Virus genome (UHGV): UHGV-0127437
Reading direction: 5' to 3' (one strand)
DNA: 51,462 bases
From: a virus
Shown: piece after piece, positions 1 to 51,462 of the stretch
Layout: the number at the start of each line of letters is the position of its first letter
Numbering within the stretch: position 1 is the first letter of the stretch
Program-made: the position numbers and the translations under genes
Notes under the pieces: generated by a model
Databases searched by the model: none
Seen by the model: the letters and a program-made list of their open reading frames with translations, nothing else
What the model was told of the DNA's origin: nothing

Positions 1-49
1 ACATTGATGGGCTATGCCGGGCAGATACAATTCACGACAGACACTTTTT

Positions 50-1315
50 TCACTTCACACGCAAAAGGTCTTCATATCGAGTGGTGTATCGCGGTGAGAG
101 CATCTCCCGCTTCATCTGCCACTGCTGTTGTATGCCCTGTCCGGCGAAGTAGAGCGTACCTACGCCGTCTTTGGTGTTGAGATGATCCAGCACCTTCATC
201 AGTTTGTCGCTATTGCGCCGCGGCGCGTTATCATCAAAAAGGTTGAGTTGTGCCACCCCCTGGCTGAAGAAGTCGCCGAGCATAACGCCTGCCTTCTGGT
301 AACGGCGTCCATCTTTCCAGACAGCATCCAGGCATCGCGTGGCCGCGCCGATAATGTCCCGGCTGTCCTGCGTCGGGGTCAGAAGCTTCACAGAGGCGCT
401 GTTGCCGTAATACGGTTCGTTCAGTGCAAACGGGCTTGTCTTCACGAACGCGGAGATAAACCGGCAATATTGATGCTCGCCGCGCAGCTTCTCCGCCGCC
501 CGGCTGGCGTAACTGAAAATCGCCTGACGCATCTCTTCGTAATCAGTGATACGACCACTGAAGGAGCGTGAGCAGACGATTTCCTGCTTTACTGGTGCAA
601 ACTCTTCCAGTTCCAGACACGGCTCACCACGCAGCTCGCGTACCGTTCTTTCGAGCACAACATTGAAATGCTTCTTGATAAACCGGATATCTGTGTCAGC
701 CAGGTCAAGAGCAGTTTCGATGCCCATCCCCTCCAGCTTTTTAGAGATGCGTCGCCCTATACCCCACACCTCGCCAACTGGCAGCGCAGCTAACAGTTTA
801 CGCTGCCGGCCCACGTTCGATAAATCAACAACACCACCAGTCTGTCGTTGCCACTTCTTTGCCGCATAGTTAGCCAGTTTCGCGAGGGTTTTTGTCTGCG
901 CAATACCGACACCGACGGTGAGATGTGTACGCTGTAATACTGTAGTGCGGATCTCCCGGCCAAATTCAGTAAGATCACGGCAGTTTCGCACGCCAGTCAT
1001 GTCACAAAATGCCTCGTCTATGCTGTAAATTTCGACGCGGGGACTAATTTCTTCCAGCGTTGTCATTACGCGATTCGACATATCAGCGTAAAGCTCATAG
1101 TTACTGGAGAACGCGACGATGCCGTGACGGCGAAAAGTCTCTTTTTGTTTGAAATAGGGCTCCCCCATTTTAACAAAGGACTTCGCTGCTGCTGAACGGG
1201 CAATAACACAGCCATCATTGTTAGAGAGAACGACAACCGGCCTTCCTTTTAGGTCTGGCCTGAACACCGTTTCACAACTCGCATAGAAGCTGTTCACGTC
1301 TACGAGTGCAAACAT
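50..1315 (-). CDS. umuC: Error-prone DNA polymerase V catalytic subunit UmuC (Y-family polymerase)
   Basis: 421-aa ORF; N-terminus MFALVDVNSFYASCETVFRPDL...VVVLSNNDGCVIARS and overall colinear similarity to enterobacterial UmuC as recalled; ATG start; directly downstream of umuD in same operon. Confidence 0.9.
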   Translation of the reverse strand: MFALVDVNSFYASCETVFRPDLKGRPVVVLSNNDGCVIARSAAAKSFVKMGEPYFKQKETFRRHGIVAFSSNYELYADMSNRVMTTLEEISPRVEIYSIDEAFCDMTGVRNCRDLTEFGREIRTTVLQRTHLTVGVGIAQTKTLAKLANYAAKKWQRQTGGVVDLSNVGRQRKLLAALPVGEVWGIGRRISKKLEGMGIETALDLADTDIRFIKKHFNVVLERTVRELRGEPCLELEEFAPVKQEIVCSRSFSGRITDYEEMRQAIFSYASRAAEKLRGEHQYCRFISAFVKTSPFALNEPYYGNSASVKLLTPTQDSRDIIGAATRCLDAVWKDGRRYQKAGVMLGDFFSQGVAQLNLFDDNAPRRNSDKLMKVLDHLNTKDGVGTLYFAGQGIQQQWQMKREMLSPRYTTRYEDLLRVK

Positions 1316-1317
1316 AC

Positions 1318-1734
1318 TCAGCCAGCAGACTTCACGATGTAAGTTACGACGCCGAAAACCTCCAGATTGTCTTCACTTCCAATCATGATTGGTTTATACA
1401 CAGAGTTTTCAGGCTTGAGCATGACAGCAGGATGCAGCAACAGGCGCTTAACTGTGAACTCACCGTCGACCGCTGCAATGACAATGTCCCCATGCCCTGC
1501 TTTTCGTGAACTGTCGACTACCAACAAATCGCCTTCGCCGATTCCGGCATCACGCATAGAATCTCCTGTGGCCTTCACGAAATACGTCGCGCTTGGGTGC
1601 CTCACCAGCAATTCGTTAAGGTCTATACGCGACTCAACATAGTCCTGAGCAGGGGAAGGAAACCCGCATTGCACAAGGTCACTAAACATTGGGAGCGCCA
1701 CATGGCGTAGATCTGTAGGCGTGAAAAACTGCAT
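1318..1734 (-). CDS. umuD: UmuD, LexA-like S24 self-cleaving peptidase subunit of Pol V
   Basis: ORF with [12 protein letters not shown]...[12 protein letters not shown]...GDLLVVDS motifs typical of UmuD/LexA C-terminal domain; track start at 1743 is GTG, in-frame ATG at 1734 with AAGGTGA RBS preferred; stop overlaps/abuts umuC. Confidence 0.85.
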
Positions 1735-1752
1735 GATAATCACCTTAATTGA

Positions 1753-1772
1753 TACTGATTATATATACAGTA
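1753..1772 (-). promoter_or_regulatory. LexA box (SOS operator) upstream of umuDC
   Basis: tactgattatatatacagta = CTG-N10-CAG palindrome matching LexA consensus TACTGTATATATATACAGTA, 19 bp upstream of umuD ATG. Confidence 0.75.
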
Positions 1773-2034
1773 TTATTGTATCAATGGCAGCGATCAAGTC
1801 TCTTAGAAGTACAACACGGTAAGTAACTGGCGTGAGGTGAAATTTAGTTTTGTGGGACATCATCGGCGACCTGCACTATCGAACGATCGCCAACTGGCCG
1901 CATCAGTGTCTTGCATACGCTCTGGTGAGTAAACTTGACGACCCTTCGCCTTTAACGCCCCTCTATCATGTATGTCGATCAAGTACCGCGTTAGTGCTAC
2001 ACTTGCACTCTTTCAGAATTCACTGATTTTTCAC

Positions 2035-2397
2035 ATGTTAAAGCTATTTAGTCGATATGTTTCGGTTGGTGTTGTGAACACCGCGATTCATTGGTTATGC
2101 TTTGCTGGTTTGCTTCACTTCTTTGGCGCCAGCCAGGCCATTTCCAATGTTACGGCATTTTGCGTGGCTGTAACTTTTAGCTTCTTCGCTAATGCAAAGT
2201 TTACTTTCAACTCTCAGGCTACGACCGGGCGTTACATTGCGTTCGTCGTATTCATGGGGGTTATGGCTATGCTCACTGGGTTTATCGCAGATCAACTCAA
2301 GGCACCACCGATTTTAACGCTTGTGGCGTTCTCGGCTTTCAGCCTGATCGCGGGATTTATCTACTCAAAATTCATAGTATTTAGGGATGCTAAATGA
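2035..2397 (+). CDS. gtrA: GtrA, bactoprenol-linked glucose flippase (O-antigen modification)
   Basis: 120-aa membrane protein from ATG at 2035 ([20 protein letters not shown]...[11 protein letters not shown]...[11 protein letters not shown]) matching GtrA family signature; stop overlaps gtrB start (ATGA). Confidence 0.8.
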
Positions 2398-3314
2398 AAA
2401 TCTCTCTGATCGTTCCGGTCTTCAATGAAGAGGCCACGATACCGATTTTCTACAAAACGGTTCGGGAATTCGACGAATTAAAACAACATGAAGTTGAGAT
2501 AGTATTCATCAACGATGGCAGCAAAGACACAACGGAATCAATTATCAATGCGCTTGCTGTATCCGATCCGCTCGTCATGCCATTATCATTTACCCGTAAT
2601 TTTGGCAAGGAGCCAGCTTTGTTTGCCGGGCTTGATCACGCAACAGGTGATGCTGTTATCCCTATCGATGTCGATTTACAAGACCCCATTGAAGTTATCC
2701 CGCATCTGATAGAGAAATGGCAGGCTGGCGCTGATATGGTTCTGGCTAAACGCACCGATCGTTCAACGGATGGAAGGCTAAAACGAAAGACCGCAGAATG
2801 GTTCTACAAGTTACACAACAAAATCAGCAACCCACAGATCGAAGAGAATGTGGGTGATTTCCGTCTCATGTCCCGTGAGGTTGTGGAAAACATTAAGCTA
2901 ATGCCAGAACGTAACTTGTTCATGAAAGGCGTTCTTAGCTGGGTTGGCGGAAAGACTGACGTTGTGGAATATGCCCGCGGCGAGCGCGTAGCTGGTGACT
3001 CTAAATTCAATGGCTGGAAATTATGGAATCTGGCTCTTGAAGGGATCACCTCCTTCTCAACGTTTCCGCTACGCATGTGGACATACATTGGCCTTTTTGT
3101 CGCAGGTCTGTCATTCCTGTATGGGGCATGGATGATTGTTGATAAGTTATTTTTCGGCAACAGCGTCCCTGGCTATCCGTCGCTGCTTGTATCAATACTT
3201 TTCTTGGGGGGTATTCAACTTATTGGGATCGGTGTTCTTGGTGAGTATATAGGAAGAATTTATATAGAAACAAAGAAAAGACCAAAATATATTTTGGGGA
3301 AACGCAAAAAATGA
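2394..3314 (+). CDS. gtrB: GtrB, bactoprenol glucosyltransferase (GT2 family)
   Basis: 306-aa [16 protein letters not shown]...INDGSKD...DVDLQDP motifs of GT-A glycosyltransferase, C-terminal TM helices; operon position after gtrA. Confidence 0.85.
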
Positions 3315-4909
3315 GAATAACGAAGATTTTTATTGTCACTTTGACATTCATTGTTATAAGTCTGCCTTTATTTGGTCACTTCTGGACGTCAGGAGACCTG
3401 TCCGCCCATTATTATAGGCTCATATCTATAAAACATCAGTTGGAAACACATCAGTTTCCGATGTATTTCGATTTCGTAACTGATAACATGCAAGGGTATG
3501 GATATTCATGGAATTTATTTTACCCTCCACTGACAGCTTTTCTGTATACAATTATAGAGCTATTAAGCTTTAATAGCATTGATGCTGTTATACAGTTAAA
3601 AATAAGCATAGCAATAATCTCAGCAATAAATTTTTTTATTATGTATTTTTCTGTAAAGAGAATTTTCAACTCTTCACAAATTGCTTTTATCTCAGCGATA
3701 CTATCCGTTACATCATACTATTTTCTATACAATCAATACACTCGCTCTGCATTTCCTGAAGCTCTTGCTATGAGCTTTGTACCCTTGTTACTTTTGGGGC
3801 TATTTGGGTACATCAACAACAATAAAAATAAAATTTATTTACCATTGTCGTTTTCGTTAATACTGTTAACAAATATACCCGCAACCATTGTCACTCTTAT
3901 ATTTATAACTTTATTTGTAGTAATCTTTCATAAGAAATTCATAGAACAATATCGAGATGTAATTTTACATTCATTTATAGTTATTGGTATAACGTCATTT
4001 TTTATACTTCCGCTTTATTACACATCTAAAGGTGACATTTACGCCTTTACATCTATGAAATCAAGTTATGAATCAATGTGGAAGCTAACCATACCAGTTA
4101 TTAACTTAATCATACCGACAAGAACAACGGAGTACCCTTTCAGACTTATTACACCGGGATGGGTTATAATGGGGCTAATAATAGCCTTGTTCACCATGAA
4201 AAAAAATGGTGATAAATTATCTTCCATGCTTGATGGGCACCATAAGGTGGCTATTTCAATATCTTTATTATTCATAATAATGTGCTCACAAATGTTCCCA
4301 TGGAATCACATACCAAAACAGCTTCCGGTACTTAATTTCATTCAGTTCCCCTGGCGAATGATGCTTATATCATCGCCAATCCTGTGCATTTTCGCTGCTC
4401 TAACTCTTGTCAAAATCGCCCAAGAATCCCAAGGGAAGAAAGGTTTAATTTATATTGTCATATTTTCATCAATTATTCTTTCTATGTATGCGTCAACAAG
4501 TCCATTCGATAACAAGGCGAGACTGCCATGGTATCAAGTATATCTTGATTACATGCCTAACAACATGGCGAGAAAAATAAATGAAATTAAAAAAACCAAA
4601 AAAGAACCTATAGTGTTAAGTGGAAATGGAAGTATTGTAAGCGCTAGATTAACTGGCGGCTATCCAACATATAAATATATTTGCATGGATGATTGTACAA
4701 TTCAACTTCCTGTAATTCCTTATAGAGGATATGAGGTAGAAGGAGTTAAATCTTTTTCTGAAAACAACATGGGGTTGATGCAGGTTAACGTATCAAAAGG
4801 GAGTGGGCAAATAAATTTAAAATATAATCCAATTATTATCTACATATCATACGGAATTACGTTAATCACAATAATATTGTTGTTATATTTTACAAGAAGA
4901 AAATCATGA
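3311..4909 (+). CDS. GtrC-like serotype-specific O-antigen glucosyltransferase (polytopic membrane protein)
   Basis: 532-aa very AT-rich ORF with many predicted TM segments, third gene of gtr operon, start overlaps gtrB stop; followed by strong terminator. Confidence 0.6.
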
Positions 4910-4911
4910 TA

Positions 4912-4944
4912 GAAGGGGCCGCATAAAACGGCCCCTTCTTATTA
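4912..4944. terminator. Bidirectional rho-independent terminator between convergent gtrC and tailspike genes
   Basis: Perfect 10-bp stem gaaggggccg/cggccccttc with 8-nt loop, T-run on + strand after stem; lies between the two convergent stop codons. Confidence 0.7.
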
Positions 4945-6978
4945 AACTATATTACCCACACCATCTTTCCACGCACTTCCTGTCCATGTGATAGCATAAC
5001 CAAGAGTTGTATCCAGTATCTGCGCTCCTGCATCTGCTGCGTTTAATGAAGGGCGTAGTGCGGTCGTAAAGCTCGGTATCCGCACAGGTTTGTTAGCCTG
5101 TATGACGTTGTTCGGAGAAGTAATGTTACCAAAAGAACCAGATACTACGTGGATGACTGCGTAGCGATAACGTAACGCACCTACGCCAGTCCCTTCATCA
5201 GTGCCTAATGAAATAGTGCCGTCTCTGTGTGGCCGCAGGTACGCATGGCTACCTGACTCGTATACCGGGCCGAGGCGCATTGGGTTGGCGGTGCCGATAC
5301 AGATCCAGTTGGCAGAGAATAGCCGGTTATATGCTGTAGGGGCAGACCCATCAACATTATTGACTGTCAGGTCACTGACACCCAAGCCGTTGTGCCCACC
5401 AATAATACTCACTCGACCCGTAAGGTTAGTCATATAGTGGGTTCCAGCTTCACTATAGGTGTTTACCAAGTTAACGTTCGCTACCCGGTTCATGTAGAGA
5501 TTCCCTACACGAATGGTCGTGTTAACAAAGAATAGCTTGCTGCCGCGCCCATCCTGCCATTCTTTCGGATAACCGTTGACTGACGTTGTACCACTCCCAG
5601 ATCCGTCTGTAGCGTAATCGTTCATTCGGTTCGCGGGTTTCTCTGCGGTGTTTATCGCGGCATCGAGGTAAACCCCGCGAATGACGCTATTTGAGAAAAA
5701 CAGGTCGGACGTTCCTGTGCCGCCCCAAATCCAGTTAAGCGCGTAGCCGTTAGCCCCTTGCGGGTATTTAGTCCCGTCCCGGATATCCCGGTCAGTACCC
5801 TTTAGTTTCAACCCATACGAGCTAATCGCGCTTACCAACTGAGTGGGCTGTTTTGGGTCGAGAGGCCATGCAAAGAAATTATCGAATGACAAATCGCACA
5901 TGCTTTGACTGTTGATGCGCCCATTGATATTGAACGTATTGCCAGAACCGTTATTCTGGTCAGATCGGGAGCAGTCGAGGAGAACTGCATCATTCGCAAA
6001 GTAGCCGATAACCGCAGTACCAGACAAGGTTAACCCTGACACTGCCGGAACAAACAGGCCATATGAGAAGCACGCCGTTGCCCCGACGTCATCCACCCCG
6101 GTCAGCGATGGCGCTTCAAGAGTCCCGTCTGTCCGTTTGCGCCACCCCATCAGCACAACGTTGTTGATTGAGATTCCGTGGTCGCAAATACATAAGCCTG
6201 CACTGATCGCCGGGTCATCAGCGCCCTCTACAACGTCTGTCAGGACGTACGTTGCGGGGGTGCCTTTGAGGTTAAATCGGGTAAATCCCGGATCACTGAT
6301 AAGCGTCGCGAGTGTCGTCGCCTCATGACGCATACTATGTGAACGCACCGTGACGGCCTGCGCACCGGTAATGGTCGTGTTTCGTGGGATCATTCCCCAT
6401 TCAATATCAAAATCACCTGGGGGGAAGTGGCAGTTCCTACCAGCATTCTCATCTAAAAACGCCTGGATTTCTTCTTTTGTTGCGCCGCTTCCCCCCGTGA
6501 AATACACGTCATAAGACAGCCGTTCTGCAACCGTCACATCACCATAGCCGATCTGATCTGCACCGGTTGGCAGCGCCAGTTCGCGGCGCAGGACATCGCT
6601 GACATCTACGGCCAGCCATTTTCCGACACCTGTACCGCCGGATGAATCTGGAGTAGAGCCTGGCGGAACGGTTTTCGGTAGGGTCGTTAGATCATCCCAG
6701 CGATACCATGCGCCTGTTGTCTCATCCTGAATGATGTCACCGGCGGAATTAATAACCGCCCCGCCCTGAAATGTCCCGACTGGATTTAAGCCGAGGTTCG
6801 CGAGCGCTGTTTTATAACGCTCTTCCATTCCATGCCACGTAAGGCGCGGCACGCCAAAACGGTCATCCCATGTTTCATTAACCCGGTCATTCGAAAGGTG
6901 ATCAAAGTTCTGTGCGTTATCGTAAAGAACCTTGGCGGATGCAGAACCAAGAGGTTCATTGGTGTTATAGGTGGTCAT
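4942..6978 (-). CDS. Tailspike / tail fiber receptor-binding protein (likely O-antigen specific, beta-helix type)
   Basis: 678-aa ORF, ATG start; conserved phage-tail-attachment-like N-terminus, Gly/Asn/Thr-rich repetitive body typical of beta-helical tailspikes; P22-like position next to gtr operon at prophage end. Confidence 0.65.
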   Translation of the reverse strand: MTTYNTNEPLGSASAKVLYDNAQNFDHLSNDRVNETWDDRFGVPRLTWHGMEERYKTALANLGLNPVGTFQGGAVINSAGDIIQDETTGAWYRWDDLTTLPKTVPPGSTPDSSGGTGVGKWLAVDVSDVLRRELALPTGADQIGYGDVTVAERLSYDVYFTGGSGATKEEIQAFLDENAGRNCHFPPGDFDIEWGMIPRNTTITGAQAVTVRSHSMRHEATTLATLISDPGFTRFNLKGTPATYVLTDVVEGADDPAISAGLCICDHGISINNVVLMGWRKRTDGTLEAPSLTGVDDVGATACFSYGLFVPAVSGLTLSGTAVIGYFANDAVLLDCSRSDQNNGSGNTFNINGRINSQSMCDLSFDNFFAWPLDPKQPTQLVSAISSYGLKLKGTDRDIRDGTKYPQGANGYALNWIWGGTGTSDLFFSNSVIRGVYLDAAINTAEKPANRMNDYATDGSGSGTTSVNGYPKEWQDGRGSKLFFVNTTIRVGNLYMNRVANVNLVNTYSEAGTHYMTNLTGRVSIIGGHNGLGVSDLTVNNVDGSAPTAYNRLFSANWICIGTANPMRLGPVYESGSHAYLRPHRDGTISLGTDEGTGVGALRYRYAVIHVVSGSFGNITSPNNVIQANKPVRIPSFTTALRPSLNAADAGAQILDTTLGYAITWTGSAWKDGVGNIV

Positions 6979-6984
6979 GCTGGC

Positions 6985-7020
6985 CTCATAAAATAGAAAA
7001 CCCGCGATTATTCGCGGGTT
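6985..7020 (-). terminator. Rho-independent terminator upstream of tailspike gene (terminates upstream minus-strand transcript)
   Basis: Stem aacccgcga/tcgcgggtt with ttat loop; U-rich tract on minus strand immediately after. Confidence 0.6.
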
Positions 7021-7043
7021 CTGAATGTTATCTAGTGGAGTGA

Positions 7044-7565
7044 TTATTTGATGAAAGACAAGATCTCATTTTCTTGGAAAGTGTATTTTTTATCCTCTTC
7101 CTCAACAGAGAGACAAAGTGCATCTGATAATTTCCTTACTACTGAATAATTATCAGCTATCAGTGTTGCGGTTTCCTGATCTACTTGATGGTGCAGCGAT
7201 TCAAAACTGATACTATTGCCGTAAAGATTTTTCAATAGCAGCAAGTATTCATGCGCTTTTAACCAGTCAAGACGCCCTCCTCCACCTGCATTAAACTCTC
7301 TTCTCACGGTGGCTGCATTATATGCAATACCATTAAATGCCTGTGCATACACACCAGACCATAAAGTAATTATTCTGGATTTGGTGAATGTTATTACGTC
7401 ATTGACATCATAAATGTTCCAGTCAGGTATTATAGTGGTCGACCCTTTCGGCCCTGAAAGAGAATCATTAATTATCTCTATAGGGCCGACAATACCACCT
7501 TGTAATTTCCATGAGAGCCAATGCCCAACCTCGTGTAACACAACATCCTTTAACTGAACCGCCAT
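7044..7565 (-). CDS. Hypothetical protein with N-terminal HExxH motif (possible ImmA/IrrE-like or other zinc metallopeptidase); low-GC cargo
   Basis: ORF with ATG at 7565 preceded by GGGAGGGG RBS (track GTG at 7583); motif VLHEVGHWL; AT-rich relative to flanking tail genes. Confidence 0.45.
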   Translation of the reverse strand: MAVQLKDVVLHEVGHWLSWKLQGGIVGPIEIINDSLSGPKGSTTIIPDWNIYDVNDVITFTKSRIITLWSGVYAQAFNGIAYNAATVRREFNAGGGGRLDWLKAHEYLLLLKNLYGNSISFESLHHQVDQETATLIADNYSVVRKLSDALCLSVEEEDKKYTFQENEILSFIK

Positions 7566-7607
7566 ATCCCCTCCCGCATCCACAGTCGATATTACACTAC
7601 ATCACGA

Positions 7608-10325
7608 TCATCCTACATTGCCGGGATAAGTGGCATTGTCGTAATCGTAGAAGCTGGGTTTATACTGCTTCGCCGTTACCTGGCATGTGCCATCAGATTG
7701 AGGCGCGATCTCAGAGATAATGGCGTTATAGCCAACGCGCGAAGAGTCGCAAAAAATAAGGCGTGGTGGCTCAATAGCCGGATCATTGAGGACGATTTCA
7801 GCAAATTCATTCAGGTATCGCACTGTCACCTGATAATCATCAGCCCTGATTGCCGTAAGAAGAGATGATGCGGTCCCGTCCTGAAATCGGATGATCACTC
7901 GCGGGTTTTCATAACTCCAATCCAGTGGCTCGGTTACCGTGAATGTTGTCAGCGCATTTTCGGTTGTCATTTCATCAACCAGACAGGAAATAGTTTTATT
8001 GCCAGGAATATCGTCTGTCAGCACTATGCGGTCGCCGACGTTATAGCAAAGGGCGTCCAGTTCGGTTAATGTCGTATGCGTCAGCCGTTGCTGTAGGTAC
8101 TTAATCAGCCGCCGCATGCCGATCTGATATGCCCGGTCCCGGTCGAGCACACCGTCAAGCGTATAGTCTTCGATTTTTACGGGCGTTGGATTTCCCGGTA
8201 TCCGGCACTGTACCGTTTCCTCCGCCCAGGTGGTGCCGTTGATATACGTAACGTCCACGCCGTCATAGTCGTCGTAAGACGGAGCCACGAACGCGGTTTG
8301 CAAGTCTTCTGTCATCTCATGTGGACTGATAACCCCCGACCAGGGCTTAACGCCTTCGCGCGCAACCGAGGCAAGCCCGTCTGCCAGCAGAAAATAGCTT
8401 TTCCCGGCGTTGGCGATCTTCTGCAAAACCTCCAGCGCAGATGTGCTGTCAGTCGTCTCGAAGTCGAAAAACTCATTGTCAGGCGTCCAGTACGCACTTT
8501 CCAGCGCATCAATGGCGTCGGTGTCCATATCCAGCCCCAGCGAGTTACCAACATAGTACAGCGCGCCGGAGATGCTGCGCGCCGCGCCAGTGTCGTAAAT
8601 CCTTGTAGCTACCACGTTCACCCGGCGATCGGACTGCGCCGCCAGCTTACCGCCGGTTTCCACCGTGACGCCCATCGTCGTTACGCCAGCGTACGATGAC
8701 GGCCTGGTCAGCAGGCGGCCACGCAATGATTGCCAGTACATATTATCTCGGCTGTTATCCTGCCCCTGCTCGTTAGTGCGCCGACACCGCACTTCAACAA
8801 GACCGGGAGAATTCAGCGTGATGCGCTCAGTGAAACCAAGGCCATTAATATTTTTTGTGTTATACGAACCGGTTTTGCTCATCCATCCCGAACCAGAACC
8901 ATAAACGCGGTACTGAACTTCCCAGCGAACCGTTCTGTTTTGTTTTCTCCCTTTTTTGTCGTACCCGCAAATGCCATTCGGGAAGAAGAAATTCACTTCA
9001 AACATGTCGATGGTTTCATTATCCGGGCATGCCAGAAATGGCCCCATCCAGGAGTCATTCTGGTTAACGCCAGATGCCTCAAAATCAAGTACGGTACGCG
9101 CCACGAAACCCGGCCATGTGTTATCGACAACACCGTCAATCAAGCGTTGAAGAGTCACACTGGTGCCGTCCACGTCGAAAATTTTGAACTGATATCCAGC
9201 GTGAGAAACAGAAAGCCTGATATACCCCTCAGGAATACCCGTAAAAGGCGCGCCGGTTTCATTCTCATAAGCCAGCGTTATAGACGCGGTGACTTCCTCT
9301 TCTTCCTCTGTCGCGTCTGCATGCGGCGTATACGAAGCGATAAACAGGCTATAGTCGACGCTGTTGTACCAGAGCGTTACCGGCATTCCGACGTAAGGGG
9401 CGATTTCCGCCAGATTGTCACTGGTAATACGGCTGTATGCGCCATCGTTGGTAACAACAAACTGATCGGGTACGATTAGCTCAACCGTCGCACCAGCAAC
9501 CCAGGAATCAGGCAGCTCGTTTGTTGCAGTATCGTCGTCAGCGCTTAATCCGTTAAATGTGATTGTACTTCCCGACACCGTCAGCGACTGCGCCACAACA
9601 TCATCCGTATCCGGCGCGGTCTGGGCCATATCCAGCCCGGCACCCGATGACGTCCCGCCAACCTCGGTAGAGTTAAACCAGTTTTCGCTACGGCGATCAC
9701 CAGCCACATTCTGACCTGGCTGAAAAACGGTGTACGTGAAACCATCACCAAGCGATGAAACTGGTGTGGCACCAACACGCATATCCCCTTCGCCGAATGA
9801 AAATTGTCCGAATCCCAGAGCAACGAACATTTCAACGGTCATCACTGTCGGATCGTCCGGGCGGAACCGGGTTACCGGCTGCACTACATAATCGGGGTAA
9901 ATTCGGCGGCGTCCGAACAGCTCGCGGATTGGATCGCCCAGTTTTGCACGATTCGCTTTTGCCGGGTTAACGTCCAGTGAATCGCCTGTCGACGAAGAAA
10001 AACCACCGGGATCTGATGCGCCAGGCGCAAAGAACAGCGCATAAGCCACAGATGCGACCGAAACAGCAACGGCAATCCACGCCAGCGCAACGGCGCCATG
10101 AGGAACCGGATAAATGCGCACATCACTTGTCGGGCTGATCGCATAATCGAACCATGCCGCAGCCGGGATATTCACGCCGTCCACTTCAATGGCGATCGGA
10201 TGTTTCATATCAGCGCGATAATTATCAACGTTCCGCGTCATCCACTGATGGATCGTGATAGCACTATGTTCATGCGTTTCCAGCGGTTCGCCAGGTAATC
10301 GGGAAGGATAAATTCTAATGGTCAC
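7608..10325 (-). CDS. Tail tip / central tail fiber protein (lambda gpJ-like host specificity protein)
   Basis: 905-aa ORF following NlpC/P60 tail gene in M-L-K-J-like order; GTG start overlapping upstream stop (GTGA). Confidence 0.6.
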   Translation of the reverse strand: MTIRIYPSRLPGEPLETHEHSAITIHQWMTRNVDNYRADMKHPIAIEVDGVNIPAAAWFDYAISPTSDVRIYPVPHGAVALAWIAVAVSVASVAYALFFAPGASDPGGFSSSTGDSLDVNPAKANRAKLGDPIRELFGRRRIYPDYVVQPVTRFRPDDPTVMTVEMFVALGFGQFSFGEGDMRVGATPVSSLGDGFTYTVFQPGQNVAGDRRSENWFNSTEVGGTSSGAGLDMAQTAPDTDDVVAQSLTVSGSTITFNGLSADDDTATNELPDSWVAGATVELIVPDQFVVTNDGAYSRITSDNLAEIAPYVGMPVTLWYNSVDYSLFIASYTPHADATEEEEEVTASITLAYENETGAPFTGIPEGYIRLSVSHAGYQFKIFDVDGTSVTLQRLIDGVVDNTWPGFVARTVLDFEASGVNQNDSWMGPFLACPDNETIDMFEVNFFFPNGICGYDKKGRKQNRTVRWEVQYRVYGSGSGWMSKTGSYNTKNINGLGFTERITLNSPGLVEVRCRRTNEQGQDNSRDNMYWQSLRGRLLTRPSSYAGVTTMGVTVETGGKLAAQSDRRVNVVATRIYDTGAARSISGALYYVGNSLGLDMDTDAIDALESAYWTPDNEFFDFETTDSTSALEVLQKIANAGKSYFLLADGLASVAREGVKPWSGVISPHEMTEDLQTAFVAPSYDDYDGVDVTYINGTTWAEETVQCRIPGNPTPVKIEDYTLDGVLDRDRAYQIGMRRLIKYLQQRLTHTTLTELDALCYNVGDRIVLTDDIPGNKTISCLVDEMTTENALTTFTVTEPLDWSYENPRVIIRFQDGTASSLLTAIRADDYQVTVRYLNEFAEIVLNDPAIEPPRLIFCDSSRVGYNAIISEIAPQSDGTCQVTAKQYKPSFYDYDNATYPGNVG

Positions 10326-10702
10326 TTCCAGAACTCCACTTTAACGAAGCGGCGAACAAACTGTGCCACCGGCGTGAAAGAAACGTTGGATTTAGGGTTG
10401 CATTCGGCCACATGCAGACGGCCATTAAGCACCACGACAACGCCGACATGCGTAACAGTTGAGCCTGAATAGCAGGCAACACCCGCACCTTCACATGGCT
10501 CGCAGCGTTGTAGGGAAAGCATCAGTTTCCTCGCTTCTCGATTAAGCCCTCCACTATCTTTCGTCACTCCGGCGAAATCCGGCCACTCATGAAGCCCCAG
10601 ATCGCGACGCACCTCATTCACAATGCCGAAACAGTCAAGTTCAGGGTAAGCGCGACCGCCCTTCAGCCATCTGACCGAAAGGTATTTATCTTGATTGAAC
10701 AT
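10322..10702 (-). CDS. Tail assembly protein with NlpC/P60-type cysteine peptidase fold (lambda gpK-like)
   Basis: 126-aa ORF, ATG start; Cys...His arrangement (LDCFGIV...THVGVVV) reminiscent of NlpC/P60; position between minor tail genes and J-like gene. Confidence 0.55.
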   Translation of the reverse strand: MFNQDKYLSVRWLKGGRAYPELDCFGIVNEVRRDLGLHEWPDFAGVTKDSGGLNREARKLMLSLQRCEPCEGAGVACYSGSTVTHVGVVVVLNGRLHVAECNPKSNVSFTPVAQFVRRFVKVEFWK

Positions 10703-10711
10703 TGAAACTCC

Positions 10712-11200
10712 TTAGCTCATGTAACGAAGGCCAGGATAGAACGGGAGTGTGTAGCGATAGCGTGGCCAGGCAGTATCCAGCACATTCATGTATCCCGCGA
10801 TAATCTGCGCCTGTGTTGCAGTCCAGTACCCGTTTTTAACCGTCAGGGTATAAGGACGGTCTGCGGGCGCGGCTAAATCGTCAGATGTATATTGTCGGTA
10901 GGTCACCGTGGCGCCACGTAGATTTTCCAGCGCGCTACGCACGGATGTGGATGCTTCTCCTTTGATGTTTGAGACAGCAAACTGCAAGTCCTGCGTGCCG
11001 TCACTGTTCCGCGCCGGTAGCGCAACATCGATGGCGCTGGCGATGAATGTGACCTCTTCACCAGTTTCCGTCGTCGCTGTTATATTGTCGTAGCCATCGC
11101 AGAGATACATGACATCATCACCGATGTTGATCTGCAAAGTTTTGATAATGACCTCTTCACCGGAAGAGGCGTACAGTCGTTTTAAAGTCGGACTGGTCAT
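10712..11200 (-). CDS. Minor tail protein (gpL-like position)
   Basis: ORF with ATG at 11200 overlapping upstream stop (ATGA); located between tape measure-proximal gene and K-like gene. Confidence 0.5.
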   Translation of the reverse strand: MTSPTLKRLYASSGEEVIIKTLQINIGDDVMYLCDGYDNITATTETGEEVTFIASAIDVALPARNSDGTQDLQFAVSNIKGEASTSVRSALENLRGATVTYRQYTSDDLAAPADRPYTLTVKNGYWTATQAQIIAGYMNVLDTAWPRYRYTLPFYPGLRYMS

Positions 11201-11661
11201 GCTTCCGGCCACTCCCTGTTAAGTGCAATATCGATGATGCTGCTGTTGATGATGTAATCCGGGAACTCAGCCCAGCCATCGCCGAGGACGGGTCGAGTCC
11301 ACAGCTCAAGCGTCGCGGAGAACTGCCAGTAAATCGGGGCGACCAGCGTCGGCCCCTGATAGATGTCCGTAAACCGACATTTGTAGAGTTCAACGCCCAG
11401 CGGCGTTTGCAACCGCATAAAAAACCAGTCGGCGCCGTCAGTGATGGTTTCGTGATACCAGCCCTCAAAAAGCTGAGCCTGAGCATCGTTTTCGAAAAAC
11501 CACTGCACATTTGCCTGTGTCGGTGTCGAAATAAACGCGCGGCGCTGACGGGCGCGGCCGGTGGTCATTTCGGTGCGCTTTAACGGACTGACTGGCTGAA
11601 ATGCATAACCGTCCTGAAGCGGCATAGGGAGATAATCGTGAGGGTAGTATTTTTCAGCCAT
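11197..11661 (-). CDS. Minor tail protein (gpM-like position)
   Basis: 154-aa ORF, ATG overlapping tape measure stop (ATGA). Confidence 0.5.
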   Translation of the reverse strand: MAEKYYPHDYLPMPLQDGYAFQPVSPLKRTEMTTGRARQRRAFISTPTQANVQWFFENDAQAQLFEGWYHETITDGADWFFMRLQTPLGVELYKCRFTDIYQGPTLVAPIYWQFSATLELWTRPVLGDGWAEFPDYIINSSIIDIALNREWPEA

Positions 11662-14600
11662 CAGGTCGTTCTCCTTCCGGTGTACGTTCCTCGCATTGCG
11701 TTACCCACTTTCCCGTTACCCCGGACAATCTGGTTCGCCACCTGATCAACTGCGTCCGTCGTCGCCTTTTTGGCGGTGTTGGCGAGAGACATATCCATCT
11801 GCTCAGGCGTTACACCCTGCTGAATATGGAAGTCCTGCTGAATCTGGGGGCTGAATACAGTTGAATTACTGTTGTTATTGACGTTCTGCGCCCCCGTACC
11901 GAAACCGGGCTTGCTCAGCGTTGCATCCAGAGAACCACCATTGCGCAGCGCCTCAAGGTTCGAGACGCCTATCCGGTTGGTTGCAGCCTGGTCAAAAACA
12001 TACTCGCCTTTATGCACTATCCCGGCGGGCTGGTATTTCCCTCCTGGGCCAGTGTAACCACCATTAGCGAAGCCTGCGCCAGCAGTCATGGCTGATGAAG
12101 CAGCGGCAACTGCCGCAATTAAAGGAGTGGTTGCGGCCTCTGCTGCGGCCATCGCAGCTGGAGCTATTGCCCATCCCGTAATAGGGATCGCAGCCGCAGA
12201 AGCATATGCGTTAATTGCTGCAATCTGTGACATTGCGGTTGCTTGTCCGATCATTGATGCAGACGCGCCAGCCGCTGCCGTTTTTCCTACAAGCAATTGA
12301 ACAGCCTGATACACCAGCCACTGCGCCGCCATCTTCGTCAGCGCATCAATAACAGCTTCACCCATTCCTGTTGCCATGTTTTTAAATCCATCACTCAAAC
12401 TTTCCGTTCCATGCACCATCGCTGAAAGATTGGATGAAATGGCGGTTTCAGTGGAGTTTAGAATTGATGTTGCTGCTGTAGTAACTGATTCATAAAGTGT
12501 TGGGACACTGTTCAGATATGACTGCAACCCATTTTGAACACCTAACTGCCAGTTACCATTCAGTTGATCCAACTGAGTGTAATAGGATTGCTGCATGGCA
12601 AGGCGCTGATTGAGAGCCTGCTGTAGAGCGGCGGTTTCCTGGTCGTATAAGTTTTGCGAGATCTGCCCGGTCGTTCTCTGATTGGTTAATTCGACCTGCT
12701 TTTTTTGGTACTCACTGACGATTTTTGTCAGTTCCTGCTGACGTTTCTGCTCCTGAGAAAGCACCGTGTTGCTATTAAGGCTATTTTGTAGCCCTGTAGC
12801 ATCATTTTGCAGACCAGAAGAAAGCGTATTTTTATACGCTGTCAACTTATCAACATCTTTACGGAGCGCTATCTCCTTTTCGATAGCTGCGTTTTTCTGC
12901 AATTGAGCAGTAATAGCCTCCTGATTAGCCAGTAGGGATTTCTGATCAGCAGTCAAAGTTTTCTTCGATTTAATATCAGAAAGTTGTTGCTCCCATTTAA
13001 TAAGAGCTTGTTGCGCAGAACCTATTTTCTCTGTTGTGTCGAACTGTGAGGTTAAAGTAACGTACTGCTGGTTTAACTGATCCAGCATCCTCACGCCAGC
13101 ATTCTCGGTATATGCTTTACCTTTAGGTGTTTTTGGGGTTTTGGGATCCTTGTATCTATCGTTGATATTTTTCCGTAAACGAGCCTCTTCTTCCTTGCTG
13201 ATTACTGCACCATCTTTAATTGCTTTGGTTAGCTTGTCCTGTTCCTTTTTTCTTTTCTGCTCATTAGACAACGTCTGCTCAGTAAGTGAATTAATAACTT
13301 TCTGGGCCTCAATACTTTTTTGCTGGCGTTGGTTGTATCCATCAATTGTATTGTTAATTACGTCCTGCGCCGTTTTTTCACTTTGCAGTGTAGATAACCG
13401 CTGTTTAAGCAAAGTTACCGCTTTTCGCTGCCGATCTAAATCATCAGATTTCCATGCACCATAGGGACCTGCATTAGCGGCCTGTCCACGCTCCAAATCA
13501 GCAAGCGATTTCTGTGCGCGTTCAAGCTCGCTGCTGGCATCCTGAATTTTTTGCTCTACGGATGCTTCACGACCAACATCAAGCATGGCATCCCACGCCC
13601 ATCCAGCAGCTTTAGCCAGTGAGTTCCATGCGGTTTCCAGATACCCCAGATTTTCCTTAATCTGATTGGAGCGCTGAATCATCGACGAAGAATATGCTTC
13701 GCTGGCAACGCGCGCGGCTTCCTGCTGATTCCCTTCATCCTGAAGAGCTTTAATCTGGTTGTATGTTGCCAACGTAAGGAAGTGATACTGGTCGTTCAGT
13801 TTGGTGATGGCATCCAGAGGGTCCGCGGCGATTTTGTTGAAATCGTCCACCAGTTTATCTGTCGCAATACCTGTGGCTTCGCTCGTTTTAACAACGGCAG
13901 TTGTCACGCGCTCCAGCGAATCACCGACCACCTTTCCAGACTCCACCAGTAAATTTAACGTCGATGCCGCTTTGCCAGTGGTAGAGTTCGCCGCCATACC
14001 AGCGCGCGCAGCAATATCCGCCAGTTGCCCCGATGTTTTCCCTACCTGATTACCCGTCAGGATAAGTGATTTATTGAAAGCGTCCTGCTCCTGCGTGCCT
14101 TTGTAGTACGCCACGCCCAGCACGCCGACCGCGGCAGCCGCCAGCGTGAAAGGATTGATCAGGCCCATCACATAGGAGCCAACCCCTTTAATCGCCGGGC
14201 CGATACCGCCGAACATGTCCTTTAACTGGCCTCCCTGCTGCATCAGCACCATAAACGGACTTTGCCCGGTAGACAGACCCACGACGATATCGGTCATCTG
14301 AGCGGGCAGTATGCGCATCGCAAAAGCGGTTTGCTTTGCTGACATGCCAGTATTTTTCAGTTGCTCTGAAAACCCGGTGAGACGATTACGAGCCTCTTCG
14401 ATTTTTTTCGAATAGACATCAAAGGTCTCATCGTCCAGCATGCCTTTCGACTTGAATTTCGCGAGTTGTTGCTGTTGTTTATCCAGTTTATTCAGAGCCG
14501 CGTTAACTGGATCAATGCGGTCAAGCAGTTCCGATAATGCGGAAGATTCTTCCTCGGTGGCTTTAGTCACCTTCCCGGCACTGGCCGCTGCTTTCTGCCC

Positions 14601-14702
14601 CCACTCGGTAAGCCCGTGAAGGGCGCTGGTCAGGCTTTCAGCATTTTTTTCTGCGCCGGTGCTGTCAATAATGACGGCGAGGCGGGATGTCTGTTCTGCC
14701 AT
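11661..14702 (-). CDS. Tail tape measure protein
   Basis: 1013-aa ORF, long coiled-coil/Q- and A-rich regions, hydrophobic Gly/Ala-rich segment, located after G/T chaperone genes. Confidence 0.8.
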   Translation of the reverse strand: MAEQTSRLAVIIDSTGAEKNAESLTSALHGLTEWGQKAAASAGKVTKATEEESSALSELLDRIDPVNAALNKLDKQQQQLAKFKSKGMLDDETFDVYSKKIEEARNRLTGFSEQLKNTGMSAKQTAFAMRILPAQMTDIVVGLSTGQSPFMVLMQQGGQLKDMFGGIGPAIKGVGSYVMGLINPFTLAAAAVGVLGVAYYKGTQEQDAFNKSLILTGNQVGKTSGQLADIAARAGMAANSTTGKAASTLNLLVESGKVVGDSLERVTTAVVKTSEATGIATDKLVDDFNKIAADPLDAITKLNDQYHFLTLATYNQIKALQDEGNQQEAARVASEAYSSSMIQRSNQIKENLGYLETAWNSLAKAAGWAWDAMLDVGREASVEQKIQDASSELERAQKSLADLERGQAANAGPYGAWKSDDLDRQRKAVTLLKQRLSTLQSEKTAQDVINNTIDGYNQRQQKSIEAQKVINSLTEQTLSNEQKRKKEQDKLTKAIKDGAVISKEEEARLRKNINDRYKDPKTPKTPKGKAYTENAGVRMLDQLNQQYVTLTSQFDTTEKIGSAQQALIKWEQQLSDIKSKKTLTADQKSLLANQEAITAQLQKNAAIEKEIALRKDVDKLTAYKNTLSSGLQNDATGLQNSLNSNTVLSQEQKRQQELTKIVSEYQKKQVELTNQRTTGQISQNLYDQETAALQQALNQRLAMQQSYYTQLDQLNGNWQLGVQNGLQSYLNSVPTLYESVTTAATSILNSTETAISSNLSAMVHGTESLSDGFKNMATGMGEAVIDALTKMAAQWLVYQAVQLLVGKTAAAGASASMIGQATAMSQIAAINAYASAAAIPITGWAIAPAAMAAAEAATTPLIAAVAAASSAMTAGAGFANGGYTGPGGKYQPAGIVHKGEYVFDQAATNRIGVSNLEALRNGGSLDATLSKPGFGTGAQNVNNNSNSTVFSPQIQQDFHIQQGVTPEQMDMSLANTAKKATTDAVDQVANQIVRGNGKVGNAMRGTYTGRRTT

Positions 14703-14741
14703 TGCGGTCTCCGGGCATAAAAATACCCGGACATACCGGGC

Positions 14742-14972
14742 TTATTGTTTCTGTTTGCCGTGTTTTTTCTGTTCCTGCGCCCACTGCTCACGCCATGCGT
14801 CATCGAGGGCAAATATCGCCGCGTCAAATTCATCACGATCAATGAGGACGGGACGTGCAGAAAGAAAGCGCTCAATATCATGAAGCGATATCGGCAGCGG
14901 CGCGCCAGCCATCCCGGCATATAGCCGGGAGCGGGAAATAACGGAGTAAGCGTTGAGAATTTCCCCTGTCAC
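14742..14972 (-). CDS. Tail assembly chaperone, frameshift-extension segment (gpT-like)
   Basis: Small ORF in -1 frame relative to upstream chaperone; frame open upstream through candidate slippery sites; immediately precedes tape measure gene. Confidence 0.5.
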   Translation of the reverse strand: MTGEILNAYSVISRSRLYAGMAGAPLPISLHDIERFLSARPVLIDRDEFDAAIFALDDAWREQWAQEQKKHGKQKQ

Positions 14973-15061
14973 ACCATCAATTTCAGGCTCTGGGATTGGC
15001 GGGAGTTTTAATTTCTCCCTTCGCCACTTTGCCTTTTCGCCCTGCTCCCCGCCGAACTCGC

Positions 15062-15529
15062 TCAGCCACTTCTGCGCTTCGATGGCTTTTTTACGGTTTC
15101 CTGCTTTTGCTGCTCTTTTCCCTGGGCGATGCTGGCGGCTTCAGCCAGAATTTGCCAGTAAATCGCTGGTTCCTGTTTCATAAGTGCAGCACCGCGTTCC
15201 GGCGTGTATTCGATCGGCACCTCTTCGCCATCAACAAGCTCACCAACACCCTTCCAGTCTTTCAGCAGGTAACGCGCGCAGTTATCGATCAGCAGGTCAT
15301 CAGCAGAGTCAATTTCCCCAACCGCTGACAAGCTAAATTCACTGGTTCCAACCTGGTAACTGGCATCCATCTTTTCAATATGGCGGCGGATAAGGGCATT
15401 ACGTGAGCGGTACTGGTCGTTATCAATGCTGCTGACGAGCAATTTCAGCCCTTCAATGGGTTTAAGGTCTTTCAGCGGTGTAAACCAGCGCTCGCCGCCA
15501 ACATCAATTCGTGGGTTTAGGATAATCAT
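15062..15529 (-). CDS. Tail assembly chaperone (gpG-like)
   Basis: ORF between major tail and tape measure genes; ATG at 15529 with AGGAG RBS; 3' end contains G_GGA_AAA and A_AAA_AAG slippery heptamers. Confidence 0.55.
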   Translation of the reverse strand: MIILNPRIDVGGERWFTPLKDLKPIEGLKLLVSSIDNDQYRSRNALIRRHIEKMDASYQVGTSEFSLSAVGEIDSADDLLIDNCARYLLKDWKGVGELVDGEEVPIEYTPERGAALMKQEPAIYWQILAEAASIAQGKEQQKQETVKKPSKRRSG

Positions 15530-15591
15530 TCGAAACTCCTGCATGAAAAAAGCCCGCGCCGCCATGCAGAGCGGAACGGGCAAGGGAAATT

Positions 15592-16752
15592 TTATGGTTC
15601 AGTTACGGTAATGGTTGCCGTATCGGTAAAAGTGCGCGCCTTAGCGGTGATAGTTGCCGTTCCGGCCGCAACACCAGTAACGACGCCTGACGCACTAACT
15701 GTTGCCACTTCAGGATCGGATGACTCCCACGTAACAGTATCCGTTGCGCCTGCGGGAGCCAGCGTTGCAGTGAGGCTGGTTGTATCGCCCACATCAACGG
15801 AAGCTGTTTCCGGGGTTACCGTGATGCCGGTTGCTGGAATGGTAACGGCGCGGGTAATGGTCGGTGACTCGTCGGCCGCAGTGATATCCAGTTGAACCTG
15901 GATAATGTCGGTATTGCCCCCATCCGGCCAGTCGCCTGCGACCTGCACTTTCGGGAAGTTAAATGTGTATTGCCCTTCGTCATTCGCCAGCGTGAAACTG
16001 AATGGCACGGTTGCACCGGTAAGTGTTTTGCTCCAGACCTCCCACGCAGCTTTAGACCATGACAATGTGATCGAACCTGACGGCGTAAAGGTGGTTGGGA
16101 TATTAGCCCCGGCATAGGGTGAACCGGTGCCGATGCAACGCTGGGTCTGGACGTTGTTGTCGAACTGGATGTTGAAGGTATCAATACAGAAGCCATCACC
16201 ACCGTCGATTCCGTTCAGGTTTATCGCAGTGACCTCTTTGAACGAGTAACGCAGTTCTCCAGCATTATCTGCGGGAGTACCGGTGATGTAACTCGTATCA
16301 TCTGCTTTTGAGCCCCAGCCCAGCCCGGCGAATGTGACTGTCGCGGTAACGTCGCCATCATTCGGGACCTCTAACTGGAACACGCTTACCTGCGCGCCAC
16401 GAATAATAGAGGCAATGCCAACGTCCGAAGCGTATGTTGCGAGTGAGAAAGAGATACGGTCATTCCCCATCGTCAGCACGTTGCCCGCCCACTCCGCGCC
16501 AAAGCACGAAGCCAGGAAGTCATCATGCTGGCCGTAGCGGAACTTTGCCCCGACATCGCCACCTACATCGACCGTTCCCAGCGTAGCGCCCTGTGCCATT
16601 CGGGTACCGCCGATTTCGTCGTTGTCATTGGTATTCTGGGATGGACCAACGCCCCAGCTTGTACGCTTGAAAAGATTCCAGACGCCTGCAGGCGTAATTC
16701 CTGGAGTCGTCTCCCGGATAAAGGCCGAGAGTACCTTAGCGCCGCTCGACAT
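15592..16752 (-). CDS. Major tail protein with C-terminal Ig-like (Big_2-type) domain
   Basis: 386-aa ORF, ATG start; C-terminal segment TVTPETASVDVGDTTSLTATLAPAGATDTVTWESSDPEVATVS...TATITAKA typical of bacterial Ig-like domain decorations on siphovirus major tail proteins. Confidence 0.7.
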   Translation of the reverse strand: MSSGAKVLSAFIRETTPGITPAGVWNLFKRTSWGVGPSQNTNDNDEIGGTRMAQGATLGTVDVGGDVGAKFRYGQHDDFLASCFGAEWAGNVLTMGNDRISFSLATYASDVGIASIIRGAQVSVFQLEVPNDGDVTATVTFAGLGWGSKADDTSYITGTPADNAGELRYSFKEVTAINLNGIDGGDGFCIDTFNIQFDNNVQTQRCIGTGSPYAGANIPTTFTPSGSITLSWSKAAWEVWSKTLTGATVPFSFTLANDEGQYTFNFPKVQVAGDWPDGGNTDIIQVQLDITAADESPTITRAVTIPATGITVTPETASVDVGDTTSLTATLAPAGATDTVTWESSDPEVATVSASGVVTGVAAGTATITAKARTFTDTATITVTEP

Positions 16753-16778
16753 GCGGTCACCTCCATCGAAGTTAAGCG

Positions 16779-17171
16779 CTACAGAGCGCGGTAAGGGATT
16801 TGTAGATTGAACTGAGACCAGCCATCCGTTTCGCCAGCGGGAACAGCGGATACGGCGAAATAACTGAGTTTTCCGTCATCCTGGAATTCGAATAATTCAC
16901 GGAGTTTGTCTGCTGTTTGAGTGATAAGCAGAGAGCCAGAACCAACAGGGACGAAGATCTGAATGATGAGGACGCCGGTACGGTGAACAACCGGACCACC
17001 GCCGATTTCATTTGCTCCGGCCATGCCTGAAATGTTGGTGAAACGAGCCCAGATATCACGACCACTTGGATCAAATACGGGTCCGTTTGGATAATCCACG
17101 GCATCAGAGGCAATAGCCGTCTGCGCCGTCATGCGAGCAATGACAGCGTTACGAATTTCTGTGAGGGTCAT
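16779..17171 (-). CDS. Tail completion / tail terminator-like protein
   Basis: 130-aa ORF, ATG overlaps upstream stop; position between head-tail genes and major tail gene. Confidence 0.45.
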   Translation of the reverse strand: MTLTEIRNAVIARMTAQTAIASDAVDYPNGPVFDPSGRDIWARFTNISGMAGANEIGGGPVVHRTGVLIIQIFVPVGSGSLLITQTADKLRELFEFQDDGKLSYFAVSAVPAGETDGWSQFNLQIPYRAL

Positions 17172-17719
17172 TTGTAGGCCTGTGTTACACCATTAAATGA
17201 AACCGCATAAACGCCTGCCGGTGCCTGCTTTGAGTGCCCGTTTTCAAGCGGTACGGAATAAGGAAGGTTTGACTGGATGTAGATGACCGAATAACTTGGC
17301 GCCGCAAGAATTGTCGACGTCCCGTTATTTATGGTGTTTGCACCGTTCGGGTCTGGCTCGCTTGGCACGTAATTGCTTGGAGAGCCAATGCTAACAAAAT
17401 GCGATGCCCGAAAAGTTCCTGCTCGATATTCTGCGGGACGTTTTATATCCATGCTGTCATTGACGCGGGCTTTCCTTTTAAGCCGTCCTGTTTTTGTCAG
17501 ATTTTCGGGGTTAGAGAGCTGCGACTCATTCCACTCGCTTACCGCTTTGTTGTATTGAACTGCTGTCTGGTTTACAGCCCATATTTCAGGGTTACCGACC
17601 GGTGACCGAATAACGATCTCATTGAGCAACTGAATGGCTATAACGCGTTGCAGTTTTCCGACATCCTCTTCCACTTTGTCAGCGAACAATGCAGGGTCAA
17701 GACTCCAGGCCTTAGTCAT
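17168..17719 (-). CDS. Head-tail joining region protein (function unassigned)
   Basis: ORF with in-frame ATG at 17719 (MTKAWSL...); structural-module position. Confidence 0.4.
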   Translation of the reverse strand: MTKAWSLDPALFADKVEEDVGKLQRVIAIQLLNEIVIRSPVGNPEIWAVNQTAVQYNKAVSEWNESQLSNPENLTKTGRLKRKARVNDSMDIKRPAEYRAGTFRASHFVSIGSPSNYVPSEPDPNGANTINNGTSTILAAPSYSVIYIQSNLPYSVPLENGHSKQAPAGVYAVSFNGVTQAYK

Positions 17720-17918
17720 CCCATACTCTCCGCCACTTGCAAAGAATCCGTTCAGGCACGAACAGTACAGCAAAAATTAGCGGCCATAAAAGCACGGCGA
17801 TTACACCATAAGTAGCCTTAAGCCATACCGAGCCACCATCCCTGACGAGCAATACGGATACAAACTCGAAAAGACCGAGAGGCAGTCCGCAGATTAGATA
17901 AAGCAGAAGAAATTGCAT
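17712..17918 (-). CDS. Small hydrophobic protein (2 predicted TM helices) inside structural module
   Basis: 68-aa ORF; ATG overlaps upstream stop (TAATG) and is preceded by GGAGG; very hydrophobic sequence LLLYLICGLPLGLF...VIAVLLWPLIFAVLFV. Confidence 0.4.
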   Translation of the reverse strand: MQFLLLYLICGLPLGLFEFVSVLLVRDGGSVWLKATYGVIAVLLWPLIFAVLFVPERILCKWRRVWDD

Positions 17919-18313
17919 TACACCCTCCGCAACTGAATGGAATATGTTGCTTTCGCCGGATCGGTTCCTGCCGTAATGACTTTGTAGCGTTGCTGTTCGC
18001 CGGTAATCAGGTCTGGTGCAGTGATGATGTGATCGACTTTCGGTTCGTCGGTAACTTCATTCGTCAGCGCTGTTAATTTCAGGTCGCCGTGCAGGATATT
18101 GACGCCATCAATGCGGTTGAGGCTGTATTTCGACAGAACGCCACGCCCGGTGTAGGTCACTGTGGTTTCACCGCCTGTTTCCGTTACCGGGTCCCATCCG
18201 GTTTGGATGACGTAAGAGCCGGTAAAGTCGTTAACAGCGTCGGCAAGATCGTCATCGAACGCTGCGGCGATTTCGGTCTGAAGCTCGTCACGAATGCCCA
18301 TGATGGACACCAT
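17918..18313 (-). CDS. Head-tail connector/adaptor-like protein
   Basis: ORF in structural module; track start is TTG at 18331, internal ATG at 18313 or 18301 more plausible. Confidence 0.4.
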   Translation of the reverse strand: MVSIMGIRDELQTEIAAAFDDDLADAVNDFTGSYVIQTGWDPVTETGGETTVTYTGRGVLSKYSLNRIDGVNILHGDLKLTALTNEVTDEPKVDHIITAPDLITGEQQRYKVITAGTDPAKATYSIQLRRV

Positions 18314-18539
18314 TGCATTGCCGGAACTCAACAGTGACTACACCACGTAATTTTCGCGTATACACGTCGCCATTTCGTTTTGCCCGGAGTGGATGCGGAG
18401 CGAATTCGACAATCCCCTTTCTCTCATTCGCATAAACGACATGGTTTATTTGGTGCCCGTTCACGAATACATCGCGACGCCCACGGCCATCGCCGACGTA
18501 ATGAATGTGTGGATTGATTGGTTCGATGATGCTTATCAC
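18288..18539 (-). CDS. Hypothetical small structural-module protein
   Basis: 83-aa ORF with GTG start preceded by strong GAGGGGG RBS directly after upstream stop. Confidence 0.4.
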   Translation of the reverse strand: MISIIEPINPHIHYVGDGRGRRDVFVNGHQINHVVYANERKGIVEFAPHPLRAKRNGDVYTRKLRGVVTVEFRQCNGVHHGHS

Positions 18540-18540
18540 G

Positions 18541-18951
18541 TTACCCCCTCACCAGCCTGATTTGTGACTGATTGACGCCATATGGCTTGAGCATCGCCAT
18601 CGCCAGTTGCAGATCGGAATCAAGAAGCGCAGTGCTATTAACCGCAAGTTCAGCGAATGTCTTTGATACGCTCACGCCGTCAGCATCAACGGAATTGCTC
18701 AGCAAAGAACCAGAGTTTGTTTTCTGCTGATACAGCCCGCCATTTGCTGCCGCCTGCGCCGCATATGCGCCAGCCTGCTTCACGTCATCAGGGATAATGA
18801 TTTCGTGGGTATTTTTGTCACATGGTAATTTCAGGCCAAGACCATTCATCCAGGCGTTAGCCATCAGTACCGATTTTGATTTTTTACTGGCATCAGTCCA
18901 GTCAGCACCGAGTATCTGATCAACGTCCGCCACCGTGATGTAGGTGATCAT
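18541..18951 (-). CDS. Head-tail connector / head completion-like protein
   Basis: 136-aa ORF, ATG start, between capsid-associated gene and head-tail genes. Confidence 0.45.
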   Translation of the reverse strand: MITYITVADVDQILGADWTDASKKSKSVLMANAWMNGLGLKLPCDKNTHEIIIPDDVKQAGAYAAQAAANGGLYQQKTNSGSLLSNSVDADGVSVSKTFAELAVNSTALLDSDLQLAMAMLKPYGVNQSQIRLVRG

Positions 18952-18954
18952 GAA

Positions 18955-19218
<264 letters not shown>

Positions 19219-19265
19219 AAGCCCTCCAAAGGAAAAGGGGCCGAAGCCCCTTGTGTGTGATGGTG

Positions 19266-20402
19266 TTAGCCCAGAAGCATTACTGCGTGGGCTGGTTTGA
19301 TGGAAGCCACGCCCCACGCCAGGCCAACTTCATAACGCACCTGACGGTACTGACGATACAGCGCGATCTGGAAGGTGATACCGGAAACTGGGTCGGTGAC
19401 ATTCATCACGTCATCAGCGGTGTCACCACCTTCCGGCATCGCCGGGGTACGAGAAGCCAGCAGAAATGCGTTGCGGTCAAACGCCATATTTGCAGTGAAA
19501 CCACCGACTACAGTGATAGCAACGCCGTCTGCCAGGTCCTGACGCAGCCCCGGTGCTGCCAGGGTGATAGTGGTAGCGGTCGCAGCAGCAACGACATACT
19601 GGTTATCGTCACCAGCGAAAGTCACAAGCTGGCCCGCAGCAATAGCACCCGTGCCGGTATCAATGGCAATAAGGATATCGCCTTCGGACTTGGCGCCATT
19701 CACCAGGTAACCAGCAGCTGTAGCGGCAGCAGCGCGCTTAACTCCAGCAGAACTGTGGATATTGAAGCCCTGCAGACGCCCCAGAACACCCTCACGCAGC
19801 AATTGTTCAGTCCCGGCTTCATTGACTTTGAACAGAACCGATTGCTTACCACGCATGTTGGCAATGGCGTCAGAATCAAGAACCATCTGCAGGTTAGTCG
19901 TCGGAGAGCCATTTTGTTCCAGAACTTTTCGGGTGTTTGCCGCGTCGGAAAGATCATCTTTGATGCCAAACGGGGTAGTGCCAGCAGTACCAACAGCGCG
20001 TGATGTACCGTAATAAAGTGCCCCCAGATCGGAGTCAACTTCGTTAGACAACGCGCGGAATGCCTGGGTGAACTGGTCGGCTAGGATAGTGTTGTAAGTA
20101 CCTGCCGGGCCGAGAGCCAGTTGTTCTTCACCGTTCCATTTGACCGGTGCCATTTTGGATTTGGTAATTTTTACATCGACAGTGCCAATGTTCTGATCAC
20201 CAGTATTCGGCGCAGACGGCCCCGGTACGATATCCTCGGTAACTGCTTCCGGTGCGACCGGCGCAGTTACTGTCTGCCCCTTCGCCGCTGCGTCTGCTTT
20301 GGTATTGCGCGCGACGGCAGGAATAAACCCCACCTGCTCACGAGAAACGATATCCAGAGCGGTATAGATAGTCGGGATCAACCCGGTCAGTGTATTCGAC
20401 AT
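19266..20402 (-). CDS. Major capsid protein
   Basis: 378-aa ORF, ATG start, position downstream of scaffold-like gene and upstream of an attenuating hairpin; Ala/Gly/Thr-rich composition typical of coat proteins. Confidence 0.6.
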   Translation of the reverse strand: MSNTLTGLIPTIYTALDIVSREQVGFIPAVARNTKADAAAKGQTVTAPVAPEAVTEDIVPGPSAPNTGDQNIGTVDVKITKSKMAPVKWNGEEQLALGPAGTYNTILADQFTQAFRALSNEVDSDLGALYYGTSRAVGTAGTTPFGIKDDLSDAANTRKVLEQNGSPTTNLQMVLDSDAIANMRGKQSVLFKVNEAGTEQLLREGVLGRLQGFNIHSSAGVKRAAAATAAGYLVNGAKSEGDILIAIDTGTGAIAAGQLVTFAGDDNQYVVAAATATTITLAAPGLRQDLADGVAITVVGGFTANMAFDRNAFLLASRTPAMPEGGDTADDVMNVTDPVSGITFQIALYRQYRQVRYEVGLAWGVASIKPAHAVMLLG

Positions 20403-20488
20403 GATTCATTTTTCCTTAGAGATAGATTTGGGTTGGTTGAGCTATCCAGCTCTGGCGCCAGCCACCATCCGGAAGCTGGCAAATGCAG

Positions 20489-21253
20489 TTAGTCGACGAT
20501 GGTGATACCGTCTTTGAGGGCTGTCTGTTTCCCGGTCTGATCCAGAGAATCGAATGCTGAGCGTTTCATTGTTTTCTGCCCGGCATCGTGTTGAGTCGTT
20601 CGTGAACCACCGCCGTTATTGCCACTGGCTTTCAGGATGTGGTCTTTTTGCGGGTACTGCTCTACCAGGAACTCCAGCGCTTCATCGAATGAGGCCAGTT
20701 CGCCCGGTTTAGAGCGGGAATAAATTTTGTTGCCGGTGCCGTCATAGGCGACAACTTTACCCTCTTCGACTTTAAACGACTGCCCGAAGCGGGCCTGAAG
20801 CAGATCGGCAGGGATGGCGATTTTATCGGTGATAAATTTGGAGCCGGTAAAACTACCGCCGATCATCGAATCGTACAGTTGACCTTCCAGCGTTTTACTT
20901 TTGTTGTTGGCCTCATCCAGTTGCGCCTGGAATGATTTGGTGATTTCGGCTTTCACCTGGTCAACTGCGCCAGCATCGATCAGTTTTTTCTGGTCGATTT
21001 TGGTCATCATTTCGATTGCTTCGAGCGCCTTTTTAGGGTCTTCAATCCCTGAGAAAGCAGCAAGTTTTGTTTCAACGGCTTCTTTGGCTTCGCGATGGGA
21101 TTTAGCCTCGCCATTCAGCGCCGAGATTTTGCTGACAGCCTGAGCGGCATCGAAGCCAATTTCTTTCCCGTCGTCATGCACGTAAACCGGCAGACCATTA
21201 GCATCGACTTCTGCGTAGTGCTTACCATTTACTTCAACTGTCTTCAGTTTCAT
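20489..21253 (-). CDS. Scaffolding-like / head assembly protein
   Basis: ORF with ATG at 21253 (MKLKTVEVNG...), charged coiled-coil-like sequence, located between head morphogenesis and capsid genes. Confidence 0.45.
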   Translation of the reverse strand: MKLKTVEVNGKHYAEVDANGLPVYVHDDGKEIGFDAAQAVSKISALNGEAKSHREAKEAVETKLAAFSGIEDPKKALEAIEMMTKIDQKKLIDAGAVDQVKAEITKSFQAQLDEANNKSKTLEGQLYDSMIGGSFTGSKFITDKIAIPADLLQARFGQSFKVEEGKVVAYDGTGNKIYSRSKPGELASFDEALEFLVEQYPQKDHILKASGNNGGGSRTTQHDAGQKTMKRSAFDSLDQTGKQTALKDGITIVD

Positions 21254-21514
21254 GTTGTTACCTTTGATTTGGTCATCCGACCGTTGCACCGCTCACCATC
21301 CGGATTGCGGCCATAAAAAAGGCCGCCCGGAGGCAGCCTGTTGTGAATTTCAGATAATAAAAAAGGCCGCCTTAGCGACCTTTCTTTTTGTATTCCCGTT
21401 CGAATTTCCACATTTCATAAATTGAACGACTGGATATAACTATTGCAACCAGACCTAAGGCTATTGTGATTAACTGGATAATCATTATCACCTCCTGTTG
21501 GTCTAAATAAGATA

Positions 21515-22627
21515 TCACAACCCCGCCTCTTTAAACGCCTGTGCGTCACGTTCCCGCAACTGCGCCAGCGTCAGCCATTCGCCTTTATCGGTGTAGAACT
21601 CATCAGGAGACATACCACCATCACGAATCAACCGGGCGCGCTTCTCGCCAACGATTTGCTTCTGGCGATCGAACGACTGACGCGAGAACCATTCCTGATA
21701 GTTGGTATCGCCAGGCACAACACCATCCATACTGGCGCGTTCCGCTGGCGGGATATCGCGAACATCGATACCCAACTCTTTCGCTGATTTGAGGATGAAG
21801 GTTTCAGTGGAACGGCAGCAGAAATGAATTTTCCCTGGCCCCTGCAAATAAGGAATCTTATGACCGATTGGCTTATTTTCCAGCGTGTACTTAAGGCGGT
21901 CGCGAATCCTGCACATCTGCGTCGTTCGGTTGTCCAGGGTGGAAAGCCACTGCTTACCCTTCATCAGGTCGTTATTGGCGTCAGCAAAGCTGTTACGCGC
22001 CGTCGCCGCAAGGTGCCCCACTGCCGTTTTCGCGGTGCTGGCGGCATTGGCGCGACTCATCTGTAACGCGCCATCCTGATAGCCGCGATTAGCGTGACCG
22101 CGAACCTTGCGCGCTATCTGCTCGTTCGTATCTCCCAGCAAAAAACCCTGTCGAACTGCGTTACTGATGCGGTTGAGGCGATCCGCTTCGAGATTTGAGG
22201 CCCACTCACTGAGCAGTCGCCCCTGAAATGGCTGCGCCATTGCCGCAGCATAAACAGCGTCTGGAGAGATACCCACCAGCGGATGAACGTCGGTCACGAA
22301 CTCCGGCAACAGCGCGTCAAAGAGACTCAACTGATACCCCGCCTCATGTTGCGCCAGGTCATTCAGTTCAGTAGACAGGCTGGAAAACATGCCGTTTATC
22401 GCAGTGCGGTTAATTTCCCGCACGCTCGCCAGCAGCGCTTCAAGACGCGTGACCGTAAAGCTGTTCGGCTCTATGCCATCCATCGCCACCAGCAGGCGCG
22501 CTGTCAACTCAGCATCACTTTCGTTGAGCAGCTTCACCATCCTGTTGGCAACGCCGGTACTGTAACGACTAATCCAGATAGCGTGCGCTATGGACTCATC
22601 ACGCAGTTGTTCGTTAACCGTCGCCAT
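21515..22627 (-). CDS. Head morphogenesis protein (minor head protein, Mu gpF / SPP1 gp7-like family)
   Basis: 370-aa ORF following portal gene with overlapping start; conserved order portal - F-like protein. Confidence 0.55.
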   Translation of the reverse strand: MATVNEQLRDESIAHAIWISRYSTGVANRMVKLLNESDAELTARLLVAMDGIEPNSFTVTRLEALLASVREINRTAINGMFSSLSTELNDLAQHEAGYQLSLFDALLPEFVTDVHPLVGISPDAVYAAAMAQPFQGRLLSEWASNLEADRLNRISNAVRQGFLLGDTNEQIARKVRGHANRGYQDGALQMSRANAASTAKTAVGHLAATARNSFADANNDLMKGKQWLSTLDNRTTQMCRIRDRLKYTLENKPIGHKIPYLQGPGKIHFCCRSTETFILKSAKELGIDVRDIPPAERASMDGVVPGDTNYQEWFSRQSFDRQKQIVGEKRARLIRDGGMSPDEFYTDKGEWLTLAQLRERDAQAFKEAGL

Positions 22628-24017
22628 TGTTACCGCCCATCAACGTTACCTGCTGGTTTTTCAGCTCGTCGATAACCTCTTCCGGTTTCGCGTCAGGGTC
22701 GATGAATTTTAGCGCCTGAAGCACGCGAACGGCATCAACCTGGCGGATGTCGCCCCCCTGTCGCAGGGACTGAACGGCCATAGCAGCAGATGAATCGAAC
22801 GTCTGAGCAGTAACATCCAGTTCGGTGCGCACATCAACATTGCCGCCATCACTTTCACCAATCCACTGAGCCATGATTTGCAGAATGTTATCAAGTGCAT
22901 CCTCCAGAGAACTCGCCATGGTGTACAGTGGCGAGTTTTCCTGCATATGCTCTTCATGCGTCTGGTCGTCAGATTTTGTTGATGTGTTTTCTGCGCGCAG
23001 CAGTTTCGCACCCGCCTGGCGCATCTGATTTTCCAGATCATCCAGCGATGTTTTGCCGGATTCAATGGCAGCGCCGGTGTGCTCGGTGTATTCCATACCC
23101 TGCTTTGCGCGGTCGCTGAATTTAGTAGCGCTGGATGAGCCAATGACCAGTTCCTGATCGTCTTCCAGACCAAAAACTGACAGAAGCGGCACACGCACAA
23201 CATGAAGAATGTTGTCCTGCTCACTCTGGCTTTGCCAGTGCTTGATATTCAGCAATGCCAGATTCAACAGCGGCGGAGAACCGCGCATAAACCCGGTTTT
23301 CTTGGTGTAGAGCGTTACAAGGGTAATATCGTCGCGACTGGTTTCCCACTCTTCATAAAGAGTCCAGGTGGATTCCCCACCATCACCTTTGTTACGGCGC
23401 CAGATTTCCACTTTACGCGGCATGATGTGGCGGATCTGCTCAACTTTGGTTTGCCCGAAGTCGTCACCATCCACGACAATGACTTCTTTTACGCGTAACT
23501 CAGTGAGCACAACTTTTCCGCTGACAACCTTTGATTTCCAGCCGATCACCTGCCGAGGATTAAGCATCGTTACATACGGTCGACCACCAGCAGCCTGCTC
23601 GTCAGCTTTTGTGCGGATTTCTTCGGCGTTTGTGCGCGGGTAATCCACCAGTGCATGTGCGAGACCATACTGAAACGCCAGGCTAAAGAATTGCTGCGCC
23701 CAGACATCAAGGCGACTGCCTTCCATATCGATGTTTTCGGCATAATCTTTGATTTTTTCCGGCGTTTTTTCGCTTAACACTGTTGGCTCAGCAAATACGC
23801 GCCCGGTATTTTGCTTAATGCTTTCTTCGTAGGCCGGGAGCAGCGTCGCAACAGACAGGCGTTTCTTATAGTCCTCTTTGTCCTCGCGCGGCCAGCGAGG
23901 TAGGTAGGCTTCGCCCTGCCGGCGCATTTCCAGCGTGCCGCCCATCAGTGCATCGTTAATGTCCCACGCCTCAACCATGTCGTTATAGTCGAGGTTGGGT
24001 GTCGAAATATCTGGCAT
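22614..24017 (-). CDS. Portal protein
   Basis: 467-aa ORF immediately downstream of terminase large subunit; size and position. Confidence 0.7.
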   Translation of the reverse strand: MPDISTPNLDYNDMVEAWDINDALMGGTLEMRRQGEAYLPRWPREDKEDYKKRLSVATLLPAYEESIKQNTGRVFAEPTVLSEKTPEKIKDYAENIDMEGSRLDVWAQQFFSLAFQYGLAHALVDYPRTNAEEIRTKADEQAAGGRPYVTMLNPRQVIGWKSKVVSGKVVLTELRVKEVIVVDGDDFGQTKVEQIRHIMPRKVEIWRRNKGDGGESTWTLYEEWETSRDDITLVTLYTKKTGFMRGSPPLLNLALLNIKHWQSQSEQDNILHVVRVPLLSVFGLEDDQELVIGSSSATKFSDRAKQGMEYTEHTGAAIESGKTSLDDLENQMRQAGAKLLRAENTSTKSDDQTHEEHMQENSPLYTMASSLEDALDNILQIMAQWIGESDGGNVDVRTELDVTAQTFDSSAAMAVQSLRQGGDIRQVDAVRVLQALKFIDPDAKPEEVIDELKNQQVTLMGGNNGDG

Positions 24018-24020
24018 GGT

Positions 24021-25592
24021 TTACATCCGAAGTTTGGTGACTTTGCCGACTTTCTTCGGCGGTGAATGCAGAACTTCATAACGAGTTCCGTCCCAGTCGT
24101 GATCTTCCTGTTGCGTGTCAACGTCATCAGGGTTTTTGCTGTCGCGGACGAGTACAGGAATACGGCTTATCCAGCCACGGCAGTAATCAAAAACATAAAA
24201 CGCAGGTTTTTCTGGTATCCCGGATTCCAGTTTTTTACCTTCGACAACCGCCTCCAGCATGTCGGCAAACAATGCGGCGCCATTAACGCGAGAGCCGGGC
24301 TTTTTGTTGGCCTCAACCCATTTAACGCCCTGCACTTCCATTTTCTGAGCGATTGAAAGTTCATCATCGCCAGTGTTGTAGATCGCGCTGTCGGCCGGGC
24401 CGGGAACAACCTTTTTGCAGATACCCGGCATAATGTTGAGTTGTCCCTGAGTGACGCCATCGAGTTTTATCTCATCAGGTTCGTCAACTTCCTGGCCTGT
24501 TAGCCGCTTATCAATCCACGCAACGCCTTTTGCGACGTTGGTAGATGACATGTTCAGCCCTTTATTCAGTTCGTCAGGCGGGCAACCGTACCACTCGCCA
24601 ATCAGAATCAGAGACCCGGCGGGCGGGCAGAATTGACGCCCATCCGGCAGCGTCGCGACAGTGCCATCCGTGCGAGCCCACCAGAGATTAGAGAACGGCT
24701 TCGACTCACCCCAGTCATGGGAACGGTCAACGGTCCAGCTATCCGGTATGCGGAACGGCTTAATGACGTGAAGCGCCTCACTCCATAGATGGTCAAAGCG
24801 TCCGCCACTGGTAACATCCCACGAACCCTCTACCCATGCCTTGCGGCGGTTCGGGTCTTTGATGGACATCAGCGTTGCTATGTACTGCGGATCCAGATAC
24901 GGGTTCTCTTTGAAAGAACCGTGTATCGCGACGCGGGTTAACGTGATCTCTTCTTCCCGCTCGGTTTGAGGGTTGAACACTAATTGTTTGTGACGCTGTA
25001 CAGTTCCGCGCGGTGCCGGTTCGATAAATCGTTTTTTTACCCAGGTGTGACCGATGCCAAATGGGTTTGTCGTGCTGAATACTTCGAGTGGGATCGGTTT
25101 TAGCAACGATCCATCTTTTCGCGGATAGTCTTCAGGCCGGAACGATGAGCGGCGACACGAAAACATTGCTTCGTAGAAATCTGAGTTAGGTTGTTTGGTC
25201 AGCTCGTTAAAGCCGATAAACGGAAATTCCTGCCCGTGGAAGTTCCAGTAATCATCAGCTTCGCTTCCGAACCGGAACAGCAGTTCTTCACCAGTAGGCC
25301 ACACCCATCGCAATTCACTCGCGGACCGAAGAAAATTTGCCCCGTCGCCGAACAGGTTATACATACGCTTAGACTGCGTGATGATGTCTGCCAGGTTCTT
25401 ATACTCAGTGTCAAAAATGACACCGCGCCAGAATGAACCATAACCGACACCGACATTACGGCGAAAACGCGCCAACTGCGCAGCGGTTTTGCCTGGTCCG
25501 CGCGTTCCCTCGTAGAGGATCTCATTACATGGGCAACTCAGCGAAAGAGACTGTGATCCGGGCAGAGGCTTCCATACAGCCTTGTAATTCAT
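24021..25592 (-). CDS. Terminase large subunit
   Basis: 523-aa ORF with N-terminal ATPase-like region (TRGPGKT Walker A-like) and C-terminal nuclease-like region with acidic residues; overlaps small subunit stop (ATGA). Confidence 0.8.
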   Translation of the reverse strand: MNYKAVWKPLPGSQSLSLSCPCNEILYEGTRGPGKTAAQLARFRRNVGVGYGSFWRGVIFDTEYKNLADIITQSKRMYNLFGDGANFLRSASELRWVWPTGEELLFRFGSEADDYWNFHGQEFPFIGFNELTKQPNSDFYEAMFSCRRSSFRPEDYPRKDGSLLKPIPLEVFSTTNPFGIGHTWVKKRFIEPAPRGTVQRHKQLVFNPQTEREEEITLTRVAIHGSFKENPYLDPQYIATLMSIKDPNRRKAWVEGSWDVTSGGRFDHLWSEALHVIKPFRIPDSWTVDRSHDWGESKPFSNLWWARTDGTVATLPDGRQFCPPAGSLILIGEWYGCPPDELNKGLNMSSTNVAKGVAWIDKRLTGQEVDEPDEIKLDGVTQGQLNIMPGICKKVVPGPADSAIYNTGDDELSIAQKMEVQGVKWVEANKKPGSRVNGAALFADMLEAVVEGKKLESGIPEKPAFYVFDYCRGWISRIPVLVRDSKNPDDVDTQQEDHDWDGTRYEVLHSPPKKVGKVTKLRM

Positions 25593-26077
25593 CCACCAAG
25601 AACCTCATTTTGTTGTTTCTGCGCAGCAGCTTCCCAGTCGTCAACGTTGTCACAGGATGGAACGGGCATAACGTTGTGAGTCGATATAACGTTCTGTTCA
25701 ACCTTTTGCTTGTTGGTATAAACGTCACCGACCTCTTTCGCAGCCTGTTCGAGAAGCTGGGCCGTCATGCCGAGGTTTTTCATGTTCTCGGCGGTCACAG
25801 ACATTCGTTGCAGTACGCGAAGCCGATAAGCCTTATTAGCAATCGGGATTTCTGCAATTTCCGTCTGGAAGCGCTCGCGGGTTTCGTTGAACATCTCCAC
25901 CCATTTTTTCGCCAGGCCTTTGCCGTTAGCTTTTGTCGGGTCGTGGGATTCAACCTGCTGACGGGGGATCGTGATGCCGAATTCTTTTTTGACAGCCTCC
26001 ACAACCTGAGAAGGGGTGTCGAAGCACGCAAGCGATTGAACGATGAAGGCTTTGACCTCACCTTTTAATGCCGCCAT
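25589..26077 (-). CDS. Terminase small subunit-like protein
   Basis: 162-aa ORF directly upstream of and translationally coupled to large terminase. Confidence 0.5.
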   Translation of the reverse strand: MAALKGEVKAFIVQSLACFDTPSQVVEAVKKEFGITIPRQQVESHDPTKANGKGLAKKWVEMFNETRERFQTEIAEIPIANKAYRLRVLQRMSVTAENMKNLGMTAQLLEQAAKEVGDVYTNKQKVEQNVISTHNVMPVPSCDNVDDWEAAAQKQQNEVLGG

Positions 26078-26109
26078 AGCTTACCTGCCCGTCATAATCA
26101 GTCATAAAA

Positions 26110-26748
26110 TCAAGCCAGTTTCAGCATGCACGTCCCGCACGCTCTGGCAATGTTAAGATGTGCAACCTCCGCAGGCTTATTCGCCGCATCAACCATTTCC
26201 TGCACTTCATTACTGGCACCGTATCGGCGTACGACACCGACAAATTCTTCGACATCATGTCCGCGCAATGTCAGTACCGGCTGACCGGTCTCTTTATTGA
26301 ACTTCGGCGCGCCATAGTCGTCGGTAGACTGGGCAATATGGTAAAGCTCATGCTCTACCAGTGCGCAGAACTCAAGGTCACTGCATTGTGAGCAGTAATC
26401 GGCTGCCAGCGTGATGATGAACTTCGGAATGCGCCCGAACCATTCATACATCTGCTGTTCCATTCTGGCCTTCTGCCAGCCGCCGGCGCGGAGTATTACC
26501 TGTTCGGCCTGGCCGAGAACGTAGCGCCCTTTCTTCGCGAACGAATCGGACGCCCACATGAAGCAGAGATCGGCATCAATCAGGTGCGCGTGGTCAGGGT
26601 TATGGATGCTTCCTGTATCGCTCAGGATTTGCCTGTTTATCCACTCATGCACTTCATTGGCGGGGATCAGCCTGGTGTATGGCTGCCAGTTTTCAGCATT
26701 GATAAAGTTAACCGGCGGGAGTGGCCTGCGCTCGTCATCGTTAGCCAT
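26110..26748 (-). CDS. Phage protein with HExxH motif (putative metallopeptidase-like domain)
   Basis: 212-aa ORF, ATG start; motif VEHELYHIAQ; upstream of terminase genes. Confidence 0.5.
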   Translation of the reverse strand: MANDDERRPLPPVNFINAENWQPYTRLIPANEVHEWINRQILSDTGSIHNPDHAHLIDADLCFMWASDSFAKKGRYVLGQAEQVILRAGGWQKARMEQQMYEWFGRIPKFIITLAADYCSQCSDLEFCALVEHELYHIAQSTDDYGAPKFNKETGQPVLTLRGHDVEEFVGVVRRYGASNEVQEMVDAANKPAEVAHLNIARACGTCMLKLA

Positions 26749-27124
26749 GAGTTAATCCTGTTTGAAGAAAAGGTAAGTAACCAGATTCGCCCGCCACGGC
26801 TCCGGCTGGCCGCTATGAAGGTAAAAGCTCGCGTTACCATCGCGAGGAAAACCCGGCGTGACCCGTTTTTGAATAACCACGCTCACTCGCGCAGGGAGAA
26901 TCCTCCTCAAGGAGGCTGCGGTCTTAGTTCGGGCGTGGAGACTGCGACGAATCGGCGCTATGGGCATTCTTGTCGCAGCGGTCGCCACCATCTCACGATG
27001 TTGCTATGCCACTTCCGTCTGTTCCGGCTGCCAAGATATGGATCACCTCATTGGTTGATGCCAATCTATGCTTCTTGTCGGGTAAGCATCAGCAAAGCAC
27101 CTTGGAAAGTGATTTGGTGATGCC

Positions 27125-27161
27125 AACAAAAAACCGCCCGGAGGCGGCTATTTTATTTTTT
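27125..27161. terminator. Rho-independent terminator (bidirectional) after low-GC moron gene
   Basis: Stem ccgcc/ggcgg with cgga loop flanked by A-run (5') and T-run (3'); sits at stop codon of the 119-aa gene. Confidence 0.65.
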
Positions 27162-27512
27162 AGTAACTGTATATCGTATGGCCGTAGTCGTCATACGGCT
27201 GGCTGTGATGAATATTTTATATTTAATTTTTTCTGCATTAAAGAAATCTTTTAAGAGCTTATAGTAACGTTTAGTTATCTCTGCCCCTCTGTTTTTAATA
27301 TCTCCTTGAGTAAGCCCCTCACCTTCGTAAGTAATTTCAGCTTTTCTTTTCCCTAAGTAAACATTTTCGGGAAGCTCGTTACCATCGAAATCCTTCTTAA
27401 GTCCATTTTTTTCAAGTAGCTCGGAAACCTCACTATAGATGTTCGACTTATCACCGACCGTAATATCGAAGGTAACCATTACATAATATGAAATTGTGGC
27501 TTTTTTTGACAT
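27153..27512 (-). CDS. Hypothetical low-GC moron protein (unknown function)
   Basis: 119-aa ORF, ATG with GGAGAAA RBS, AT-rich codon usage unlike flanking phage genes, own terminator; between Rz/Rz1 and head genes. Confidence 0.5.
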   Translation of the reverse strand: MSKKATISYYVMVTFDITVGDKSNIYSEVSELLEKNGLKKDFDGNELPENVYLGKRKAEITYEGEGLTQGDIKNRGAEITKRYYKLLKDFFNAEKIKYKIFITASRMTTTAIRYTVTKK

Positions 27513-27623
27513 TCACTATTTCTCCATTGAAGCGAAGAAATAGTATCGGCAAGTCTAAAAAAAATTTTATTAACTAAGATCAGACATACTACATTCGACT
27601 TGATGCTTCTCTCGCCAGAAGAC

Positions 27624-28193
27624 TTAATCTGCACTATTTGCGGAACTCCTGTTGTTTGAGCTTCTAACTGACTCATAAATCTTCTCGCATGTCATTCCAG
27701 CTCGGTAGCTTTCGTCAGATCGCTCAGCATAATATCGAGCCTCTTCTGCAAGGCGTCCGAGCATGTCGGCGAGCATTCCGGCGTCGACTCCGGCTGTTTT
27801 GCTTCTGACGGAAGCGGCAAGATTTGCGGTGTGCTTTGCGGCGTCCAGGCGGGTAGCGAGTTTTTTTGCTTCGGTGCGCAGCTGGTTAACAGTGGCAGAC
27901 AGGCCAGCAGCAGTGGCAGCAGATTTAGCGGCTTGTGCTTGTGCATCTTTTACAGCCTCATCACGGGCAATTATGCGCCCTTGTTCAATCCAGCGGGCGG
28001 CGGCCTGTGCGTTCACTGTCTGTGACGACTCCGCACTGTCGCGCTCTGCCCATTTTTTTTGCCAGTCCCTGTCGCTCCAGACATTTCCGGTGATAAACGC
28101 GCCAGCCACCAGAAGTAAAACGACAACGGGTTTCCACCAGGCTTTTATGCCAGCAATTAACAGCGCCGGGTTCACTGGTCTATCCCCCAGCAC
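27624..28193 (-). CDS. Rz-like i-spanin (inner membrane spanin subunit)
   Basis: ORF after endolysin with N-terminal TM ([16 protein letters not shown]) and coiled-coil Ala/Gln-rich periplasmic domain; contains embedded Rz1 ORF in alternate frame; start is GTG. Confidence 0.6.
27692..27946 (-). CDS. Rz1-like o-spanin lipoprotein (embedded in Rz)
   Basis: ATG-start ORF wholly inside Rz in another frame; signal peptide with lipobox LLTSC and proline-rich mature region. Confidence 0.55.
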
Positions 28194-28702
28194 GTAAGCG
28201 CGCTTTCCTGGTCGCGACGGGAAACCTGCCCAAAGCAGTTATTGGAGCGAATGCGGCAATCTTTTCCGCCGTCGAATATCCAACGCCTGATTTCAGCACA
28301 GGCCCCTTTGCGGTCTCCTGCGTTCAGCTTACGAAAAAATCCAGATGGCAGGCATTTACCAGAGCCGATGTTGTACGGGCAGAACGACGCGATCCCCGCT
28401 TTCTGTGGTTCTGTCAGTGGTACTTTGATATTTCGCTCTACCCAGGCCAGCGCTTTATCGCGCTCAATGGCGTTTACCTGGTCACATTTCGCCTGCGTCA
28501 GCTTCATGCCCTGCACCACCGGTTTACCATCAACCATTGTGGCGCCACGGCAAATCGTCCAGATCCCGCCACCATCTTTGTACGCTGTCAGACTGTTACC
28601 CTCTTTCTCATTCAGGAACTGATCGAGAATAACCGACGCTGGCGCACCGGCGAGAACCAGTGCCAGAACGGCGGCACTAAGTTTTGCTCTCCACCCCATC
28701 AT
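28172..28702 (-). CDS. Endolysin, phage lysozyme (GH24-like) with N-terminal SAR-type signal anchor
   Basis: 176-aa ORF; catalytic-region motifs [20 protein letters not shown]...LTQAKCDQ; weakly hydrophobic Ala/Gly-rich N-terminus; overlaps holin stop. Confidence 0.8.
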
Positions 28703-29004
28703 TCACCAGCCTTAGTAAGCGCGTCGGCAACAACACTTACAGCCGCCGGACGCTCAGCAATGGGTTTATCACTGATTCCATCCAGGTAATCGCGGATCAT
28801 GGCTGTGCGCTTCTCGTCTTCTTTACGTTTACGACGGGCATCAATTCGGCCATTTACGTAAGAGATCAGAGAAATAAGCAGGCCGACAGCACCAAAGAAC
28901 ATGTAGACCATGTCCTGTGTGGTAAAACCTAATGCTGCCGCGAGGGTTCCAACCCACGCGAAAAACTGCGTGAAAATGTTCCCTGAGTGATCGTTCATTC
29001 TCAT
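28699..29004 (-). CDS. Holin (two-TM class, possibly pinholin partner of SAR endolysin)
   Basis: 101-aa ORF with two hydrophobic helices and charged C-terminus, immediately upstream of endolysin. Confidence 0.65.
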   Translation of the reverse strand: MRMNDHSGNIFTQFFAWVGTLAAALGFTTQDMVYMFFGAVGLLISLISYVNGRIDARRKRKEDEKRTAMIRDYLDGISDKPIAERPAAVSVVADALTKAGE

Positions 29005-29100
29005 GGTCTCTTACCTCGCGTTTTTCGGAGGCTGTGTGTAAGGGAAAGGCCGCCCGGTGGATTAACGACAAAACACAGAGGAATCGTTCCGAACGGCACA

Positions 29101-29124
29101 AATAAAAAACCCGCCAGAAGCGGG
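29101..29124 (-). terminator. Hairpin terminator upstream of lysis genes (candidate Q-antiterminated late terminator)
   Basis: Stem cccgc/gcggg with U-run on minus strand; located between the ORF downstream of Q and the holin start. Confidence 0.45.
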
Positions 29125-29192
29125 AATAGAAGATAAGCGCACGGCTTTAATCGCCCACAATGCGCGGGATAATTGTCCCAAGGTAGAGGGAT

Positions 29193-29513
29193 TCAGTTTT
29201 TTGCTACCCATTCTCGCCAGCGGGCCTCTCTAATCTCAGGGCTCAGTCGCTGATCTTCAAAATGGTTTGCCAAATTTATCGAATCTGGCAGCAATGCCCA
29301 GGCGACATAGAAATCATGTGGCTCAAACTCTCCACCAGCAAATTCGTATGCACCAACATGGTAAACCTCGCCGTCTTCTTCGAGTGCCAGCACCTGAGCA
29401 ATATGCCAACCATCACAGGGGTTAAGAAGGATAACCCAACGCCCATTAAATTCTTTGGTTGGTTTTTCACTTGCGGGTCTGAAATGAAGCTGTTCGGTAA
29501 TTGGTTGCGACAT
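29193..29513 (-). CDS. Hypothetical protein between Q and holin
   Basis: ORF with ATG at 29513 and GGAG RBS; no recognisable motif. Confidence 0.45.
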   Translation of the reverse strand: MSQPITEQLHFRPASEKPTKEFNGRWVILLNPCDGWHIAQVLALEEDGEVYHVGAYEFAGGEFEPHDFYVAWALLPDSINLANHFEDQRLSPEIREARWREWVAKN

Positions 29514-29617
29514 ACTGGCTCCAGAAACGACAAAGCCCCGCACGATGGCGAGGCTTTAAGTTCGTCGACAATCAAAGCTATGGCGACAATATCAGATTTA
29601 CATGAAATATAGCCGTT

Positions 29618-30301
29618 TTAATCTACTTTTGCAATACTTTGCTCACAATTTGTCGCTTTTTGCTGCGAACGTGTTTTGGTTAATGATAGTAATGATTCCC
29701 TGTCCAGTTCAGCAAACAGTCGGAGCATACCCAACCAGTGCGCTGTAAAGGTCTTGGACCAGTTTTTATCCTCTACCCCCACCAGCGCCGCGAGATCGGC
29801 ATATTGATACTGCTCACGCCCTGCCAGCGCTGATTTCATATCCTGCGCCGCCAGCCAGATAAGCTGCCGCAGACGCTCTATTGTCTTTTTCGCCACGCGC
29901 TTCCCCCCCATTTGCTTACTGAACTGCTCCCACGCCCAGCGAGTAATGATTACCTGGTGATCCCAGCATGTGCTTTCGCTGTAATTCCAGAGCAACCAGG
30001 CTTTTTGATGCTCGTCGAGTGACATTAGCGCCCGACGCCATGAAGCAGTGGAGTATTCGACCGGCTGCACCAGCGGGATATGCGATCCTTTGGCGTGTGA
30101 TTGTTTTCCGGGGATCGGAGGGTTGTTCAGCGTTATCAGTTTTCCCGTAACTTCATCGCGTACACGCAACCTCTTGCGGGGATAAGTATTCGTATCGAAC
30201 TGCGCGTTCTCCAGCCAGGCCATTAACTGTCCCTTTGTCGCTCCGCTCAGATCTACCGTGGCCGCAATCAGTTGCTGACGAATATAGGATAAATTTTTCA
30301 C
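29618..30301 (-). CDS. Late gene antiterminator (Q-like)
   Basis: 227-aa ORF directly upstream of lysis cassette and downstream of nin-like/rusA genes, the canonical Q position; GTG start with AGGGG RBS. Confidence 0.5.
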   Translation of the reverse strand: MKNLSYIRQQLIAATVDLSGATKGQLMAWLENAQFDTNTYPRKRLRVRDEVTGKLITLNNPPIPGKQSHAKGSHIPLVQPVEYSTASWRRALMSLDEHQKAWLLWNYSESTCWDHQVIITRWAWEQFSKQMGGKRVAKKTIERLRQLIWLAAQDMKSALAGREQYQYADLAALVGVEDKNWSKTFTAHWLGMLRLFAELDRESLLSLTKTRSQQKATNCEQSIAKVD

Positions 30302-30434
30302 TGATTTTCCCCTGCTTTCTGCTGAATACGGATGTAATTGCGAAGGATGCGGTATGCCACAGGAAAAGATCCCCGGTAGCGATAAATACGGAGACGCAGC
30401 CAGCGCCAGCGAAGAGACTCAATAACTTCAGGCT

Positions 30435-30821
30435 TCACTTGTCCACCCTCTCGTTTTGCCATAGCGGCAACATCCCTTTATGTCCTGCTCGCCTGATCCT
30501 TGATTTAGCATTACGCTCAATCTGGATCAGCTTTTCGATGTTCTGTCGGCGCTGCTTTTCTTCCCGACGCAGATATTTCACATTCTCGACATATCTGTTT
30601 TCGGTATCACATAGGTGCAGGATGTAGTTGAAAGGGTCCACCAGCGCATCGCAGCGACGACAGCGCAATGTTCGCTCCTTTTCATCCACCCAGACGGAAT
30701 CGTGATGACAATAAATTTTGCCGCCTTCTTCCCGTCGCATCGCCAGTTCGTCGCGCAGATCCTCTTTCCTCTCGGGGAACGCAACGACATTGCTCAGTTC
30801 TTTTTCCGTTTCGGTTGTCAT
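30435..30821 (-). CDS. Hypothetical Cys-rich (zinc-binding-like) protein
   Basis: ATG at 30821 overlapping rusA stop with GGAGGG RBS; C-x-H...CRRC arrangement. Confidence 0.45.
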   Translation of the reverse strand: MTTETEKELSNVVAFPERKEDLRDELAMRREEGGKIYCHHDSVWVDEKERTLRCRRCDALVDPFNYILHLCDTENRYVENVKYLRREEKQRRQNIEKLIQIERNAKSRIRRAGHKGMLPLWQNERVDK

Positions 30822-31174
30822 ACGCCCTCCTCGATGATGATCTGACCTTTCTCGCCCCATAGCTTCGTGATGCGACAATCCCAGACGCTGGAATCATCAT
30901 CAAACAGGGCATCCATCAGTGCTTTAAGCATGTTGTCGCAGTCTGGTTTTGACTGGTGCGGCTTGCCGTTGAACTGCTCTCGCTTCTTTTTGCTCCAACT
31001 CGCTGGCATCGGCATAACGAACGTGACGTGGGCGCCGGACTCCGGCAGATGAATTTTGCGCAGGCGTGCTTCATCGCAGAATGCCCGGTAACGCATGACC
31101 GCTGGTCGAGTTTTCCATTTGTCGGCCCGGGTCATTCTGGGCTTGCCGATCGGCGTGATGTCGTAAATTTTCAT
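30818..31174 (-). CDS. rusA: RusA-family Holliday junction resolvase
   Basis: 118-aa ORF MKIYDITPIGKPRMTRADKW...DCDNMLKALMDAL, typical RusA endodeoxyribonuclease signature and nin-region position. Confidence 0.8.
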   Translation of the reverse strand: MKIYDITPIGKPRMTRADKWKTRPAVMRYRAFCDEARLRKIHLPESGAHVTFVMPMPASWSKKKREQFNGKPHQSKPDCDNMLKALMDALFDDDSSVWDCRITKLWGEKGQIIIEEGV

Positions 31175-31452
31175 ACAGGCACCACCAGCCCACGGCGGAC
31201 TATCTCAATGACAGTAAGCACGATAGCGCGGTCCATTAACTGCCGACGCTCATCGCGAGAGAGGTTTTTTCCGTTGTCTATTTCTGTATGGCAGTGCACA
31301 CAAATTGCAGCAGTTGCACAGTCATCTGCTTTCAACCCCATGCCCTTGCCTTCGTTTCGGTGAGCAACTTGCGTCCCCCACTCCCCACACAGGACACAGC
31401 GCTCAATCTGACCAACGGCAGCGAGCCATTTCCTATTTCGATAAATAGCCAT
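31171..31452 (-). CDS. Hypothetical nin-region protein with Cys/His cluster
   Basis: ATG at 31452 with GGGGGTGA RBS; CVLCGEW...CVHCH motif. Confidence 0.5.
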   Translation of the reverse strand: MAIYRNRKWLAAVGQIERCVLCGEWGTQVAHRNEGKGMGLKADDCATAAICVHCHTEIDNGKNLSRDERRQLMDRAIVLTVIEIVRRGLVVPV

Positions 31453-31454
31453 GC

Positions 31455-31661
31455 TCACCCCCAGCCTTTTTGTCGGAAGGTTCTCGGCGTCCGCGCCGGA
31501 CGTTCGCACTCTTGTAATTTCGCGCTGACTGTCCAGGTCAGGAAATCAGGATTGAGGCTCTTTTTGGCTCTGACGCCGCGAGACTGATAATCGGCAATCA
31601 GGCGCTCTGCCTGCTCGGTGGTGCATTCCGTGTGGTGAAAATATGAATACTTCATCGCCAT
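31455..31661 (-). CDS. Hypothetical small nin-region protein
   Basis: ATG at 31661 overlapping upstream stop (ATGA); track start further upstream would overlap neighbouring gene. Confidence 0.4.
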   Translation of the reverse strand: MAMKYSYFHHTECTTEQAERLIADYQSRGVRAKKSLNPDFLTWTVSAKLQECERPARTPRTFRQKGWG

Positions 31662-32260
31662 CACCCCGCAAAGCTCATAAGCTGGGCGGCGGCGTTCTCG
31701 GCCTCTTCCCTGCTGTTGAAGGTACGGGACAAGATCCAGCGCCACAGGACATCGAGTGCGGCCTTATACAGGTGCTGGAATTCGGTTTCGTCCATACTGG
31801 CGAACGCGATGCTGCGAGGGTGTTTGCGGAGCGTGCCATCTGGTAACTGTATGGCGTCAAAGTGACCGGCCTCGACAGTTACCCAGGCGCGGTAAGCGTC
31901 AAAGGATTTGCACAGGCTTATGCCGTTCGTGATACGGCGACTGGCGATCTGCTCCAGATACTGCTCGGCAGCGTCCAGCAGAGCGCTTTCATTGCCGCCG
32001 TATGAGGCAAGGAATCTGGCATAACCGTTAACGAGTTTGCGTTCATTCGAAGAAATAGCGCCGCCGGTTGGTTCCCAGTATTCGAACCCGAGATTCAGGA
32101 GCGCAAAGAAACGGCGATGAAACGCAGGATTGCGTACAAGTTTAAAGTCGGCAACCAGAACGGAGCCGAGCTTGCATTTTGATTGCAGAAAATCACTGGT
32201 CTCCGGCGTCGCGGGGATCAGGATTCCTGTTGACTGCTTAATGAGTTGTAATTGCGCCAT
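31661..32260 (-). CDS. Hypothetical nin-region protein
   Basis: 199-aa ORF, ATG start. Confidence 0.5.
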   Translation of the reverse strand: MAQLQLIKQSTGILIPATPETSDFLQSKCKLGSVLVADFKLVRNPAFHRRFFALLNLGFEYWEPTGGAISSNERKLVNGYARFLASYGGNESALLDAAEQYLEQIASRRITNGISLCKSFDAYRAWVTVEAGHFDAIQLPDGTLRKHPRSIAFASMDETEFQHLYKAALDVLWRWILSRTFNSREEAENAAAQLMSFAG

Positions 32261-32297
32261 GGTTGTTCACTCCGTGGCGCAGCAGGTTAACGGCTGT

Positions 32298-32546
32298 TCA
32301 GACCGTTGATTTCATATTATCAGAAGGTGGCGTTACCCGGTAGCCGAGACGGCGAATAAATTGCATAAAGCCATTGGGAGTAAAGACTTCTTCATCATCC
32401 AGCAAAGGCCGCATAGAAACCATGCCATTGACGCGATAGATAAGATGCCTGCCCGACGAAGGAAAGCTAAACACCACGCAGCCGTCAGACCGTCTTACAA
32501 TGTCATACCAGTTATCTTCTGACGTTTGCAAAGCTGAATTACTCAC
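32298..32546 (-). CDS. Small protein downstream of dinI-like gene (candidate antirepressor)
   Basis: 82-aa ORF, GTG start with AAGGGAG RBS; same strand and 117 bp downstream of LexA-controlled dinI-like gene. Confidence 0.4.
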   Translation of the reverse strand: MSNSALQTSEDNWYDIVRRSDGCVVFSFPSSGRHLIYRVNGMVSMRPLLDDEEVFTPNGFMQFIRRLGYRVTPPSDNMKSTV

Positions 32547-32663
32547 ATTCTGTTCTCCCTTCGAGCGACATACAGACGCGGTTAAAAATTGTCGGCAGCA
32601 GCATCAAAGGGATACGCAAATTGCGGTATTCTGAAAAAATGCGCGCCAGCCCCAAGCGCAATG

Positions 32664-32897
32664 TTAGTAAAACCAGTCGTCGGCGCTTTCCCAGGTCTCC
32701 TGAAGAATCTCCTCAATGCGCTGCTTGTCCCCTTTTTCACCCCCCAGAATACTCAGGCCATCAGCCCCGGCGCGGCGAATTGTAAGTTTGACCCCTTCAT
32801 AGTTCTGGCTGAGCCTGCGTAACAGTTCGGCTTCTAATGCTGGCACTGCGCCATCAGGAAGTTTCTTTGTTCGATCAATAGTTAACTCAACTTTCAT
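32664..32897 (-). CDS. dinI: DinI-family protein (SOS-regulated RecA modulator homolog)
   Basis: ORF from ATG at 32897 (MKVELTIDRTKKLPDGAVPALEAELLRRL...KQRIEEILQETWESADDWFY), C-terminal DinI signature; GGAGG RBS; LexA box immediately upstream. Confidence 0.8.
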   Translation of the reverse strand: MKVELTIDRTKKLPDGAVPALEAELLRRLSQNYEGVKLTIRRAGADGLSILGGEKGDKQRIEEILQETWESADDWFY

Positions 32898-32915
32898 AGT
32901 GGCCTCCATTGCGTA

Positions 32916-32935
32916 TACTGTATTTTTATACAGTA
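32916..32935 (-). promoter_or_regulatory. LexA box upstream of prophage dinI-like gene
   Basis: tactgtatttttatacagta, perfect CTGT-N8-ACAG SOS box. Confidence 0.8.
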
Positions 32936-33004
32936 TACCTATAAAACGAAATGATCAACGTTTTAAGAGCACGAATTGTTAACCCATAGACACAAATTTC
33001 AGGC

Positions 33005-33030
33005 GTAAAAAAACCCGCCGAAGCGGGTTT
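33005..33030 (-). terminator. Rho-independent terminator
   Basis: Stem aaacccgc/gcgggttt with cgaa loop, U-run on minus strand; between upstream small ORFs and dinI promoter. Confidence 0.6.
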
Positions 33031-33173
33031 AATCATTAAGAGCATTTGCATCTGTGGCAGGTGAGGAGTTCATATTGTGCTCGCATTTAAGTCCCCTTAA
33101 ATGCGCAGAAGCCGCAATCGGGTGTTCAGTCCGACTGCGATTTAATTATTGCTGGTTGATTATTAAAAATCGA

Positions 33174-33437
33174 TCAACACTGATATGGAGGAATTTGGTA
33201 CCTTGCGATCGCGTCTTGAGGATTTTCAGGGAAAACACCATCTCGAGTTGCGATTAAGTATGTTGCCCCACCAAAAAAATGTCTAACAACAAAATAATCT
33301 TTCATAATCGGCGTTTGTGTCTGGTCTGAAGCAAGAGGCTCAGTTGGCAACTGAATTATGGACTCTCCGTTATAGTTCTCAAGTGTTGCAATCTTATATT
33401 TACGGACTTTATCGCAAGCTAAAAAATGAGTGCTCAC
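33174..33437 (-). CDS. Hypothetical protein
   Basis: 87-aa ORF, GTG start preceded by GGAGGAGGAG; coupled to upstream small ORF. Confidence 0.35.
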   Translation of the reverse strand: MSTHFLACDKVRKYKIATLENYNGESIIQLPTEPLASDQTQTPIMKDYFVVRHFFGGATYLIATRDGVFPENPQDAIARYQIPPYQC

Positions 33438-33664
33438 TTCTCCTCCTCCTGTTTTAAGTATACCGAATCGCTACCTTGAAGTAAGGTTATCGGTTGCTCG
33501 GAGGAAATCTTTACCCTCCACTGGGTAATTTCGAAAATGCTCTTGCTTCTTAGTGATGACAAACATGCTCTTGCAACCGTTTTACGTGATACTTGGACGG
33601 CAAGGCCAGTGTTAACCTTGCCTCGCTCATTCTGTGACTTTGCCGCACTGTTAAAATCACTCAT
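33434..33664 (-). CDS. Hypothetical protein
   Basis: 76-aa ORF, ATG start with GAGG RBS; stop overlaps start of next ORF. Confidence 0.35.
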   Translation of the reverse strand: MSDFNSAAKSQNERGKVNTGLAVQVSRKTVARACLSSLRSKSIFEITQWRVKISSEQPITLLQGSDSVYLKQEEEK

Positions 33665-33826
33665 TGGCTACCTCGCAATCGTTCAGTATACGTCCCAATA
33701 CAACCCTAGGTGTTTGTTTTGTCTAGAAACGAAACCCGTAGTAAACTTTATTAAGTTGCAAACAAAATTCACCGCCTTAATCTAAAAACTTAAAACCAAT
33801 TTAATTACAAAGGTTCATTACAGTAA

Positions 33827-34393
33827 CTATATGCTCAAGATAATAATATCACGCCCCAATAACACACTTACAATTGCGGGCCAATGACTAAAAATGAATA
33901 CAACCAAAGAGATGAGACATATTACAAAGATAATAATGCATAACCACTTCATTGAAAGGTATAATAACTCACCTCTTTTCACTCGCTTCCACTCTTTTTT
34001 TAATACATTATGGCTTGCCATGGTGAAATCATCGATATCTTCTTTTAAATCTGAAGAAGGTGTTCCAGAAGATACTTTAACATTAAGTAATTTAATGGCA
34101 TCTCTTAGAACAGTTTCTTCTCTTGAAGGTTTACTATGATTGAGCCTGAGATAAATTTCTGATTGAACTACTGTGATCCCTTTGTATGCAGATTTTCGTT
34201 CTTCATCTGAAACTTCCGAGTCTCTTCTCAATACATCATAAAATCCAAGCAGGTTTGAAAGAGCTTGCCTTAATTCAGAGATCCATGCCTGACGGAACTC
34301 AGATGTTTTTAGTTCCTTAGTAATAACAAGACTAATCATCGCGCCAATTGCGGCTAAAAATGCTATAATTACAGCAATGACAGGTTCATTCAC
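33827..34393 (-). CDS. Hypothetical membrane protein (N- and C-terminal TM helices), low-GC cargo
   Basis: 188-aa AT-rich ORF; hydrophobic termini flanking a charged central domain. Confidence 0.5.
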   Translation of the reverse strand: MNEPVIAVIIAFLAAIGAMISLVITKELKTSEFRQAWISELRQALSNLLGFYDVLRRDSEVSDEERKSAYKGITVVQSEIYLRLNHSKPSREETVLRDAIKLLNVKVSSGTPSSDLKEDIDDFTMASHNVLKKEWKRVKRGELLYLSMKWLCIIIFVICLISLVVFIFSHWPAIVSVLLGRDIIILSI

Positions 34394-34554
34394 TTTTCTT
34401 ACCCCTAAAATAATTAGCCTAAAAGCTCCTGAAATCAGAATATCTAATCTTACTGGATATAAATTTAAAGATAGACTTTAAAGCCAAACCTAGTATGTTA
34501 GAATAACCTTTTAACAAGAAGTTTGTCGACATTTTAACGTAACCGAGAAGTAAA

Positions 34555-35136
34555 ATGAACGCTAACTCACAGCCAACGCCAGATCAAGAAATCAAGATCG
34601 AGGTCATCCGCTGGCATCAAAAACTCCAGGAAATCACCTACATCGAAGCTGGTCAACACATGCGTGCTTTGAACCAACTGATGTGGCAGATTCCAAGTCT
34701 GGTAATCGCCATTAATGGTGGGCTCTGGTATGCTGCTACACTAGTTAATGAAGCCTCACTTTGGATGATTTTTGCTTTTTTAACAGTTTTCGACCTGCTC
34801 ACTATTTGCACGCTTTTTCGACTTAGGGTTCTGATAGGAAAAAAAATAACCAAACAAAATGATATTGAAGAACTATCGAAAAATAGCATACTTCAAGACC
34901 TTAGTAATAAATCCGGCATAATAATCTCACCTACCCCAGCTCCTAAAAAAGAGAGCAAGTTCATTGTAGTTGGATGCTGGACCATATGCTTATTGCTCTG
35001 CGCTATTATTAATTTTCATGGCTCATTTAATCCGTCGATATTTTCAAAACCTAGCGAAAACAATAAGTCCGAACAAAACACAACTCACCTCATCTGTGTT
35101 TCTAAGACAGCACCCACAAATGGAGAAATAAAATGA
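34555..35136 (+). CDS. Hypothetical polytopic membrane protein, low-GC cargo
   Basis: 193-aa ORF, ATG start; at least three hydrophobic helices; stop overlaps downstream methyltransferase start. Confidence 0.5.
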   Translation: MNANSQPTPDQEIKIEVIRWHQKLQEITYIEAGQHMRALNQLMWQIPSLVIAINGGLWYAATLVNEASLWMIFAFLTVFDLLTICTLFRLRVLIGKKITKQNDIEELSKNSILQDLSNKSGIIISPTPAPKKESKFIVVGCWTICLLLCAIINFHGSFNPSIFSKPSENNKSEQNTTHLICVSKTAPTNGEIK

Positions 35137-35738
35137 CCACATGGAAATTTTATGATGACAATGCCTTACGTTTATTTAATGACTATCAATCCCTAAATTT
35201 TAAAGATATATTTTCTGACGTTGAATCCTACTTCCTTGCTTCCCGCGGAGATGCTCTGGACGTAGGTGCTGGTTCTGGAAGGGATTCTGCTGCTTTATTT
35301 AAAATGGGCTACAATGTAACAGCTGTAGAGCCAAGCGATAACATGCGAAATCTTGCGGCCGAAAATCATAAGCACTGTGATATTACTTGGGTCAATGATT
35401 CATTGCCTGAACTAAGAAAGATCACTCAATCACTAAAGACCTTTGACCTTATAATTGTTAGTGCAGTCTGGATGCACCTAAATGAAAACCAGCAGGAGAG
35501 GTCGTTATTTACTCTATTCAATCTTCTATCCGCCAATGGAGTTATGATCATTACATTGCGATTAGGGCCAGCCGAACCCGATAGACAAATCAGTGTGATT
35601 TACACAGAAGATTTAATTGCTCTTTCAAAAAAATTAGGGCTAACGGTTGAATATATTAGCCCTGTCAATACGGATAGTTTTAATAGACCATCCGTTACTT
35701 GGCAAAAAGTGGTTTTATCTAAAAAAACCACTTCATAG
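35133..35738 (+). CDS. Class I SAM-dependent methyltransferase (substrate unknown)
   Basis: 201-aa ORF with motif I DVGAGSGRDSAAL and downstream acidic/hydrophobic motifs of Rossmann-fold MTases; no DPPY/NPPY DNA-MTase motif seen. Confidence 0.65.
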   Translation: MTTWKFYDDNALRLFNDYQSLNFKDIFSDVESYFLASRGDALDVGAGSGRDSAALFKMGYNVTAVEPSDNMRNLAAENHKHCDITWVNDSLPELRKITQSLKTFDLIIVSAVWMHLNENQQERSLFTLFNLLSANGVMIITLRLGPAEPDRQISVIYTEDLIALSKKLGLTVEYISPVNTDSFNRPSVTWQKVVLSKKTTS

Positions 35739-35744
35739 ATGCCA

Positions 35745-36989
35745 TTACTCACAAAGCCCATAACGTGATGAACAGACCTCGGTATTCAGGCTTGATTTGA
35801 CCAAGTCGTAGACTTTCCCCCCGCGACCTGTTTTGGCCCACTCCACAACTTCATCAACACTTGGCGAGTTCAGGTTTGCGCGAGGTCCATAGAACCCAGA
35901 CCAATCAATATGCTGCACCTCAGGTTCTAACCCATAGAGCTGCACATTTCTACCAAGGGGCAGGTCAAACGACTTCATCCAGCGCTGGTTTATCTCGCCA
36001 ACACTCATCCAGTGAACCCAGCGAGACGTTAGACGAACCTTCAGCTCCCACTCTTTGTGCTTCTCAATATGCTCCGGCCAGCGCGAAAATGTCTCAGCAA
36101 TTTCTTCTTTGTTACACAGCACGCAATTCATACAACCGACACGTGAGGCTCCCTGCGTGTAAAGCGGGTTTGGCGATATCCCGAAGTATTTGTGGAGCGC
36201 GAATACATCTGTGGCCGTCCACTGGTGAATGGGAAGGAAGTTATACAAAAAATCCGGGTCACGCTTGTCAGTGGAGAAGCGCTCATAGCTGGCTCTCTTT
36301 GATGACTCATCTGCCCGTACACCAGACCACTGGACGACCACGTCGCCATCATCCAGCATTGGTTGCAGAGCTTTATCAAAGGCGATCTGAATTTTGAGCT
36401 CATCGGTACAGAATCGGTCGCGAAGCATCGGAAATTTACCATGCAACAGTGCGCAGTCTAGAAAGCTATTTCCGCTTGGATGCATAACAGACAGAGCAGC
36501 ATCCAGCGCAGTTTCGAATTCAATTCCCCAACGCTCAGCAGTACGCAGCCAGGCCTGCCCAAACGCTGTATCGGAGCGGCCGAGTGAAGGCATAACAACA
36601 CCCCTATATGCCCCCATACGAATGGCCTGACGCTTAACCCAGTTCTTCTGGATGTATCCTCGGCGGCGTTCAAAATCAACCTCGGTATATATCCGCTTAA
36701 CAACCTGAACTGGCGCGCATCCAATCTGTTCATGGATAGTTTTTGCGAACTGTACGGTAAGCTCGTGTTCATTATCTGTATCAGCCATAACAGCCTGAAC
36801 TCTACCGCCAAACAATGCATGGGCAACTGCCAGAGTGGCCGTGCTGTCCTTTCCTGCTGAATAATTGACGACGATTTTGTGATCATCAGGGATGCGGAAT
36901 TCAGTGAGGTAGCGATTATAGGCCAATCCAATTTCGCGAATTTTTTCGCTGATGTCGGTCGGTGCAATAATCATTGCTGCGTTGCTCAT
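35745..36989 (-). CDS. Phosphoadenosine phosphosulfate (PAPS) reductase-family PP-loop protein (IbrA-like phage protein)
   Basis: 414-aa ORF with PP-loop motif NYSAGKDST and extended C-terminal domain; resembles phage/prophage PAPS reductase-like proteins as recalled. Confidence 0.7.
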   Translation of the reverse strand: MSNAAMIIAPTDISEKIREIGLAYNRYLTEFRIPDDHKIVVNYSAGKDSTATLAVAHALFGGRVQAVMADTDNEHELTVQFAKTIHEQIGCAPVQVVKRIYTEVDFERRRGYIQKNWVKRQAIRMGAYRGVVMPSLGRSDTAFGQAWLRTAERWGIEFETALDAALSVMHPSGNSFLDCALLHGKFPMLRDRFCTDELKIQIAFDKALQPMLDDGDVVVQWSGVRADESSKRASYERFSTDKRDPDFLYNFLPIHQWTATDVFALHKYFGISPNPLYTQGASRVGCMNCVLCNKEEIAETFSRWPEHIEKHKEWELKVRLTSRWVHWMSVGEINQRWMKSFDLPLGRNVQLYGLEPEVQHIDWSGFYGPRANLNSPSVDEVVEWAKTGRGGKVYDLVKSSLNTEVCSSRYGLCE

Positions 36990-37399
36990 AGCTTCACTCC
37001 ATGACGTAGTTGGGCGGTAAACTCTTTAGCCACCGTTGAATATGGATGTTCATGACAATCAAGGACTTTCAAACTGTCAGCAAACATCTCCACACCCTGA
37101 GCCCGAACTTCTGCCAGGTACGCGTCGGTTGCCGGGGTGATCATAGCTGCCACCGCGTCATCGATATGACAATCATCAATACCGCAAAAATTCGCCTCTT
37201 CACGGTTCGCGTTCAGGTGGCGAATGATCTTTTTGGCAGCCTTAAGCCCCGCATTCTCGGCAGCCAGCGCCGCGAGCTTGGCTTCCGATTCGGCAAGTTT
37301 CTTACGCAAACCAGTTTCACAGGTATGCGCGCCGCTGCGCCCCCTCTCAAAGGAGAATCCGCAGTCACAATAAAAAACGTTGTCTTTCTCGGTGATCAT
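36986..37399 (-). CDS. Hypothetical protein with coiled-coil (Ead/Ea22-like)
   Basis: 137-aa ORF, ATG start; LAESEAKLAALAAENAGLKAA coiled-coil and Cys/His-containing ends. Confidence 0.4.
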   Translation of the reverse strand: MITEKDNVFYCDCGFSFERGRSGAHTCETGLRKKLAESEAKLAALAAENAGLKAAKKIIRHLNANREEANFCGIDDCHIDDAVAAMITPATDAYLAEVRAQGVEMFADSLKVLDCHEHPYSTVAKEFTAQLRHGVKL

Positions 37400-37656
37400 G
37401 CAGCCGCCTTGTTGTGTGAAAAACGTTTCAGGTCAAAGTCGATAGTTGCCCGCAGGTCACGGAAGATTCCGCAGCGCCCGTGACGAACCAGGCCACCCTG
37501 CTCTACCGCTACGCGGAGATATTTCTCCGCTGTGGTCCGGTGCAGGCCGAACATCGCAACGACGTCATTCGTGGTGATGCGTCCCTGCTCCTTCACAAGT
37601 TCGATAATCCGGTTGATGATCAGGGTGCGTTCTTTGTCGGTTTTCTTTCTGGCCAT
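37396..37656 (-). CDS. Hypothetical small DNA-binding-like protein
   Basis: 86-aa ORF, ATG with GGGAGGG RBS; basic, helix-rich. Confidence 0.4.
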   Translation of the reverse strand: MARKKTDKERTLIINRIIELVKEQGRITTNDVVAMFGLHRTTAEKYLRVAVEQGGLVRHGRCGIFRDLRATIDFDLKRFSHNKAAA

Positions 37657-37659
37657 CGG

Positions 37660-38346
37660 TTATTCCCTCCCTGTCAGCTGCTGAACGAGATTTCTGTGGC
37701 GACCAATAACACGAACCGCGTCACGCAGTTTGGTCAGTTGCTCCAGCTTGTTTCTGGTGCGGCGGATTTCGCGAGAAATGTCCCGCACCGCTGGTACCGC
37801 TTCGACTGCGGCGCGCCCTTCAGTGAACGAGGGGATTTCACTCACGATCTGTTCGACCGGTTTTGCTTCTTCCGGCGCGGCAGGTGCCTCCGGTACCGGT
37901 TCTTGCTTAACGGGTTCTGTCACAACAGCAAGGGACCAGGTAACGCCTTTGCCCTTCCCGTTCTTCACCACAACGCCCTGGCGCTCCAGCGCGCGAAGAA
38001 CAGAGACCATTCCGCGGGCATTGCGATTGACGGCCGCGGCCAGCGAAACGGTCGTCATTGCCCCCTGCTCACGCAGCTGCTGTCGGACGACATCAGGATC
38101 TACGGGTTCCGGCTCCTCACCTTTCAGGCGCGGCGCCGGATGAACAGGTGCATTAGGCGTTGACTGCTGAGACTGACCTTTCACGGTACCGAGGAACCAG
38201 CCGCCGTCTCCAAAATCGCATAACCCCTGATCACGCTGCTCACGTAACATGGTGAGCGCATCAACCGGGTCGATTTCAAGACGGTCAGCAACTTCGCGGT
38301 ATGTCGCCCGCCCCATTTTTTCCAGTACCTGAATTACGGTTTCCAT
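37660..38346 (-). CDS. Hypothetical protein (winged-helix-like N-terminus, Pro/Glu-rich linker)
   Basis: ORF with ATG at 38346 and GAGG RBS (track start is TTG at 38361). Confidence 0.45.
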   Translation of the reverse strand: METVIQVLEKMGRATYREVADRLEIDPVDALTMLREQRDQGLCDFGDGGWFLGTVKGQSQQSTPNAPVHPAPRLKGEEPEPVDPDVVRQQLREQGAMTTVSLAAAVNRNARGMVSVLRALERQGVVVKNGKGKGVTWSLAVVTEPVKQEPVPEAPAAPEEAKPVEQIVSEIPSFTEGRAAVEAVPAVRDISREIRRTRNKLEQLTKLRDAVRVIGRHRNLVQQLTGRE

Positions 38347-38357
38347 GTGATTTCCTC

Positions 38358-39047
38358 TCAAATCAGTCCAGCGTCTTTTCGCTGTTTGTATTTCGCCATC
38401 AGCATCTGCGCCGGAGTCGGGCCTCGATCCTGATCTGGTGCGGTAAGTGCCCGACGTACTGGTGGAACTGGTTTCCCATCGAGAACACGCATTTCCCAGT
38501 CGTGGAGTAAATCGCCAGCAACGCGAACAAGCTCTTTCTCGCTGAGCTGGCCGTCAGTACCGCGTCTGCGCAGTTCAAGGCAAATGTGATAGAGCACGGG
38601 CTGGCTCCACGGGTATTGCTCACTGGTCGGGTAGCGAAAAACCAGCTTTCGCCAGCGCCAGTATTCGCTCATGATGTCGTCCACACTGACCCCCAGCGCG
38701 CCACTCCCCTCACGGCACCACGAAATAAACTGACCCGGCGACGGCCAGAACGGTGACTGACTGGATCGGGCTTTCTGCATTCCGGCTGAAAGCTGCTCAC
38801 GGGAGGTGATGCCTGACTCAGCAAAAGCGGCGATCCATTGCTGCTTTGCAACGCGAATATCATCGCCAGTACGTAGGTTCGTCTGAGTGGATGCCGGAAA
38901 TACCTGCATGAGATTTTCAAAAAGCATATCCACCAGCTTTTCAGCGTCACTGTTAACAACCTTACGGCCGTCGTAAGAATCTCCAGCCATGCGCGATAGC
39001 ATTTCGCTGTCGCGATTCTGAATTGCACGATAAAGATCCGGGGTCAT
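38358..39047 (-). CDS. Replication protein P-like helicase loader
   Basis: ORF with segment FPAS...SPFWPSPGQFISWCRE closely resembling lambda P (PFLPSPGQFVAWCRE) as recalled; ATG overlaps O stop (ATGA). Confidence 0.7.
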   Translation of the reverse strand: MTPDLYRAIQNRDSEMLSRMAGDSYDGRKVVNSDAEKLVDMLFENLMQVFPASTQTNLRTGDDIRVAKQQWIAAFAESGITSREQLSAGMQKARSSQSPFWPSPGQFISWCREGSGALGVSVDDIMSEYWRWRKLVFRYPTSEQYPWSQPVLYHICLELRRRGTDGQLSEKELVRVAGDLLHDWEMRVLDGKPVPPVRRALTAPDQDRGPTPAQMLMAKYKQRKDAGLI

Positions 39048-40042
39048 AAAAATTTCTCCCATGCTTCAGCACTGTTCCAGTGCGGGCCGGTTTCGGATTT
39101 GCTTGCGCTGACATCTGCGCGTGGCTTGCGGGTAGTGTCTTCACGGTGAAGGGTTAACGTGTCCCACTTGGCGCGGAGCTTTGCGGGGGAGAGAATATTT
39201 TTGTACCAGAACGAGTCTTTGCAGGCCCATCTGAACAACTCACAAATCTCTTTGTGGGTGCGTCCGTCCAGCTGGCGCATCAGGCGTATGTCATTCGCCC
39301 AGCCAGCCATGTTTGGTTTTTTCAGGGATGGTTTGGTGATGTCACGCAGCGCCAGCATCCACTCTGCGCAGCGGAGATCGTCAGATGTCCCCCACTTGTC
39401 ACCTTTCGGAGTCTGGACTGCTGCATCAGGAACAACTTTGGAAATTCTCTGACGTACATTAAATACGTTAGTATTTAATATATATTGTTCATGATGTGCG
39501 CTTGTTTGTGCGGATGTATGTGCGCTTTCATGTGCGCTACCTACCGCCAAACCCGCGCCGTTACTGGCTTCGCCATGTGCGGGCATATGTGCGCTGGTAT
39601 GTGCGGAAGTTTGTGCGGGCAAATTGTCCATTTTTTGAGCATATTCGGCATAATTTGAGATCGTGATCACACGCCCTCTTTGCCGCTCCCCTTCAATGGA
39701 AATCATCCCTTCACGCACAAAAAACGTCAGCATTCTCTCAACAGCATCACGGCTTGTTGGGTTGCCTTTTCTGTCACGTAGTTTCAGGCCCAGATCGGCC
39801 GCCGTGGTCACCAGTTGTCCGGTTTGTAGCGGCCATTGGCGACCTTTAAAGCTCGCTGTGTATGGCTGGCTGGCAGCGCCCAAAAGCAGGTTATCCCACA
39901 ACGTACGCAGGTAAACATCTTCTGACCAGGGCTGCTTGAGTACACTCCGGTACAACGGGATGAATCCGGTCTTCTGGTTTTCCATCCGGTTGCTCCTGAC
40001 GGCGGTACGCGCCGCAAAATCGGCGTAGGCGACATTCGACAT
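39044..40042 (-). CDS. Replication initiator O-like origin-binding protein
   Basis: 332-aa ORF upstream of P; internal repetitive AHTSAH/SAHxSAH linker encoded by iteron array; ATG start. Confidence 0.7.
   Translation of the reverse strand: MSNVAYADFAARTAVRSNRMENQKTGFIPLYRSVLKQPWSEDVYLRTLWDNLLLGAASQPYTASFKGRQWPLQTGQLVTTAADLGLKLRDRKGNPTSRDAVERMLTFFVREGMISIEGERQRGRVITISNYAEYAQKMDNLPAQTSAHTSAHMPAHGEASNGAGLAVGSAHESAHTSAQTSAHHEQYILNTNVFNVRQRISKVVPDAAVQTPKGDKWGTSDDLRCAEWMLALRDITKPSLKKPNMAGWANDIRLMRQLDGRTHKEICELFRWACKDSFWYKNILSPAKLRAKWDTLTLHREDTTRKPRADVSASKSETGPHWNSAEAWEKFL
39495..39662. repeat. Origin of replication: two clusters of four 12-bp iterons (core tgtgcg) followed by AT-rich region, inside O gene
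   Basis: tgtgcg cores at 39495, 39507, 39519, 39531, 39576, 39588, 39600, 39613 with 12-bp periodicity; AT-rich stretch 39620-39662. Confidence 0.65.
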
Positions 40043-40157
40043 AGCTATGCCTCCCTTGCCTGGTGTTTTGAAAAACTCTTTGTCATAATGACCTCGTGAT
40101 TTCGCCTGGAATTACACCGAAGGCCGTCTGTGTTGGCGCACAGCGGTCTTCACCCTT

Positions 40158-40412
40158 TCAGAACAAGCCCTGTTGCCTGCCCCGTTTAGCCCGTTTTGAA
40201 TCAAACCGATCAGCCGGTAATGTTTGCTTTTCTGCCCACAATTTCGCGTGGCGTAAAACATCATCAAAAATCCTCCCCTTTCTGCTTGCCTGACTCATTC
40301 GCTTGTACATATCGACGGCCTGAAATGCCCCCCCCTGAGCCACCGCTACGGTGAAGCCCTGGCGGATCAACTCTTCCCGGACGTGCTTTTCTATGAACTC
40401 CAAATGATTCAT
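40158..40412 (-). CDS. Hypothetical protein
   Basis: 84-aa ORF, ATG start, between cII-position gene and O. Confidence 0.4.
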   Translation of the reverse strand: MNHLEFIEKHVREELIRQGFTVAVAQGGAFQAVDMYKRMSQASRKGRIFDDVLRHAKLWAEKQTLPADRFDSKRAKRGRQQGLF

Positions 40413-40421
40413 CTGGTAACC

Positions 40422-40964
40422 TCACATGACACCCGGCGCTATGGCCGCGATACCACTCAGAACCTGAACGACAGCATCACCCGGCAACATATTCAGCAGA
40501 TGCTCAATCCCTTCCCTGACCTCTTTCACCAGCTGATGCTTTGGCGCATTCAGCATTACGGCCTGTTTCGCCTCGCTGATTTCCTTCTCCATCGCTGCAA
40601 AACGCGTCATGAAACAATCCTGTCCGATAAGACGCCCACGAAATTCCATCGGCAAAACAGCCAGGATTGCAGGAGTCAGCTGGCGGATGTTTTCGCGCGC
40701 ATATCCGGTATCACTGTCCAGCCAGCGGAAAAGCTTCTGCCGCTTACGGCTCAAGTCATCAGGAAAATCCAACCCGGCGCCGCCCTGCCGTTCCCATTCT
40801 TCAACGATGATCCCGGCGACTACGTCCTGGTTGTCCAGCGATGCCGACCACGCACGAACGGCAGCACGAATCTGGTCATGCTTATCCGCCGGATCAGGCT
40901 GATTGCGATTTATCATCGTGGCCGGAGGAAACCCGGTATTTTGTTGAAATGAAATTGAATGCAC
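40422..40964 (-). CDS. YdaT-like protein at cII position (regulator/toxin-like family)
   Basis: 180-aa ORF immediately downstream of cro; segments EEWERQGG...LTPAILAVLPMEFRGRL resemble Rac prophage YdaT as recalled; GTG start with GAGGG RBS. Confidence 0.45.
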   Translation of the reverse strand: MHSISFQQNTGFPPATMINRNQPDPADKHDQIRAAVRAWSASLDNQDVVAGIIVEEWERQGGAGLDFPDDLSRKRQKLFRWLDSDTGYARENIRQLTPAILAVLPMEFRGRLIGQDCFMTRFAAMEKEISEAKQAVMLNAPKHQLVKEVREGIEHLLNMLPGDAVVQVLSGIAAIAPGVM

Positions 40965-40966
40965 GG

Positions 40967-41200
40967 TTACGCCCTCGCTTCCTGCGCCGGTAATCCATCC
41001 GTTGGGTTCGGATACAGATCAGGGCGCAATTCGTGAGGGGTAACACCGGTTATGCTGTGAATTTTTAATATGTAATCTGGCGGCACAATGCCTCTGTCGC
41101 GATGTTTCCAATGGCTAATTGACATACTGGTTACACCAAGTGCCATGCTTAACTTTCTCGCTGAACCAGCAGCCTTAATTGCTTTATCAAGTGCTGTCAT
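40967..41200 (-). CDS. Cro-like HTH transcriptional regulator
   Basis: 77-aa ORF divergent from cI-like gene; HTH segment ARKLSMALGVTSMSISHW; AGGAG RBS. Confidence 0.6.
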   Translation of the reverse strand: MTALDKAIKAAGSARKLSMALGVTSMSISHWKHRDRGIVPPDYILKIHSITGVTPHELRPDLYPNPTDGLPAQEARA

Positions 41201-41301
41201 TTTCTTCTCCTAACTATCAACGAAGAAAGTAAACCACAGATTTATATTTCAAGCAATATTCAATTTATTGAGTGTGTAAACTAACCATTTACAATGAGAG
41301 A

Positions 41302-41685
41302 ATGAGAAAAGAAGAACCCAACAAAGCATTGATAGCGCGACTCAATGAGGTCTATGCCAGAGGCATTACCAAAGCAGATATGGCGCGAATAGCCGGAGTC
41401 TCGCCTCAGGCGGTCAATAGCTGGTTTAAAAAAGGCGTTATTAGCAAAAAATCAGCACTGGCTATAGCCGATGCTGTTGGCGTTTCGATCGCCTGGCTAC
41501 TCGGGGAAGATGTCGGCGAGAAAGATGGTATGAAGCCCGACGAGCAGCGCCTGCTGGAACTCTATCGCCAGTTGCCGGAAGAAGAGCAGCAGAACATGTT
41601 GCGGATCGTGTCTCTGCGCCTTAAGGAACTCGACGAGCTGTACGCCAAGTACATGGGACGGCGGATTAAGGGTGATGCGGAATAA
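41302..41685 (+). CDS. CI-like prophage repressor, HTH (XRE family) without S24 peptidase domain
   Basis: 127-aa from ATG at 41302 (track GTG at 41272); HTH ITKADMARIAGVSPQAVNSWFK; too short to contain LexA-like autocleavage domain. Confidence 0.65.
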   Translation: MRKEEPNKALIARLNEVYARGITKADMARIAGVSPQAVNSWFKKGVISKKSALAIADAVGVSIAWLLGEDVGEKDGMKPDEQRLLELYRQLPEEEQQNMLRIVSLRLKELDELYAKYMGRRIKGDAE

Positions 41686-41777
41686 CTCCCCACGGAGAGC
41701 TTATGAGGCTGGGTATTGCACATAGGCCATACGAACCACCTCTGGGTAGAAAACTTAAATAAAATTTAATAGTGGGA

Positions 41778-42692
41778 ATGGTAATGGAAGCACCTTATCA
41801 ATTAGAATTCACTGAAAACATTTATTATTCAATAGGTAATAACCCCAGCATTAAAGAAATCATTGAGTCTCTTCAAGGCTGGGAAGCTATTATCAAACAA
41901 TCTAAAGGAGTCCTTGCAGAGCTAACTGGAAGTGATATCCTGGATATTGAAGTTAGGGTTCAAAAGTTAGAAGTCGGGAGCCTAACTGAAAAAATTCTTA
42001 TCAAGTTAGGTTTTGGCAACGAAGAGAATTTTGATAAATTTCTCGAAAATGCGCATGAAAGGTACATCGGAGAAGGAAAAATGCGTAGCGCCTTAGTTTG
42101 GACGGTTATAGCAGGTGTACTCGCCACGGGTATGTATTTAGCCGTCAAAAACATGGCACCCAATAATGCCTCCCACTTCGAAGCAAATAATAATATAATC
42201 ATTAACATAGGTGCTGGCGAAACTAACATTTCACCTGAAAGAATACAGTCGGTGCTCAATAGTACATTAGTTGATAAAAAAACCGCTGCCAAAGGTGCTG
42301 TCAAAATTTTATCTCCAGCGCGAAATGACGAAAATGCAACATTAATGATAGGTAGCGATAACACTTCCGTAACAATACCTTCAGATTTAATCTCTAAAAC
42401 ACCAACCGAGGTTAGTTTTGAAGCTGATACATATACTCGAGACCATTACGATGTTGACCTTGAGATAAGAGCTCTTGATCTCGACAATCCGACAAAGGGA
42501 TGGGCTGCCGTGATTCCTGGCTTAGTTGATCGAAGGGTAAAACTAGTTTTGGCACCCGGGATTAAACCAGAAGACCTATCCCATAAATTCGCCTTCCGCG
42601 CTGATGTAACCATTACTTATAAACTTACGTCATCTAAAGGCGAAGCATACAAGCCAACAGAAATATTTTTAAGCAAATTAATCGCGGAATGA
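41778..42692 (+). CDS. Hypothetical single-TM protein downstream of repressor (rexAB-position cargo; candidate exclusion/abortive-infection gene)
   Basis: ~305-aa AT-rich ORF co-oriented with cI, one central hydrophobic helix (LVWTVIAGVLATGMYLAV), followed by strong terminator. Confidence 0.5.
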   Translation: MVMEAPYQLEFTENIYYSIGNNPSIKEIIESLQGWEAIIKQSKGVLAELTGSDILDIEVRVQKLEVGSLTEKILIKLGFGNEENFDKFLENAHERYIGEGKMRSALVWTVIAGVLATGMYLAVKNMAPNNASHFEANNNIIINIGAGETNISPERIQSVLNSTLVDKKTAAKGAVKILSPARNDENATLMIGSDNTSVTIPSDLISKTPTEVSFEADTYTRDHYDVDLEIRALDLDNPTKGWAAVIPGLVDRRVKLVLAPGIKPEDLSHKFAFRADVTITYKLTSSKGEAYKPTEIFLSKLIAE

Positions 42693-42696
42693 AATT

Positions 42697-42722
42697 AACC
42701 CGGCCACCGCGCCGGGTTTTTA
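42697..42722 (+). terminator. Rho-independent terminator ending immunity-region transcript
   Basis: Stem cccggc/gccggg, 6-nt loop, T5 run immediately after stop codon of 306-aa gene. Confidence 0.7.
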
Positions 42723-43037
42723 TTGCCCTTTCCTCACAAACTCCGCAGCATCCCTCTTTGCGCCCTTGACTGTTTAGCAGCTATACACGCTACATCTACT
42801 TAATCAGGCTATCCTTGTTGATATATGATGCAAATAATCAGTTGGGAAATAATAAGAGAGTATCTGATAGTATGCCTGGTAACTGTTGTTATGGTCGCCG
42901 CGATTTCACTGGTTATGCTGGCCTGGTGAATTTTGCAGGGGTCTTTTCCCTGAAACATGCGCGACAACACACTCTGGTAAGACAAGCTCTGTTATGGTGC
43001 ATGAACAAGAAATAACAGCACCATATATCCGACTTAC

Positions 43038-43072
43038 AGCCCGGATTACGACACGTTCCGGGCTTTTTTTTT
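43038..43072 (+). terminator. Strong rho-independent terminator
   Basis: Stem gcccgga/tccgggc with 11-nt loop followed by T9. Confidence 0.75.
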
Positions 43073-43075
43073 GCC

Positions 43076-43285
43076 CTATTCTTCCAGCAACTTCACCGCC
43101 AGTTCCATCGCCTGAATCTGGTCAGCATCCCACTTATCCAGCCCCTTCGATATCTCCGTTCGTATCACGTCAGCTATAGCCACTCTTTTGGTTTCATGCC
43201 CTTCAGCCACCATCGCAAACACAACATCACCCACAATCCGGCACATTTCCTGATAGCGCAACTGCGCCAGTTCCTCGTAATCCAT
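43076..43285 (-). CDS. Hypothetical small acidic protein
   Basis: 69-aa ORF from ATG at 43285 with GAGGG RBS (track start is GTG at 43327). Confidence 0.4.
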   Translation of the reverse strand: MDYEELAQLRYQEMCRIVGDVVFAMVAEGHETKRVAIADVIRTEISKGLDKWDADQIQAMELAVKLLEE

Positions 43286-43558
43286 CACTAACCCTCGGCA
43301 ATTGATGTTTTTGTGAGCATAACACACGCTCCCTCTCCCAACATATAAACCTAAAATTTACACCAAACATTAATTGAAAGTTGACACAACTATAAACCAG
43401 TGATTTAATCAATATCACAGCAACACGACCACCCAGGCAGGACGCCCACGAAGTAGCCGTCCGGGGCATACGAAGACCGGAATGAGGTGGATGAGTTAAC
43501 GCGCAGCAGGTATCAAACGTTCCGCCAGCCGGGCGACAACGGCAAGCAGAGGGTGAAA

Positions 43559-43831
43559 ATGAAAATTGATTTAGATCTCAAGGCGCAGGGAGTTGACGTT
43601 TCAACCAGCGGTTATCGCGATTTTGTTAACGCCGAAATTCGCGGCGTTGAAGTGGATGATGTGCTGGAAGAAATCGAAAGCGATGTACTGTTCGCTGCCA
43701 TCGACCTGCCGGATTACATCGACTGGGCTGACAACAACAGCAAGTTACCGGAAATTCTGGATCGTCTTTCTCCTGACGAGGTCATTAGCTGGCTTCGCGA
43801 TAACGGGCATCTGGAGGATAACGATGATTAA
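43559..43831 (+). CDS. Hypothetical acidic protein, first gene of early-left operon
   Basis: ATG at 43559 with GAGGGTG RBS (track start is GTG at 43487). Confidence 0.45.
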   Translation: MKIDLDLKAQGVDVSTSGYRDFVNAEIRGVEVDDVLEEIESDVLFAAIDLPDYIDWADNNSKLPEILDRLSPDEVISWLRDNGHLEDNDD

Positions 43832-43951
43832 CCAGCAGCAAGTCCGGGAGGCTCAACGCCTTGCATGGTTCGCCGTTCGGCATCGCAATATCCAGGTATG
43901 GGAAGAAGCCAAACGTATTTACGCACTTGCTATCGGGAGGACTCTTCACTG

Positions 43952-44137
43952 ATGGAGACGCTATTCGCACTGGTATTAACGGTCGCAATGACCAACGGTG
44001 ACTTTCAGGATGTGATTCTCGGTGTATATGACAACCAGCAGGAATGCCAGGCCGCAGCTGTCGAGCAAAAGGTTAATGGTGAGTGCTGGCCTGTTGAGGG
44101 AATTATTCGCAACGGAGAGCTGCCAGCAAGCATCTGA
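43952..44137 (+). CDS. Hypothetical small protein with hydrophobic N-terminus
   Basis: 61-aa ORF from in-frame ATG at 43952 overlapping upstream small ORF stop. Confidence 0.35.
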   Translation: METLFALVLTVAMTNGDFQDVILGVYDNQQECQAAAVEQKVNGECWPVEGIIRNGELPASI

Positions 44138-44146
44138 GGAGGGGTA

Positions 44147-44305
44147 ATGCAGAAAGAATGCGGTTACTGCCGCAAACCCGTTGAAGAAGGCAAAGAAGTA
44201 AAGAGCATCCTTTTCTATCGCAATGGCAACCGGCTTGCCAACAAAGAAAAAGAATACTGCTCAAAGCAATGCGCTGAATACGATCAGATGGCGCACGAAA
44301 GTTAA
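44147..44305 (+). CDS. Hypothetical 52-aa Cys-rich (zinc-ribbon-like) protein
   Basis: ATG preceded by GAGGAGGGG RBS; CGYC...CSKQC pattern; below the track length cutoff, translated by hand. Confidence 0.35.
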   Translation: MQKECGYCRKPVEEGKEVKSILFYRNGNRLANKEKEYCSKQCAEYDQMAHES

Positions 44306-44392
44306 CCAGCAGTCCTGAAATATGAAACAAAAAATTCGCCATTAATTTGGCGCGGCTTCTTACACCCTGAATTTAACAACCGGAGAAGTTTT

Positions 44393-44680
44393 ATGGAAAT
44401 CGTAAAAATCGAAATGAACCTGAAAGCAGTGAATAAAGAATTGGCTGTATTCAACTGCGAGAAGAAAGTATCAGGCGTTATTCATTCAGCCGAAACGGGC
44501 GCGGTCACGGTCATTCTTGACGGTGGCTATGTATTCGGCAAGTTCGACTGTCCTCTTTGTGCTGTAGAGGCAATTTCAATGCTGTCCGTAAAAGTAAGTG
44601 ATGGCGATAACGCCGGGTTTGGCAACTACCGCAGCTACAAACTCGATTACTCAGAAAAGGTTTTCAGCACCGTTCATTAA
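44393..44680 (+). CDS. Hypothetical protein
   Basis: 95-aa ORF, ATG start, early-left operon. Confidence 0.4.
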   Translation: MEIVKIEMNLKAVNKELAVFNCEKKVSGVIHSAETGAVTVILDGGYVFGKFDCPLCAVEAISMLSVKVSDGDNAGFGNYRSYKLDYSEKVFSTVH

Positions 44681-44807
44681 GCAAAAGCCCACACGAAGTG
44701 GGCCTGCCCGTCCGGCGTCACCGACCAAAGCGAACCGGACATTTCTACCTGGTAAAACCGAGGTGCCATTAAGGCGCCTCCATTCTACACGAATTGAGGA
44801 TAAAATA

Positions 44808-47720
44808 ATGAGTGGAACTAATCCTGTATTTTTAGTCCGCAAAGCAAAGAAATCATCAGGCCAGAAAGATGCAGTTCTCTGGTGCAGCGATGATCTTGAA
44901 GCGGCAAATGCCACACTGGATTATCTCCTGATTAAATCCGGCGCAAAGCTGAAAGATTATTTTAAAGCTGTTGCCACTAATTTCCCCGTCGTTAACGAGC
45001 TTCCGCCAGAAGGCGAACTCAGCTTAACGTTCTGCGATTTCTACCAGCTTGGAAGCGACAACATGACCTGGGCGCAGATCCCCGGTGTTACGTTGCCCTC
45101 TTCTGATGCTGCCGCCGAAGCACGTCAGCATATCGTTAACGGTGTTGATACCGAAACAGGTGAAGTGCTGGAAGATCACACAGAAGAAGTTGTTGATACC
45201 GAAACTGGCGAAATTACCCAGCACGAACAGCCGTCAACTGAAGACAATGGCGATCGACCTGAACACCCTCAGTTAACTGTTGTGGCAACGATGCCCTTCC
45301 GTCATCGCGTTCTGGCTCAACATATTGGCGATGGCGAGTATCTCTATCATGTCGATGAAGAGCAGAAAAAAGCAATTCTCGCTCTGGAAATGGACACTGA
45401 TAACTCATATGTCCAGAACCTTTTACTTGCGTCTGAGAATGTTGAACCATTCAAAAAGGCCATTGAACACGATATCCATAAAGCGGTAAATGCTGTTAAG
45501 AACGTGTTTCCTGCCGATGGCAAAATCCCTGAGCTGGCAAGCGTTATCCAGTTTCTGAAAACATGGTTCGATACCCCTCATATTGATCGCGGGCTGCTCG
45601 TTAAAGAGTGGTGCAAAGGTAATCGTGTATCAGCTATTCAGCGTACTGAAAGCGGCGCGAACGCTGGCGGCGGAATTGCATCCGATCGCAAAATGCCCCA
45701 GACCACTCTCGGTCTTGAATTTGAAATAGCCTTAGGCCTGCTGGCGCGTCAGTATGAATTTGATATTTATTCTCTGCCATTGCAGATCGAACTAAAGGCT
45801 AATTCAATCATGAACGCAGTTGACGACCCTGAGTGGCTGGCAACGCGCGAACTGTTCGTGTCAATGCCTGGTGGTCTGGACTATTCCCGCGCATGCATCG
45901 TTGCAACGGTAAAAACCACACCAGATGAACTGTACAAATCCCCATTTCGCCACCGCGAGTACCTGAATAAGGTGCTGACAGAAACTGACCATGCCAATCC
46001 CGATCCGCTTGTCGTTGATATTGCCTGCGGACGTTCGTCCATGCCTATGCCAACGCCAGTAAGACAGGATGAACCATCCGTTGAAGAAGTAAACCGACAA
46101 CTCGCAGCTGCGCGCGGTGATTACGTTGAAGGTATCAGTGACCCTAACGATCCGAAGTGGGTTCATGAAGACTACAACGCCGCCTCAAATGAGGGAGAAA
46201 AAACGGAAAATGAGGACGTCGCCGATGTGCAGGTTCAAGAAACTGACGGTAATGAAGAACAGGCTGGTGATGCGCTGCGTACAAGCGAAAGCGATCTGGG
46301 GAATGGTGAAGAAGCAGATACCGGCGAACAAGCCGATGTAGACCACAATCAACCGGAAGTGAGCCAGAACAACGATTCTGCAAGCCATTCTGAGCCAGAA
46401 GCGCAACAGGAAGAACCAATGCCAGTGTGGCCGGAATACTTCGAGCCGGGGCGTTATGAAGGCGTACCGAACGAGGTATATCACGCGGCGAATGGCACCA
46501 GTTCGACGATGGTAAAAGATGCCCGGGTATCGCTGATGTATTTCGAGGCGCGCCACGTATCCAAAACCATCCAGAAAGAACGCACCAAAGTCCTGGATAT
46601 GGGGAATCTGGTGCACGCGCTGGCATTACAGCCTGAACAACTGGAAAAAGAGTTCAGCATCGAGCCGGAAATCCCGGAAGGTGCGCTCACGACGACAGCG
46701 ACGATCCGCGCGGTTATCGACGAACACAACGCCAGCCTGCCGGCATTACTCACCGCAGACGATATCAAAGCGTTGCTGGAAGAATACAACGCCACCCTGC
46801 CCGCGCCATTACCGCTTGGGGCATCCGTTGACGAAGCGTATGCGTCATATGAGCAACTCCCGGAAGAGTTCCAGCGCATCGAAAACGGGACTAAGCATAC
46901 AGCAGCGGCAATGAAGGCCTGCATCAAAGAATACAACGCCACCCTGCCGCCGCAGGTGAAAACCAGCGGAAGCCGTGACGCGCTGCTTGAGCAACTGGCG
47001 ATCATCAACCCTGACCTGGTCGCACAGGAAGCACAGAAGCCACAGCCGTTGAAAGTATCCGGCACCAAAGCGGATCTGATTCAGGCAGTGAAATCCGTCA
47101 AACCTGAAACAGTGTTTGCCGACGAGCTGCTTGACGCATGGCGCGAAAACCCCGGCGATAAAATTCTGGTTACCCGCCAGCAGTTGAGCACCGCGCAGGC
47201 CATCCAGAAAGCGCTGCTGAATCACCCGACCGCCGGGAAGCTGCTGACGCATCCGAACCGCGCCGTAGAGGTGAGCTATTTCGGTATTGATGAGGAAACC
47301 GGGCTGGAAATCCGCGTGCGCCCAGACCTTGAAATCGACATGGGCGGCCTGCGCATCGGTGCGGACCTGAAAACCATCAGCATGTGGAATATCAAGCAGG
47401 AAGGCCTGCGCGCCAAACTGCACCGGGAAATCATCGAGCGCGATTATCACCTGAGCGCTGCCATGTACTGCGAAACCGCAGCGCTGGACCAGTTTTTCTG
47501 GATATTCGTCAACAAAGACGAGAACTACCACTGGATCGCCATCGTCGAGGTATCCGAAGAGTTGCTGGAACTCGGCATGCTGGAATACCGCAAAGCAATG
47601 CGCGCCATAGCGAACGGGTTCGACACTGGCGAATGGCCAGCGCCGATTACCGAAGATTACGCCGAAGAACTCAACGATTTTGATGTGCGCCGCCTTGAAG
47701 CGCTGCGCGTACAGGCATAA
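44808..47720 (+). CDS. RecE-like exonuclease VIII (large early recombination protein)
   Basis: ~970-aa ORF from ATG at 44808 with GAGGA RBS, immediately upstream of RecT-like gene as in Rac recET; contains internal EYNATLP repeats. Confidence 0.55.
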   Translation: MSGTNPVFLVRKAKKSSGQKDAVLWCSDDLEAANATLDYLLIKSGAKLKDYFKAVATNFPVVNELPPEGELSLTFCDFYQLGSDNMTWAQIPGVTLPSSDAAAEARQHIVNGVDTETGEVLEDHTEEVVDTETGEITQHEQPSTEDNGDRPEHPQLTVVATMPFRHRVLAQHIGDGEYLYHVDEEQKKAILALEMDTDNSYVQNLLLASENVEPFKKAIEHDIHKAVNAVKNVFPADGKIPELASVIQFLKTWFDTPHIDRGLLVKEWCKGNRVSAIQRTESGANAGGGIASDRKMPQTTLGLEFEIALGLLARQYEFDIYSLPLQIELKANSIMNAVDDPEWLATRELFVSMPGGLDYSRACIVATVKTTPDELYKSPFRHREYLNKVLTETDHANPDPLVVDIACGRSSMPMPTPVRQDEPSVEEVNRQLAAARGDYVEGISDPNDPKWVHEDYNAASNEGEKTENEDVADVQVQETDGNEEQAGDALRTSESDLGNGEEADTGEQADVDHNQPEVSQNNDSASHSEPEAQQEEPMPVWPEYFEPGRYEGVPNEVYHAANGTSSTMVKDARVSLMYFEARHVSKTIQKERTKVLDMGNLVHALALQPEQLEKEFSIEPEIPEGALTTTATIRAVIDEHNASLPALLTADDIKALLEEYNATLPAPLPLGASVDEAYASYEQLPEEFQRIENGTKHTAAAMKACIKEYNATLPPQVKTSGSRDALLEQLAIINPDLVAQEAQKPQPLKVSGTKADLIQAVKSVKPETVFADELLDAWRENPGDKILVTRQQLSTAQAIQKALLNHPTAGKLLTHPNRAVEVSYFGIDEETGLEIRVRPDLEIDMGGLRIGADLKTISMWNIKQEGLRAKLHREIIERDYHLSAAMYCETAALDQFFWIFVNKDENYHWIAIVEVSEELLELGMLEYRKAMRAIANGFDTGEWPAPITEDYAEELNDFDVRRLEALRVQA

Positions 47721-47732
47721 GGGGGAATAACA

Positions 47733-48821
47733 ATGTCCAATTTAGTCGCCACCACTGAAAACCAAACTCAGAAAATCGACAACGTTTCTATCCTGACGAA
47801 CGGGGAACTGTTCAACCGCCTGCGCACGCTTTCGGAGGTAATGGCCAACAGTGGAAACTTCGTCCCAGATCATTACCGGGGGAAACCGGACGCCTGCATG
47901 GCTGTTGTGATGCAGGCTGCGCGCTGGGGCATGGATCCTTTCGCTGTAGCGCAAAAGACTTTCATCGTCGGGAATTCCGGTGTGCTTGGTTATGAAGCGC
48001 AGCTGGTTAATGCGGTGATCAACACTATGGCCCCCACTAAGGATCGTATCCACTTTGAATGGTTCGGCGAATGGGAAAATATCGTTGGACGGTTCGTGGA
48101 GAAGACAAGCAGCCAGAATAAAAAGTACATCGCGCCGGGCTGGAATTTGAAAGACGAAGCTGGCGTGGGCGTTCGCGCCTGGGCAACGCTTAAAGGTGAA
48201 TCTGAACCGCGCGAGCTGGTCCTGATGCTTTCGCAAGCACAGGTACGCAATTCAACATTGTGGGCAACCGACCCACGCCAGCAGTTAGCCTATCTCGCCG
48301 TTAAACGTTGGGCGCGTCTCTACTGCCCCGACGTGATTCTCGGGGTTTATACCGCCGATGAGATTGACGAGCGTGAGGAGAAGGTAATCAACCCCTCGTC
48401 TGTTGAAAGGGTCACCATTGATGAGATTGCCAGCAGTGCGCGCACGACAGCCAGCGCGCAGGAATCAACTAAAAACATCGATCAGTTAGCCGACGATCTG
48501 CGTGACCGCATTGAAAAAGCAATGACGGTCGACCAGGCAAGCGCTATCCGCGGTGAAATCGAGACCGAAAAACCAATACTTGGCACAGCTCTATACACGG
48601 AACTGAAAAATAAGGCCGTTCGTCGTTATTACCTGGTCGATCACCGCAACCGGGTGGAAGCGGCTATCAATGCCCTGCCTAACCCGGGCGAACCAGAAGC
48701 GGCAGAACTGTTTGCTAAAGCTGAAGGCGTTCTCAATGCCGCCAAACGTCACTTGGGCGATGAACTGTACGACCAGTTCCGCATCACCCTGGACGACATG
48801 AAACCGGAATACGTGGGCTAA
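47733..48821 (+). CDS. RecT/Redbeta-family single-strand annealing protein
   Basis: 362-aa ORF; conserved-core-like segment AVVMQAARWGMDPFAVAQKTFIVG...GYEAQLVNAVIN similar in pattern to Bet/RecT core as recalled; position after exonuclease gene. Confidence 0.6.
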   Translation: MSNLVATTENQTQKIDNVSILTNGELFNRLRTLSEVMANSGNFVPDHYRGKPDACMAVVMQAARWGMDPFAVAQKTFIVGNSGVLGYEAQLVNAVINTMAPTKDRIHFEWFGEWENIVGRFVEKTSSQNKKYIAPGWNLKDEAGVGVRAWATLKGESEPRELVLMLSQAQVRNSTLWATDPRQQLAYLAVKRWARLYCPDVILGVYTADEIDEREEKVINPSSVERVTIDEIASSARTTASAQESTKNIDQLADDLRDRIEKAMTVDQASAIRGEIETEKPILGTALYTELKNKAVRRYYLVDHRNRVEAAINALPNPGEPEAAELFAKAEGVLNAAKRHLGDELYDQFRITLDDMKPEYVG

Positions 48822-48861
48822 GGGAGGCGGGAGGGCGGCCCCTCCCGTCACAGGGGGTTAT

Positions 48862-49101
48862 ATGCGCCTTATCAATCGCAGTAAGCAATCTCCGTTAGGT
48901 CGTCGGGCATGCGATGCAGCACTGGCAAAGCATGTTGAGCTTTACGGGGAGTTTGGCCGACAGAAAACAAAGACCACTTATACCGTGGCGGTCGACGGCG
49001 TGAAGGTGACAGTAGAAGTTGTTAACCGACATAAGAGCTATGTCGCCACCGCAATGACAGGTATGCGCCGACTGCGCGCACTGCCAGGGCAGATTGCCTG
49101 A
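48862..49101 (+). CDS. Hypothetical protein
   Basis: 79-aa ORF between recT-like gene and excisionase. Confidence 0.35.
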   Translation: MRLINRSKQSPLGRRACDAALAKHVELYGEFGRQKTKTTYTVAVDGVKVTVEVVNRHKSYVATAMTGMRRLRALPGQIA

Positions 49102-49165
49102 TAACGAATTATCAATGTCACAACACCGGCGCATCTATACTGGCGCCGGTTACCTGAGGTGAACC

Positions 49166-49381
49166 ATGTCACAGGTAATTTTTAACGAAGAGTGGGTTGT
49201 TGAGTCCAGACTTACCGAAAGAACAGGACTTACTGAAGGACAGATTAAAAATTATCGCCAGAAACTATGGGTTGAAGGTGTTCACTTCAAGCGCCTTACT
49301 GCGCTTGGACAGACTGACAACTCTAAAGGTCTGCTTTGGTACAACTACCCGAAGATTAATCAGTTAGTTCAGGATGCTTAA
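49166..49381 (+). CDS. xis: Excisionase-like protein
   Basis: 71-aa ORF immediately upstream of and overlapping integrase start; size/position typical of Xis. Confidence 0.6.
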   Translation: MSQVIFNEEWVVESRLTERTGLTEGQIKNYRQKLWVEGVHFKRLTALGQTDNSKGLLWYNYPKINQLVQDA

Positions 49382-50667
49382 TGAAATACCCGACTGGTGT
49401 TGAACTGCATAACGGAAAAATCAGGATCACATTTATCTATCGCGGCATTCGTTGCCGCGAAGTTCTCCAGGGTTGGGTTGTCAACAGTAGCAATATTAAA
49501 AAAGCGGGCAATCTGCGCGCGGCAATTGTGAGTGAGATACAACTCGGTAAGTTCGACTACGCAGATCGTTTCCCGGAATCAAAGGCTCTTAAGAAATTTT
49601 CGTCCACAAAACGGATCTCCACATTCAAAGAACTGAGTGATTTTTTTACAGATACAAAGTCACTGGAGGTATCTGAAGCCACTTTGCTATCCATCACATC
49701 AGTCGTTAACACCCTGAAACGAGTCGTGGGCGAGAACACACGGCTGGTTGATATTCAGCACGCAGATATTCTGAATTACCGCAAAGAACTCCTGACCGGG
49801 GAGGTTTTCAACCCTTCAATGCCAAACCGCATCAAAAATGGGCGCGCGCCCTCAACAGTCAATAAACAGATGGCTGTTTTATCAGAAATGCTGAAGCTTG
49901 CAAACCGAAGCCAGTTTATATTGCATGCTCCTTATGAAGGAGTGTCGAGACTCAAGTTATCTAAAAATGATCCCGATCCACTTTTACTTCATGAGTACCA
50001 GGCACTGATAGCCGCCCTTCCCCGTAGCCAGGCATTAATCATCATTATTGCAGTGCATACGGGGATGAGGCCGGGCGAGATATGCGCACTGGCATGGGAA
50101 GATATTGATTTGGTAAAAGGTGAAATCCACGTATCCAGAAATTTGACGAACAAGCGAGTATTTGTACCCCCTAAAACAGATGCCGGGATAAGGACGATAA
50201 CGTTGCTGAAACCTGCTCATGATGCTCTGCTGGAGCAATACGAAATCACCGGGAACAGTCCAAAACAGGAAATTAAGTTTCATCATCGTGAGATCGGAAA
50301 AACTGAGCAGCAATATCTTCGCTTCGTTTTTTCACCGACATCATACTCGTCAACGAAAGGCGGTTACTTTTCCAAGGACTCGATTTCCTATGGCTGGAGG
50401 CGTGGAACTAAACTTTCAGGTATACGTGAGCGCAATCCATATCAGTCGCGTCACACATATGCCTGCTGGACGCTGATGGCCGGAGCGAACCCGTCGTTCA
50501 TTGCCAGCCAGATGGGGCATGAAGATGCGCGTATGGTGTACGAGGTTTACTCCAAGTGGATTGGTGACATGAACCAGGATCAGGTCAACATGCTGAACAA
50601 TCAGATGCCGACAGCACTGCCCCCAGGACGCCCCCACGGGCGAGGGAGTATGAAAAAAGTCATTTAA
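49381..50667 (+). CDS. int: Tyrosine site-specific integrase
   Basis: 428-aa ORF; catalytic-region motifs HTGMRPGE...(R) and SRHTYACWTLMAGANPSFIASQMGH...Y typical of lambda-family tyrosine recombinases. Confidence 0.85.
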   Translation: MKYPTGVELHNGKIRITFIYRGIRCREVLQGWVVNSSNIKKAGNLRAAIVSEIQLGKFDYADRFPESKALKKFSSTKRISTFKELSDFFTDTKSLEVSEATLLSITSVVNTLKRVVGENTRLVDIQHADILNYRKELLTGEVFNPSMPNRIKNGRAPSTVNKQMAVLSEMLKLANRSQFILHAPYEGVSRLKLSKNDPDPLLLHEYQALIAALPRSQALIIIIAVHTGMRPGEICALAWEDIDLVKGEIHVSRNLTNKRVFVPPKTDAGIRTITLLKPAHDALLEQYEITGNSPKQEIKFHHREIGKTEQQYLRFVFSPTSYSSTKGGYFSKDSISYGWRRGTKLSGIRERNPYQSRHTYACWTLMAGANPSFIASQMGHEDARMVYEVYSKWIGDMNQDQVNMLNNQMPTALPPGRPHGRGSMKKVI

Positions 50668-50737
50668 TTTCATAGCGCTGGTTTCAATCCACACAATCAG
50701 CGTTAAACTACTAATACCGTTAATTTAGGGAGAAAAG

Positions 50738-51412
50738 ATGATGCGCGTACTGGTTGTCGAAGATAATGCCTTATTACGCCACCACCTGAAGGTTCAATTA
50801 CAGGATTTGGGGCACCAGGTTGATGACGCAGAAGATGCAAAGGAAGCCGATTATTATCTTAACGAGCATCTGCCGGACATCGCCATCGTCGATTTAGGCC
50901 TCCCGGATGAAGACGGGCTTTCGCTGATCCGCCGCTGGCGCAGCAATGACGTTTCCCTTCCTGTTCTGGTATTAACCGCCCGTGAGGGCTGGCAGGATAA
51001 AGTGGAAGTGCTGAGCGCCGGCGCCGACGACTACGTGACAAAACCATTTCATATTGAAGAAGTGGTCGCGCGTATGCAGGCGTTAATGCGCCGCAACAGC
51101 GGCCTGGCCTCGCAGGTTATCTCTATTCCGCCTTTTCAGGTGGATCTCTCCCGCCGTGAATTGTCCGTAAATGATGAAGTGATAAAACTGACGGCGTTTG
51201 AATACACCATTATGGAAACGCTGATCCGCAATAATGGCAAAGTCGTCAGCAAAGATTCGTTGATGCTACAGCTCTACCCGGATGCGGAACTGCGTGAAAG
51301 CCATACCATTGATGTATTAATGGGGCGCTTACGCAAAAAAATTCAGGCGCGATATCCTGATGATGTGATTACCACCGTCCGTGGTCAGGGATACCTGTTC
51401 GAACTGCGCTAA
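50738..51412 (+). CDS. phoP: Response regulator PhoP (OmpR family)
   Basis: 224-aa [26 protein letters not shown]...[12 protein letters not shown] essentially colinear with enterobacterial PhoP as recalled; receiver Asp and winged-helix domain. Confidence 0.9.
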
Positions 51413-51462
51413 TGAATAAATTACTGCGTCATCTTTTTCCTTTATCGCTGCGCCTGCGCTTT
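51412..51462 (+). CDS. phoQ: Sensor kinase PhoQ, 5' fragment (continues beyond window)
   Basis: ATG overlapping phoP stop (TAATG); [17 protein letters not shown] resembles PhoQ N-terminus. Confidence 0.7.
   Translation, partial: MNKLLRHLFPLSLRLRF

Follow-up and report, generated by a model that had tools for sequence, protein, structure and literature searches.

A mobile single-gene cassette behind the repressor of a Citrobacter koseri prophage encodes a predicted single-pass membrane protein, a candidate for superinfection exclusion

What does a prophage keep in the slot directly behind its repressor gene? In phage lambda this slot, directly 3' of cI with no terminator in between and a terminator after it, holds the dispensable accessory genes rexA and rexB. 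In a P22/Rac-like lambdoid prophage of Citrobacter koseri (UHGV-0127437; the window, that is, the whole stretch of DNA analysed, has 51,462 nt), the equivalent slot is taken by one gene for a 302-aa membrane protein. The initial annotation, made from the letters alone, had proposed it as a candidate for an undescribed phage-defence function. The reading that we prefer, to which we give a probability of roughly 0.4, is a single-gene, envelope-stage superinfection exclusion factor, rather than an abortive-infection gene or a gene with a role outside defence. From position and topology we infer an anti-phage role, for which the gene is a good candidate.

The features of the immunity region are the following, in coordinates of the window:

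40422–40964, minus strand: cII-like (YdaT family) regulator (PF06254, 3.9e-48; phrog_163, 'CII-like transcriptional activator')
40967–41200, minus strand: Cro-like regulator of the YdaS family, divergent from the repressor (PF15943, 4.3e-14; phrog_35)
41268–41295, plus strand: promoter-like site TTGAGT-16-TACAAT, candidate for the repressor-cargo transcript (consensus scan only)
41302–41685, plus strand: cI-type HTH repressor without an S24 domain, 127 aa (HTH_3 and Phage_CI_repr matches)
41640–42724, plus strand: mobile cassette, made up of a repressor 3' remnant, the spacer, the gene and the terminator (blastn, repressor clustering)
41686–41783, plus strand: spacer between repressor and cargo, 98 nt (terminator and promoter scan, folding)
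41784–42692, plus strand: membrane-protein CDS including the stop codon (ORF list, phrog_4506 match, homologue N-termini, dN/dS)
42697–42725, plus strand: intrinsic terminator closing the cassette, a G+C-rich stem followed by a U-run (folding energy; the 99%-identical block ends at 42724)

The membrane-protein gene thus lies directly 3' of the repressor gene on the same strand, across a terminator-free gap, and the rexAB position that it had been assigned holds. The open frame of the repressor begins at 41272, with the ATG at 41302 as its probable start, and the E. coli sibling is annotated with 127 aa; this repressor type is annotated as such in mEp237 and further phages. O- and P-like replication genes come next after the YdaS and YdaT genes. 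The promoter-like site stops 6 nt short of the repressor ATG, so that the repressor mRNA starting from it would be near-leaderless, like that of lambda PRM. Scanning and folding of the spacer revealed neither a terminator, nor a consensus promoter (the scan picks up near-consensus sigma-70 sites only), nor any unusual structure (z -0.41), which fits read-through from the repressor promoter. The arrangement of the genes likewise fits co-transcription of the membrane-protein gene with the repressor. The gene is closed by a terminator of its own, as had been noted, whose stem (42697–42718) counts 8 bp with 6 G-C pairs, followed by UUUUUAUU, at -14.5 kcal/mol. A repeat scan of 41150–43520 for common operators flanking the cassette gave short, chance-level pairs only.

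There are three in-frame options for the start of the gene. The open frame at 41772–42692 (plus strand, ORF list) encodes 306 aa from a GTG at 41772, whereas the ATG at 41778, used by the initial annotation, gives the 304-aa form annotated in GenBank (ABV13033/CKO_01906). The most likely start is the ATG at 41784 (302 aa), since both the phrog_4506 profile (at residue 5 of the 306-aa form) and the N-termini of the homologues begin there, and a GGGA Shine-Dalgarno-like motif is located 7 nt 5' of it. The predicted ORF is a genuine gene kept by strong purifying selection, with a dN/dS of 0.02–0.06 against homologues in every domain. An identical protein is found in Citrobacter koseri records, namely CKO_01906 of C. 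koseri ATCC BAA-895.

The family to which this protein belongs has a profile and no function. Residues 5–304 of the 306-aa form match positions 1–299 of the 300 of phrog_4506 (E 2.5e-144, 480.8 bits), and this value, together with the dN/dS, places the ORF beyond chance. Judged by this match, the CKO_01906 protein is a plain full-length member of phrog_4506, to which PHROGs assigns no function. The family comprises 641 clusters at 50% identity, all of about 300 aa and with one architecture, and its hosts are Enterobacterales, Orbaceae, Pseudomonas and Betaproteobacteria (including Nitrosomonas and Pandoraea). A relative with 60% identity occurs in 150 of 5426 complete E. coli genomes (about 2.8%), and a scan of representative genomes returned six loci. 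One E. coli copy is broken by IS1, and several truncated copies exist. A decaying or spurious ORF without function, as long chance ORFs in AT-rich foreign DNA and such damaged copies might suggest, is refuted for practical purposes by that low dN/dS, by the length, helix and motifs kept across the 641 clusters and by a confident AlphaFold2 model.

The earlier statement that no motif could be assigned stood up against Pfam, NCBIfam, PADLOC, PDB sequences and fold searches. Pfam, NCBIfam and PADLOC gave no matches to the query, the lone Pfam line being DUF5376 at E 0.14, far below the cut-off; PDB sequences searched with the family profile gave only the BseCI methylase at chance level (E 0.35); and Pfam searches with 146 diverse members resulted in chance-level single matches only (ApeA_NTD1 at 0.007, PycTM at 0.0026). 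Neither a toxin-like or enzymatic domain nor a partner gene was detected, and Pfam and NCBIfam showed no similarity to known virulence or fitness factors. Further homologue searches returned nothing but the name 'hypothetical protein', a literature search for phrog_4506, CKO_01906 and PDC-S42 found nothing, and one for Jouyvirus found unrelated papers only. The gene keeps its status as a candidate in the rexAB slot; however, 'undescribed' was slightly too strong, given the existing phrog_4506 family and hundreds of 'hypothetical protein' entries.

The origin of the gene is indicated by its composition and its neighbours. The ORF has 39.3% GC and a GC3 of 32%, against 50.5% GC and a GC3 of 57% for the repressor gene and 49.7% GC for the window, in agreement with the contrast first described. 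Segment 41640–42724 is found with 98.5–99% identity beside unrelated repressors (blastn of loci L015, L016, L018 and L019 against the window). Among 45 IMG/VR viral-contig loci, 28 have a repressor-like ORF upstream on the same strand; it adjoins the gene directly in all of them but L037, in which about 500 nt separate the two. Clustered at 50% identity, these upstream repressors form 10 groups, some with an S24 domain and some without. A repressor-specific partner was rejected, as the cassette pairs with 10 repressor types. In a sibling E. coli prophage and in phages with 65–85% identical repressors, the same slot holds other cargo. This bears on the conservation at the same position in related prophages, a check that had been proposed at the outset, and the view that the gene is acquired cargo is supported by the near-identical cassette after unrelated repressors and the different contents of the siblings' slot.

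Escherichia phage Lambda_ev203 shows the same layout, with a terminator-free gap before the gene and a terminator directly after it. Elsewhere, relatives are found in other accessory-gene slots: some occupy the interval between Q and the holin gene in antisense orientation, others follow the Q antiterminator, and Mu-like phages and a P2-like remnant carry the family as well. Upstream of the antisense Q-holin copy in L066, the scan for sigma-70 consensus promoters gave nothing. The gene does occupy the rexAB-equivalent slot, but these copies show that its family is not confined to it. The carriers include the tailspike-bearing (P22-like) prophage studied here, a lambda-like phage, Mu-like phages and the P2-like remnant, and thus several virion types. 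Presence that varies among related phages and a GC3 of 32% against 57% are features of a 'moron', and the gene is a horizontally mobile accessory-gene cassette in the immunity region of the prophage. Of the promoter and terminator that a moron would bring along, the terminator is present here, and the scan for near-consensus sigma-70 sites gave no promoter in the spacer.

The encoded protein is divided by its helix into the following parts:

41784–42077, plus strand: N-terminal alpha/beta domain, residues 1–98, beta-alpha-beta-beta-alpha (ferredoxin-like), acidic and predicted cytoplasmic
42084–42155, plus strand: transmembrane helix, residues 101–124, with a G116-x-x-x-A120 small-residue motif (Kyte-Doolittle, AlphaFold2)
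42180–42218, plus strand: juxtamembrane motif E-A-N-N-N-x-I-I-N-I-G-A-G, residues 133–145, on the predicted periplasmic side
42324–42689, plus strand: C-terminal small beta-barrel (OB-like), residues 181–302, acidic and predicted periplasmic

The single central transmembrane helix of the first description is supported twice: residues 103–121 form the sole hydrophobic segment (Kyte-Doolittle mean 1.97, with no second candidate), and a confident AlphaFold2 model has a helix at residues 101–124. Of 146 family representatives, 145 have a helix of this type; G116 is kept in 85% and A120 in 58%. Lys and Arg are richer on the N-terminal flank of the helix (3.15 against 1.19 on the C-terminal side), and the same bias is seen in 120 of the 146. 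A hydrophobic stretch at the N-terminus was found in only one of them, which excludes a signal peptide. By the positive-inside rule, the N-terminal domain is predicted to be cytoplasmic and the C-terminal barrel periplasmic. In the juxtamembrane motif, N137, I140, N141 and I142 are invariant in the homologue set A1, and the motif is 51–69% conserved over the 146 distant representatives. The barrel carries most of the invariant residues (P207, A230, D232, D234, G239, W240 and R251, with R229 conserved in 79%) and is acidic family-wide, with a median net charge of -3. The acidity of both soluble domains argues against DNA binding. Structure prediction, which the initial annotation had recommended for the two soluble halves, led to generic fold matches only: the N-terminal domain matched the MscS beta-domain and the DapE dimerisation domain, and Foldseek against viral structures returned uncharacterised phage proteins.

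The superinfection exclusion that we favour would work as follows. The lysogen would transcribe the gene by read-through from the repressor promoter, and the product would be a single-pass inner-membrane protein with some 100 aa in the cytoplasm that form an acidic ferredoxin-like domain, a GxxxA helix that crosses the membrane and probably drives self-association, and about 180 aa in the periplasm, ending in the small OB-like barrel. The protein would then act at the envelope stage as a one-gene exclusion or defence factor: its periplasmic domain may bind either the DNA-delivery component of the incoming phage or a host inner-membrane or periplasmic factor used by that apparatus, so that entry of the foreign genome would be stopped and the cell would survive. 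The envelope stage is suggested by the location of most invariant residues in the predicted periplasmic part, by the barrel, whose nonsynonymous divergence is, in three of the four close pairs with measurable divergence, two to three times that of the N-terminal domain, and by the acidic domains together with the lack of a detectable toxin or enzyme domain and of a partner gene. Known DNA-entry blockers are also membrane-anchored (PMC10883804), which points the same way. In favour we also counted the placement behind repressors, the mobility of the cassette, its retention under selection and the weak, collinear match of the family member P0198 to PDC-S42, a PADLOC defence candidate. Against exclusion we counted the mixed virion types of the carriers, which imply a protein that is not tied to one injection machine, unlike the usual self-type exclusion proteins; that the query itself does not match PDC-S42; and that the antisense Q-holin copies show no sigma-70 consensus promoter.

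An abortive-infection mechanism is unlikely, even though the slot is that of lambda rexAB and what it holds is one conserved gene whose helix keeps its small-residue motif. Idle until infection, the protein would then oligomerise through the GxxxA helix and the cytoplasmic domain and would depolarise or permeabilise the membrane, killing the cell before phage release, in a manner likened to RexB, AbiP/PdpSau and the single-TM CBASS and Pycsar effectors. Cytoplasmic alpha/beta folds like those of the MscS and DapE matches often serve oligomerisation, an intracellular cue could be sensed by that domain, and a transmembrane helix plus an OB-like barrel loosely recalls PdpSau/AbiP (PMC10127798). 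However, the query has no Abi, Rex or effector match in PADLOC, and where single relatives match 2TM-effector or PycTM models, they do so no better than by chance. The barrel is acidic and predicted periplasmic, as opposed to the basic, cytoplasmic OB-like domain of PdpSau, and a single helix per subunit is ill suited to forming a pore, except in an assembly of many copies.

The chances of lysogenic conversion without defence are just as low. An envelope protein that helps the host in its niche, like lambda bor or lom, could confer stress tolerance, colonisation or resistance to bacteriocins or effectors, or could tune a periplasmic or inner-membrane machine of the host. The accessory-gene features, both composition and cassette mobility, fit this equally well, there are carriers of every virion type, and a periplasmic motif kept across distant hosts suggests a conserved host ligand. 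On the other hand, placement after the repressor is typical of exclusion and defence genes, a weak link to PDC-S42 exists through one family member (P0198), and the protein resembles no known virulence or fitness factor.

Two further points count against our preferred reading. A simple periplasmic plug leaves unexplained why, over the 146 representatives, the cytoplasmic domain is no less conserved than the periplasmic part. The conserved acidic motif of the barrel (D232, D234, W240 and R251) moreover suggests a conserved ligand, perhaps of the host, rather than fast-evolving phage targets. A further reading, which we hold to be rather doubtful, makes the family a new and widespread kind of one-gene prophage immunity, a transmembrane sensor-effector: the barrel would sense the DNA-delivery apparatus of an incoming phage or the host channel opened by it, the oligomerising GxxxA helix would signal to the cytoplasmic domain, and the ferredoxin-like domain would in turn target the genome as it enters, or a host factor. 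Neither simple plugs such as SieA or gp15, nor RexAB, nor SNIPE, a membrane nuclease, would work in this way.

A function in the life cycle of the phage itself, as a membrane sensor for the timing of induction or lysis or as a helper for the carrier's own DNA entry or release, is very improbable. The gene adjoins the lysis-lysogeny switch, some copies are near lysis genes, and a single pass with conserved domains on either side of the membrane is a sensor-like layout. However, the cassette is partnered with at least 10 unrelated repressor types and is missing from sibling phages with the same repressor, and it is consequently neither essential nor repressor-specific; furthermore, the Q-holin copies are antisense to the late operon.

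Several known systems share parts of this picture. Genes of the BstA family are likewise found downstream of prophage repressors, and PADLOC includes a BstA model; membership was rejected given the absence of Pfam (including KilA-N) and PADLOC matches. RexAB shares its slot with our gene, and both are accessory and dispensable for the phage. According to the literature, RexB is an ion channel triggered by the sensor RexA, and the system consists of two genes, whereas CKO_01906 is one gene with one helix and without sequence similarity (PADLOC, PHROGs); membership was rejected on these grounds and for want of any other PHROG match.

The exclusion proteins P22 SieA, HK97 gp15, Tuc2009 Sie2009 and TP-J34 Ltp are prophage-encoded DNA-entry blockers anchored in the inner membrane or at the surface (PMC10883804), and resemble our protein in being the product of a single prophage gene with a membrane anchor, exposed, as predicted for ours, to the compartment that the genome must cross; they serve as the working analogy for the proposed mechanism. 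SieA has 162–164 aa, three helices and the motif FxRYPxEAxxFNK (PMC10883804); with 302 aa, one helix and phrog_4506 as its sole PHROG match, the CKO_01906 protein was rejected as a member, and it differs from the SieA/gp15 group in that a further, conserved domain of roughly 100 aa is predicted in the cytoplasm. SNIPE (PD-lambda-1), whose partners are the tape measure protein and the host ManYZ and which acts while the genome is injected (PMC13190303), is also a single-pass inner-membrane protein. However, its helix is N-terminal and both its DUF4041 domain and its GIY-YIG nuclease domain lie in the cytoplasm, whereas the helix of CKO_01906 is central and the predicted topology opposite; neither domain was detected by Pfam or PADLOC, and membership was rejected.

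AbiP and PdpSau, which are reported to resemble each other in structure, are encoded by single prophage or plasmid genes of about 280–300 aa and, like our protein, have both a transmembrane helix and an OB-like barrel (PMC10127798). The helix of PdpSau is placed right at the N-terminus, and its OB-like domain is basic and faces the cytoplasm (PMC10127798), whereas in CKO_01906 the helix is central; with an acidic barrel that is predicted periplasmic and no PADLOC match, membership was rejected. The closest link to a defence collection is PDC-S42, whose profile of 302 positions has the same length as our protein. Residues 31–247 of P0198 match positions 23–227 of this profile collinearly (E 5.9e-6, 24 bits), a span that takes in the N-terminal domain and the helix and reaches into the C-terminal region. 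Three of the 146 family representatives match PDC-S42, P0198 best of all, and the query does not even at E <= 10. On these alignments, PDC-S42 and phrog_4506 are probably sister families, and our protein a distant relative rather than a member.

If phage exclusion is the true function, the family would be a new, structurally unrelated addition to the few known prophage-carried defences that act at the envelope stage. Such genes would shape the phage infectivity of clinical Citrobacter, E. coli, Salmonella and Klebsiella lysogens, in therapy as in the environment. Being a single short gene whose boundaries are defined, the cassette is testable. The slot behind this repressor type holds a different uncharacterised gene in each sibling phage and may therefore yield further systems. 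At present all members of the family are annotated as 'hypothetical'; the UniRef label of the member P0007, 'Baseplate protein J-like', looks like a mis-transferred cluster name.

The feature under study is an open frame on the plus strand (41772-42692; 306 codons counted from GTG), whose exact protein is found in Citrobacter koseri, including CKO_01906 of ATCC BAA-895; one IMG/VR contig is 100% identical across the whole region. Three nearby in-frame starts are present: GTG 41772, ATG 41778 and ATG 41784. We take the last one as the real start, giving 302 aa, because the phrog_4506 profile and the homologues of other genera start at that methionine and a GGGA lies 7 nt upstream; both 302-aa and 304-aa forms are present in GenBank and RefSeq. 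A hairpin terminator closes the gene (42697-42718; 8 bp, 6 of them G-C, -14.5 kcal/mol), followed by UUUUUAUU. The GC content is 39.3% (GC3 32%), against 50.5% (GC3 57%) in the repressor gene and 49.7% in the window. The only hydrophobic segment spans residues 103-121 (Kyte-Doolittle mean 1.97), with no second candidate segment in the protein on this scale, and the query gave no match in Pfam, NCBIfam, PADLOC or PDB sequences. The initial annotation, which had described an AT-rich ORF at 41778-42722 with one transmembrane helix, its own terminator and no assignable motif, is accurate as a description, its interpretation as a defence gene being reasonable but unproven.

By sequence, the neighbouring genes identify the element as a lambdoid prophage whose immunity region is of the Rac type; its tailspike suggests a P22-like virion.

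Genes surrounding the cargo gene
Open frame from 41272, probable start ATG 41302, plus strand: cI-type repressor, 127 aa, HTH_3 and Phage_CI_repr matches
40967-41200, minus strand: YdaS/Cro-like gene, divergent from the repressor
40422-40964, minus strand: YdaT/cII-like gene, divergent from the repressor
Beyond the YdaS and YdaT genes: O- and P-like replication genes
43076-43327, minus strand: FumD/DUF2767 gene, downstream of the cargo gene and convergent with it
Downstream, after the FumD/DUF2767 gene: RecE-like and RecT-like genes
49381-50667, downstream: integrase, then a host response regulator
Opposite prophage end: tailspike and gtrB/gtrC-like genes

The 98-nt spacer between the repressor and the cargo gene contains no terminator, consensus promoter or unusual fold (z -0.41). 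A promoter-like site, TTGAGT-16-TACAAT, ends 6 nt ahead of ATG 41302 and, by analogy with lambda PRM, a near-leaderless repressor mRNA would run on into the cargo gene.

This slot is shared with lambda RexAB, to which the gene is unrelated in sequence. In Escherichia phage Lambda_ev203 and its relatives, a 60%-identical homologue directly follows a 235-aa cI; no terminator separates the two, and one stands immediately downstream of the homologue. A cI-type ORF lies upstream on the same strand in 28 of 45 IMG/VR loci, immediately so except in one (L037, about 500 nt away), and these repressors form 10 clusters at 50% identity, some with an S24 domain and some without. Moreover, positions 41640-42724 are 98.5-99% identical in loci with unrelated repressors. 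The 5' edge of this block falls within the window repressor gene, 45 nt before that gene ends, and its 3' edge just past the terminator. That repressor piece (41640-41685) persists as non-coding DNA in four compared loci with another repressor (L015, L016, L018 and L019, at 3857-3902); read from the sequence, this remnant is the footprint of the recombination or cassette exchange that moved the block. The proposal of acquired cargo thus holds, on the same cassette beside unrelated repressors and on its low GC3. Sibling phages hold other cargo in this slot. An E. coli prophage that is otherwise near-identical (95.5% across the flanks) carries another ORF there, of 117 aa, and phages with 65-85% identical repressors (PHB10, mEp237, SEN34, Klebsiella phi9.2) have other small unknown genes or, in mEp237 and SEN34, a second HTH gene. 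The occupants after such repressors (L070 2963-4089, L071 2904-3520, L072 2891-3292, L073 3006-3416, L002 4709-5062) are a different uncharacterised small gene in each phage, and the post-repressor slot looks like a diversity hotspot. Other locations of the family, all of them accessory-gene positions, are as follows.

Other locations of family members
Serratia rubidaea genome (L066) and related metagenome contigs: between the Q antiterminator and holin genes, antisense to both
Pseudomonas phage PseuP_222: after Q
Pseudomonas phage vB_Pae_U9: third gene following the repressor
Two Mu-like phages: repressor side of the early/late divergence
Frischella: between ogr and gpD, in a P2-like remnant

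By sequence the protein belongs to phrog_4506, a PHROGs family that carries no functional annotation, and matches it over its full length (E 2.5e-144). A word-indexed protein search returned 72 relatives, every one 'hypothetical', from Citrobacter, Serratia, Yersinia, Kluyvera, Pectobacterium, Salmonella, Edwardsiella, Lonsdalea and Frischella. An exhaustive profile search gave 641 clusters at 50% identity (266 with E <= 1e-30), nearly all of those listed being about 300 aa with a single collinear match. Remoter members occur, among phage and genome collections, in Pseudomonas phages, Nitrosomonas, Pandoraea, Paracandidimonas, Kingella and Pasteurella. In all cases examined the family was phage-borne and always a single gene. 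A 60%-identical relative is present in 150 of 5426 complete E. coli genomes, in each case as a 'hypothetical protein'; in one E. coli genome (H36, NZ_CP090319.1 2225204-2226880) it is split by an IS1B element, and E. coli assemblies also hold several truncated copies. Wherever dS is measurable, pairwise dN/dS is 0.02-0.06, and so it is in every domain, which indicates that the gene is functional.

An AlphaFold2 model built from a 46-sequence alignment (mean pLDDT 83) predicts four parts.

Predicted parts of the protein (AlphaFold2)
Residues 5-95: beta-alpha-beta-beta-alpha domain
Residues 101-124: transmembrane helix
Residues 126-175: helices
Residues 186-299: beta-barrel

A fold search of a viral structure library matched only uncharacterised phage proteins, and nothing specific. 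Over 146 diverse representatives, 145 have one helix, near residue 104; its N-terminal flank is richer in Lys+Arg in 120 (mean 3.15 vs 1.19 on the C-terminal flank). All but 1 of them lack an N-terminal hydrophobic stretch, hence a signal peptide is absent. The flank bias, the helix position and this lack together predict an N-in/C-out topology that would place a domain of about 100 aa in the cytoplasm and about 180 aa in the periplasm. The helix bears a GxxxA motif (G116 85% conserved, A120 58%), typical of helix-helix packing, and an ANNNxIINIGAG motif follows it. The most invariant residues (P178, P207, A230, D232, D234, G239, W240, R251) lie in the predicted periplasmic part; L30, G65, S66 and F77 of the cytoplasmic domain are also >90% conserved. 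Both globular domains are acidic across the family, which argues against nucleic-acid binding.

What emerges is a single-gene cassette for a single-pass membrane protein, mobile, under selection and repeatedly placed in the repressor operon. We infer that the lysogen expresses the protein and is thereby shielded from other phages. The reading we tentatively favour (probability about 0.4) is a block at the envelope, where the product would hinder genome delivery through the periplasm and inner membrane. It is favoured because the largest part, with most near-invariant residues, is predicted to face the periplasm; because, in three of the four close pairs whose divergence could be measured, nonsynonymous changes build up in the barrel at 2-3 times the rate of the N-terminal domain; because no enzymatic or toxin domain was detected and there is no partner gene; and because known entry blockers are also membrane-anchored. 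Such prophage blockers of DNA entry include P22 SieA, HK97 gp15, Sie2009 and Ltp (PMC10883804), and SNIPE is a single-pass inner-membrane protein that intercepts injection through contact with tape-measure and host channel proteins (PMC13190303). Three points speak against an envelope block: podo-, sipho-, myo- and Mu-like virions all occur among the carriers, the cytoplasmic domain is no less conserved than the other parts, and conservation of the acidic motif hints that its ligand is conserved too. A membrane effector of abortive infection is unlikely, and a lysogenic-conversion factor outside defence earns similarly little credence. That the gene serves the carrier phage's life cycle is improbable, sibling phages holding other cargo in the slot. 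With the dN/dS observed, a spurious ORF is hardly credible.

Membership in SieA, BstA, SNIPE and AbiP/PdpSau was rejected, as the window protein misses the defining features of each; it may work like the SieA/gp15 class while standing outside those families. Prophages are well known to carry repressor-linked accessory genes for membrane proteins. This family is unstudied and without kinship to characterised examples; the gene is a clean, widespread candidate with a proposed mechanism. A possible distant relative is the PADLOC phage defence candidate PDC-S42. When each of the 146 representatives was scanned with PADLOC, 3 matched it, and the best match was traced by bisection to P0198 (E 5.9e-6, 24 bits; residues 31-247 on positions 23-227 of a 302-position model), a low score, with the window protein itself unmatched and PDC-S42 a candidate. 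Because the lengths are equal and the alignment runs collinearly through the N-terminal domain and helix into the first part of the C-terminal region, a sister family seems a better explanation than an artefact of hydrophobicity. No mention of PDC-S42 was found in the searchable literature. A 69%-identical relative of P0198 is also present in a Mu-like phage.

Elsewhere in the window, a GtrB-like family-2 glycosyltransferase and a GtrC-like membrane protein adjoin the tailspike gene (2394-4909, plus; 4942-6978, minus), probably an O-antigen conversion module, which would give this prophage a second layer of exclusion expressed in the lysogen. A UmuC/ImpB-family translesion polymerase gene (50-1315, minus) occupies the left window edge, just outside or at the prophage end. 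Two sRNAs of Salmonella islands are matched in Rfam: isrJ (29532-29602, minus, 69.2 bits) and isrB (44682-44770, minus, 99.9 bits), the latter element being antisense to the long RecE-like open frame (44598-47720) at its 5' end. Amid minus-strand early genes, two plus-strand ORFs (34555-35738), the first of 193 aa with no Pfam match and the second a SAM-dependent methyltransferase, adjoin a 414-aa ORF with a PAPS-reductase domain (35745-36989, minus); this group may represent a further islet of cargo or serve in DNA modification. Finally, the cassette terminator is separated from the FumD/DUF2767 gene by a stretch of about 300 nt (42770-43073, plus) that is missing from all sibling loci compared and ends in a second strong plus-strand terminator (43038-43073; -15.7 kcal/mol, z -4.1, nine U); its ORFs are weak only (e.g. 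TTG 42815-43015), and it may encode a small RNA or peptide.

Follow-up and report, generated by a model that had tools for sequence, protein, structure and literature searches.

Introduction

In phage lambda, the repressor unit, the terminator tImm and the OL/pL region follow one another in one reading direction, and a cis element, nutL, with its boxA and boxB, lies within 100 nt of the start of the pL transcript; the phage also encodes the arginine-rich protein N. Phage HK022 has no N, and its pL transcript opens with putL, a structured RNA of two hairpins, of which a second copy (putR) follows pR. Terminator read-through by put relies on the zinc-binding domain of the β′ subunit of RNA polymerase, and some put phages carry putL only. 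How early transcription proceeds through long operons in lambdoid phages that have neither N nor put is poorly understood. Gifsy repressors of the short, non-peptidase helix-turn-helix (HTH) type are inactivated by antirepressors (Lemire et al. 2011, PMC3121763).

Here we analyze the early-left control region of the viral genome UHGV-0127437, of which a stretch of 51,462 nt (the window) was available. The explanation that we favor, with somewhat more belief than doubt, combines three elements: an immunity–pL junction, a double terminator that stems from a recombination patchwork, and a conserved leader RNA that acts in cis. The anatomy, the homologies, an empty site and the covariation of RNA base pairs form the demonstrated part of this explanation.

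Results and Discussion

Anatomy of the Immunity–pL Junction

Judged from its sequence, the region joins the transcription unit for lysogeny (immunity) to the early-left operon of a lambdoid prophage that is of Gifsy type and has no N protein. With matches to HTH_3 and Phage_CI_repr only and none to a peptidase domain, the 127-aa repressor is assigned to the Gifsy type, that is, to the short HTH repressors without an S24 peptidase domain; its gene shares 82% DNA identity with the homologue in prophage contig L068. An operator search near 41201-41301 and 43330-43480 had been suggested by the first-pass annotation of this DNA, and an exact pattern search found the 15-bp element TAAAC-N5-ATTTA in both places: Four exact copies occur in the 51 kb (at 41230, 41277, 43346 and 43393), compared with 0.07 expected by chance, and all of them lie at OR or OL with a spacing of 47 bp at each. 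The two operators of OR (41230-41244 and 41277-41291) are flanked by the cro-like gene on the minus strand (40967-41200) and the repressor gene on the plus strand (41302-41685). On the plus strand at 43346-43409, the two operators of OL (43346-43360 and 43393-43407) are interlaced with pL, the promoter that the same annotation had placed near 43381: TTGACA at 43381-43386 is followed after 17 bp by the −10 hexamer TTTAAT at 43404-43409, which the second OL operator overlaps. The second position of this hexamer is not the usual A, which speaks against the assignment of pL and keeps it off the lists of both promoter scans. The repressor would thus be expected to silence pL via two 15-bp operators of the OR pattern, one of them overlapping the −10 hexamer.

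The two genes that flank pL were both correctly singled out in the first-pass annotation. The 69-aa protein encoded on the minus strand at 43076-43285 matches PF10965 (DUF2767) with 131.5 bits (cutoff 20.7, E 1e-38) and NF007630 ("fumarate hydratase FumD") with 105.6 bits (cutoff 82); by these full-length matches above the curated cutoffs it is assigned to the DUF2767/"FumD" (YdhZ) family and represents a genuine gene family. Its gene points toward the immunity unit and away from pL, and holds the same position in E. coli prophages. The first early-left gene (43559-43831, plus strand, 90 aa, PHROG 7311) is indeed acidic instead of arginine-rich and belongs to no N-like family; seven of the first early-left ORFs (43559-44680) yielded no N-like match in Pfam, NCBIfam or PHROG. 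Likewise, reading of the sequence and a regular expression revealed no boxA (CGCUCUUA-like) with a boxB hairpin in 43416-43558, in keeping with the annotated lack of a recognizable N-like antiterminator: Neither an N-like protein nor a boxA/boxB nut site is identifiable.

Two Terminators Separated by a Recombination Patchwork

Two plus-strand terminators had been described, and both are present, each as a G+C-rich hairpin with a U tract on the transcribed strand, as is characteristic of intrinsic terminators. The immunity terminator tImm (42697-42726, plus strand) closes the unit that comprises the repressor gene and a gene for a 302-aa protein. Its hairpin (42697-42718) has an 8-bp stem with six G–C pairs and a folding energy of −14.5 kcal/mol (z −2.8), the terminator scan reporting the tail UUUUUAUU (U5AUU). 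The hairpin, which upon folding proves stable on the minus strand as well, is common to HK225, to Klebsiella and Salmonella phages and to most phi80-type loci, and is thus widespread among lambdoid phages. The second terminator (43038-43072, plus strand) consists of a hairpin at 43038-43063 with an 8-bp stem and three additional inner pairs (−15.7 kcal/mol, z −4.75), a stability reached by none of 200 shuffles, and of a U9 tail directly behind it. It was missed by the simple terminator scan because its loop exceeds the limit of the scan, and it is poor on the minus strand because no U tract follows the hairpin there.

The double terminator exists because approximately 350 bp (42723-43072, read on the plus strand) separate tImm from the convergent DUF2767 gene. 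Besides the U9 terminator and some 110 nt of unique sequence, this block contains a hydrophobic ORF of 34 aa and the end of a truncated gene on the minus strand. It is absent from the E. coli prophage P27_L1, which agrees with the window in repressor type, OL, pL, leader and DUF2767 gene (94.5% identity) and in which tImm is immediately followed by the 3′ end of the DUF2767 gene, thereby presenting an empty site; the layout of HK225 is equally compact. The segment 42698-43083 recurs with 96% identity in L068, where its neighboring genes differ from those in the window, and in the short contig L012. A scan of viral sequences with the 3′ part of the block returned the same three loci only, and the block is known in two near-identical variants only. 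The truncated gene is a relic (42720-42770, minus strand) of which the last 16 codons remain (TVKGAKRDAAEFVRKGQ and stop), with an in-frame stop immediately upstream; it matches the C-terminus of HK225_042, which ends in KGVLRDAAEMVRKGK and stop.

Taken at the level of sequence comparison, these observations show the interval to be a recombination patchwork rather than a designed regulatory unit. It would be the leftover of past recombination between differing immunity regions and would comprise a cut-off gene end, an orphaned copy of a micropeptide gene and the terminator that belonged to that micropeptide unit. The 358-nt interval as a whole folds no better than shuffled controls, and promoter scans of 42723-43072 found no candidate with at least 9 of 12 matches, the best reaching 8 of 12. 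A 66-aa ORF at 42815-43015 was dismissed as a gene: It has no family match, and most differences between the block variants alter its amino acids.

Transcription of the repressor gene and of the gene for the 302-aa protein would halt at tImm, and read-through would cross the patchwork and halt at the stronger second terminator. The present effect of the patchwork would probably be that of a back-up stop, which would keep read-through away from pL and the convergent DUF2767 gene, so that the two terminators may together insulate these downstream elements. The double terminator is an ordinary product of mosaic recombination and cautions against reading such intervals as designed regulatory units. 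This qualifies the earlier proposal of a regulatory module different from the lambda pL–N arrangement, which is borne out with respect to the short Gifsy-type HTH repressor and a structured RNA at the place of nutL (see below), but not with respect to the interval itself. The proposal of a small RNA or short-ORF transcript between the terminators fares similarly: The short ORF has true homologues, but a promoter with at least 9 of 12 matches, a Shine–Dalgarno sequence and an sRNA at the Rfam threshold were not found.

Regarding the sRNA, a strong hairpin with U9 after an A/U-rich stretch is typical of Hfq-dependent sRNAs, and the interval could accordingly be read as a regulatory RNA of the Hfq-binding type that ends at the U9 terminator and is possibly a distant relative of AgvB/AsxR. 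In Rfam, the AgvB model can be aligned to 43010-43070, where AUAACA.CAC.A.A.UAUC and the terminator are shared, and a CA-rich stretch, CGACAACACAC, is located at about 42967-42977. However, this alignment scores 19.1 bits against a gathering score of 56 (E 0.15-0.8), with the terminator making up much of the match, and AgvB and AsxR are located 3′ of pR′, unlike the immunity region (PMC4104026). Moreover, the promoter scans found no promoter 50-120 nt upstream of 43072, and only two near-identical block variants exist for judging RNA conservation. Rfam 15 returned no family at its gathering score across 42600-43700, where matches up to E 10 were all far below it and relaxed scans yielded terminator-driven noise only; the matches at gathering score in the window, isrB and isrJ, both lie outside this region. 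We consider such an sRNA quite improbable.

A Micropeptide Gene Coupled to cI in phi80-Type Prophages

The hydrophobic ORF of the patchwork (42825-42929, plus strand; MMQIISWEIIREYLIVCLVTVVMVAAISLVMLAW) is a homologue of a cI-coupled micropeptide of phi80-type prophages. In phi80 the gene directly follows cI, and there, as in approximately 55 IMG/VR loci (prophage contigs), its start codon shares nucleotides with the stop codon of cI (TGATG); by this arrangement, the micropeptide of phi80-type prophages is predicted to be co-transcribed and translationally coupled with cI. These loci differ in their surroundings, with at least 22 distinct contexts upstream and 25 downstream, and one contig (L035) carries a tandem paralogue, the sole third peptide type found. 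Between the three types, dN/dS ranges from 0.33 to 0.58 with hydrophobicity being conserved, and within the phi80 type four kinds of synonymous variant stand against one conservative replacement. The peptides measure 24-34 aa with a single predicted membrane span, and the window ORF is strongly hydrophobic (Kyte–Doolittle maximum over 19 residues, 3.0). The gene is unannotated in phi80 and in 30 E. coli genomes among the matches listed (30 of 64), including DH5alpha, TOP10 and EPI300; a micropeptide gene coupled to cI is thereby newly exposed in phi80 and in the phi80 remnant of common cloning strains. A degenerate peptide pattern retrieved two Enterobacter phi80-type copies only from species-representative genomes, and a metagenome scan with the window-type pattern gave three chance matches only. 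A tblastn search of the 34-aa peptide against phages returned no match, for which the low-complexity filter may account.

The window copy itself is probably an orphaned remnant, a reading based on the finding that neither a Shine–Dalgarno sequence nor a convincing promoter is present; it probably yields little micropeptide or none. Its intactness in both block variants fits a kept function as well as a recent origin. If function was kept, the block would be a working moron in which a weak promoter of its own or read-through gives rise to a short mRNA that ends at 43072 and supplies lysogens with a membrane micropeptide, for example for superinfection block or modulation of a host membrane protein. 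Besides the intact ORF, this would agree with the coding-type conservation of a family that is kept in many contexts beside cI, itself a lysogen-expressed gene, with a block that is bounded by a strong terminator and moves as a unit, and with a weak promoter-like site (TTAATC-18-TATGAT, 42800-42829, 8 of 12 matches). Yet transcription from this site would start at about 42836, downstream of the only usable start codons of the ORF (ATG ATG at 42825), and the ancestral start position reads ATA in the window copy where L068 has ATG. In addition, tImm lies immediately upstream of this ORF without Shine–Dalgarno sequence, the left part of the block is the relic of a truncated gene, which indicates a scar, and a collection of 5.8 billion protein sequences yielded no match to the 34-aa peptide (queried with six X as padding to 40 aa). 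Of the features expected of a moron, absence from a relative and an own terminator were seen, whereas an own promoter with at least 9 of 12 matches was not found. On balance, a working moron appears unlikely.

Even less probable, to a degree that we hardly expect it to hold, is that the ORF encodes a type I toxin whose antisense RNA ends at a bidirectional tImm hairpin. The peptide is small and strongly hydrophobic, the flanks of its ORF are structured with a strong terminator present, and the minus-strand stability of the tImm hairpin would suit such an RNA. However, the block contains no minus-strand promoter with at least 9 of 12 matches from which the antisense RNA could start, one candidate with 8 of 12 (42878-42849) lying inside the ORF, and neither Pfam nor NCBIfam relates the peptide to a known type I toxin. 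Furthermore, the coupling of the phi80-type homologue to cI implies constitutive production in lysogens, which is incompatible with the role of a toxin. The orphaned remnant remains our preferred reading of the window copy.

A Conserved Three-Helix RNA at the 5′ End of the pL Transcript

The pL transcript begins with a leader of about 143 nt. Its first part harbors a conserved motif of 62 nt (43429-43490, plus strand; about +13 to +75), placed at the extreme 5′ end of the transcript and composed of three helices: P1 pairs 43429-43433 with 43486-43490, P2 pairs 43436-43438 with 43456-43458 and encloses a nearly invariant 17-nt loop (AGGACGCCCACGAAGUA), and P3 pairs 43460-43464 with 43477-43481 around a 12-nt loop. 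The invariant P2-loop sequence of the RNA is GGACGCCCACGAAG. The remainder of the leader (43491-43558, plus strand) is of Gifsy type, partly common to Gifsy-1 of LT2, and ends in the Shine–Dalgarno sequence GAGGG. This RNA, the most distinctive element of the region, had been overlooked in the first-pass annotation.

Support for the structure comes from comparison across phages only, as the single leader sequence folds no better than shuffles (z 0.17). Two alignments were used, the first gap-free and locked on the loop sequence only, with the reservation that the second was fitted to the covariance model. The helices that we had proposed were returned independently by RNAalifold, and in the divergent set 10 of the 13 base pairs show compensatory changes on both sides. 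Paired cells amount to 96.5%, compared with 22-49% when the partners are slid by one to three columns; the covariation score of 0.576 compares with at most 0.157 and was reached by none of 500 shuffles. G–U pairs occur in the helices, as expected for an RNA of the plus strand. By these compensatory substitutions across phages, the leader is identified as a structured RNA. In the window, the covariance model finds it as a single copy with 100 bits, the next best match scoring 10.9 bits (E 0.16).

The motif is found in prophages of the Enterobacterales (phages of Salmonella, Escherichia, Shigella, Klebsiella, Yersinia, Pantoea, Citrobacter and Pectobacterium), once per genome and invariably in the order cI, pL, motif, downstream of many differing pL promoters; also in other immunity types, −35 and −10 are equally distant from it. 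From Pectobacterium to Salmonella phages, a stretch of 26 nt centered on the P2 loop is nearly invariant. Rfam 15 has no match within 43424-43499, even in relaxed scans to E 10, and a literature search by motif sequence returned sequencing-adapter primers only. A hammerhead-like ribozyme was considered and rejected on account of the junctions, which measure 2, 1 and 4 nt, and of the lack of a match to any ribozyme model in Rfam.

As to function, the de-repressed pL transcript would fold within its first ~75 nt into the three-helix RNA, which we infer to be a cis-acting element directed at the growing transcript or the elongation complex, for instance as a guard against premature termination. 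The leader RNA sits at the place of lambda nutL and HK022 putL. Three observations weaken a role in elongation: The 8 kb that follow in the window are devoid of strong intrinsic terminators on the plus strand, no second copy of the motif follows pR in the window, and among 54 motif contexts an rrn-type boxA follows in 10 and a put-like sequence in one. Those 10 contexts, all elsewhere, carry a perfect GCTCTTTAACAA. The presence of a boxA or put-like element downstream in other phages marks the motif as a separate module instead of a mere replacement for them, and its position upstream of such signals suggests an unrecognized layer of early-left control.

As a possible, more tentative alternative to elongation control, the leader may be a 5′ stabilizer or processing site of the pL mRNA, or a released RNA that acts in trans. 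The location at the extreme 5′ end, the single copy per genome and the independence of the motif from the modules that follow (boxA, put-like sequence or Gifsy leader) would all agree with this, and there is precedent in the CI RNA of phage P4, which is released by cleavage of an operon leader, and in C4 of P1. A plain stabilizer, however, would not require the nearly invariant stretch around the P2 loop, and a complementary target of the invariant loop is absent from the 51-kb window.

The cis-acting reading can be extended to a proposal that we put forward as speculative and rather doubtful in its entirety, namely that the leader represents a new class of promoter-proximal RNA that binds a conserved host component, and that the cI-coupled phi80-type micropeptide, including that of DH5alpha, is a real membrane protein expressed in lysogens. 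If this were true, the host component would be RNA polymerase or an elongation/termination factor, the RNA would program the early-left transcription complex, and it would be functionally comparable to put and nut while structurally unrelated to both. With its fixed place after many unrelated pL promoters of Enterobacterales prophages, the leader RNA offers a concrete element for mutation.

Comparison with Known Systems

Among known systems, AgvB/AsxR (Rfam RF02702) resemble the patchwork in their short A/C-rich segment, GC hairpin, long U tail and origin from a lambdoid prophage, but the interval lies far below the family threshold, at another prophage location and without an evident promoter. 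Lambdoid morons (Juhala et al. 2000) are, like the block, discrete, absent from a close relative, found with different neighbors, inserted between two genes and equipped with a terminator at their end; they differ in that the block has no convincing promoter, is formed at one end by a truncated gene fragment and contains an ORF without translation signals. The phi80-type micropeptide can be compared to the small membrane proteins encoded adjacent to prophage repressors by exclusion or accessory genes that lysogens express, such as lambda rexB and HK97 gp15, as it likewise appears to be co-transcribed and translationally coupled with cI and has one predicted membrane span. In contrast to these, it measures only 24-34 aa, and the window copy is detached from any repressor gene.

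Relative to lambda, order and reading direction are the same, operators overlap the promoter and recur at OR, and the pL transcript carries a cis element, here a putative one, within 100 nt of its 5′ end. The differences are equally clear: The arginine-rich N and boxA/boxB of lambda have no counterpart here, two operators per side were found where lambda has three, the short HTH repressor lacks a peptidase domain, and extra DNA and a convergent gene are placed between tImm and OL.

The leader resembles HK022 putL/putR in that an N-less phage produces a structured RNA with two hairpins as soon as transcription from pL begins. Homology of the leader to put was nevertheless rejected, as it shows no sequence similarity to putL or putR and differs in architecture; a BLAST search of the HK022 pL and pR regions at a word size of 7 nt returned nothing relevant. 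Unlike put with its AGACG..CGUCU stem I and its conserved GAACGGC and GGAUGA segments, the leader consists of two hairpins closed by a third helix. It follows pL as putL does, with no second copy after pR in the window, where HK022 has putR; some put phages, too, carry putL only. That the two are distinct elements is also indicated by contig L236, in which the motif and a put-like sequence occur consecutively. What put and the leader motif have in common is a strong sequence conservation, which in both cases suggests contact with a host component.

Organization of the Immunity and Early-Left Region

The window represents a Gifsy-type lambdoid prophage: Its closest phage records are SPN3UB, Gifsy-2, Gifsy-1, and mEp237 (81–83% identity over portions), and the IMG/VR contig L042 is identical to it across the 3.2 kb compared. 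Full-length Rfam matches identify two Salmonella Hfq-binding sRNAs on the minus strand, isrB (44682–44770, 99.9 bits) and isrJ (29532–29602, 69.2 bits), the former being antisense to the beginning of a long RecE-like ORF (44598–47720). "Leftward" corresponds to the plus strand in the window's orientation. The OR region separates a minus-strand cro/YdaS-like gene (40967–41200) from the plus-strand gene of a 127-aa HTH repressor without peptidase domain (41302–41685); in Gifsy prophages, repressors of this type are inactivated by antirepressors (Lemire et al. 2011, PMC3121763). The adjoining plus-strand gene (41784–42692) encodes a 302-aa protein of unknown function (PHROG 4506) with no Pfam match and a single hydrophobic segment (residues ~104–124). 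Transcribed together with the repressor gene, it occupies the rex position and is a candidate exclusion or defence gene expressed in the lysogen; the rex-position genes of the Gifsy-like prophage L068 and of the E. coli relative are unrelated to it. The junction analyzed here (42723–43480) follows, and then the early-left operon, which consists of small genes of unknown function up to the RecE-like exonuclease.

The first-pass annotation had placed two terminators, a minus-strand ORF, a promoter, and an acidic first gene at this junction, and each of these was confirmed. The immunity terminator (tImm, 42697–42722) forms a clean hairpin and carries a U-rich tail. The second terminator (43038–43072) has a folding energy of −15.7 kcal/mol (z −4.75) and a run of nine U behind it; its loop exceeds the length that our consensus scan allows, which is why that scan did not list it. 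The small minus-strand ORF encodes a full-length member of the DUF2767/"FumD" family, and the first gene behind pL has an acidic product without N-like features. At pL itself, a 17-bp spacer separates TTGACA at 43381 from a downstream TTTAAT.

The 15-bp sequence TAAAC-N5-ATTTA has exactly four matches in 51 kb, where 0.07 are expected: two at OR (41230 and 41277) and two at OL (43346 and 43393), 47 bp apart in both cases. The operator at 43393–43407 overlaps the −10 hexamer of pL. It is at the same time part of the spacer of the region's best promoter-like site, on the minus strand (43418 to 43389, GTGATA-18-TATAGT, 9/12), which faces the DUF2767 gene and overlaps pL back to back. Because the two share this operator, the repressor may control transcription in both directions.

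Origin of the Intergenic Block and a Micropeptide Family

In the prophage of E. coli strain P27_L1, which has its repressor type, OL, pL, leader, and DUF2767 gene in common with the window at 94.5% identity, the tImm hairpin directly adjoins the DUF2767 stop codon; HK225 is equally compact, with another small minus-strand gene at the DUF2767 position. The ~350 bp at 42723–43072 are therefore extra in the window. Gifsy-1 of LT2 (L074 5488–5680) has neither this block nor the DUF2767 gene. At its left end (42720–42770, minus strand) the block codes for TVKGAKRDAAEFVRKGQ followed by a stop codon, the C-terminus of the HK225_042 family, whose remainder is cut off by an in-frame stop; this end is thus the relic of a truncated gene. 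The whole block (42698–43083) recurs at 96% identity in L068, which differs from the window in repressor allele, accessory genes, and minus-strand gene, and in the short contig L012; no further copy was found in IMG/VR, JGI metagenomes, species-representative genomes, GenBank phages, or complete E. coli genomes.

Within the block, 34 codons (42825–42929) form an ORF for a peptide that is strongly hydrophobic and had no match in a large protein collection when searched in padded form. A weak DNA match led to phage phi80, which encodes V(M/I)REYLIVGVVTLLSVVAIVLMVA directly 3' of cI (L001 3001–3076). A pattern scan of IMG/VR found the phi80-type peptide sequence in ~55 prophage contigs with at least 22 distinct upstream and at least 25 distinct downstream contexts around an almost invariant 72-nt core, which is flanked on both sides by sequence coding for a lambda-type cI C-terminus (WPEETFG, then stop). 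The start codon of this 24-aa peptide and the stop codon of cI overlap (TGATG), as is classic for translationally coupled genes. In the prophage contig L035 (reverse strand, 6311–6610), cI is followed by a tandem array of three small membrane ORFs, namely a 41-aa ORF, the paralogue MMRDYLIVGTVTVLTATVIFLIVA, and a phi80-type copy, and then by a terminator. Comparison of the three peptide types gave dN/dS values of 0.33–0.58, with about twice as many synonymous differences per site as replacements, and every replacement keeps the hydrophobicity of the segment; the phi80-type copies vary by four kinds of synonymous variant versus one conservative replacement. This coding-type conservation, the diversity of contexts, and the overlap with cI support a real family of single-pass membrane micropeptides, which would be made together with cI. 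The block has thereby exposed a family whose gene is unannotated in phi80 and in the 30 genomes listed of 64 matching E. coli (H80–H109), mostly laboratory strains with phi80 DNA such as DH5alpha, TOP10, and EPI300.

The window copy stands apart from any repressor gene, 3' of tImm. It has no Shine–Dalgarno sequence, and the ancestral start codon position reads ATA (ATG in L068). A consensus scan of the block found no promoter of at least 9/12, and the best candidate (8/12) has its predicted start downstream of the copy's ATG ATG. Since the ORF is detached and devoid of signals, we interpret the block as a scar of recombination in which the ORF has stayed intact and a good terminator persists; today it likely acts as a second barrier to transcripts that read through from the immunity unit. 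At lower probability, the block could be a working moron or its ORF a type I toxin. The same applies to an sRNA gene: The block resembles AgvB, but at 19 bits against a threshold of 56 the likeness is far too low, and the terminator accounts for much of the match.

A Conserved Structured Leader RNA

In mEp237, SEN34, and many E. coli prophages, the segment 43415–43553 has matches in an unannotated stretch that separates the immunity region from the first early-left gene. A more sensitive search located a core of ~52 nt in 46 phage records from Salmonella, Escherichia, Shigella, Klebsiella, Yersinia, Citrobacter, Pantoea, and Pectobacterium. Pattern scans of IMG/VR yielded 89 loci in one case and more than 120 in the other, and in every one of them the core lies at the same distance 3' of a pL-like promoter, the preceding promoters and operators being of many different immunity types. 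The order cI, pL, motif holds in all ten GenBank phages examined. In Gifsy-1 of LT2 the core is absent and only the last ~45 nt of the Gifsy-type leader are kept, so some close relatives can do without the motif.

The element occupies plus-strand positions 43429–43490 of the window, ~+13 to +75 of the predicted pL transcript. Sequence variation suggested a helix P1 enclosing the hairpins P2 and P3, and RNAalifold independently returned exactly this structure. P1 varies as a whole from lineage to lineage (CCACC/GGUGG, UCAUC/GAUGG, GCGAA/UUCGC), and one P3 pair alternates between U-A and C-G. A covariance model was then built and used to align more divergent phage copies, in which all five P3 pairs show compensatory change (e.g., UCCGG/CCGGA, CCUGG/CCAGG, CCCGA/UCGGG, CUACC/GGUAG). 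Both sides are altered in 10 of 13 base pairs, 96.5% of cells are paired versus 22–49% with partners slid by 1–3 columns, and none of 500 shuffles reached the observed covariation score, values that come from non-independent lineages and from alignments of which the first was locked on the loop sequence and the second fitted to the model. The occurrence of G-U pairs assigns the structure to the plus-strand RNA, that is, the pL transcript. As Rfam 15 gave no family for it up to E 10, a conserved structured RNA absent from Rfam lies near the start of the early-left transcript.

Between genera, the 17-nt P2 loop (AGGACGCCCACGAAGUA) hardly varies, which suggests its recognition by a conserved host component. 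A 12-nt identity to this loop (GACGCCCACGAA) occurs in the same sense at 40631–40642 (plus strand), antisense to the YdaT/cII-like gene; with a covariance-model hit of 9.9 bits (E 0.42) it may be due to chance. The AUGA junction of the motif, likewise nearly invariant, is the beginning of a tiny ORF (43482–43499, plus strand) whose sequence varies, with MRWMS in the window and MRWKS, MRW, or MIRK elsewhere, each followed by a stop; as no Shine–Dalgarno sequence precedes it, the junction is probably structural rather than coding.

Identity of the leader RNA with HK022 putL/putR, compared by the put features in PMC9378689, was rejected, as no similarity was found. The motif's downstream neighbours fall into 54 distinct contexts: 37 carry the Gifsy-type leader as in the window, and six carry other sequences. 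In ten (L178, L183, L184, L188, L196, L198, L207, L210, L219, and L229) a perfect rrn-type boxA (GCTCTTTAACAA) lies within 60 nt 3' of the motif, preceded in nine by a hairpin (AAGCGCCC..GGACGCTT), a nut-like site in rrn order; the hairpin's 3' arm repeats GGACGC of the motif's invariant loop. In the remaining context (L236, reverse strand) a sequence closely like HK022 putL (AGTCGAACGGCGCGACTTAAAACCATGCGTCGG...) stands just 3' of the motif, itself at 5621–5696, and is followed by a terminator-like hairpin, and thus two different leader RNA modules are arranged in series. These varied neighbours define the motif as a separate promoter-proximal module, which can stand before recognized antitermination signals and is not their substitute.

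The function that we infer as most likely for the leader RNA is to act in cis on the nascent transcript or the elongation complex. Serious rivals are a stabilizer or processing site within the transcript and a released, trans-acting RNA. In the window we found no complementary target, no second motif copy after pR, and no strong plus-strand intrinsic terminator in the 8 kb downstream of pL.

The suggestion that this module differs from the lambda pL-N paradigm is supported in part: Mosaic recombination produced the double terminator and the short ORF, whereas the real departure from lambda consists of the Gifsy-type repressor and the conserved structured leader RNA.

Follow-up and report, generated by a model that had tools for sequence, protein, structure and literature searches.

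The five small open-reading frames at positions 43559-44680 (+ strand) of the virus genome analysed here (UHGV-0127437, a stretch of 51,462 nucleotides which we refer to as the window) are real, conserved phage accessory protein genes under purifying selection, and each is a mosaic cassette that assorts independently within an early-left operon lacking an N gene; that they are coding, which families they belong to, which genes they are linked with and that they are mosaic are all direct observations. The segment probably forms the front of the early-left operon, its accessory part, in a lambdoid prophage of the Gifsy-1/Rac type, the host species probably being Citrobacter koseri, and comprises cassettes for an acidic protein (ORF1), a probable diverged Kil (ORF2), a DUF1482 protein (ORF3), a YdaE protein (ORF4) and an STM2631-family protein (ORF5). 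As in related loci, a structured leader comes first in the operon and the small accessory genes follow directly after it. The first-pass annotation had described five short ORFs before a recE-like gene, and all five are present on the + strand as described; its placing of them among the small early-left genes of a lambdoid phage was likewise borne out, their position being directly 5′ of recE/recT and the prophage being Gifsy-1/Rac-like. Its remark that none of them matches a family was mistaken: profile searches recovered DUF1482 (Pfam, ORF3), YdaE (NCBIfam, ORF4) and four PHROG families, the last of these matched by ORF1, ORF3, ORF4 and ORF5 at E-values of 1e-28 to 1e-49.

The five ORFs are tightly packed, with two start/stop overlaps (ORF1/ORF2 and ORF2/ORF3), and good ribosome-binding sites and start/stop coupling are found in the cluster. 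Pairwise comparison with diverged homologous loci gave dN/dS values of 0.04-0.26 for each of the five (0.08 for ORF1, 0.04-0.10 for ORF2 and ~0.05 for ORF3, dS being saturated for ORF2 and ORF3), and full-length homologues which keep their length were found for every ORF down to 40-50% identity. The low dN/dS, the conserved homologue lengths and the overlapping starts and stops argue that the ORFs are more than chance. Homologues also occur in the viable phages HK225, Gifsy-1 and SPN3UB. The cluster is ordinary for lambdoid phages of the Gifsy/Rac type, its functions are mostly putative, and we infer every biochemical function proposed below for the five ORFs. Sequence and profile searches against solved structures in the PDB returned nothing significant for ORF1-ORF5, and our literature search found no functional test for DUF1482, YdaE, STM2631 or phrog_7311. 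The gain for the five ORFs is mainly in annotation, and would not surprise a specialist in lambdoid phages.

Downstream of the cluster, the ORF list gives recE (44808-47720, + strand) and recT (47733-48821, + strand), the identical genes of sister loci carry the Pfam domains Exonuc_VIII and RecT, and the annotations of Gifsy-1, HK225 and Rac agree with a recE-recT module. The start of recE is the ATG at 44808 (970 aa) and not a GTG extension farther upstream. Gifsy-1, HK225 and Rac have in common the order small gene, ydaE, STM2631 or racC, recE. In Gifsy-1 (STM2630.1n-STM2630-STM2631-sbcA(recE)) and HK225 (gp37-gp36-gp35-exonuclease) the counterparts of ORF4 and ORF5 share 75-83% and 69-81% identity with the window, but both phages lack ORF1, ORF2 and DUF1482, and the gene upstream of ydaE is a 38-aa gene in Gifsy-1 and a KilR-type gene in HK225. 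Similarly, the Rac prophage of E. coli K-12 (kilR-ydaE-racC-recE-recT) presents a small host-killing gene, ydaE, a ~90-aa gene, recE and recT, yet it has no counterpart of ORF1, and it carries KilR where the window has the Kil-like 42-aa gene and DUF1482, which bear no similarity to KilR. The spacer that separates the stop of ORF5 from the start of recE encodes the Hfq-binding sRNA IsrB in antisense (44682-44770, - strand; Rfam RF01386 at 99.9 bits, gathering score 35), which is found in the same spacer before recE in Gifsy-1 and HK225. The isrB-2 gene has been mapped between STM2631 and sbcA, in the orientation -> <- ->, and is starvation-induced (Padalon-Brauch et al. 2008, PMC2330248).

ORF4 (44147-44305, + strand, 52 aa) had been described as a Cys-rich, zinc-ribbon-like protein, and is indeed a Cys4 zinc-ribbon-type member of the YdaE family: it scores 96.2 bits against NCBIfam NF041288, whose cut-off is 35, with all 50 profile positions covered (1-50), its identical counterpart in sister loci carries the tag PF27493:YdaE, and it shares 44% identity with YdaE of Rac. 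The gene has the ribosome-binding site GAGGAGG 5 nt upstream, and its four cysteines are arranged as CxxC...CxxxC. In an alignment of eight YdaE sequences C5, C8, C38, C42 and the C-terminal DQMAHE are invariant, and among 17 distinct ORF4 homologues the four cysteines are again invariant whilst DQMAHE is near-invariant (three HQMANE, one DQMAHD). Zinc binding by ORF4 is putative and follows the RefSeq annotation of Rac YdaE (b4526) as a ‘zinc-binding protein’; the PDB search yielded no more than a faint likeness to zinc ribbons of the eL24/TRASH kind. RecE lies <=900 nt downstream of YdaE in 71 of 71 loci, a sample drawn from the closest 80 of 485 matches, so that more distant YdaE relatives may differ, and the same holds for every other YdaE-bearing locus examined. 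Being so strictly linked, YdaE is a concrete candidate for a factor that assists RecET recombineering, and ORF4 and ORF5 would both belong with the RecET module, most likely as its accessory factors.

ORF5 (44393-44680, + strand, 95 aa) belongs to the STM2631 family of Gifsy-1, and its exact protein is recorded in 868 blocks of the assembly collection, in the same gene order. It fills the slot held in Rac by RacC, between ydaE and recE, but beyond this common position a relation between the two is not demonstrable: homology to RacC (phrog_4778) was rejected in single-sequence and wide-profile tests with shuffled controls, where an hhalign probability of 0.2-1% and an HMM P of ~0.03 fell within the range of the controls. 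PGAP names STM2631-type proteins ‘DNA breaking-rejoining protein’, which implies a tyrosine recombinase/integrase. We find this label unsupported, as ORF5 has no Pfam domain and its predicted fold (five strands and two helices in 95 aa) matched no recombinase in a fold search that was itself uninformative; the name appears to be legacy text. A zinc site formed by C22/C53/C56/H31/H95 was also considered and rejected, these residues being absent from distant family members.

ORF1 (43559-43831, + strand, 90 aa, ribosome-binding site GAGGGTG) matches phrog_7311 (PHROG profiles, E 2.8e-37) and has no Pfam match, nor did a Pfam scan of the whole ORF1 family give a consistent one. The protein has a pI of 4.05, with 25 D+E against 7 K+R (28% acidic residues). 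Its 61 homologues in Citrobacter, Salmonella, Kluyvera, Enterobacter and E. coli are without exception labelled ‘hypothetical’, they conserve a C-terminal motif, YIDWA..K..EILDRLSPDEVISWLRDNGHLE, and in all loci examined the gene is in an early-left operon 5′ of the recombination genes. ORF1 is thus an acidic protein of an uncharacterised family, adjoining Kil-type genes on their 5′ side; the genes beside its distant homologues are without Kil likeness.

The acidity of ORF1 is one of several features consistent with the possibility, which we consider unlikely, that part of the cluster is devoted to anti-defence, ORF1 being a DNA mimic or anti-restriction protein and YdaE and/or ORF5 the missing RecBCD inhibitor of RecET-type phages, substituting for Gam or Abc2. 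The strict linkage of YdaE to RecE and the position of ORF1 next to Kil-Gam in Salmonella point in the same direction, as does the composition of the window, in which no Gam, GamL, Abc2 or MuGam is recognisable; a survey of lambdoid phages found that 43 of 246 Rec modules lacked an anti-RecBCD gene, one RecE-type module among them (PMC12315714). However, acidity alone is weak evidence, none of the proteins resembles known anti-restriction or anti-RecBCD proteins in sequence or fold, ORF5 is missing from many RecE loci and YdaE from some, and the AF2 model of ORF1 was too poor to be usable (pLDDT 59.6) and was left out of the fold search. PADLOC models, which cover defence-system and not anti-defence proteins and so bear on this idea only indirectly, matched neither the five ORFs nor the two cargo genes upstream, and the analysis yielded no evidence for anti-defence. 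The suggestion that this segment holds its typical lambdoid occupants Kil, CIII, Gam and Ral stood in part: a Kil-type gene is probably present (ORF2), but Pfam and BLAST revealed no similarity to CIII, Gam or Ral in any of the five ORFs, nor to GamL, Abc2, MuGam or Ea10, whilst the same method readily detects Gam in other loci. CIII, Gam, Ral and Ea10 of lambda share with the five ORFs the same general early-left region and no detectable sequence similarity.

The leader RNA is a more unusual by-product of the analysis with real upside, being widespread in enterobacterial prophages, supported by clear covariation, and placed where a processive antiterminator is expected in phages without N. 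A candidate early-left promoter precedes it (43381-43409, + strand: TTGACA, a 17-nt spacer and the extended -10 TGaTTTAAT), which the promoter scan passes over because it demands an A at position 2 of the -10 element; in homologous loci the leader element is preceded, at an equal distance, by consensus sigma-70 promoters accompanied by operator palindromes. On induction, transcription would start near this promoter, run through the structured leader and presumably continue as a single transcript into recE-recT. The leader (43429-43490, + strand) consists of an outer helix, P1 (43429-33 with 43486-90), and a hairpin, P2 (43460-64 with 43477-81), found in the alignment and recovered identically by RNAalifold. 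Across the 34 aligned sequences 95.7% of cells are paired and double changes occur at 9 of 13 pairs; covariation scores 0.628, compared with 0.185 for shuffled alignments (0/500), and slid controls reach 22-51% pairing. Taken as a whole, the 145-nt leader has an unexceptional minimum free energy (z = 0.44), the support coming instead from covariation. The core AGGCAGGACGCCCACGAAGUAGC hardly varies, nor does the loop GGCAUACGAAGA, parts of both (ACGAAGTAGC and GGCRTAYGAAR) having been preset for most sequences by the pattern used to collect them. By blastn the core was found in about 50 lambdoid phages and is annotated in none, and our covariance model detects one copy in the window (89.5 bits). 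Rfam gave no match to the leader, and a full-text literature search with the core sequence gave nothing relevant. Just 5′ of the ORF1 ribosome-binding site there is a third hairpin, GCCG-GGCGACAA-CGGC (43528-43543, + strand), for which compensatory variants were seen by eye in related loci (GCUC-AGCGAUAC-GAGC, GCCU..GGGC and GCC-GGCGAUAA-GGC).

We regard the leader as a candidate cis-acting antiterminator by analogy with the put RNAs of HK022, which are cis-acting processive antiterminators (PMC9378689); in both cases the pL transcript of a lambdoid phage opens with a structured RNA of ~65 nt that is not followed by an N gene (PMC9378689). The architecture differs, put being two adjacent stem-loops and the leader an enclosing helix with an internal hairpin, and unlike HK022 the window has the element once, with no putR-like second site. 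Identity with put was rejected, as there was no match in sequence, structure or covariance model and putL read from the HK022 genome could not be aligned; Rfam holds no entry for put. An AgvB-type anti-sRNA was likewise rejected, as these sit downstream of pR′. More speculatively, the cluster might be the cargo of an N-independent operon under an undescribed put-like antiterminator leader, in which ORF2 and DUF1482 are a division-takeover module and YdaE, with or without ORF5, is a RecET partner that neutralises RecBCD or regulates RecE; as a combined proposal we hold this to be doubtful.

ORF2 (43824-43952, + strand, 42 aa) is a basic protein (pI 11.3) whose ATG is within the end of ORF1, in an 8-nt overlap (ATGATTAA). 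On the basis of weak profile scores and synteny it is most likely a diverged protein of the lambda Kil family, and so a candidate relative that the curated models had missed. Lambda Kil (47 aa, Pfam PF06301, phrog_2055) is an inhibitor of FtsZ ring assembly that depends on ZipA. It is similar in size to OR­F2 and has a like place in the early-left region, shortly before the recombination genes, but ORF2 falls below the Pfam threshold, with no Pfam match at all, Lambda_Kil included, and the gene that follows it is DUF1482 and not gam. The PHROG family ‘Kil’ (phrog_2055) is matched by 11 of 20 ORF2-family members, at a best E of 2.1e-5, the window copy itself reaching only 0.086. An ORF2-family HMM against the 49-aa Kil of Salmonella gave P 1.9e-4, and hhalign of the family against a Kil alignment gave P 4.5e-4, collinear over 35 columns, though the program put the probability of homology at only 33%; against lambda Kil alone hhalign was not significant. 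ORF2 and the Salmonella Kil have the pattern AQ..LA...A......WE.A......AIG in common. In that Salmonella locus the ORF2 slot is taken, downstream of an ORF1 of 89% identity and overlapping it by the same 8 nt, by a gene that matches Lambda_Kil weakly (22.5 bits, below the Pfam cut-off of 27.6) and phrog_2055 at E 1.7e-13, and Gam-Bet-Exo lies downstream. In 76 of 80 viral contigs ORF2 and DUF1482 are succeeded by Gam-like, RecT-like and Exo-like genes, in this order, which puts ORF2 near the position of lambda kil. No BLAST similarity was found between ORF2 or ORF3 and either KilR of Rac or gp37 of HK225, the latter itself matching phrog_294 (KilR) at E 1.7e-34. As a Kil-type protein, ORF2 would block host cell division, most likely via FtsZ.

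ORF3 (43952-44137, + strand, 61 aa; phrog_1092) matches Pfam PF07358 (DUF1482) at E 6.3e-28 and 96.9 bits (cut-off 25), over profile positions 1-57 of 57. It has a hydrophobic N-terminus (TLFALVLTVAM) and two cysteines, and in 57 distinct homologues the N-terminal TLFALVLTV and the cysteine pair are invariant, which suggests an envelope-directed or a small disulfide-bonded protein. Full-text searching for ‘DUF1482’ gave nothing relevant. The ATG of ORF3 overlaps the stop of ORF2 (TGATG), so that the two would be translationally coupled, and they move as a pair, before either RecET or Gam-Bet-Exo. More generally, DUF1482 emerges as a gene that habitually accompanies small Kil-type genes and is translationally coupled to them: a small upstream ORF ends on its ATG in 18 of 19 genome loci, and in four loci this coupled ORF has a Pfam Lambda_Kil domain (33 bits, cut-off 27.6).

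The pairing could go further, with ORF2 and ORF3 forming a two-component module in which DUF1482 is no independent gene and instead the obligate partner of a Kil-type toxic peptide, as its antidote, its timer or a factor targeting it to the envelope or divisome. The overlap of the two genes, the retention of the pair in the 76 of 80 viral contigs despite a different recombination context, and the coupled small ORFs, seven of which are Kil-like (3 type A, 4 type C), are all compatible with such a module. We nevertheless think it improbable, since in 10 of the 19 loci the partner of DUF1482 is a 67-aa protein (phrog_3722) without Kil similarity, Kil occurs without DUF1482 in lambda, P22-like phages and the Salmonella locus, as does KilR in Rac and HK225, and phage operons are normally tightly packed.

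That the ORFs are instead relics of a cryptic prophage, untranslated or in decay and without function, is very improbable and already largely refuted by the strong purifying selection on all five, by intact reading frames whose lengths are conserved across genera, by good ribosome-binding sites with start/stop coupling and by the presence of the genes in HK225, Gifsy-1 and SPN3UB, even though some public homologues are frameshifted or truncated, for example a PGAP pseudogene in E. coli 1368KP and a number of fragments.

The five short early-left genes in front of recE and recT are a real but ordinary cluster, a mosaic of conserved accessory genes of lambdoid type, and what is new is further members of gene families already known. 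All five lie on the plus strand exactly where the first-pass annotation had placed them: ORF1 at 43559-43831 (90 aa), ORF2 at 43824-43952 (42 aa), ORF3 at 43952-44137 (61 aa), ORF4 at 44147-44305 (52 aa) and ORF5 at 44393-44680 (95 aa), with recE (ATG at 44808) and recT (start at 47733) downstream. The descriptions made at that stage also hold, ORF1 being strongly acidic (pI 4.05), ORF3 having a hydrophobic N-terminus and two Cys, and ORF4 carrying four Cys as CxxC...CxxxC behind the ribosome-binding site GAGGAGG. The end of ORF1 overlaps the start of ORF2 by 8 nt (ATGATTAA) and the ORF2 stop overlaps the ORF3 start (TGATG), therefore there is zero non-coding space among ORF1-ORF3.

Judged from their sequences, all five ORFs are genes. 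Pairwise dN/dS against diverged homologous loci, where synonymous sites were often saturated, was 0.08 for ORF1, 0.04-0.10 for ORF2, about 0.05 for ORF3, 0.09-0.26 for ORF4 and 0.14-0.23 for ORF5. Each has full-length homologues of equal length down to 40-50% identity, throughout in Enterobacterales (Citrobacter, Salmonella, Enterobacter, Kluyvera, Pectobacterium, Dickeya, Brenneria). For ORF1 and ORF5 there are 99%-identical proteins whose sources name them as Citrobacter koseri, and the assembly collection has an identical ORF5 protein in 868 blocks, its neighbours unchanged.

The earlier view that none of the ORFs fits a recognisable family must be abandoned, as Pfam, NCBIfam and PHROG families were found; two ORFs belong to curated families of unassigned role, two to PHROG-only families and one is a probable diverged Kil, the lambda cell-division blocker. 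ORF3 is a Pfam DUF1482 protein (96.9 bits, cut-off 25) and ORF4 an NCBIfam YdaE protein (96.2 bits, cut-off 35), sharing 44% identity with YdaE of Rac, which RefSeq names a zinc-binding protein. An eight-sequence YdaE alignment showed no variation in the four Cys or in a DQMAHE motif at the C-terminus; across all 17 distinct homologues the Cys remained invariant and the motif nearly so (HQMANE in 3, DQMAHD in 1). ORF1 falls in phrog_7311 and ORF5 in phrog_2434, the family of its Gifsy-1 relative STM2631 (81% identity), a small one with 53 representative clusters among 1.84 billion proteins. PGAP names ORF5 homologues ‘DNA breaking-rejoining protein’, which is unsupported; Pfam found no recombinase domain in ORF5, and the structure predicted for it is a meander of five strands plus two helices. 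Kinship of ORF5 with RacC could not be demonstrated, the two having only their slot in common (RacC's place in Rac).

ORF2 is quite likely homologous to the Kil family. Alone it barely registered against phrog_2055 (E 0.086), the PHROG named ‘Kil protein for bacterial septation inhibition’, it fails the Pfam Lambda_Kil model and its comparison with lambda Kil alone was not significant. When its family was scanned singly, 11 of 20 members matched phrog_2055, the commonest match (best E 2.1e-5). In a Salmonella prophage, ORF1 (89% identical) and the 8-nt overlap are kept, followed by a 49-aa protein and then Gam, Bet and Exo; this protein matched phrog_2055 (E 1.7e-13), Lambda_Kil at E 7.6e-5 (22.5 bits, under the 27.6 cut-off) and the ORF2-family HMM (P 1.9e-4). 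Alignment of the ORF2 family to the Kil alignment with hhalign was collinear over 35 of 42 columns (P 4.5e-4); the homology probability it reported was just 33%. Among 80 viral contigs from the ORF2-profile search, 76 had the order ORF2, DUF1482, Gam-like, RecT-like and Exo-like gene, which places ORF2 near the lambda kil position. Division-blocking activity, drawn by analogy solely from that established for lambda Kil, has about an even chance. The first-pass suggestion of host takeover is reasonable for ORF2, and of the occupants it held typical of this segment (Kil, CIII, Gam, Ral-like) a Kil-type gene is probable, whilst neither Pfam nor direct comparison found likeness to lambda CIII, Gam, Ral or Ea10 in any of the five ORFs.

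Partners and neighbours are repeatedly swapped. In 18 of 19 genomes found with ORF3, the start of DUF1482 overlaps the stop of a small ORF upstream, which takes four unrelated forms: ORF2-like (3 loci), a 67-aa protein of phrog_3722 (10 loci), a 93-aa protein in which Pfam recognises a Lambda_Kil domain (33 bits, over the cut-off; 4 loci) and a 38-aa protein like STM2630.1n of Gifsy-1 (1 locus). Downstream of DUF1482 lies YdaE, RecE directly, or Gam, depending on the locus. One otherwise identical Citrobacter locus has another gene in place of ORF1, and distant ORF1 homologues occur in other early-left operons, which carry a short nuclease of RecE type together with RecT. Each of the five therefore assorts as a cassette of its own, the usual situation in lambdoid early-left regions.

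From ORF4 onward the DNA is 80-84% identical to Gifsy-1, Gifsy-2, SPN3UB, HK225 and a set of E. coli prophages, and these records share with Rac (K-12) the order small gene, ydaE, ~90-aa gene, recE, recT. RecE starts <900 nt downstream of YdaE in 71 of 71 loci, whether or not an ORF5-type gene intervenes, in a sample picked by YdaE similarity only and counting loci with enough downstream sequence. A recent survey found that RecE-type modules can be without any known anti-RecBCD gene (PMC12315714). By linkage only, YdaE and, less strictly, ORF5 are candidate RecET accessory factors. The anti-defence reading that the first-pass annotation also raised for the cluster is unsupported and only speculation for ORF1 and for YdaE/ORF5; PADLOC models matched none of the five ORFs.

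Upstream, a promoter-like TTGACA-17-TGnTTTAAT was read by eye at 43381-43409, and the interval to ORF1 is conserved non-coding DNA matching about 50 lambdoid phages, annotated in none. It holds a structured RNA leader element (43429-43490, plus strand) and a further hairpin (43528-43543, plus strand); the stretch from the promoter region to ORF1 contains no N-like gene. Viral contigs scanned with a sequence pattern yielded 100 distinct copies of the element, from lambdoid prophages. Compensatory change is abundant in a 34-sequence alignment, both in helix P1 (43429-33 with 43486-90; CCACC/GGUGG, ACGAA/UUCGU, UCAUC/GAUGA, GCAAA/UUUGC) and in P2 (43460-64 with 43477-81; UCCGG/CCGGA, CACCA/UGGUG, CCUGG/CCAGG, CCGAC/GUCGG, others). 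Cells were paired in 95.7% versus 71% in shuffles and 22-51% in slid controls, the covariation score was 0.628 versus 0.185 in shuffles (0/500), and RNAalifold found both helices independently; loop conservation is partly by construction, the search pattern having partly fixed the loops and left the helices unconstrained. In related loci the element lies about 15-25 nt past a consensus promoter with operator palindromes and is directly followed by small accessory genes, not an N gene. Its covariance model found one copy in the window and no match in HK022, lambda, Rac, Gifsy-1 or HK225. It has no Rfam match, nor is HK022 put in Rfam, and it is unlike put. As a hypothesis only, it could be an antiterminator acting in cis, or a leader regulator of another kind, for the early-left operon. 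A related viral contig (L123) encodes, ~200-385 nt beyond its leader element, a more distant DUF1482-like 60-aa protein (MSMFFALIIPVCALTGEC...) with extra Cys within the hydrophobic N-terminus, preceded by a 40-aa gene of type D (types A-D being forms of the small gene coupled to DUF1482), which suggests that DUF1482 is wider than close relatives of the Pfam model.

In the immunity region, an HTH repressor is encoded on the same strand, and genes of ydaS/ydaT type on the opposite one. A variable cargo slot (41772-43327) separates the repressor gene from the early-left promoter and holds a 306-aa phrog_4506 protein (plus strand), a bidirectional terminator (42697-42718) and a DUF2767 gene (43076-43327, minus strand); sister Citrobacter loci with identical flanks carry HipA_2 and DUF3037, or other genes, there. 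The slot has the look of a moron or defence-type hotspot; PADLOC models gave no match in it.

A hairpin (CGCCATTAATTTGGCG) at 44337-44352, in the ORF4-ORF5 spacer, scores as terminator-like on the minus strand, with AATTTTTTGT next; on the plus strand a weak CTTCTT comes after it. It could terminate an antisense transcript that runs through ORF5, or attenuate transcription reading on into ORF5 and recE. A mechanical ORF list starts recE at an upstream GTG (44598; 1040 aa), and the added stretch, 44598-44807, overlaps ORF5 as well as the IsrB region. This extension is probably not real; in sister loci RecE is 970 aa from the ATG at 44808, with the ribosome-binding site GAGGA. IsrJ, another Gifsy-1 island sRNA, matches at 29532-29602 (minus strand; Rfam RF01393, 69.2 bits, gathering score 37), which confirms that the prophage is Gifsy-like. 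The Hfq-binding sRNA IsrB lies antisense at 44682-44770 (minus strand; Rfam, 99.9 bits), within the 127-nt spacer that separates the ORF5 stop from the recE start, the position to which it was mapped in Salmonella Gifsy prophages (PMC2330248). Its terminator adjoins the ORF5 stop codon, and it may act on the recE 5' UTR.

Follow-up and report, generated by a model that had tools for sequence, protein, structure and literature searches.

A lambdoid prophage at the −10 region of the PhoP-activated phoPQ promoter of Citrobacter koseri, and phage-borne signals that may serve phoPQ in its place

Several temperate elements, such as e14 and phage 21 (icd) and the phages that use tRNA genes, insert into a gene and bring along a substitute for the part that they displace. 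Others are known as phage regulatory switches, for example Listeria phi10403S in comK and SpyCIM1 in the mutS-mutL operon of S. pyogenes. The phoPQ operon encodes a master regulator, whose two promoters P1 and P2 were reportedly mapped by Kato in 1999. Deletion of P2 left P1 responsive, and in E. coli and Salmonella the constitutive P2 has its −35 further upstream. The published phoP promoter belongs to architecture I, with a single direct PhoP box at 12 nt from the −10 hexamer and class II activation, while promoters of the mgtC type (architecture V) have a reverse box 48 nt upstream of the −10 (Zwir 2012, PMC3335776). Direct boxes function at distances of 12, 23 or 33 nt from the −10. In Salmonella, reverse boxes do so at 37 and 48 nt (mgtC/pagC- and pagK-type), and the phoP box itself remains functional when moved to such a reverse-box position. 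Positive autoregulation of PhoPQ, a textbook feedback loop, shapes both the dynamic range of this regulator and its surge of transcription, and PhoPQ controls colistin heteroresistance in Enterobacter (Kang et al.).

The DNA analysed here, referred to as the window, is the complete 51,462-nt stretch of the viral genome UHGV-0127437, and its features are collected in Table 1. According to the original prediction an integrase gene ends at 50667 and phoP starts at 50738, 70 bp further on, and the list of open reading frames agrees: the int stop codon (TAA) occupies 50665-50667, the gap of exactly 70 bp runs from 50668 to 50737, and the phoP ATG is followed by a second ATG at 50741. The integrase combines an N-terminal Arm-DNA-bind_2 domain (PF12167, E = 2.4e-25) with a Phage_integrase catalytic domain (PF00589, E = 2.5e-17, residues 204-391), and phoQ, starting at 51412, runs past the window edge. 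Both the integrase and PhoP are exact matches to entries of Citrobacter koseri ATCC BAA-895 (ABV13048 and ABV13049, respectively); contigs with an identical PhoP number 750, and those with an identical integrase 150. PhoP (224 aa) and PhoQ (487 aa) were intact at all ten C. koseri loci, in any prophage state.

Table 1. Features of the phoP-proximal end of the prophage and of its attachment sites (coordinates refer to the window).
Feature	Position	Strand	Sequence or content	Basis
Prophage body, right-hand 50.7 kb	1..50690	.		L093 identical to window 1-11000, then attL, purB
xis-like gene	49166..49381	+	71 aa, DUF1233 putative excisionase	ORF list; PF06806, E = 6e-23
Tyrosine integrase gene int	49381..50667	+	428 aa, final phage gene, reads toward phoP	ORF list, Pfam
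Reverse PhoP-box-like site inside int	49852..49868	-	TGTTTAttgacTGTTGA, 11/12 to consensus	Consensus scan
−10-like hexamer	49917..49922	+	TATATT, 48 nt downstream of reverse box, toward phoP	Conservation
Second synonymous-constraint peak, int 3' end	50569..50607	.	About 85-120 bp from core	Third-position conservation 0.92-0.95
Phage non-coding segment	50668..50690	+	TTCATA 50669-50674, GGTTTC 50680-50685	Differs completely from attB
att core, attR copy	50691..50705	+	ACACAATCAGCGTTA, includes P1 −10 hexamer	Common to attL, attR, attB
Native phoP 5'UTR	50706..50737	+	SD AGGGAG 50727-50732	Identical to prophage-free C. koseri
phoP	50738..51412	+	224 aa, Response_reg and Trans_reg_C	ORF list, Pfam
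attB sequence			...CCCCCCGGTTTAcgaaaTGTTTAtccccgccgcaaCATAATCAGCGTTAaactactaatacc...ATG	Prophage-free C. koseri
attL sequence			Left side as attB, then ...caaCACAATCAGCGTTAgactgcgaatg... (phage)	
attR sequence			...TAAtttcatagcgctggtttcaatccaCACAATCAGCGTTAaactactaatacc...ATG	Window

The attachment site was defined by comparing attB, attL and attR within C. koseri. The attL sequence was taken from a contig (L093) that encodes exactly the UmuC of the window, is identical to window positions 1-11000 and extends left to purB, and attB from prophage-free C. koseri (L099, L106 and L108), found via contigs encoding exactly this PhoP. The comparison yielded a 15-bp core with the consensus ACAyAATCAGCGTTA. 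The sequence ACACAATCAGCGTTA is present at both prophage ends, that is, in attL of L093 (the same lysogen) and in attR of the window, and attB has a single copy, ACATAATCAGCGTTA; from core to core the prophage measures 50,896 bp. A direct-repeat search for the att pair inside the window found none, because the left window end is still prophage and attL lies 191 nt beyond it. One pattern scan of viral contigs for a free-phage attP returned only an attL beside an old remnant (L098); the viral contigs that include flanks, more than 50 in number, all represent integrated forms.

At attB the native PhoP box GGTTTAcgaaaTGTTTA is located 12 nt upstream of the −10 hexamer CATAAT. This spacing is that of the published architecture I, so that, as judged from the alignment, the att core covers the −10 hexamer and the start region of the PhoP-activated promoter P1, and integration splits P1 between the activator site and the −10, thereby separating the native PhoP box from phoPQ. 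The box and all sequence upstream of it stay beside purB at attL, about 50.9 kb from phoP and facing into the prophage; attL, with the displaced box, lies 191-205 nt past the left window edge. The upstream elements of P2 would likewise be 50.9 kb away at attL, a position that we infer solely from P1 remaining responsive when P2 is deleted. What phoPQ keeps of its native promoter at attR is the −10, the start region and the 5'UTR. The suspicion that the attachment junction falls within or next to the phoPQ promoter is thus borne out, the core sitting on the −10/start region itself. The native PhoP-box direct repeat that was expected in roughly this interval scores 12/12 at −75 in prophage-free C. 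koseri; in the alignment with this prophage-free relative the native box falls on the attL side.

The −10 retained at attR (50692-50697) reads CACAAT, the phage allele, as opposed to the native CATAAT. Within C. koseri, CATAAT was found at attB and CACAAT at every attR, while the attL hexamer was CACAAT in the lysogen of the window (L093/L096) and CATAAT in L092, L094, L095 and L097. A C at both prophage ends is unexpected if the hexamer position lies outside the crossover region.

Judged by its distribution, the phoP-proximal core is a dedicated site of this integrase family and not an accident. Integrase DNA, as phage or as decayed remnant, adjoins the same core in 17 of 80 species-representative phoP loci, the 17 coming from Citrobacter, Enterobacter, Lelliottia, Scandinavium, Pseudescherichia and others, and attL joins consisting of purB, the PhoP box, the core and the phage arm were found in 11 viral contigs. 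All integrases with downstream sequence (84-100% identical, more than 50 viral contigs) show this join to phoP, in an identical register. The same int-phoP join occurs in 59 distinct sequences from many assemblies, from which it follows that the junction is not an assembly accident. Among the 20 C. koseri contigs listed, 12 carried the native site and 8 (about 40%) phage DNA. When int and the junction were compared by megablast with 50,697 phage records and 5,426 complete E. coli genomes no match was obtained, nor did the int-internal module described below match the E. coli genomes, and the nearest integrases among sequenced phages are at most 51% identical. In the literature searched, no description of a prophage site at phoP or between purB and phoP was found.

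Two further arrangements at this core were noted. In L098/L143 (IMG/VR 3300012242_000008) a complete new prophage occupies the core beside an old Enterobacter-type int remnant, which implies that a remnant-bearing site is still a usable attB and that this host carries two box-TATATT modules. In Citrobacter amalonaticus S646 (L009, 2826-2990) about 130 bp are inserted into the phoP 5'UTR immediately behind the core (CAGCGTTA|CAATACTTC...), so that the PhoP box, itself intact, now stands at −204. The insertion may be the scar of another element using the same core.

At the other prophage end, the complete P1 (box, −10 and start) at attL points into the phage P' arm, and no terminator-like site was found between it and the first phage gene. 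In C. koseri this first gene is a convergent umuC, so that antisense transcription is predicted. In several relatives of Enterobacter/Citrobacter type (L081, L085, L087-L089) the first gene encodes an SRAP protein (YedK-like, MCGRF...) and is co-directional, about 250-320 nt downstream of the core. Capture of the displaced P1 by phage genes was therefore rejected as a general feature, given a co-directional SRAP-like gene in some prophages and a convergent umuDC in C. koseri and others. The left-end cargo of the window includes umuC/umuD-like translesion polymerase genes (50-1740, minus strand) and a gtrA/gtrB/gtrC-like O-antigen glucosylation cassette (2040-4909, plus strand) with a low GC content (0.34-0.35); sister prophages at the same site (L092, L094) carry an acyltransferase instead. 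Elsewhere in the prophage, Rfam gave matches to the Salmonella island sRNAs isrB (99.9 bits; 44682-44770, minus strand) and isrJ (69.2 bits; 29532-29602, minus strand), both far above the gathering score, and about ten CTCCTG hexanucleotide repeats are located in the structural-gene region (19067-19143; 12-nt register in the repeat finder).

The 70-bp gap between int and phoP consists of 23 bp of phage DNA, the 15-bp core and 32 bp of native 5'UTR. It had been noticed that only one GGTTT-like half-site, in the string ctggtttcaatcc (50678-50690), could be seen here. The absence of a full PhoP box was confirmed: scored against the consensus (T/G)GTTTA-N5-(T/G)GTTTA, the best site on either strand of 50600-50737 reached 8/12, a score attained by 88% of shuffled sequences, as compared to 12/12 at the prophage-free attB. 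A direct box 12 nt upstream of the −10, as in architecture I, is accordingly lacking at attR and found only at attL, outside the window. Reading the GGTTT as what is left of the native box has to be abandoned, since it belongs to the phage DNA and its distance to the −10 is 6 nt instead of 12 nt; other members of the phage family have GGTTCC, GCTTTC, GGTGTC or GATTCC in its place.

The phage segment does supply another element. Directly after the int stop codon it contributes TTCATA, exactly 17 bp upstream of the retained −10, and across 59 unique junctions TTCAT is nearly invariant and the 17-bp spacing is kept, while GGTTT varies. The resulting combination, TTCATn-17-CAyAAT, is the top plus-strand promoter-like site within 1.7 kb upstream of phoP and scores about 7 bits compared to about 3 bits for native P1 without PhoP, on an approximate sigma-70 weight matrix built from textbook frequencies. 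Its consensus match is modest (8/12), a consensus scan of 49000-51000 found no sigma-70 site of at least 9/12, and both promoter candidates discussed in this work are weak by consensus (8/12). The hybrid junction promoter is probably constitutive and expected to be PhoP-independent. The non-coding phage segment shows a conservation of 0.91 compared to 0.83 for the int 3' coding region (0.75 at third positions), and the att-proximal block reaches 0.85-1.0 in remnants, but integrase core-binding could explain this conservation equally well as promoter function. A search of 49000-51000 for terminators revealed only one weak terminator-like hairpin, located inside int, and none between int and phoP, so that read-through from int is possible; RNA folding of 50640-50745 likewise indicated neither structure nor terminator (z = −0.62, no U tract).

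A second candidate is located within int itself, where the reverse PhoP-box-like site TGTTTAttgacTGTTGA precedes the hexamer TATATT, with a start predicted near 49929; the module is 815 bp upstream of phoP. This site is the only match of at least 11/12 in the 51-kb window, both orientations having been scanned. About 0.8 such matches are expected by chance in 51 kb, which is why the case rests on conservation and not on the match itself. In a set of 74 unique intact int genes (78-100% nucleotide identity), the 8-codon window over the box had a third-position conservation of 0.968, the highest in int, compared to a gene mean of 0.727, and AGTTTATATT was invariant in all 74, while the hexamer-flanking codons were at about 0.54. 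The major codon is used at 0.92-1.00 across the box and at 1.00 for CAG-TTT-ATA. The codons of the module differ from the rest of int (Mann-Whitney p = 5e-4), the constraint being confined to the box and CAGTTTATATT. As for the GTTTA/GTTGA cores, no change was seen in any of the remnants examined, and 73 of the 74 intact genes keep them as well, the exception, TCAACGGTCAATCAACA, breaking one core; all other box variation falls on half-site position 1 and the spacer, and conservation drops sharply immediately outside box and hexamer. Integrases with other integration sites (PHB10, an Stx2a phage and a Klebsiella phage) differ in residues and codons at the homologous spot and contain no box there. 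Downstream of the module there are no genes other than phoPQ.

In its reverse box and spacing the arrangement resembles architecture V, for which a reverse box 30-58 nt upstream of the −10 was sought and found (11/12 at 48 nt; 37 nt in L042 and L059), and the int-internal promoter is probably PhoP-responsive, to judge from this arrangement and its conservation. By inspection, a lone AGTTTA/GGTTTA half-site overlaps the hexamer and has no partner half-site at 11-nt spacing that would make a second box. Two other readings of the module were rejected. A minus-strand promoter, for which the same box would be direct and 12 nt from ATTTTT, would have a hexamer without the key A, and the region upstream is unconserved in the Scandinavium, L052 and L059 remnants. 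Nor can an overlapping reading frame be the cause of the synonymous constraint, as none of at least 40 aa overlaps 49849-49922. In intact prophages the untranslated 815-nt leader could be cut short by Rho, which would count against the int-internal promoter. The second constraint peak, at the int 3' end, probably reflects protein-binding sites of the attP P-arm within the int coding sequence; motifs of the GCCCCCA type at 50617-50640 resemble the P' arm GCCCC(C/T)AAA repeats.

What hosts retain after the prophage has decayed was examined in ten deep remnants (L024, L026, L030, L055, L049, L042, L052, L056, L060 and L059). All ten keep the same piece of int (about 49848-49922), which begins shortly ahead of the box and stops with the hexamer, together with the att-proximal 80-200 bp, and less decayed copies also retain the box-hexamer piece. 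In all remnants the hexamer reads TATATT, AATATT or TATAGT and lies at 48 nt or, in two independent cases, at 37 nt, two 11-nt deletions at different positions having shortened the spacing by one helical turn with the phase kept. The remnants present at least five different upstream contexts and differing downstream deletion end-points; their independence was judged from these flanks and end-points, and they may share more ancestry than the flanks suggest. In the vertically inherited Enterobacter remnant lineage, conservation within the purB-phoP spacer is 0.81-0.90 for the module and 0.85-1.0 for the junction and 5'UTR, both above a neighbouring ORF (0.65-0.75). Both phoP and phoQ are intact in remnant-bearing species.

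In the remnant loci (region 2000-3000) purB is only 0.7-2.5 kb from phoP, without the native PhoP box or a second core; the interval contains a moron gene, the int fragment of about 75 bp and the att-proximal junction, and the deletion begins directly after the purB terminator, at the expected box position. These loci are labelled E. intestinihominis, E. hormaechei, E. quasihormaechei, E. cloacae M-7, E. pasteurii, Scandinavium spp., Pseudescherichia vulneris and others. An exception that counts against the module is one C. koseri locus (L107, OW969711.1), where no more than roughly the final 280 bp of int are left beside phoP, with other phage genes (DUF551, DinI and TolA-like) upstream and the box-TATATT module absent; it constitutes a natural module-minus control. 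PhoP has been described to shift a −230..+20 fragment of phoP of E. cloacae ATCC 13047 in EMSA, with a conserved box (Kang et al.). Such a fragment would span either the native box (−75) or the reverse box of a remnant (−177), and the result is compatible with both and undiagnostic.

Taken together, the 50.9-kb lambdoid prophage splits P1, its tyrosine integrase having inserted it at the 15-bp core by ordinary lambda-type recombination. The best explanation, which we hold with moderate confidence, is that phoPQ would now be served by phage-supplied signals, for which there are two candidates. Transcription of phoPQ could then start from (a) the hybrid junction promoter, formed by the phage TTCATA, 17 bp and the retained −10 and independent of PhoP, or (b) the promoter inside int, formed by the reverse PhoP-box-like site, 48 nt and TATATT, whose transcript would read through the int 3' end into phoPQ and restore PhoP-dependent feedback in an altered form. 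When the prophage decays, hosts would keep exactly the box-hexamer module and the junction piece upstream of phoP. Autoregulation of phoPQ would thus probably be rewired and not simply lost. The earlier suggestion that integration altered phoPQ autoregulation stands as far as the native box is separated from phoPQ, whereas a plain loss appears improbable in view of the phage TTCATn and of an int module aimed at phoP. The wider proposal, of a phage family that takes over phoPQ feedback by a portable PhoP-responsive promoter in int, kept by hosts after decay, is more tentative, and we rate its chances at somewhat under even.

Feedback may nevertheless have been simply lost, with constitutive expression of phoPQ from the hybrid promoter or by read-through from int/xis, and with the int element serving some other purpose, for instance as a PhoP-independent promoter or a phage regulatory site. 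The native box is indeed gone from attR, the hybrid TTCATn-17-CAyAAT exists throughout the family, no terminator follows int, and the PhoP-box match in int, taken alone, is at chance level. Yet such a loss leaves unexplained why hosts devoid of any phage functions keep exactly the piece from box to hexamer, why variation spares the GTTTA/GTTGA cores and why the spacing changed twice by exactly 11 nt, and nothing but phoPQ is found downstream of the module; we therefore regard it as unlikely, though still a serious contender. A silencing of phoPQ by integration, giving PhoPQ-low lysogens that revert only upon excision in the manner of a regulatory switch, would fit the split of P1, the weakening of the −10 to CACAAT in C. 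koseri, and the intact int and xis genes, which make excision possible. It is hard to reconcile with phoP and phoQ being intact and highly conserved in lysogens as well as in species with fixed, non-excisable remnants, and with the conserved promoter-like blocks upstream of phoP in those remnants; PhoPQ is moreover functional in E. cloacae ATCC 13047, which may be of native or of remnant type. We consider silencing very improbable. Slightly less probable again is that autoregulation persists through the GGTTTC half-site that the phage brings close to the −10: TGGTTTCA does occur more often than any other variant, in 37 of the 59 unique junctions, but the best full-box score is the chance-level 8/12 and the distance to the −10 matches none of the functional spacings of 12, 23 and 33 nt, in addition to the variation within the family. 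That the native promoter lies intact, PhoP box included, downstream of the att site is refuted by the direct attB/attL/attR alignment within C. koseri, and we attach practically no weight to it.

The splitting of the phoPQ feedback loop represents a natural, recurrent and polymorphic rewiring, and in several representative Enterobacter genomes phoP is not preceded by a native PhoP box at all. If phage-derived feedback as proposed above holds true, the representatives of E. hormaechei, E. quasihormaechei, E. intestinihominis and E. pasteurii, and likewise those of an E. cloacae strain, some Scandinavium and Pseudescherichia vulneris, would express phoPQ, their master sensor of Mg2+ and antimicrobial peptides, from a phage-derived promoter of different architecture. 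A PhoP-responsive module would mean that a phage compensates for the regulatory damage of its own integration and that hosts have domesticated a phage-derived promoter for a core regulator. Either way, isogenic pairs of lysogens and cured strains, together with native versus remnant-bearing species, offer a test of the role of the feedback architecture in virulence, Mg2+ adaptation and polymyxin heteroresistance.

With regard to known systems, the integration machinery resembles the lambda-type Int/Xis system in the arm-binding N-terminal integrase domain, the adjacent excisionase-like gene, the orientation of int toward att, the 15-bp core at both ends, the empty attB in sister strains and the GCCCC(C/T)AAA repeats in the P' arm. 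It differs in its target, which is the −10/start of an activator-dependent promoter instead of an intergenic spacer, a tRNA or a gene 3' end, so that the prophage comes to lie between the activator site and the gene. On the host side, the attachment site corresponds to P1 of the native phoPQ promoters of E. coli and Salmonella, with a direct box 12 nt from the −10, but in the lysogen attL holds this box and, by inference, the upstream part of P2 at a distance of 50.9 kb. As in e14 and phage 21, the phage arm beside int appears to supply a substitute for the displaced part; here, however, the substitute would consist of regulatory elements, namely a −35-like sequence together with a PhoP-box promoter, and not of a duplicated coding or tRNA 3' end; it is non-homologous to the displaced sequence and lies partly inside the int ORF. 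The putative promoter module in int shares with the Salmonella architecture V promoters (mgtC, pagC, pagK) a reverse box at 48 nt (37 nt in two remnants) upstream of the −10 and the lack of a recognisable −35, but it is located inside an integrase ORF, and a second box is not evident. As in the regulatory switches, the prophage cuts a host gene off from the signals that normally drive it, and the native arrangement would return upon excision; the comparative data, for their part, suggest compensation by phage-borne promoters and not on/off switching. What appears unusual, in an otherwise ordinary integration mechanism, is the target, the core of an autoregulatory promoter, and the phage-borne regulatory substitute that would accompany it.
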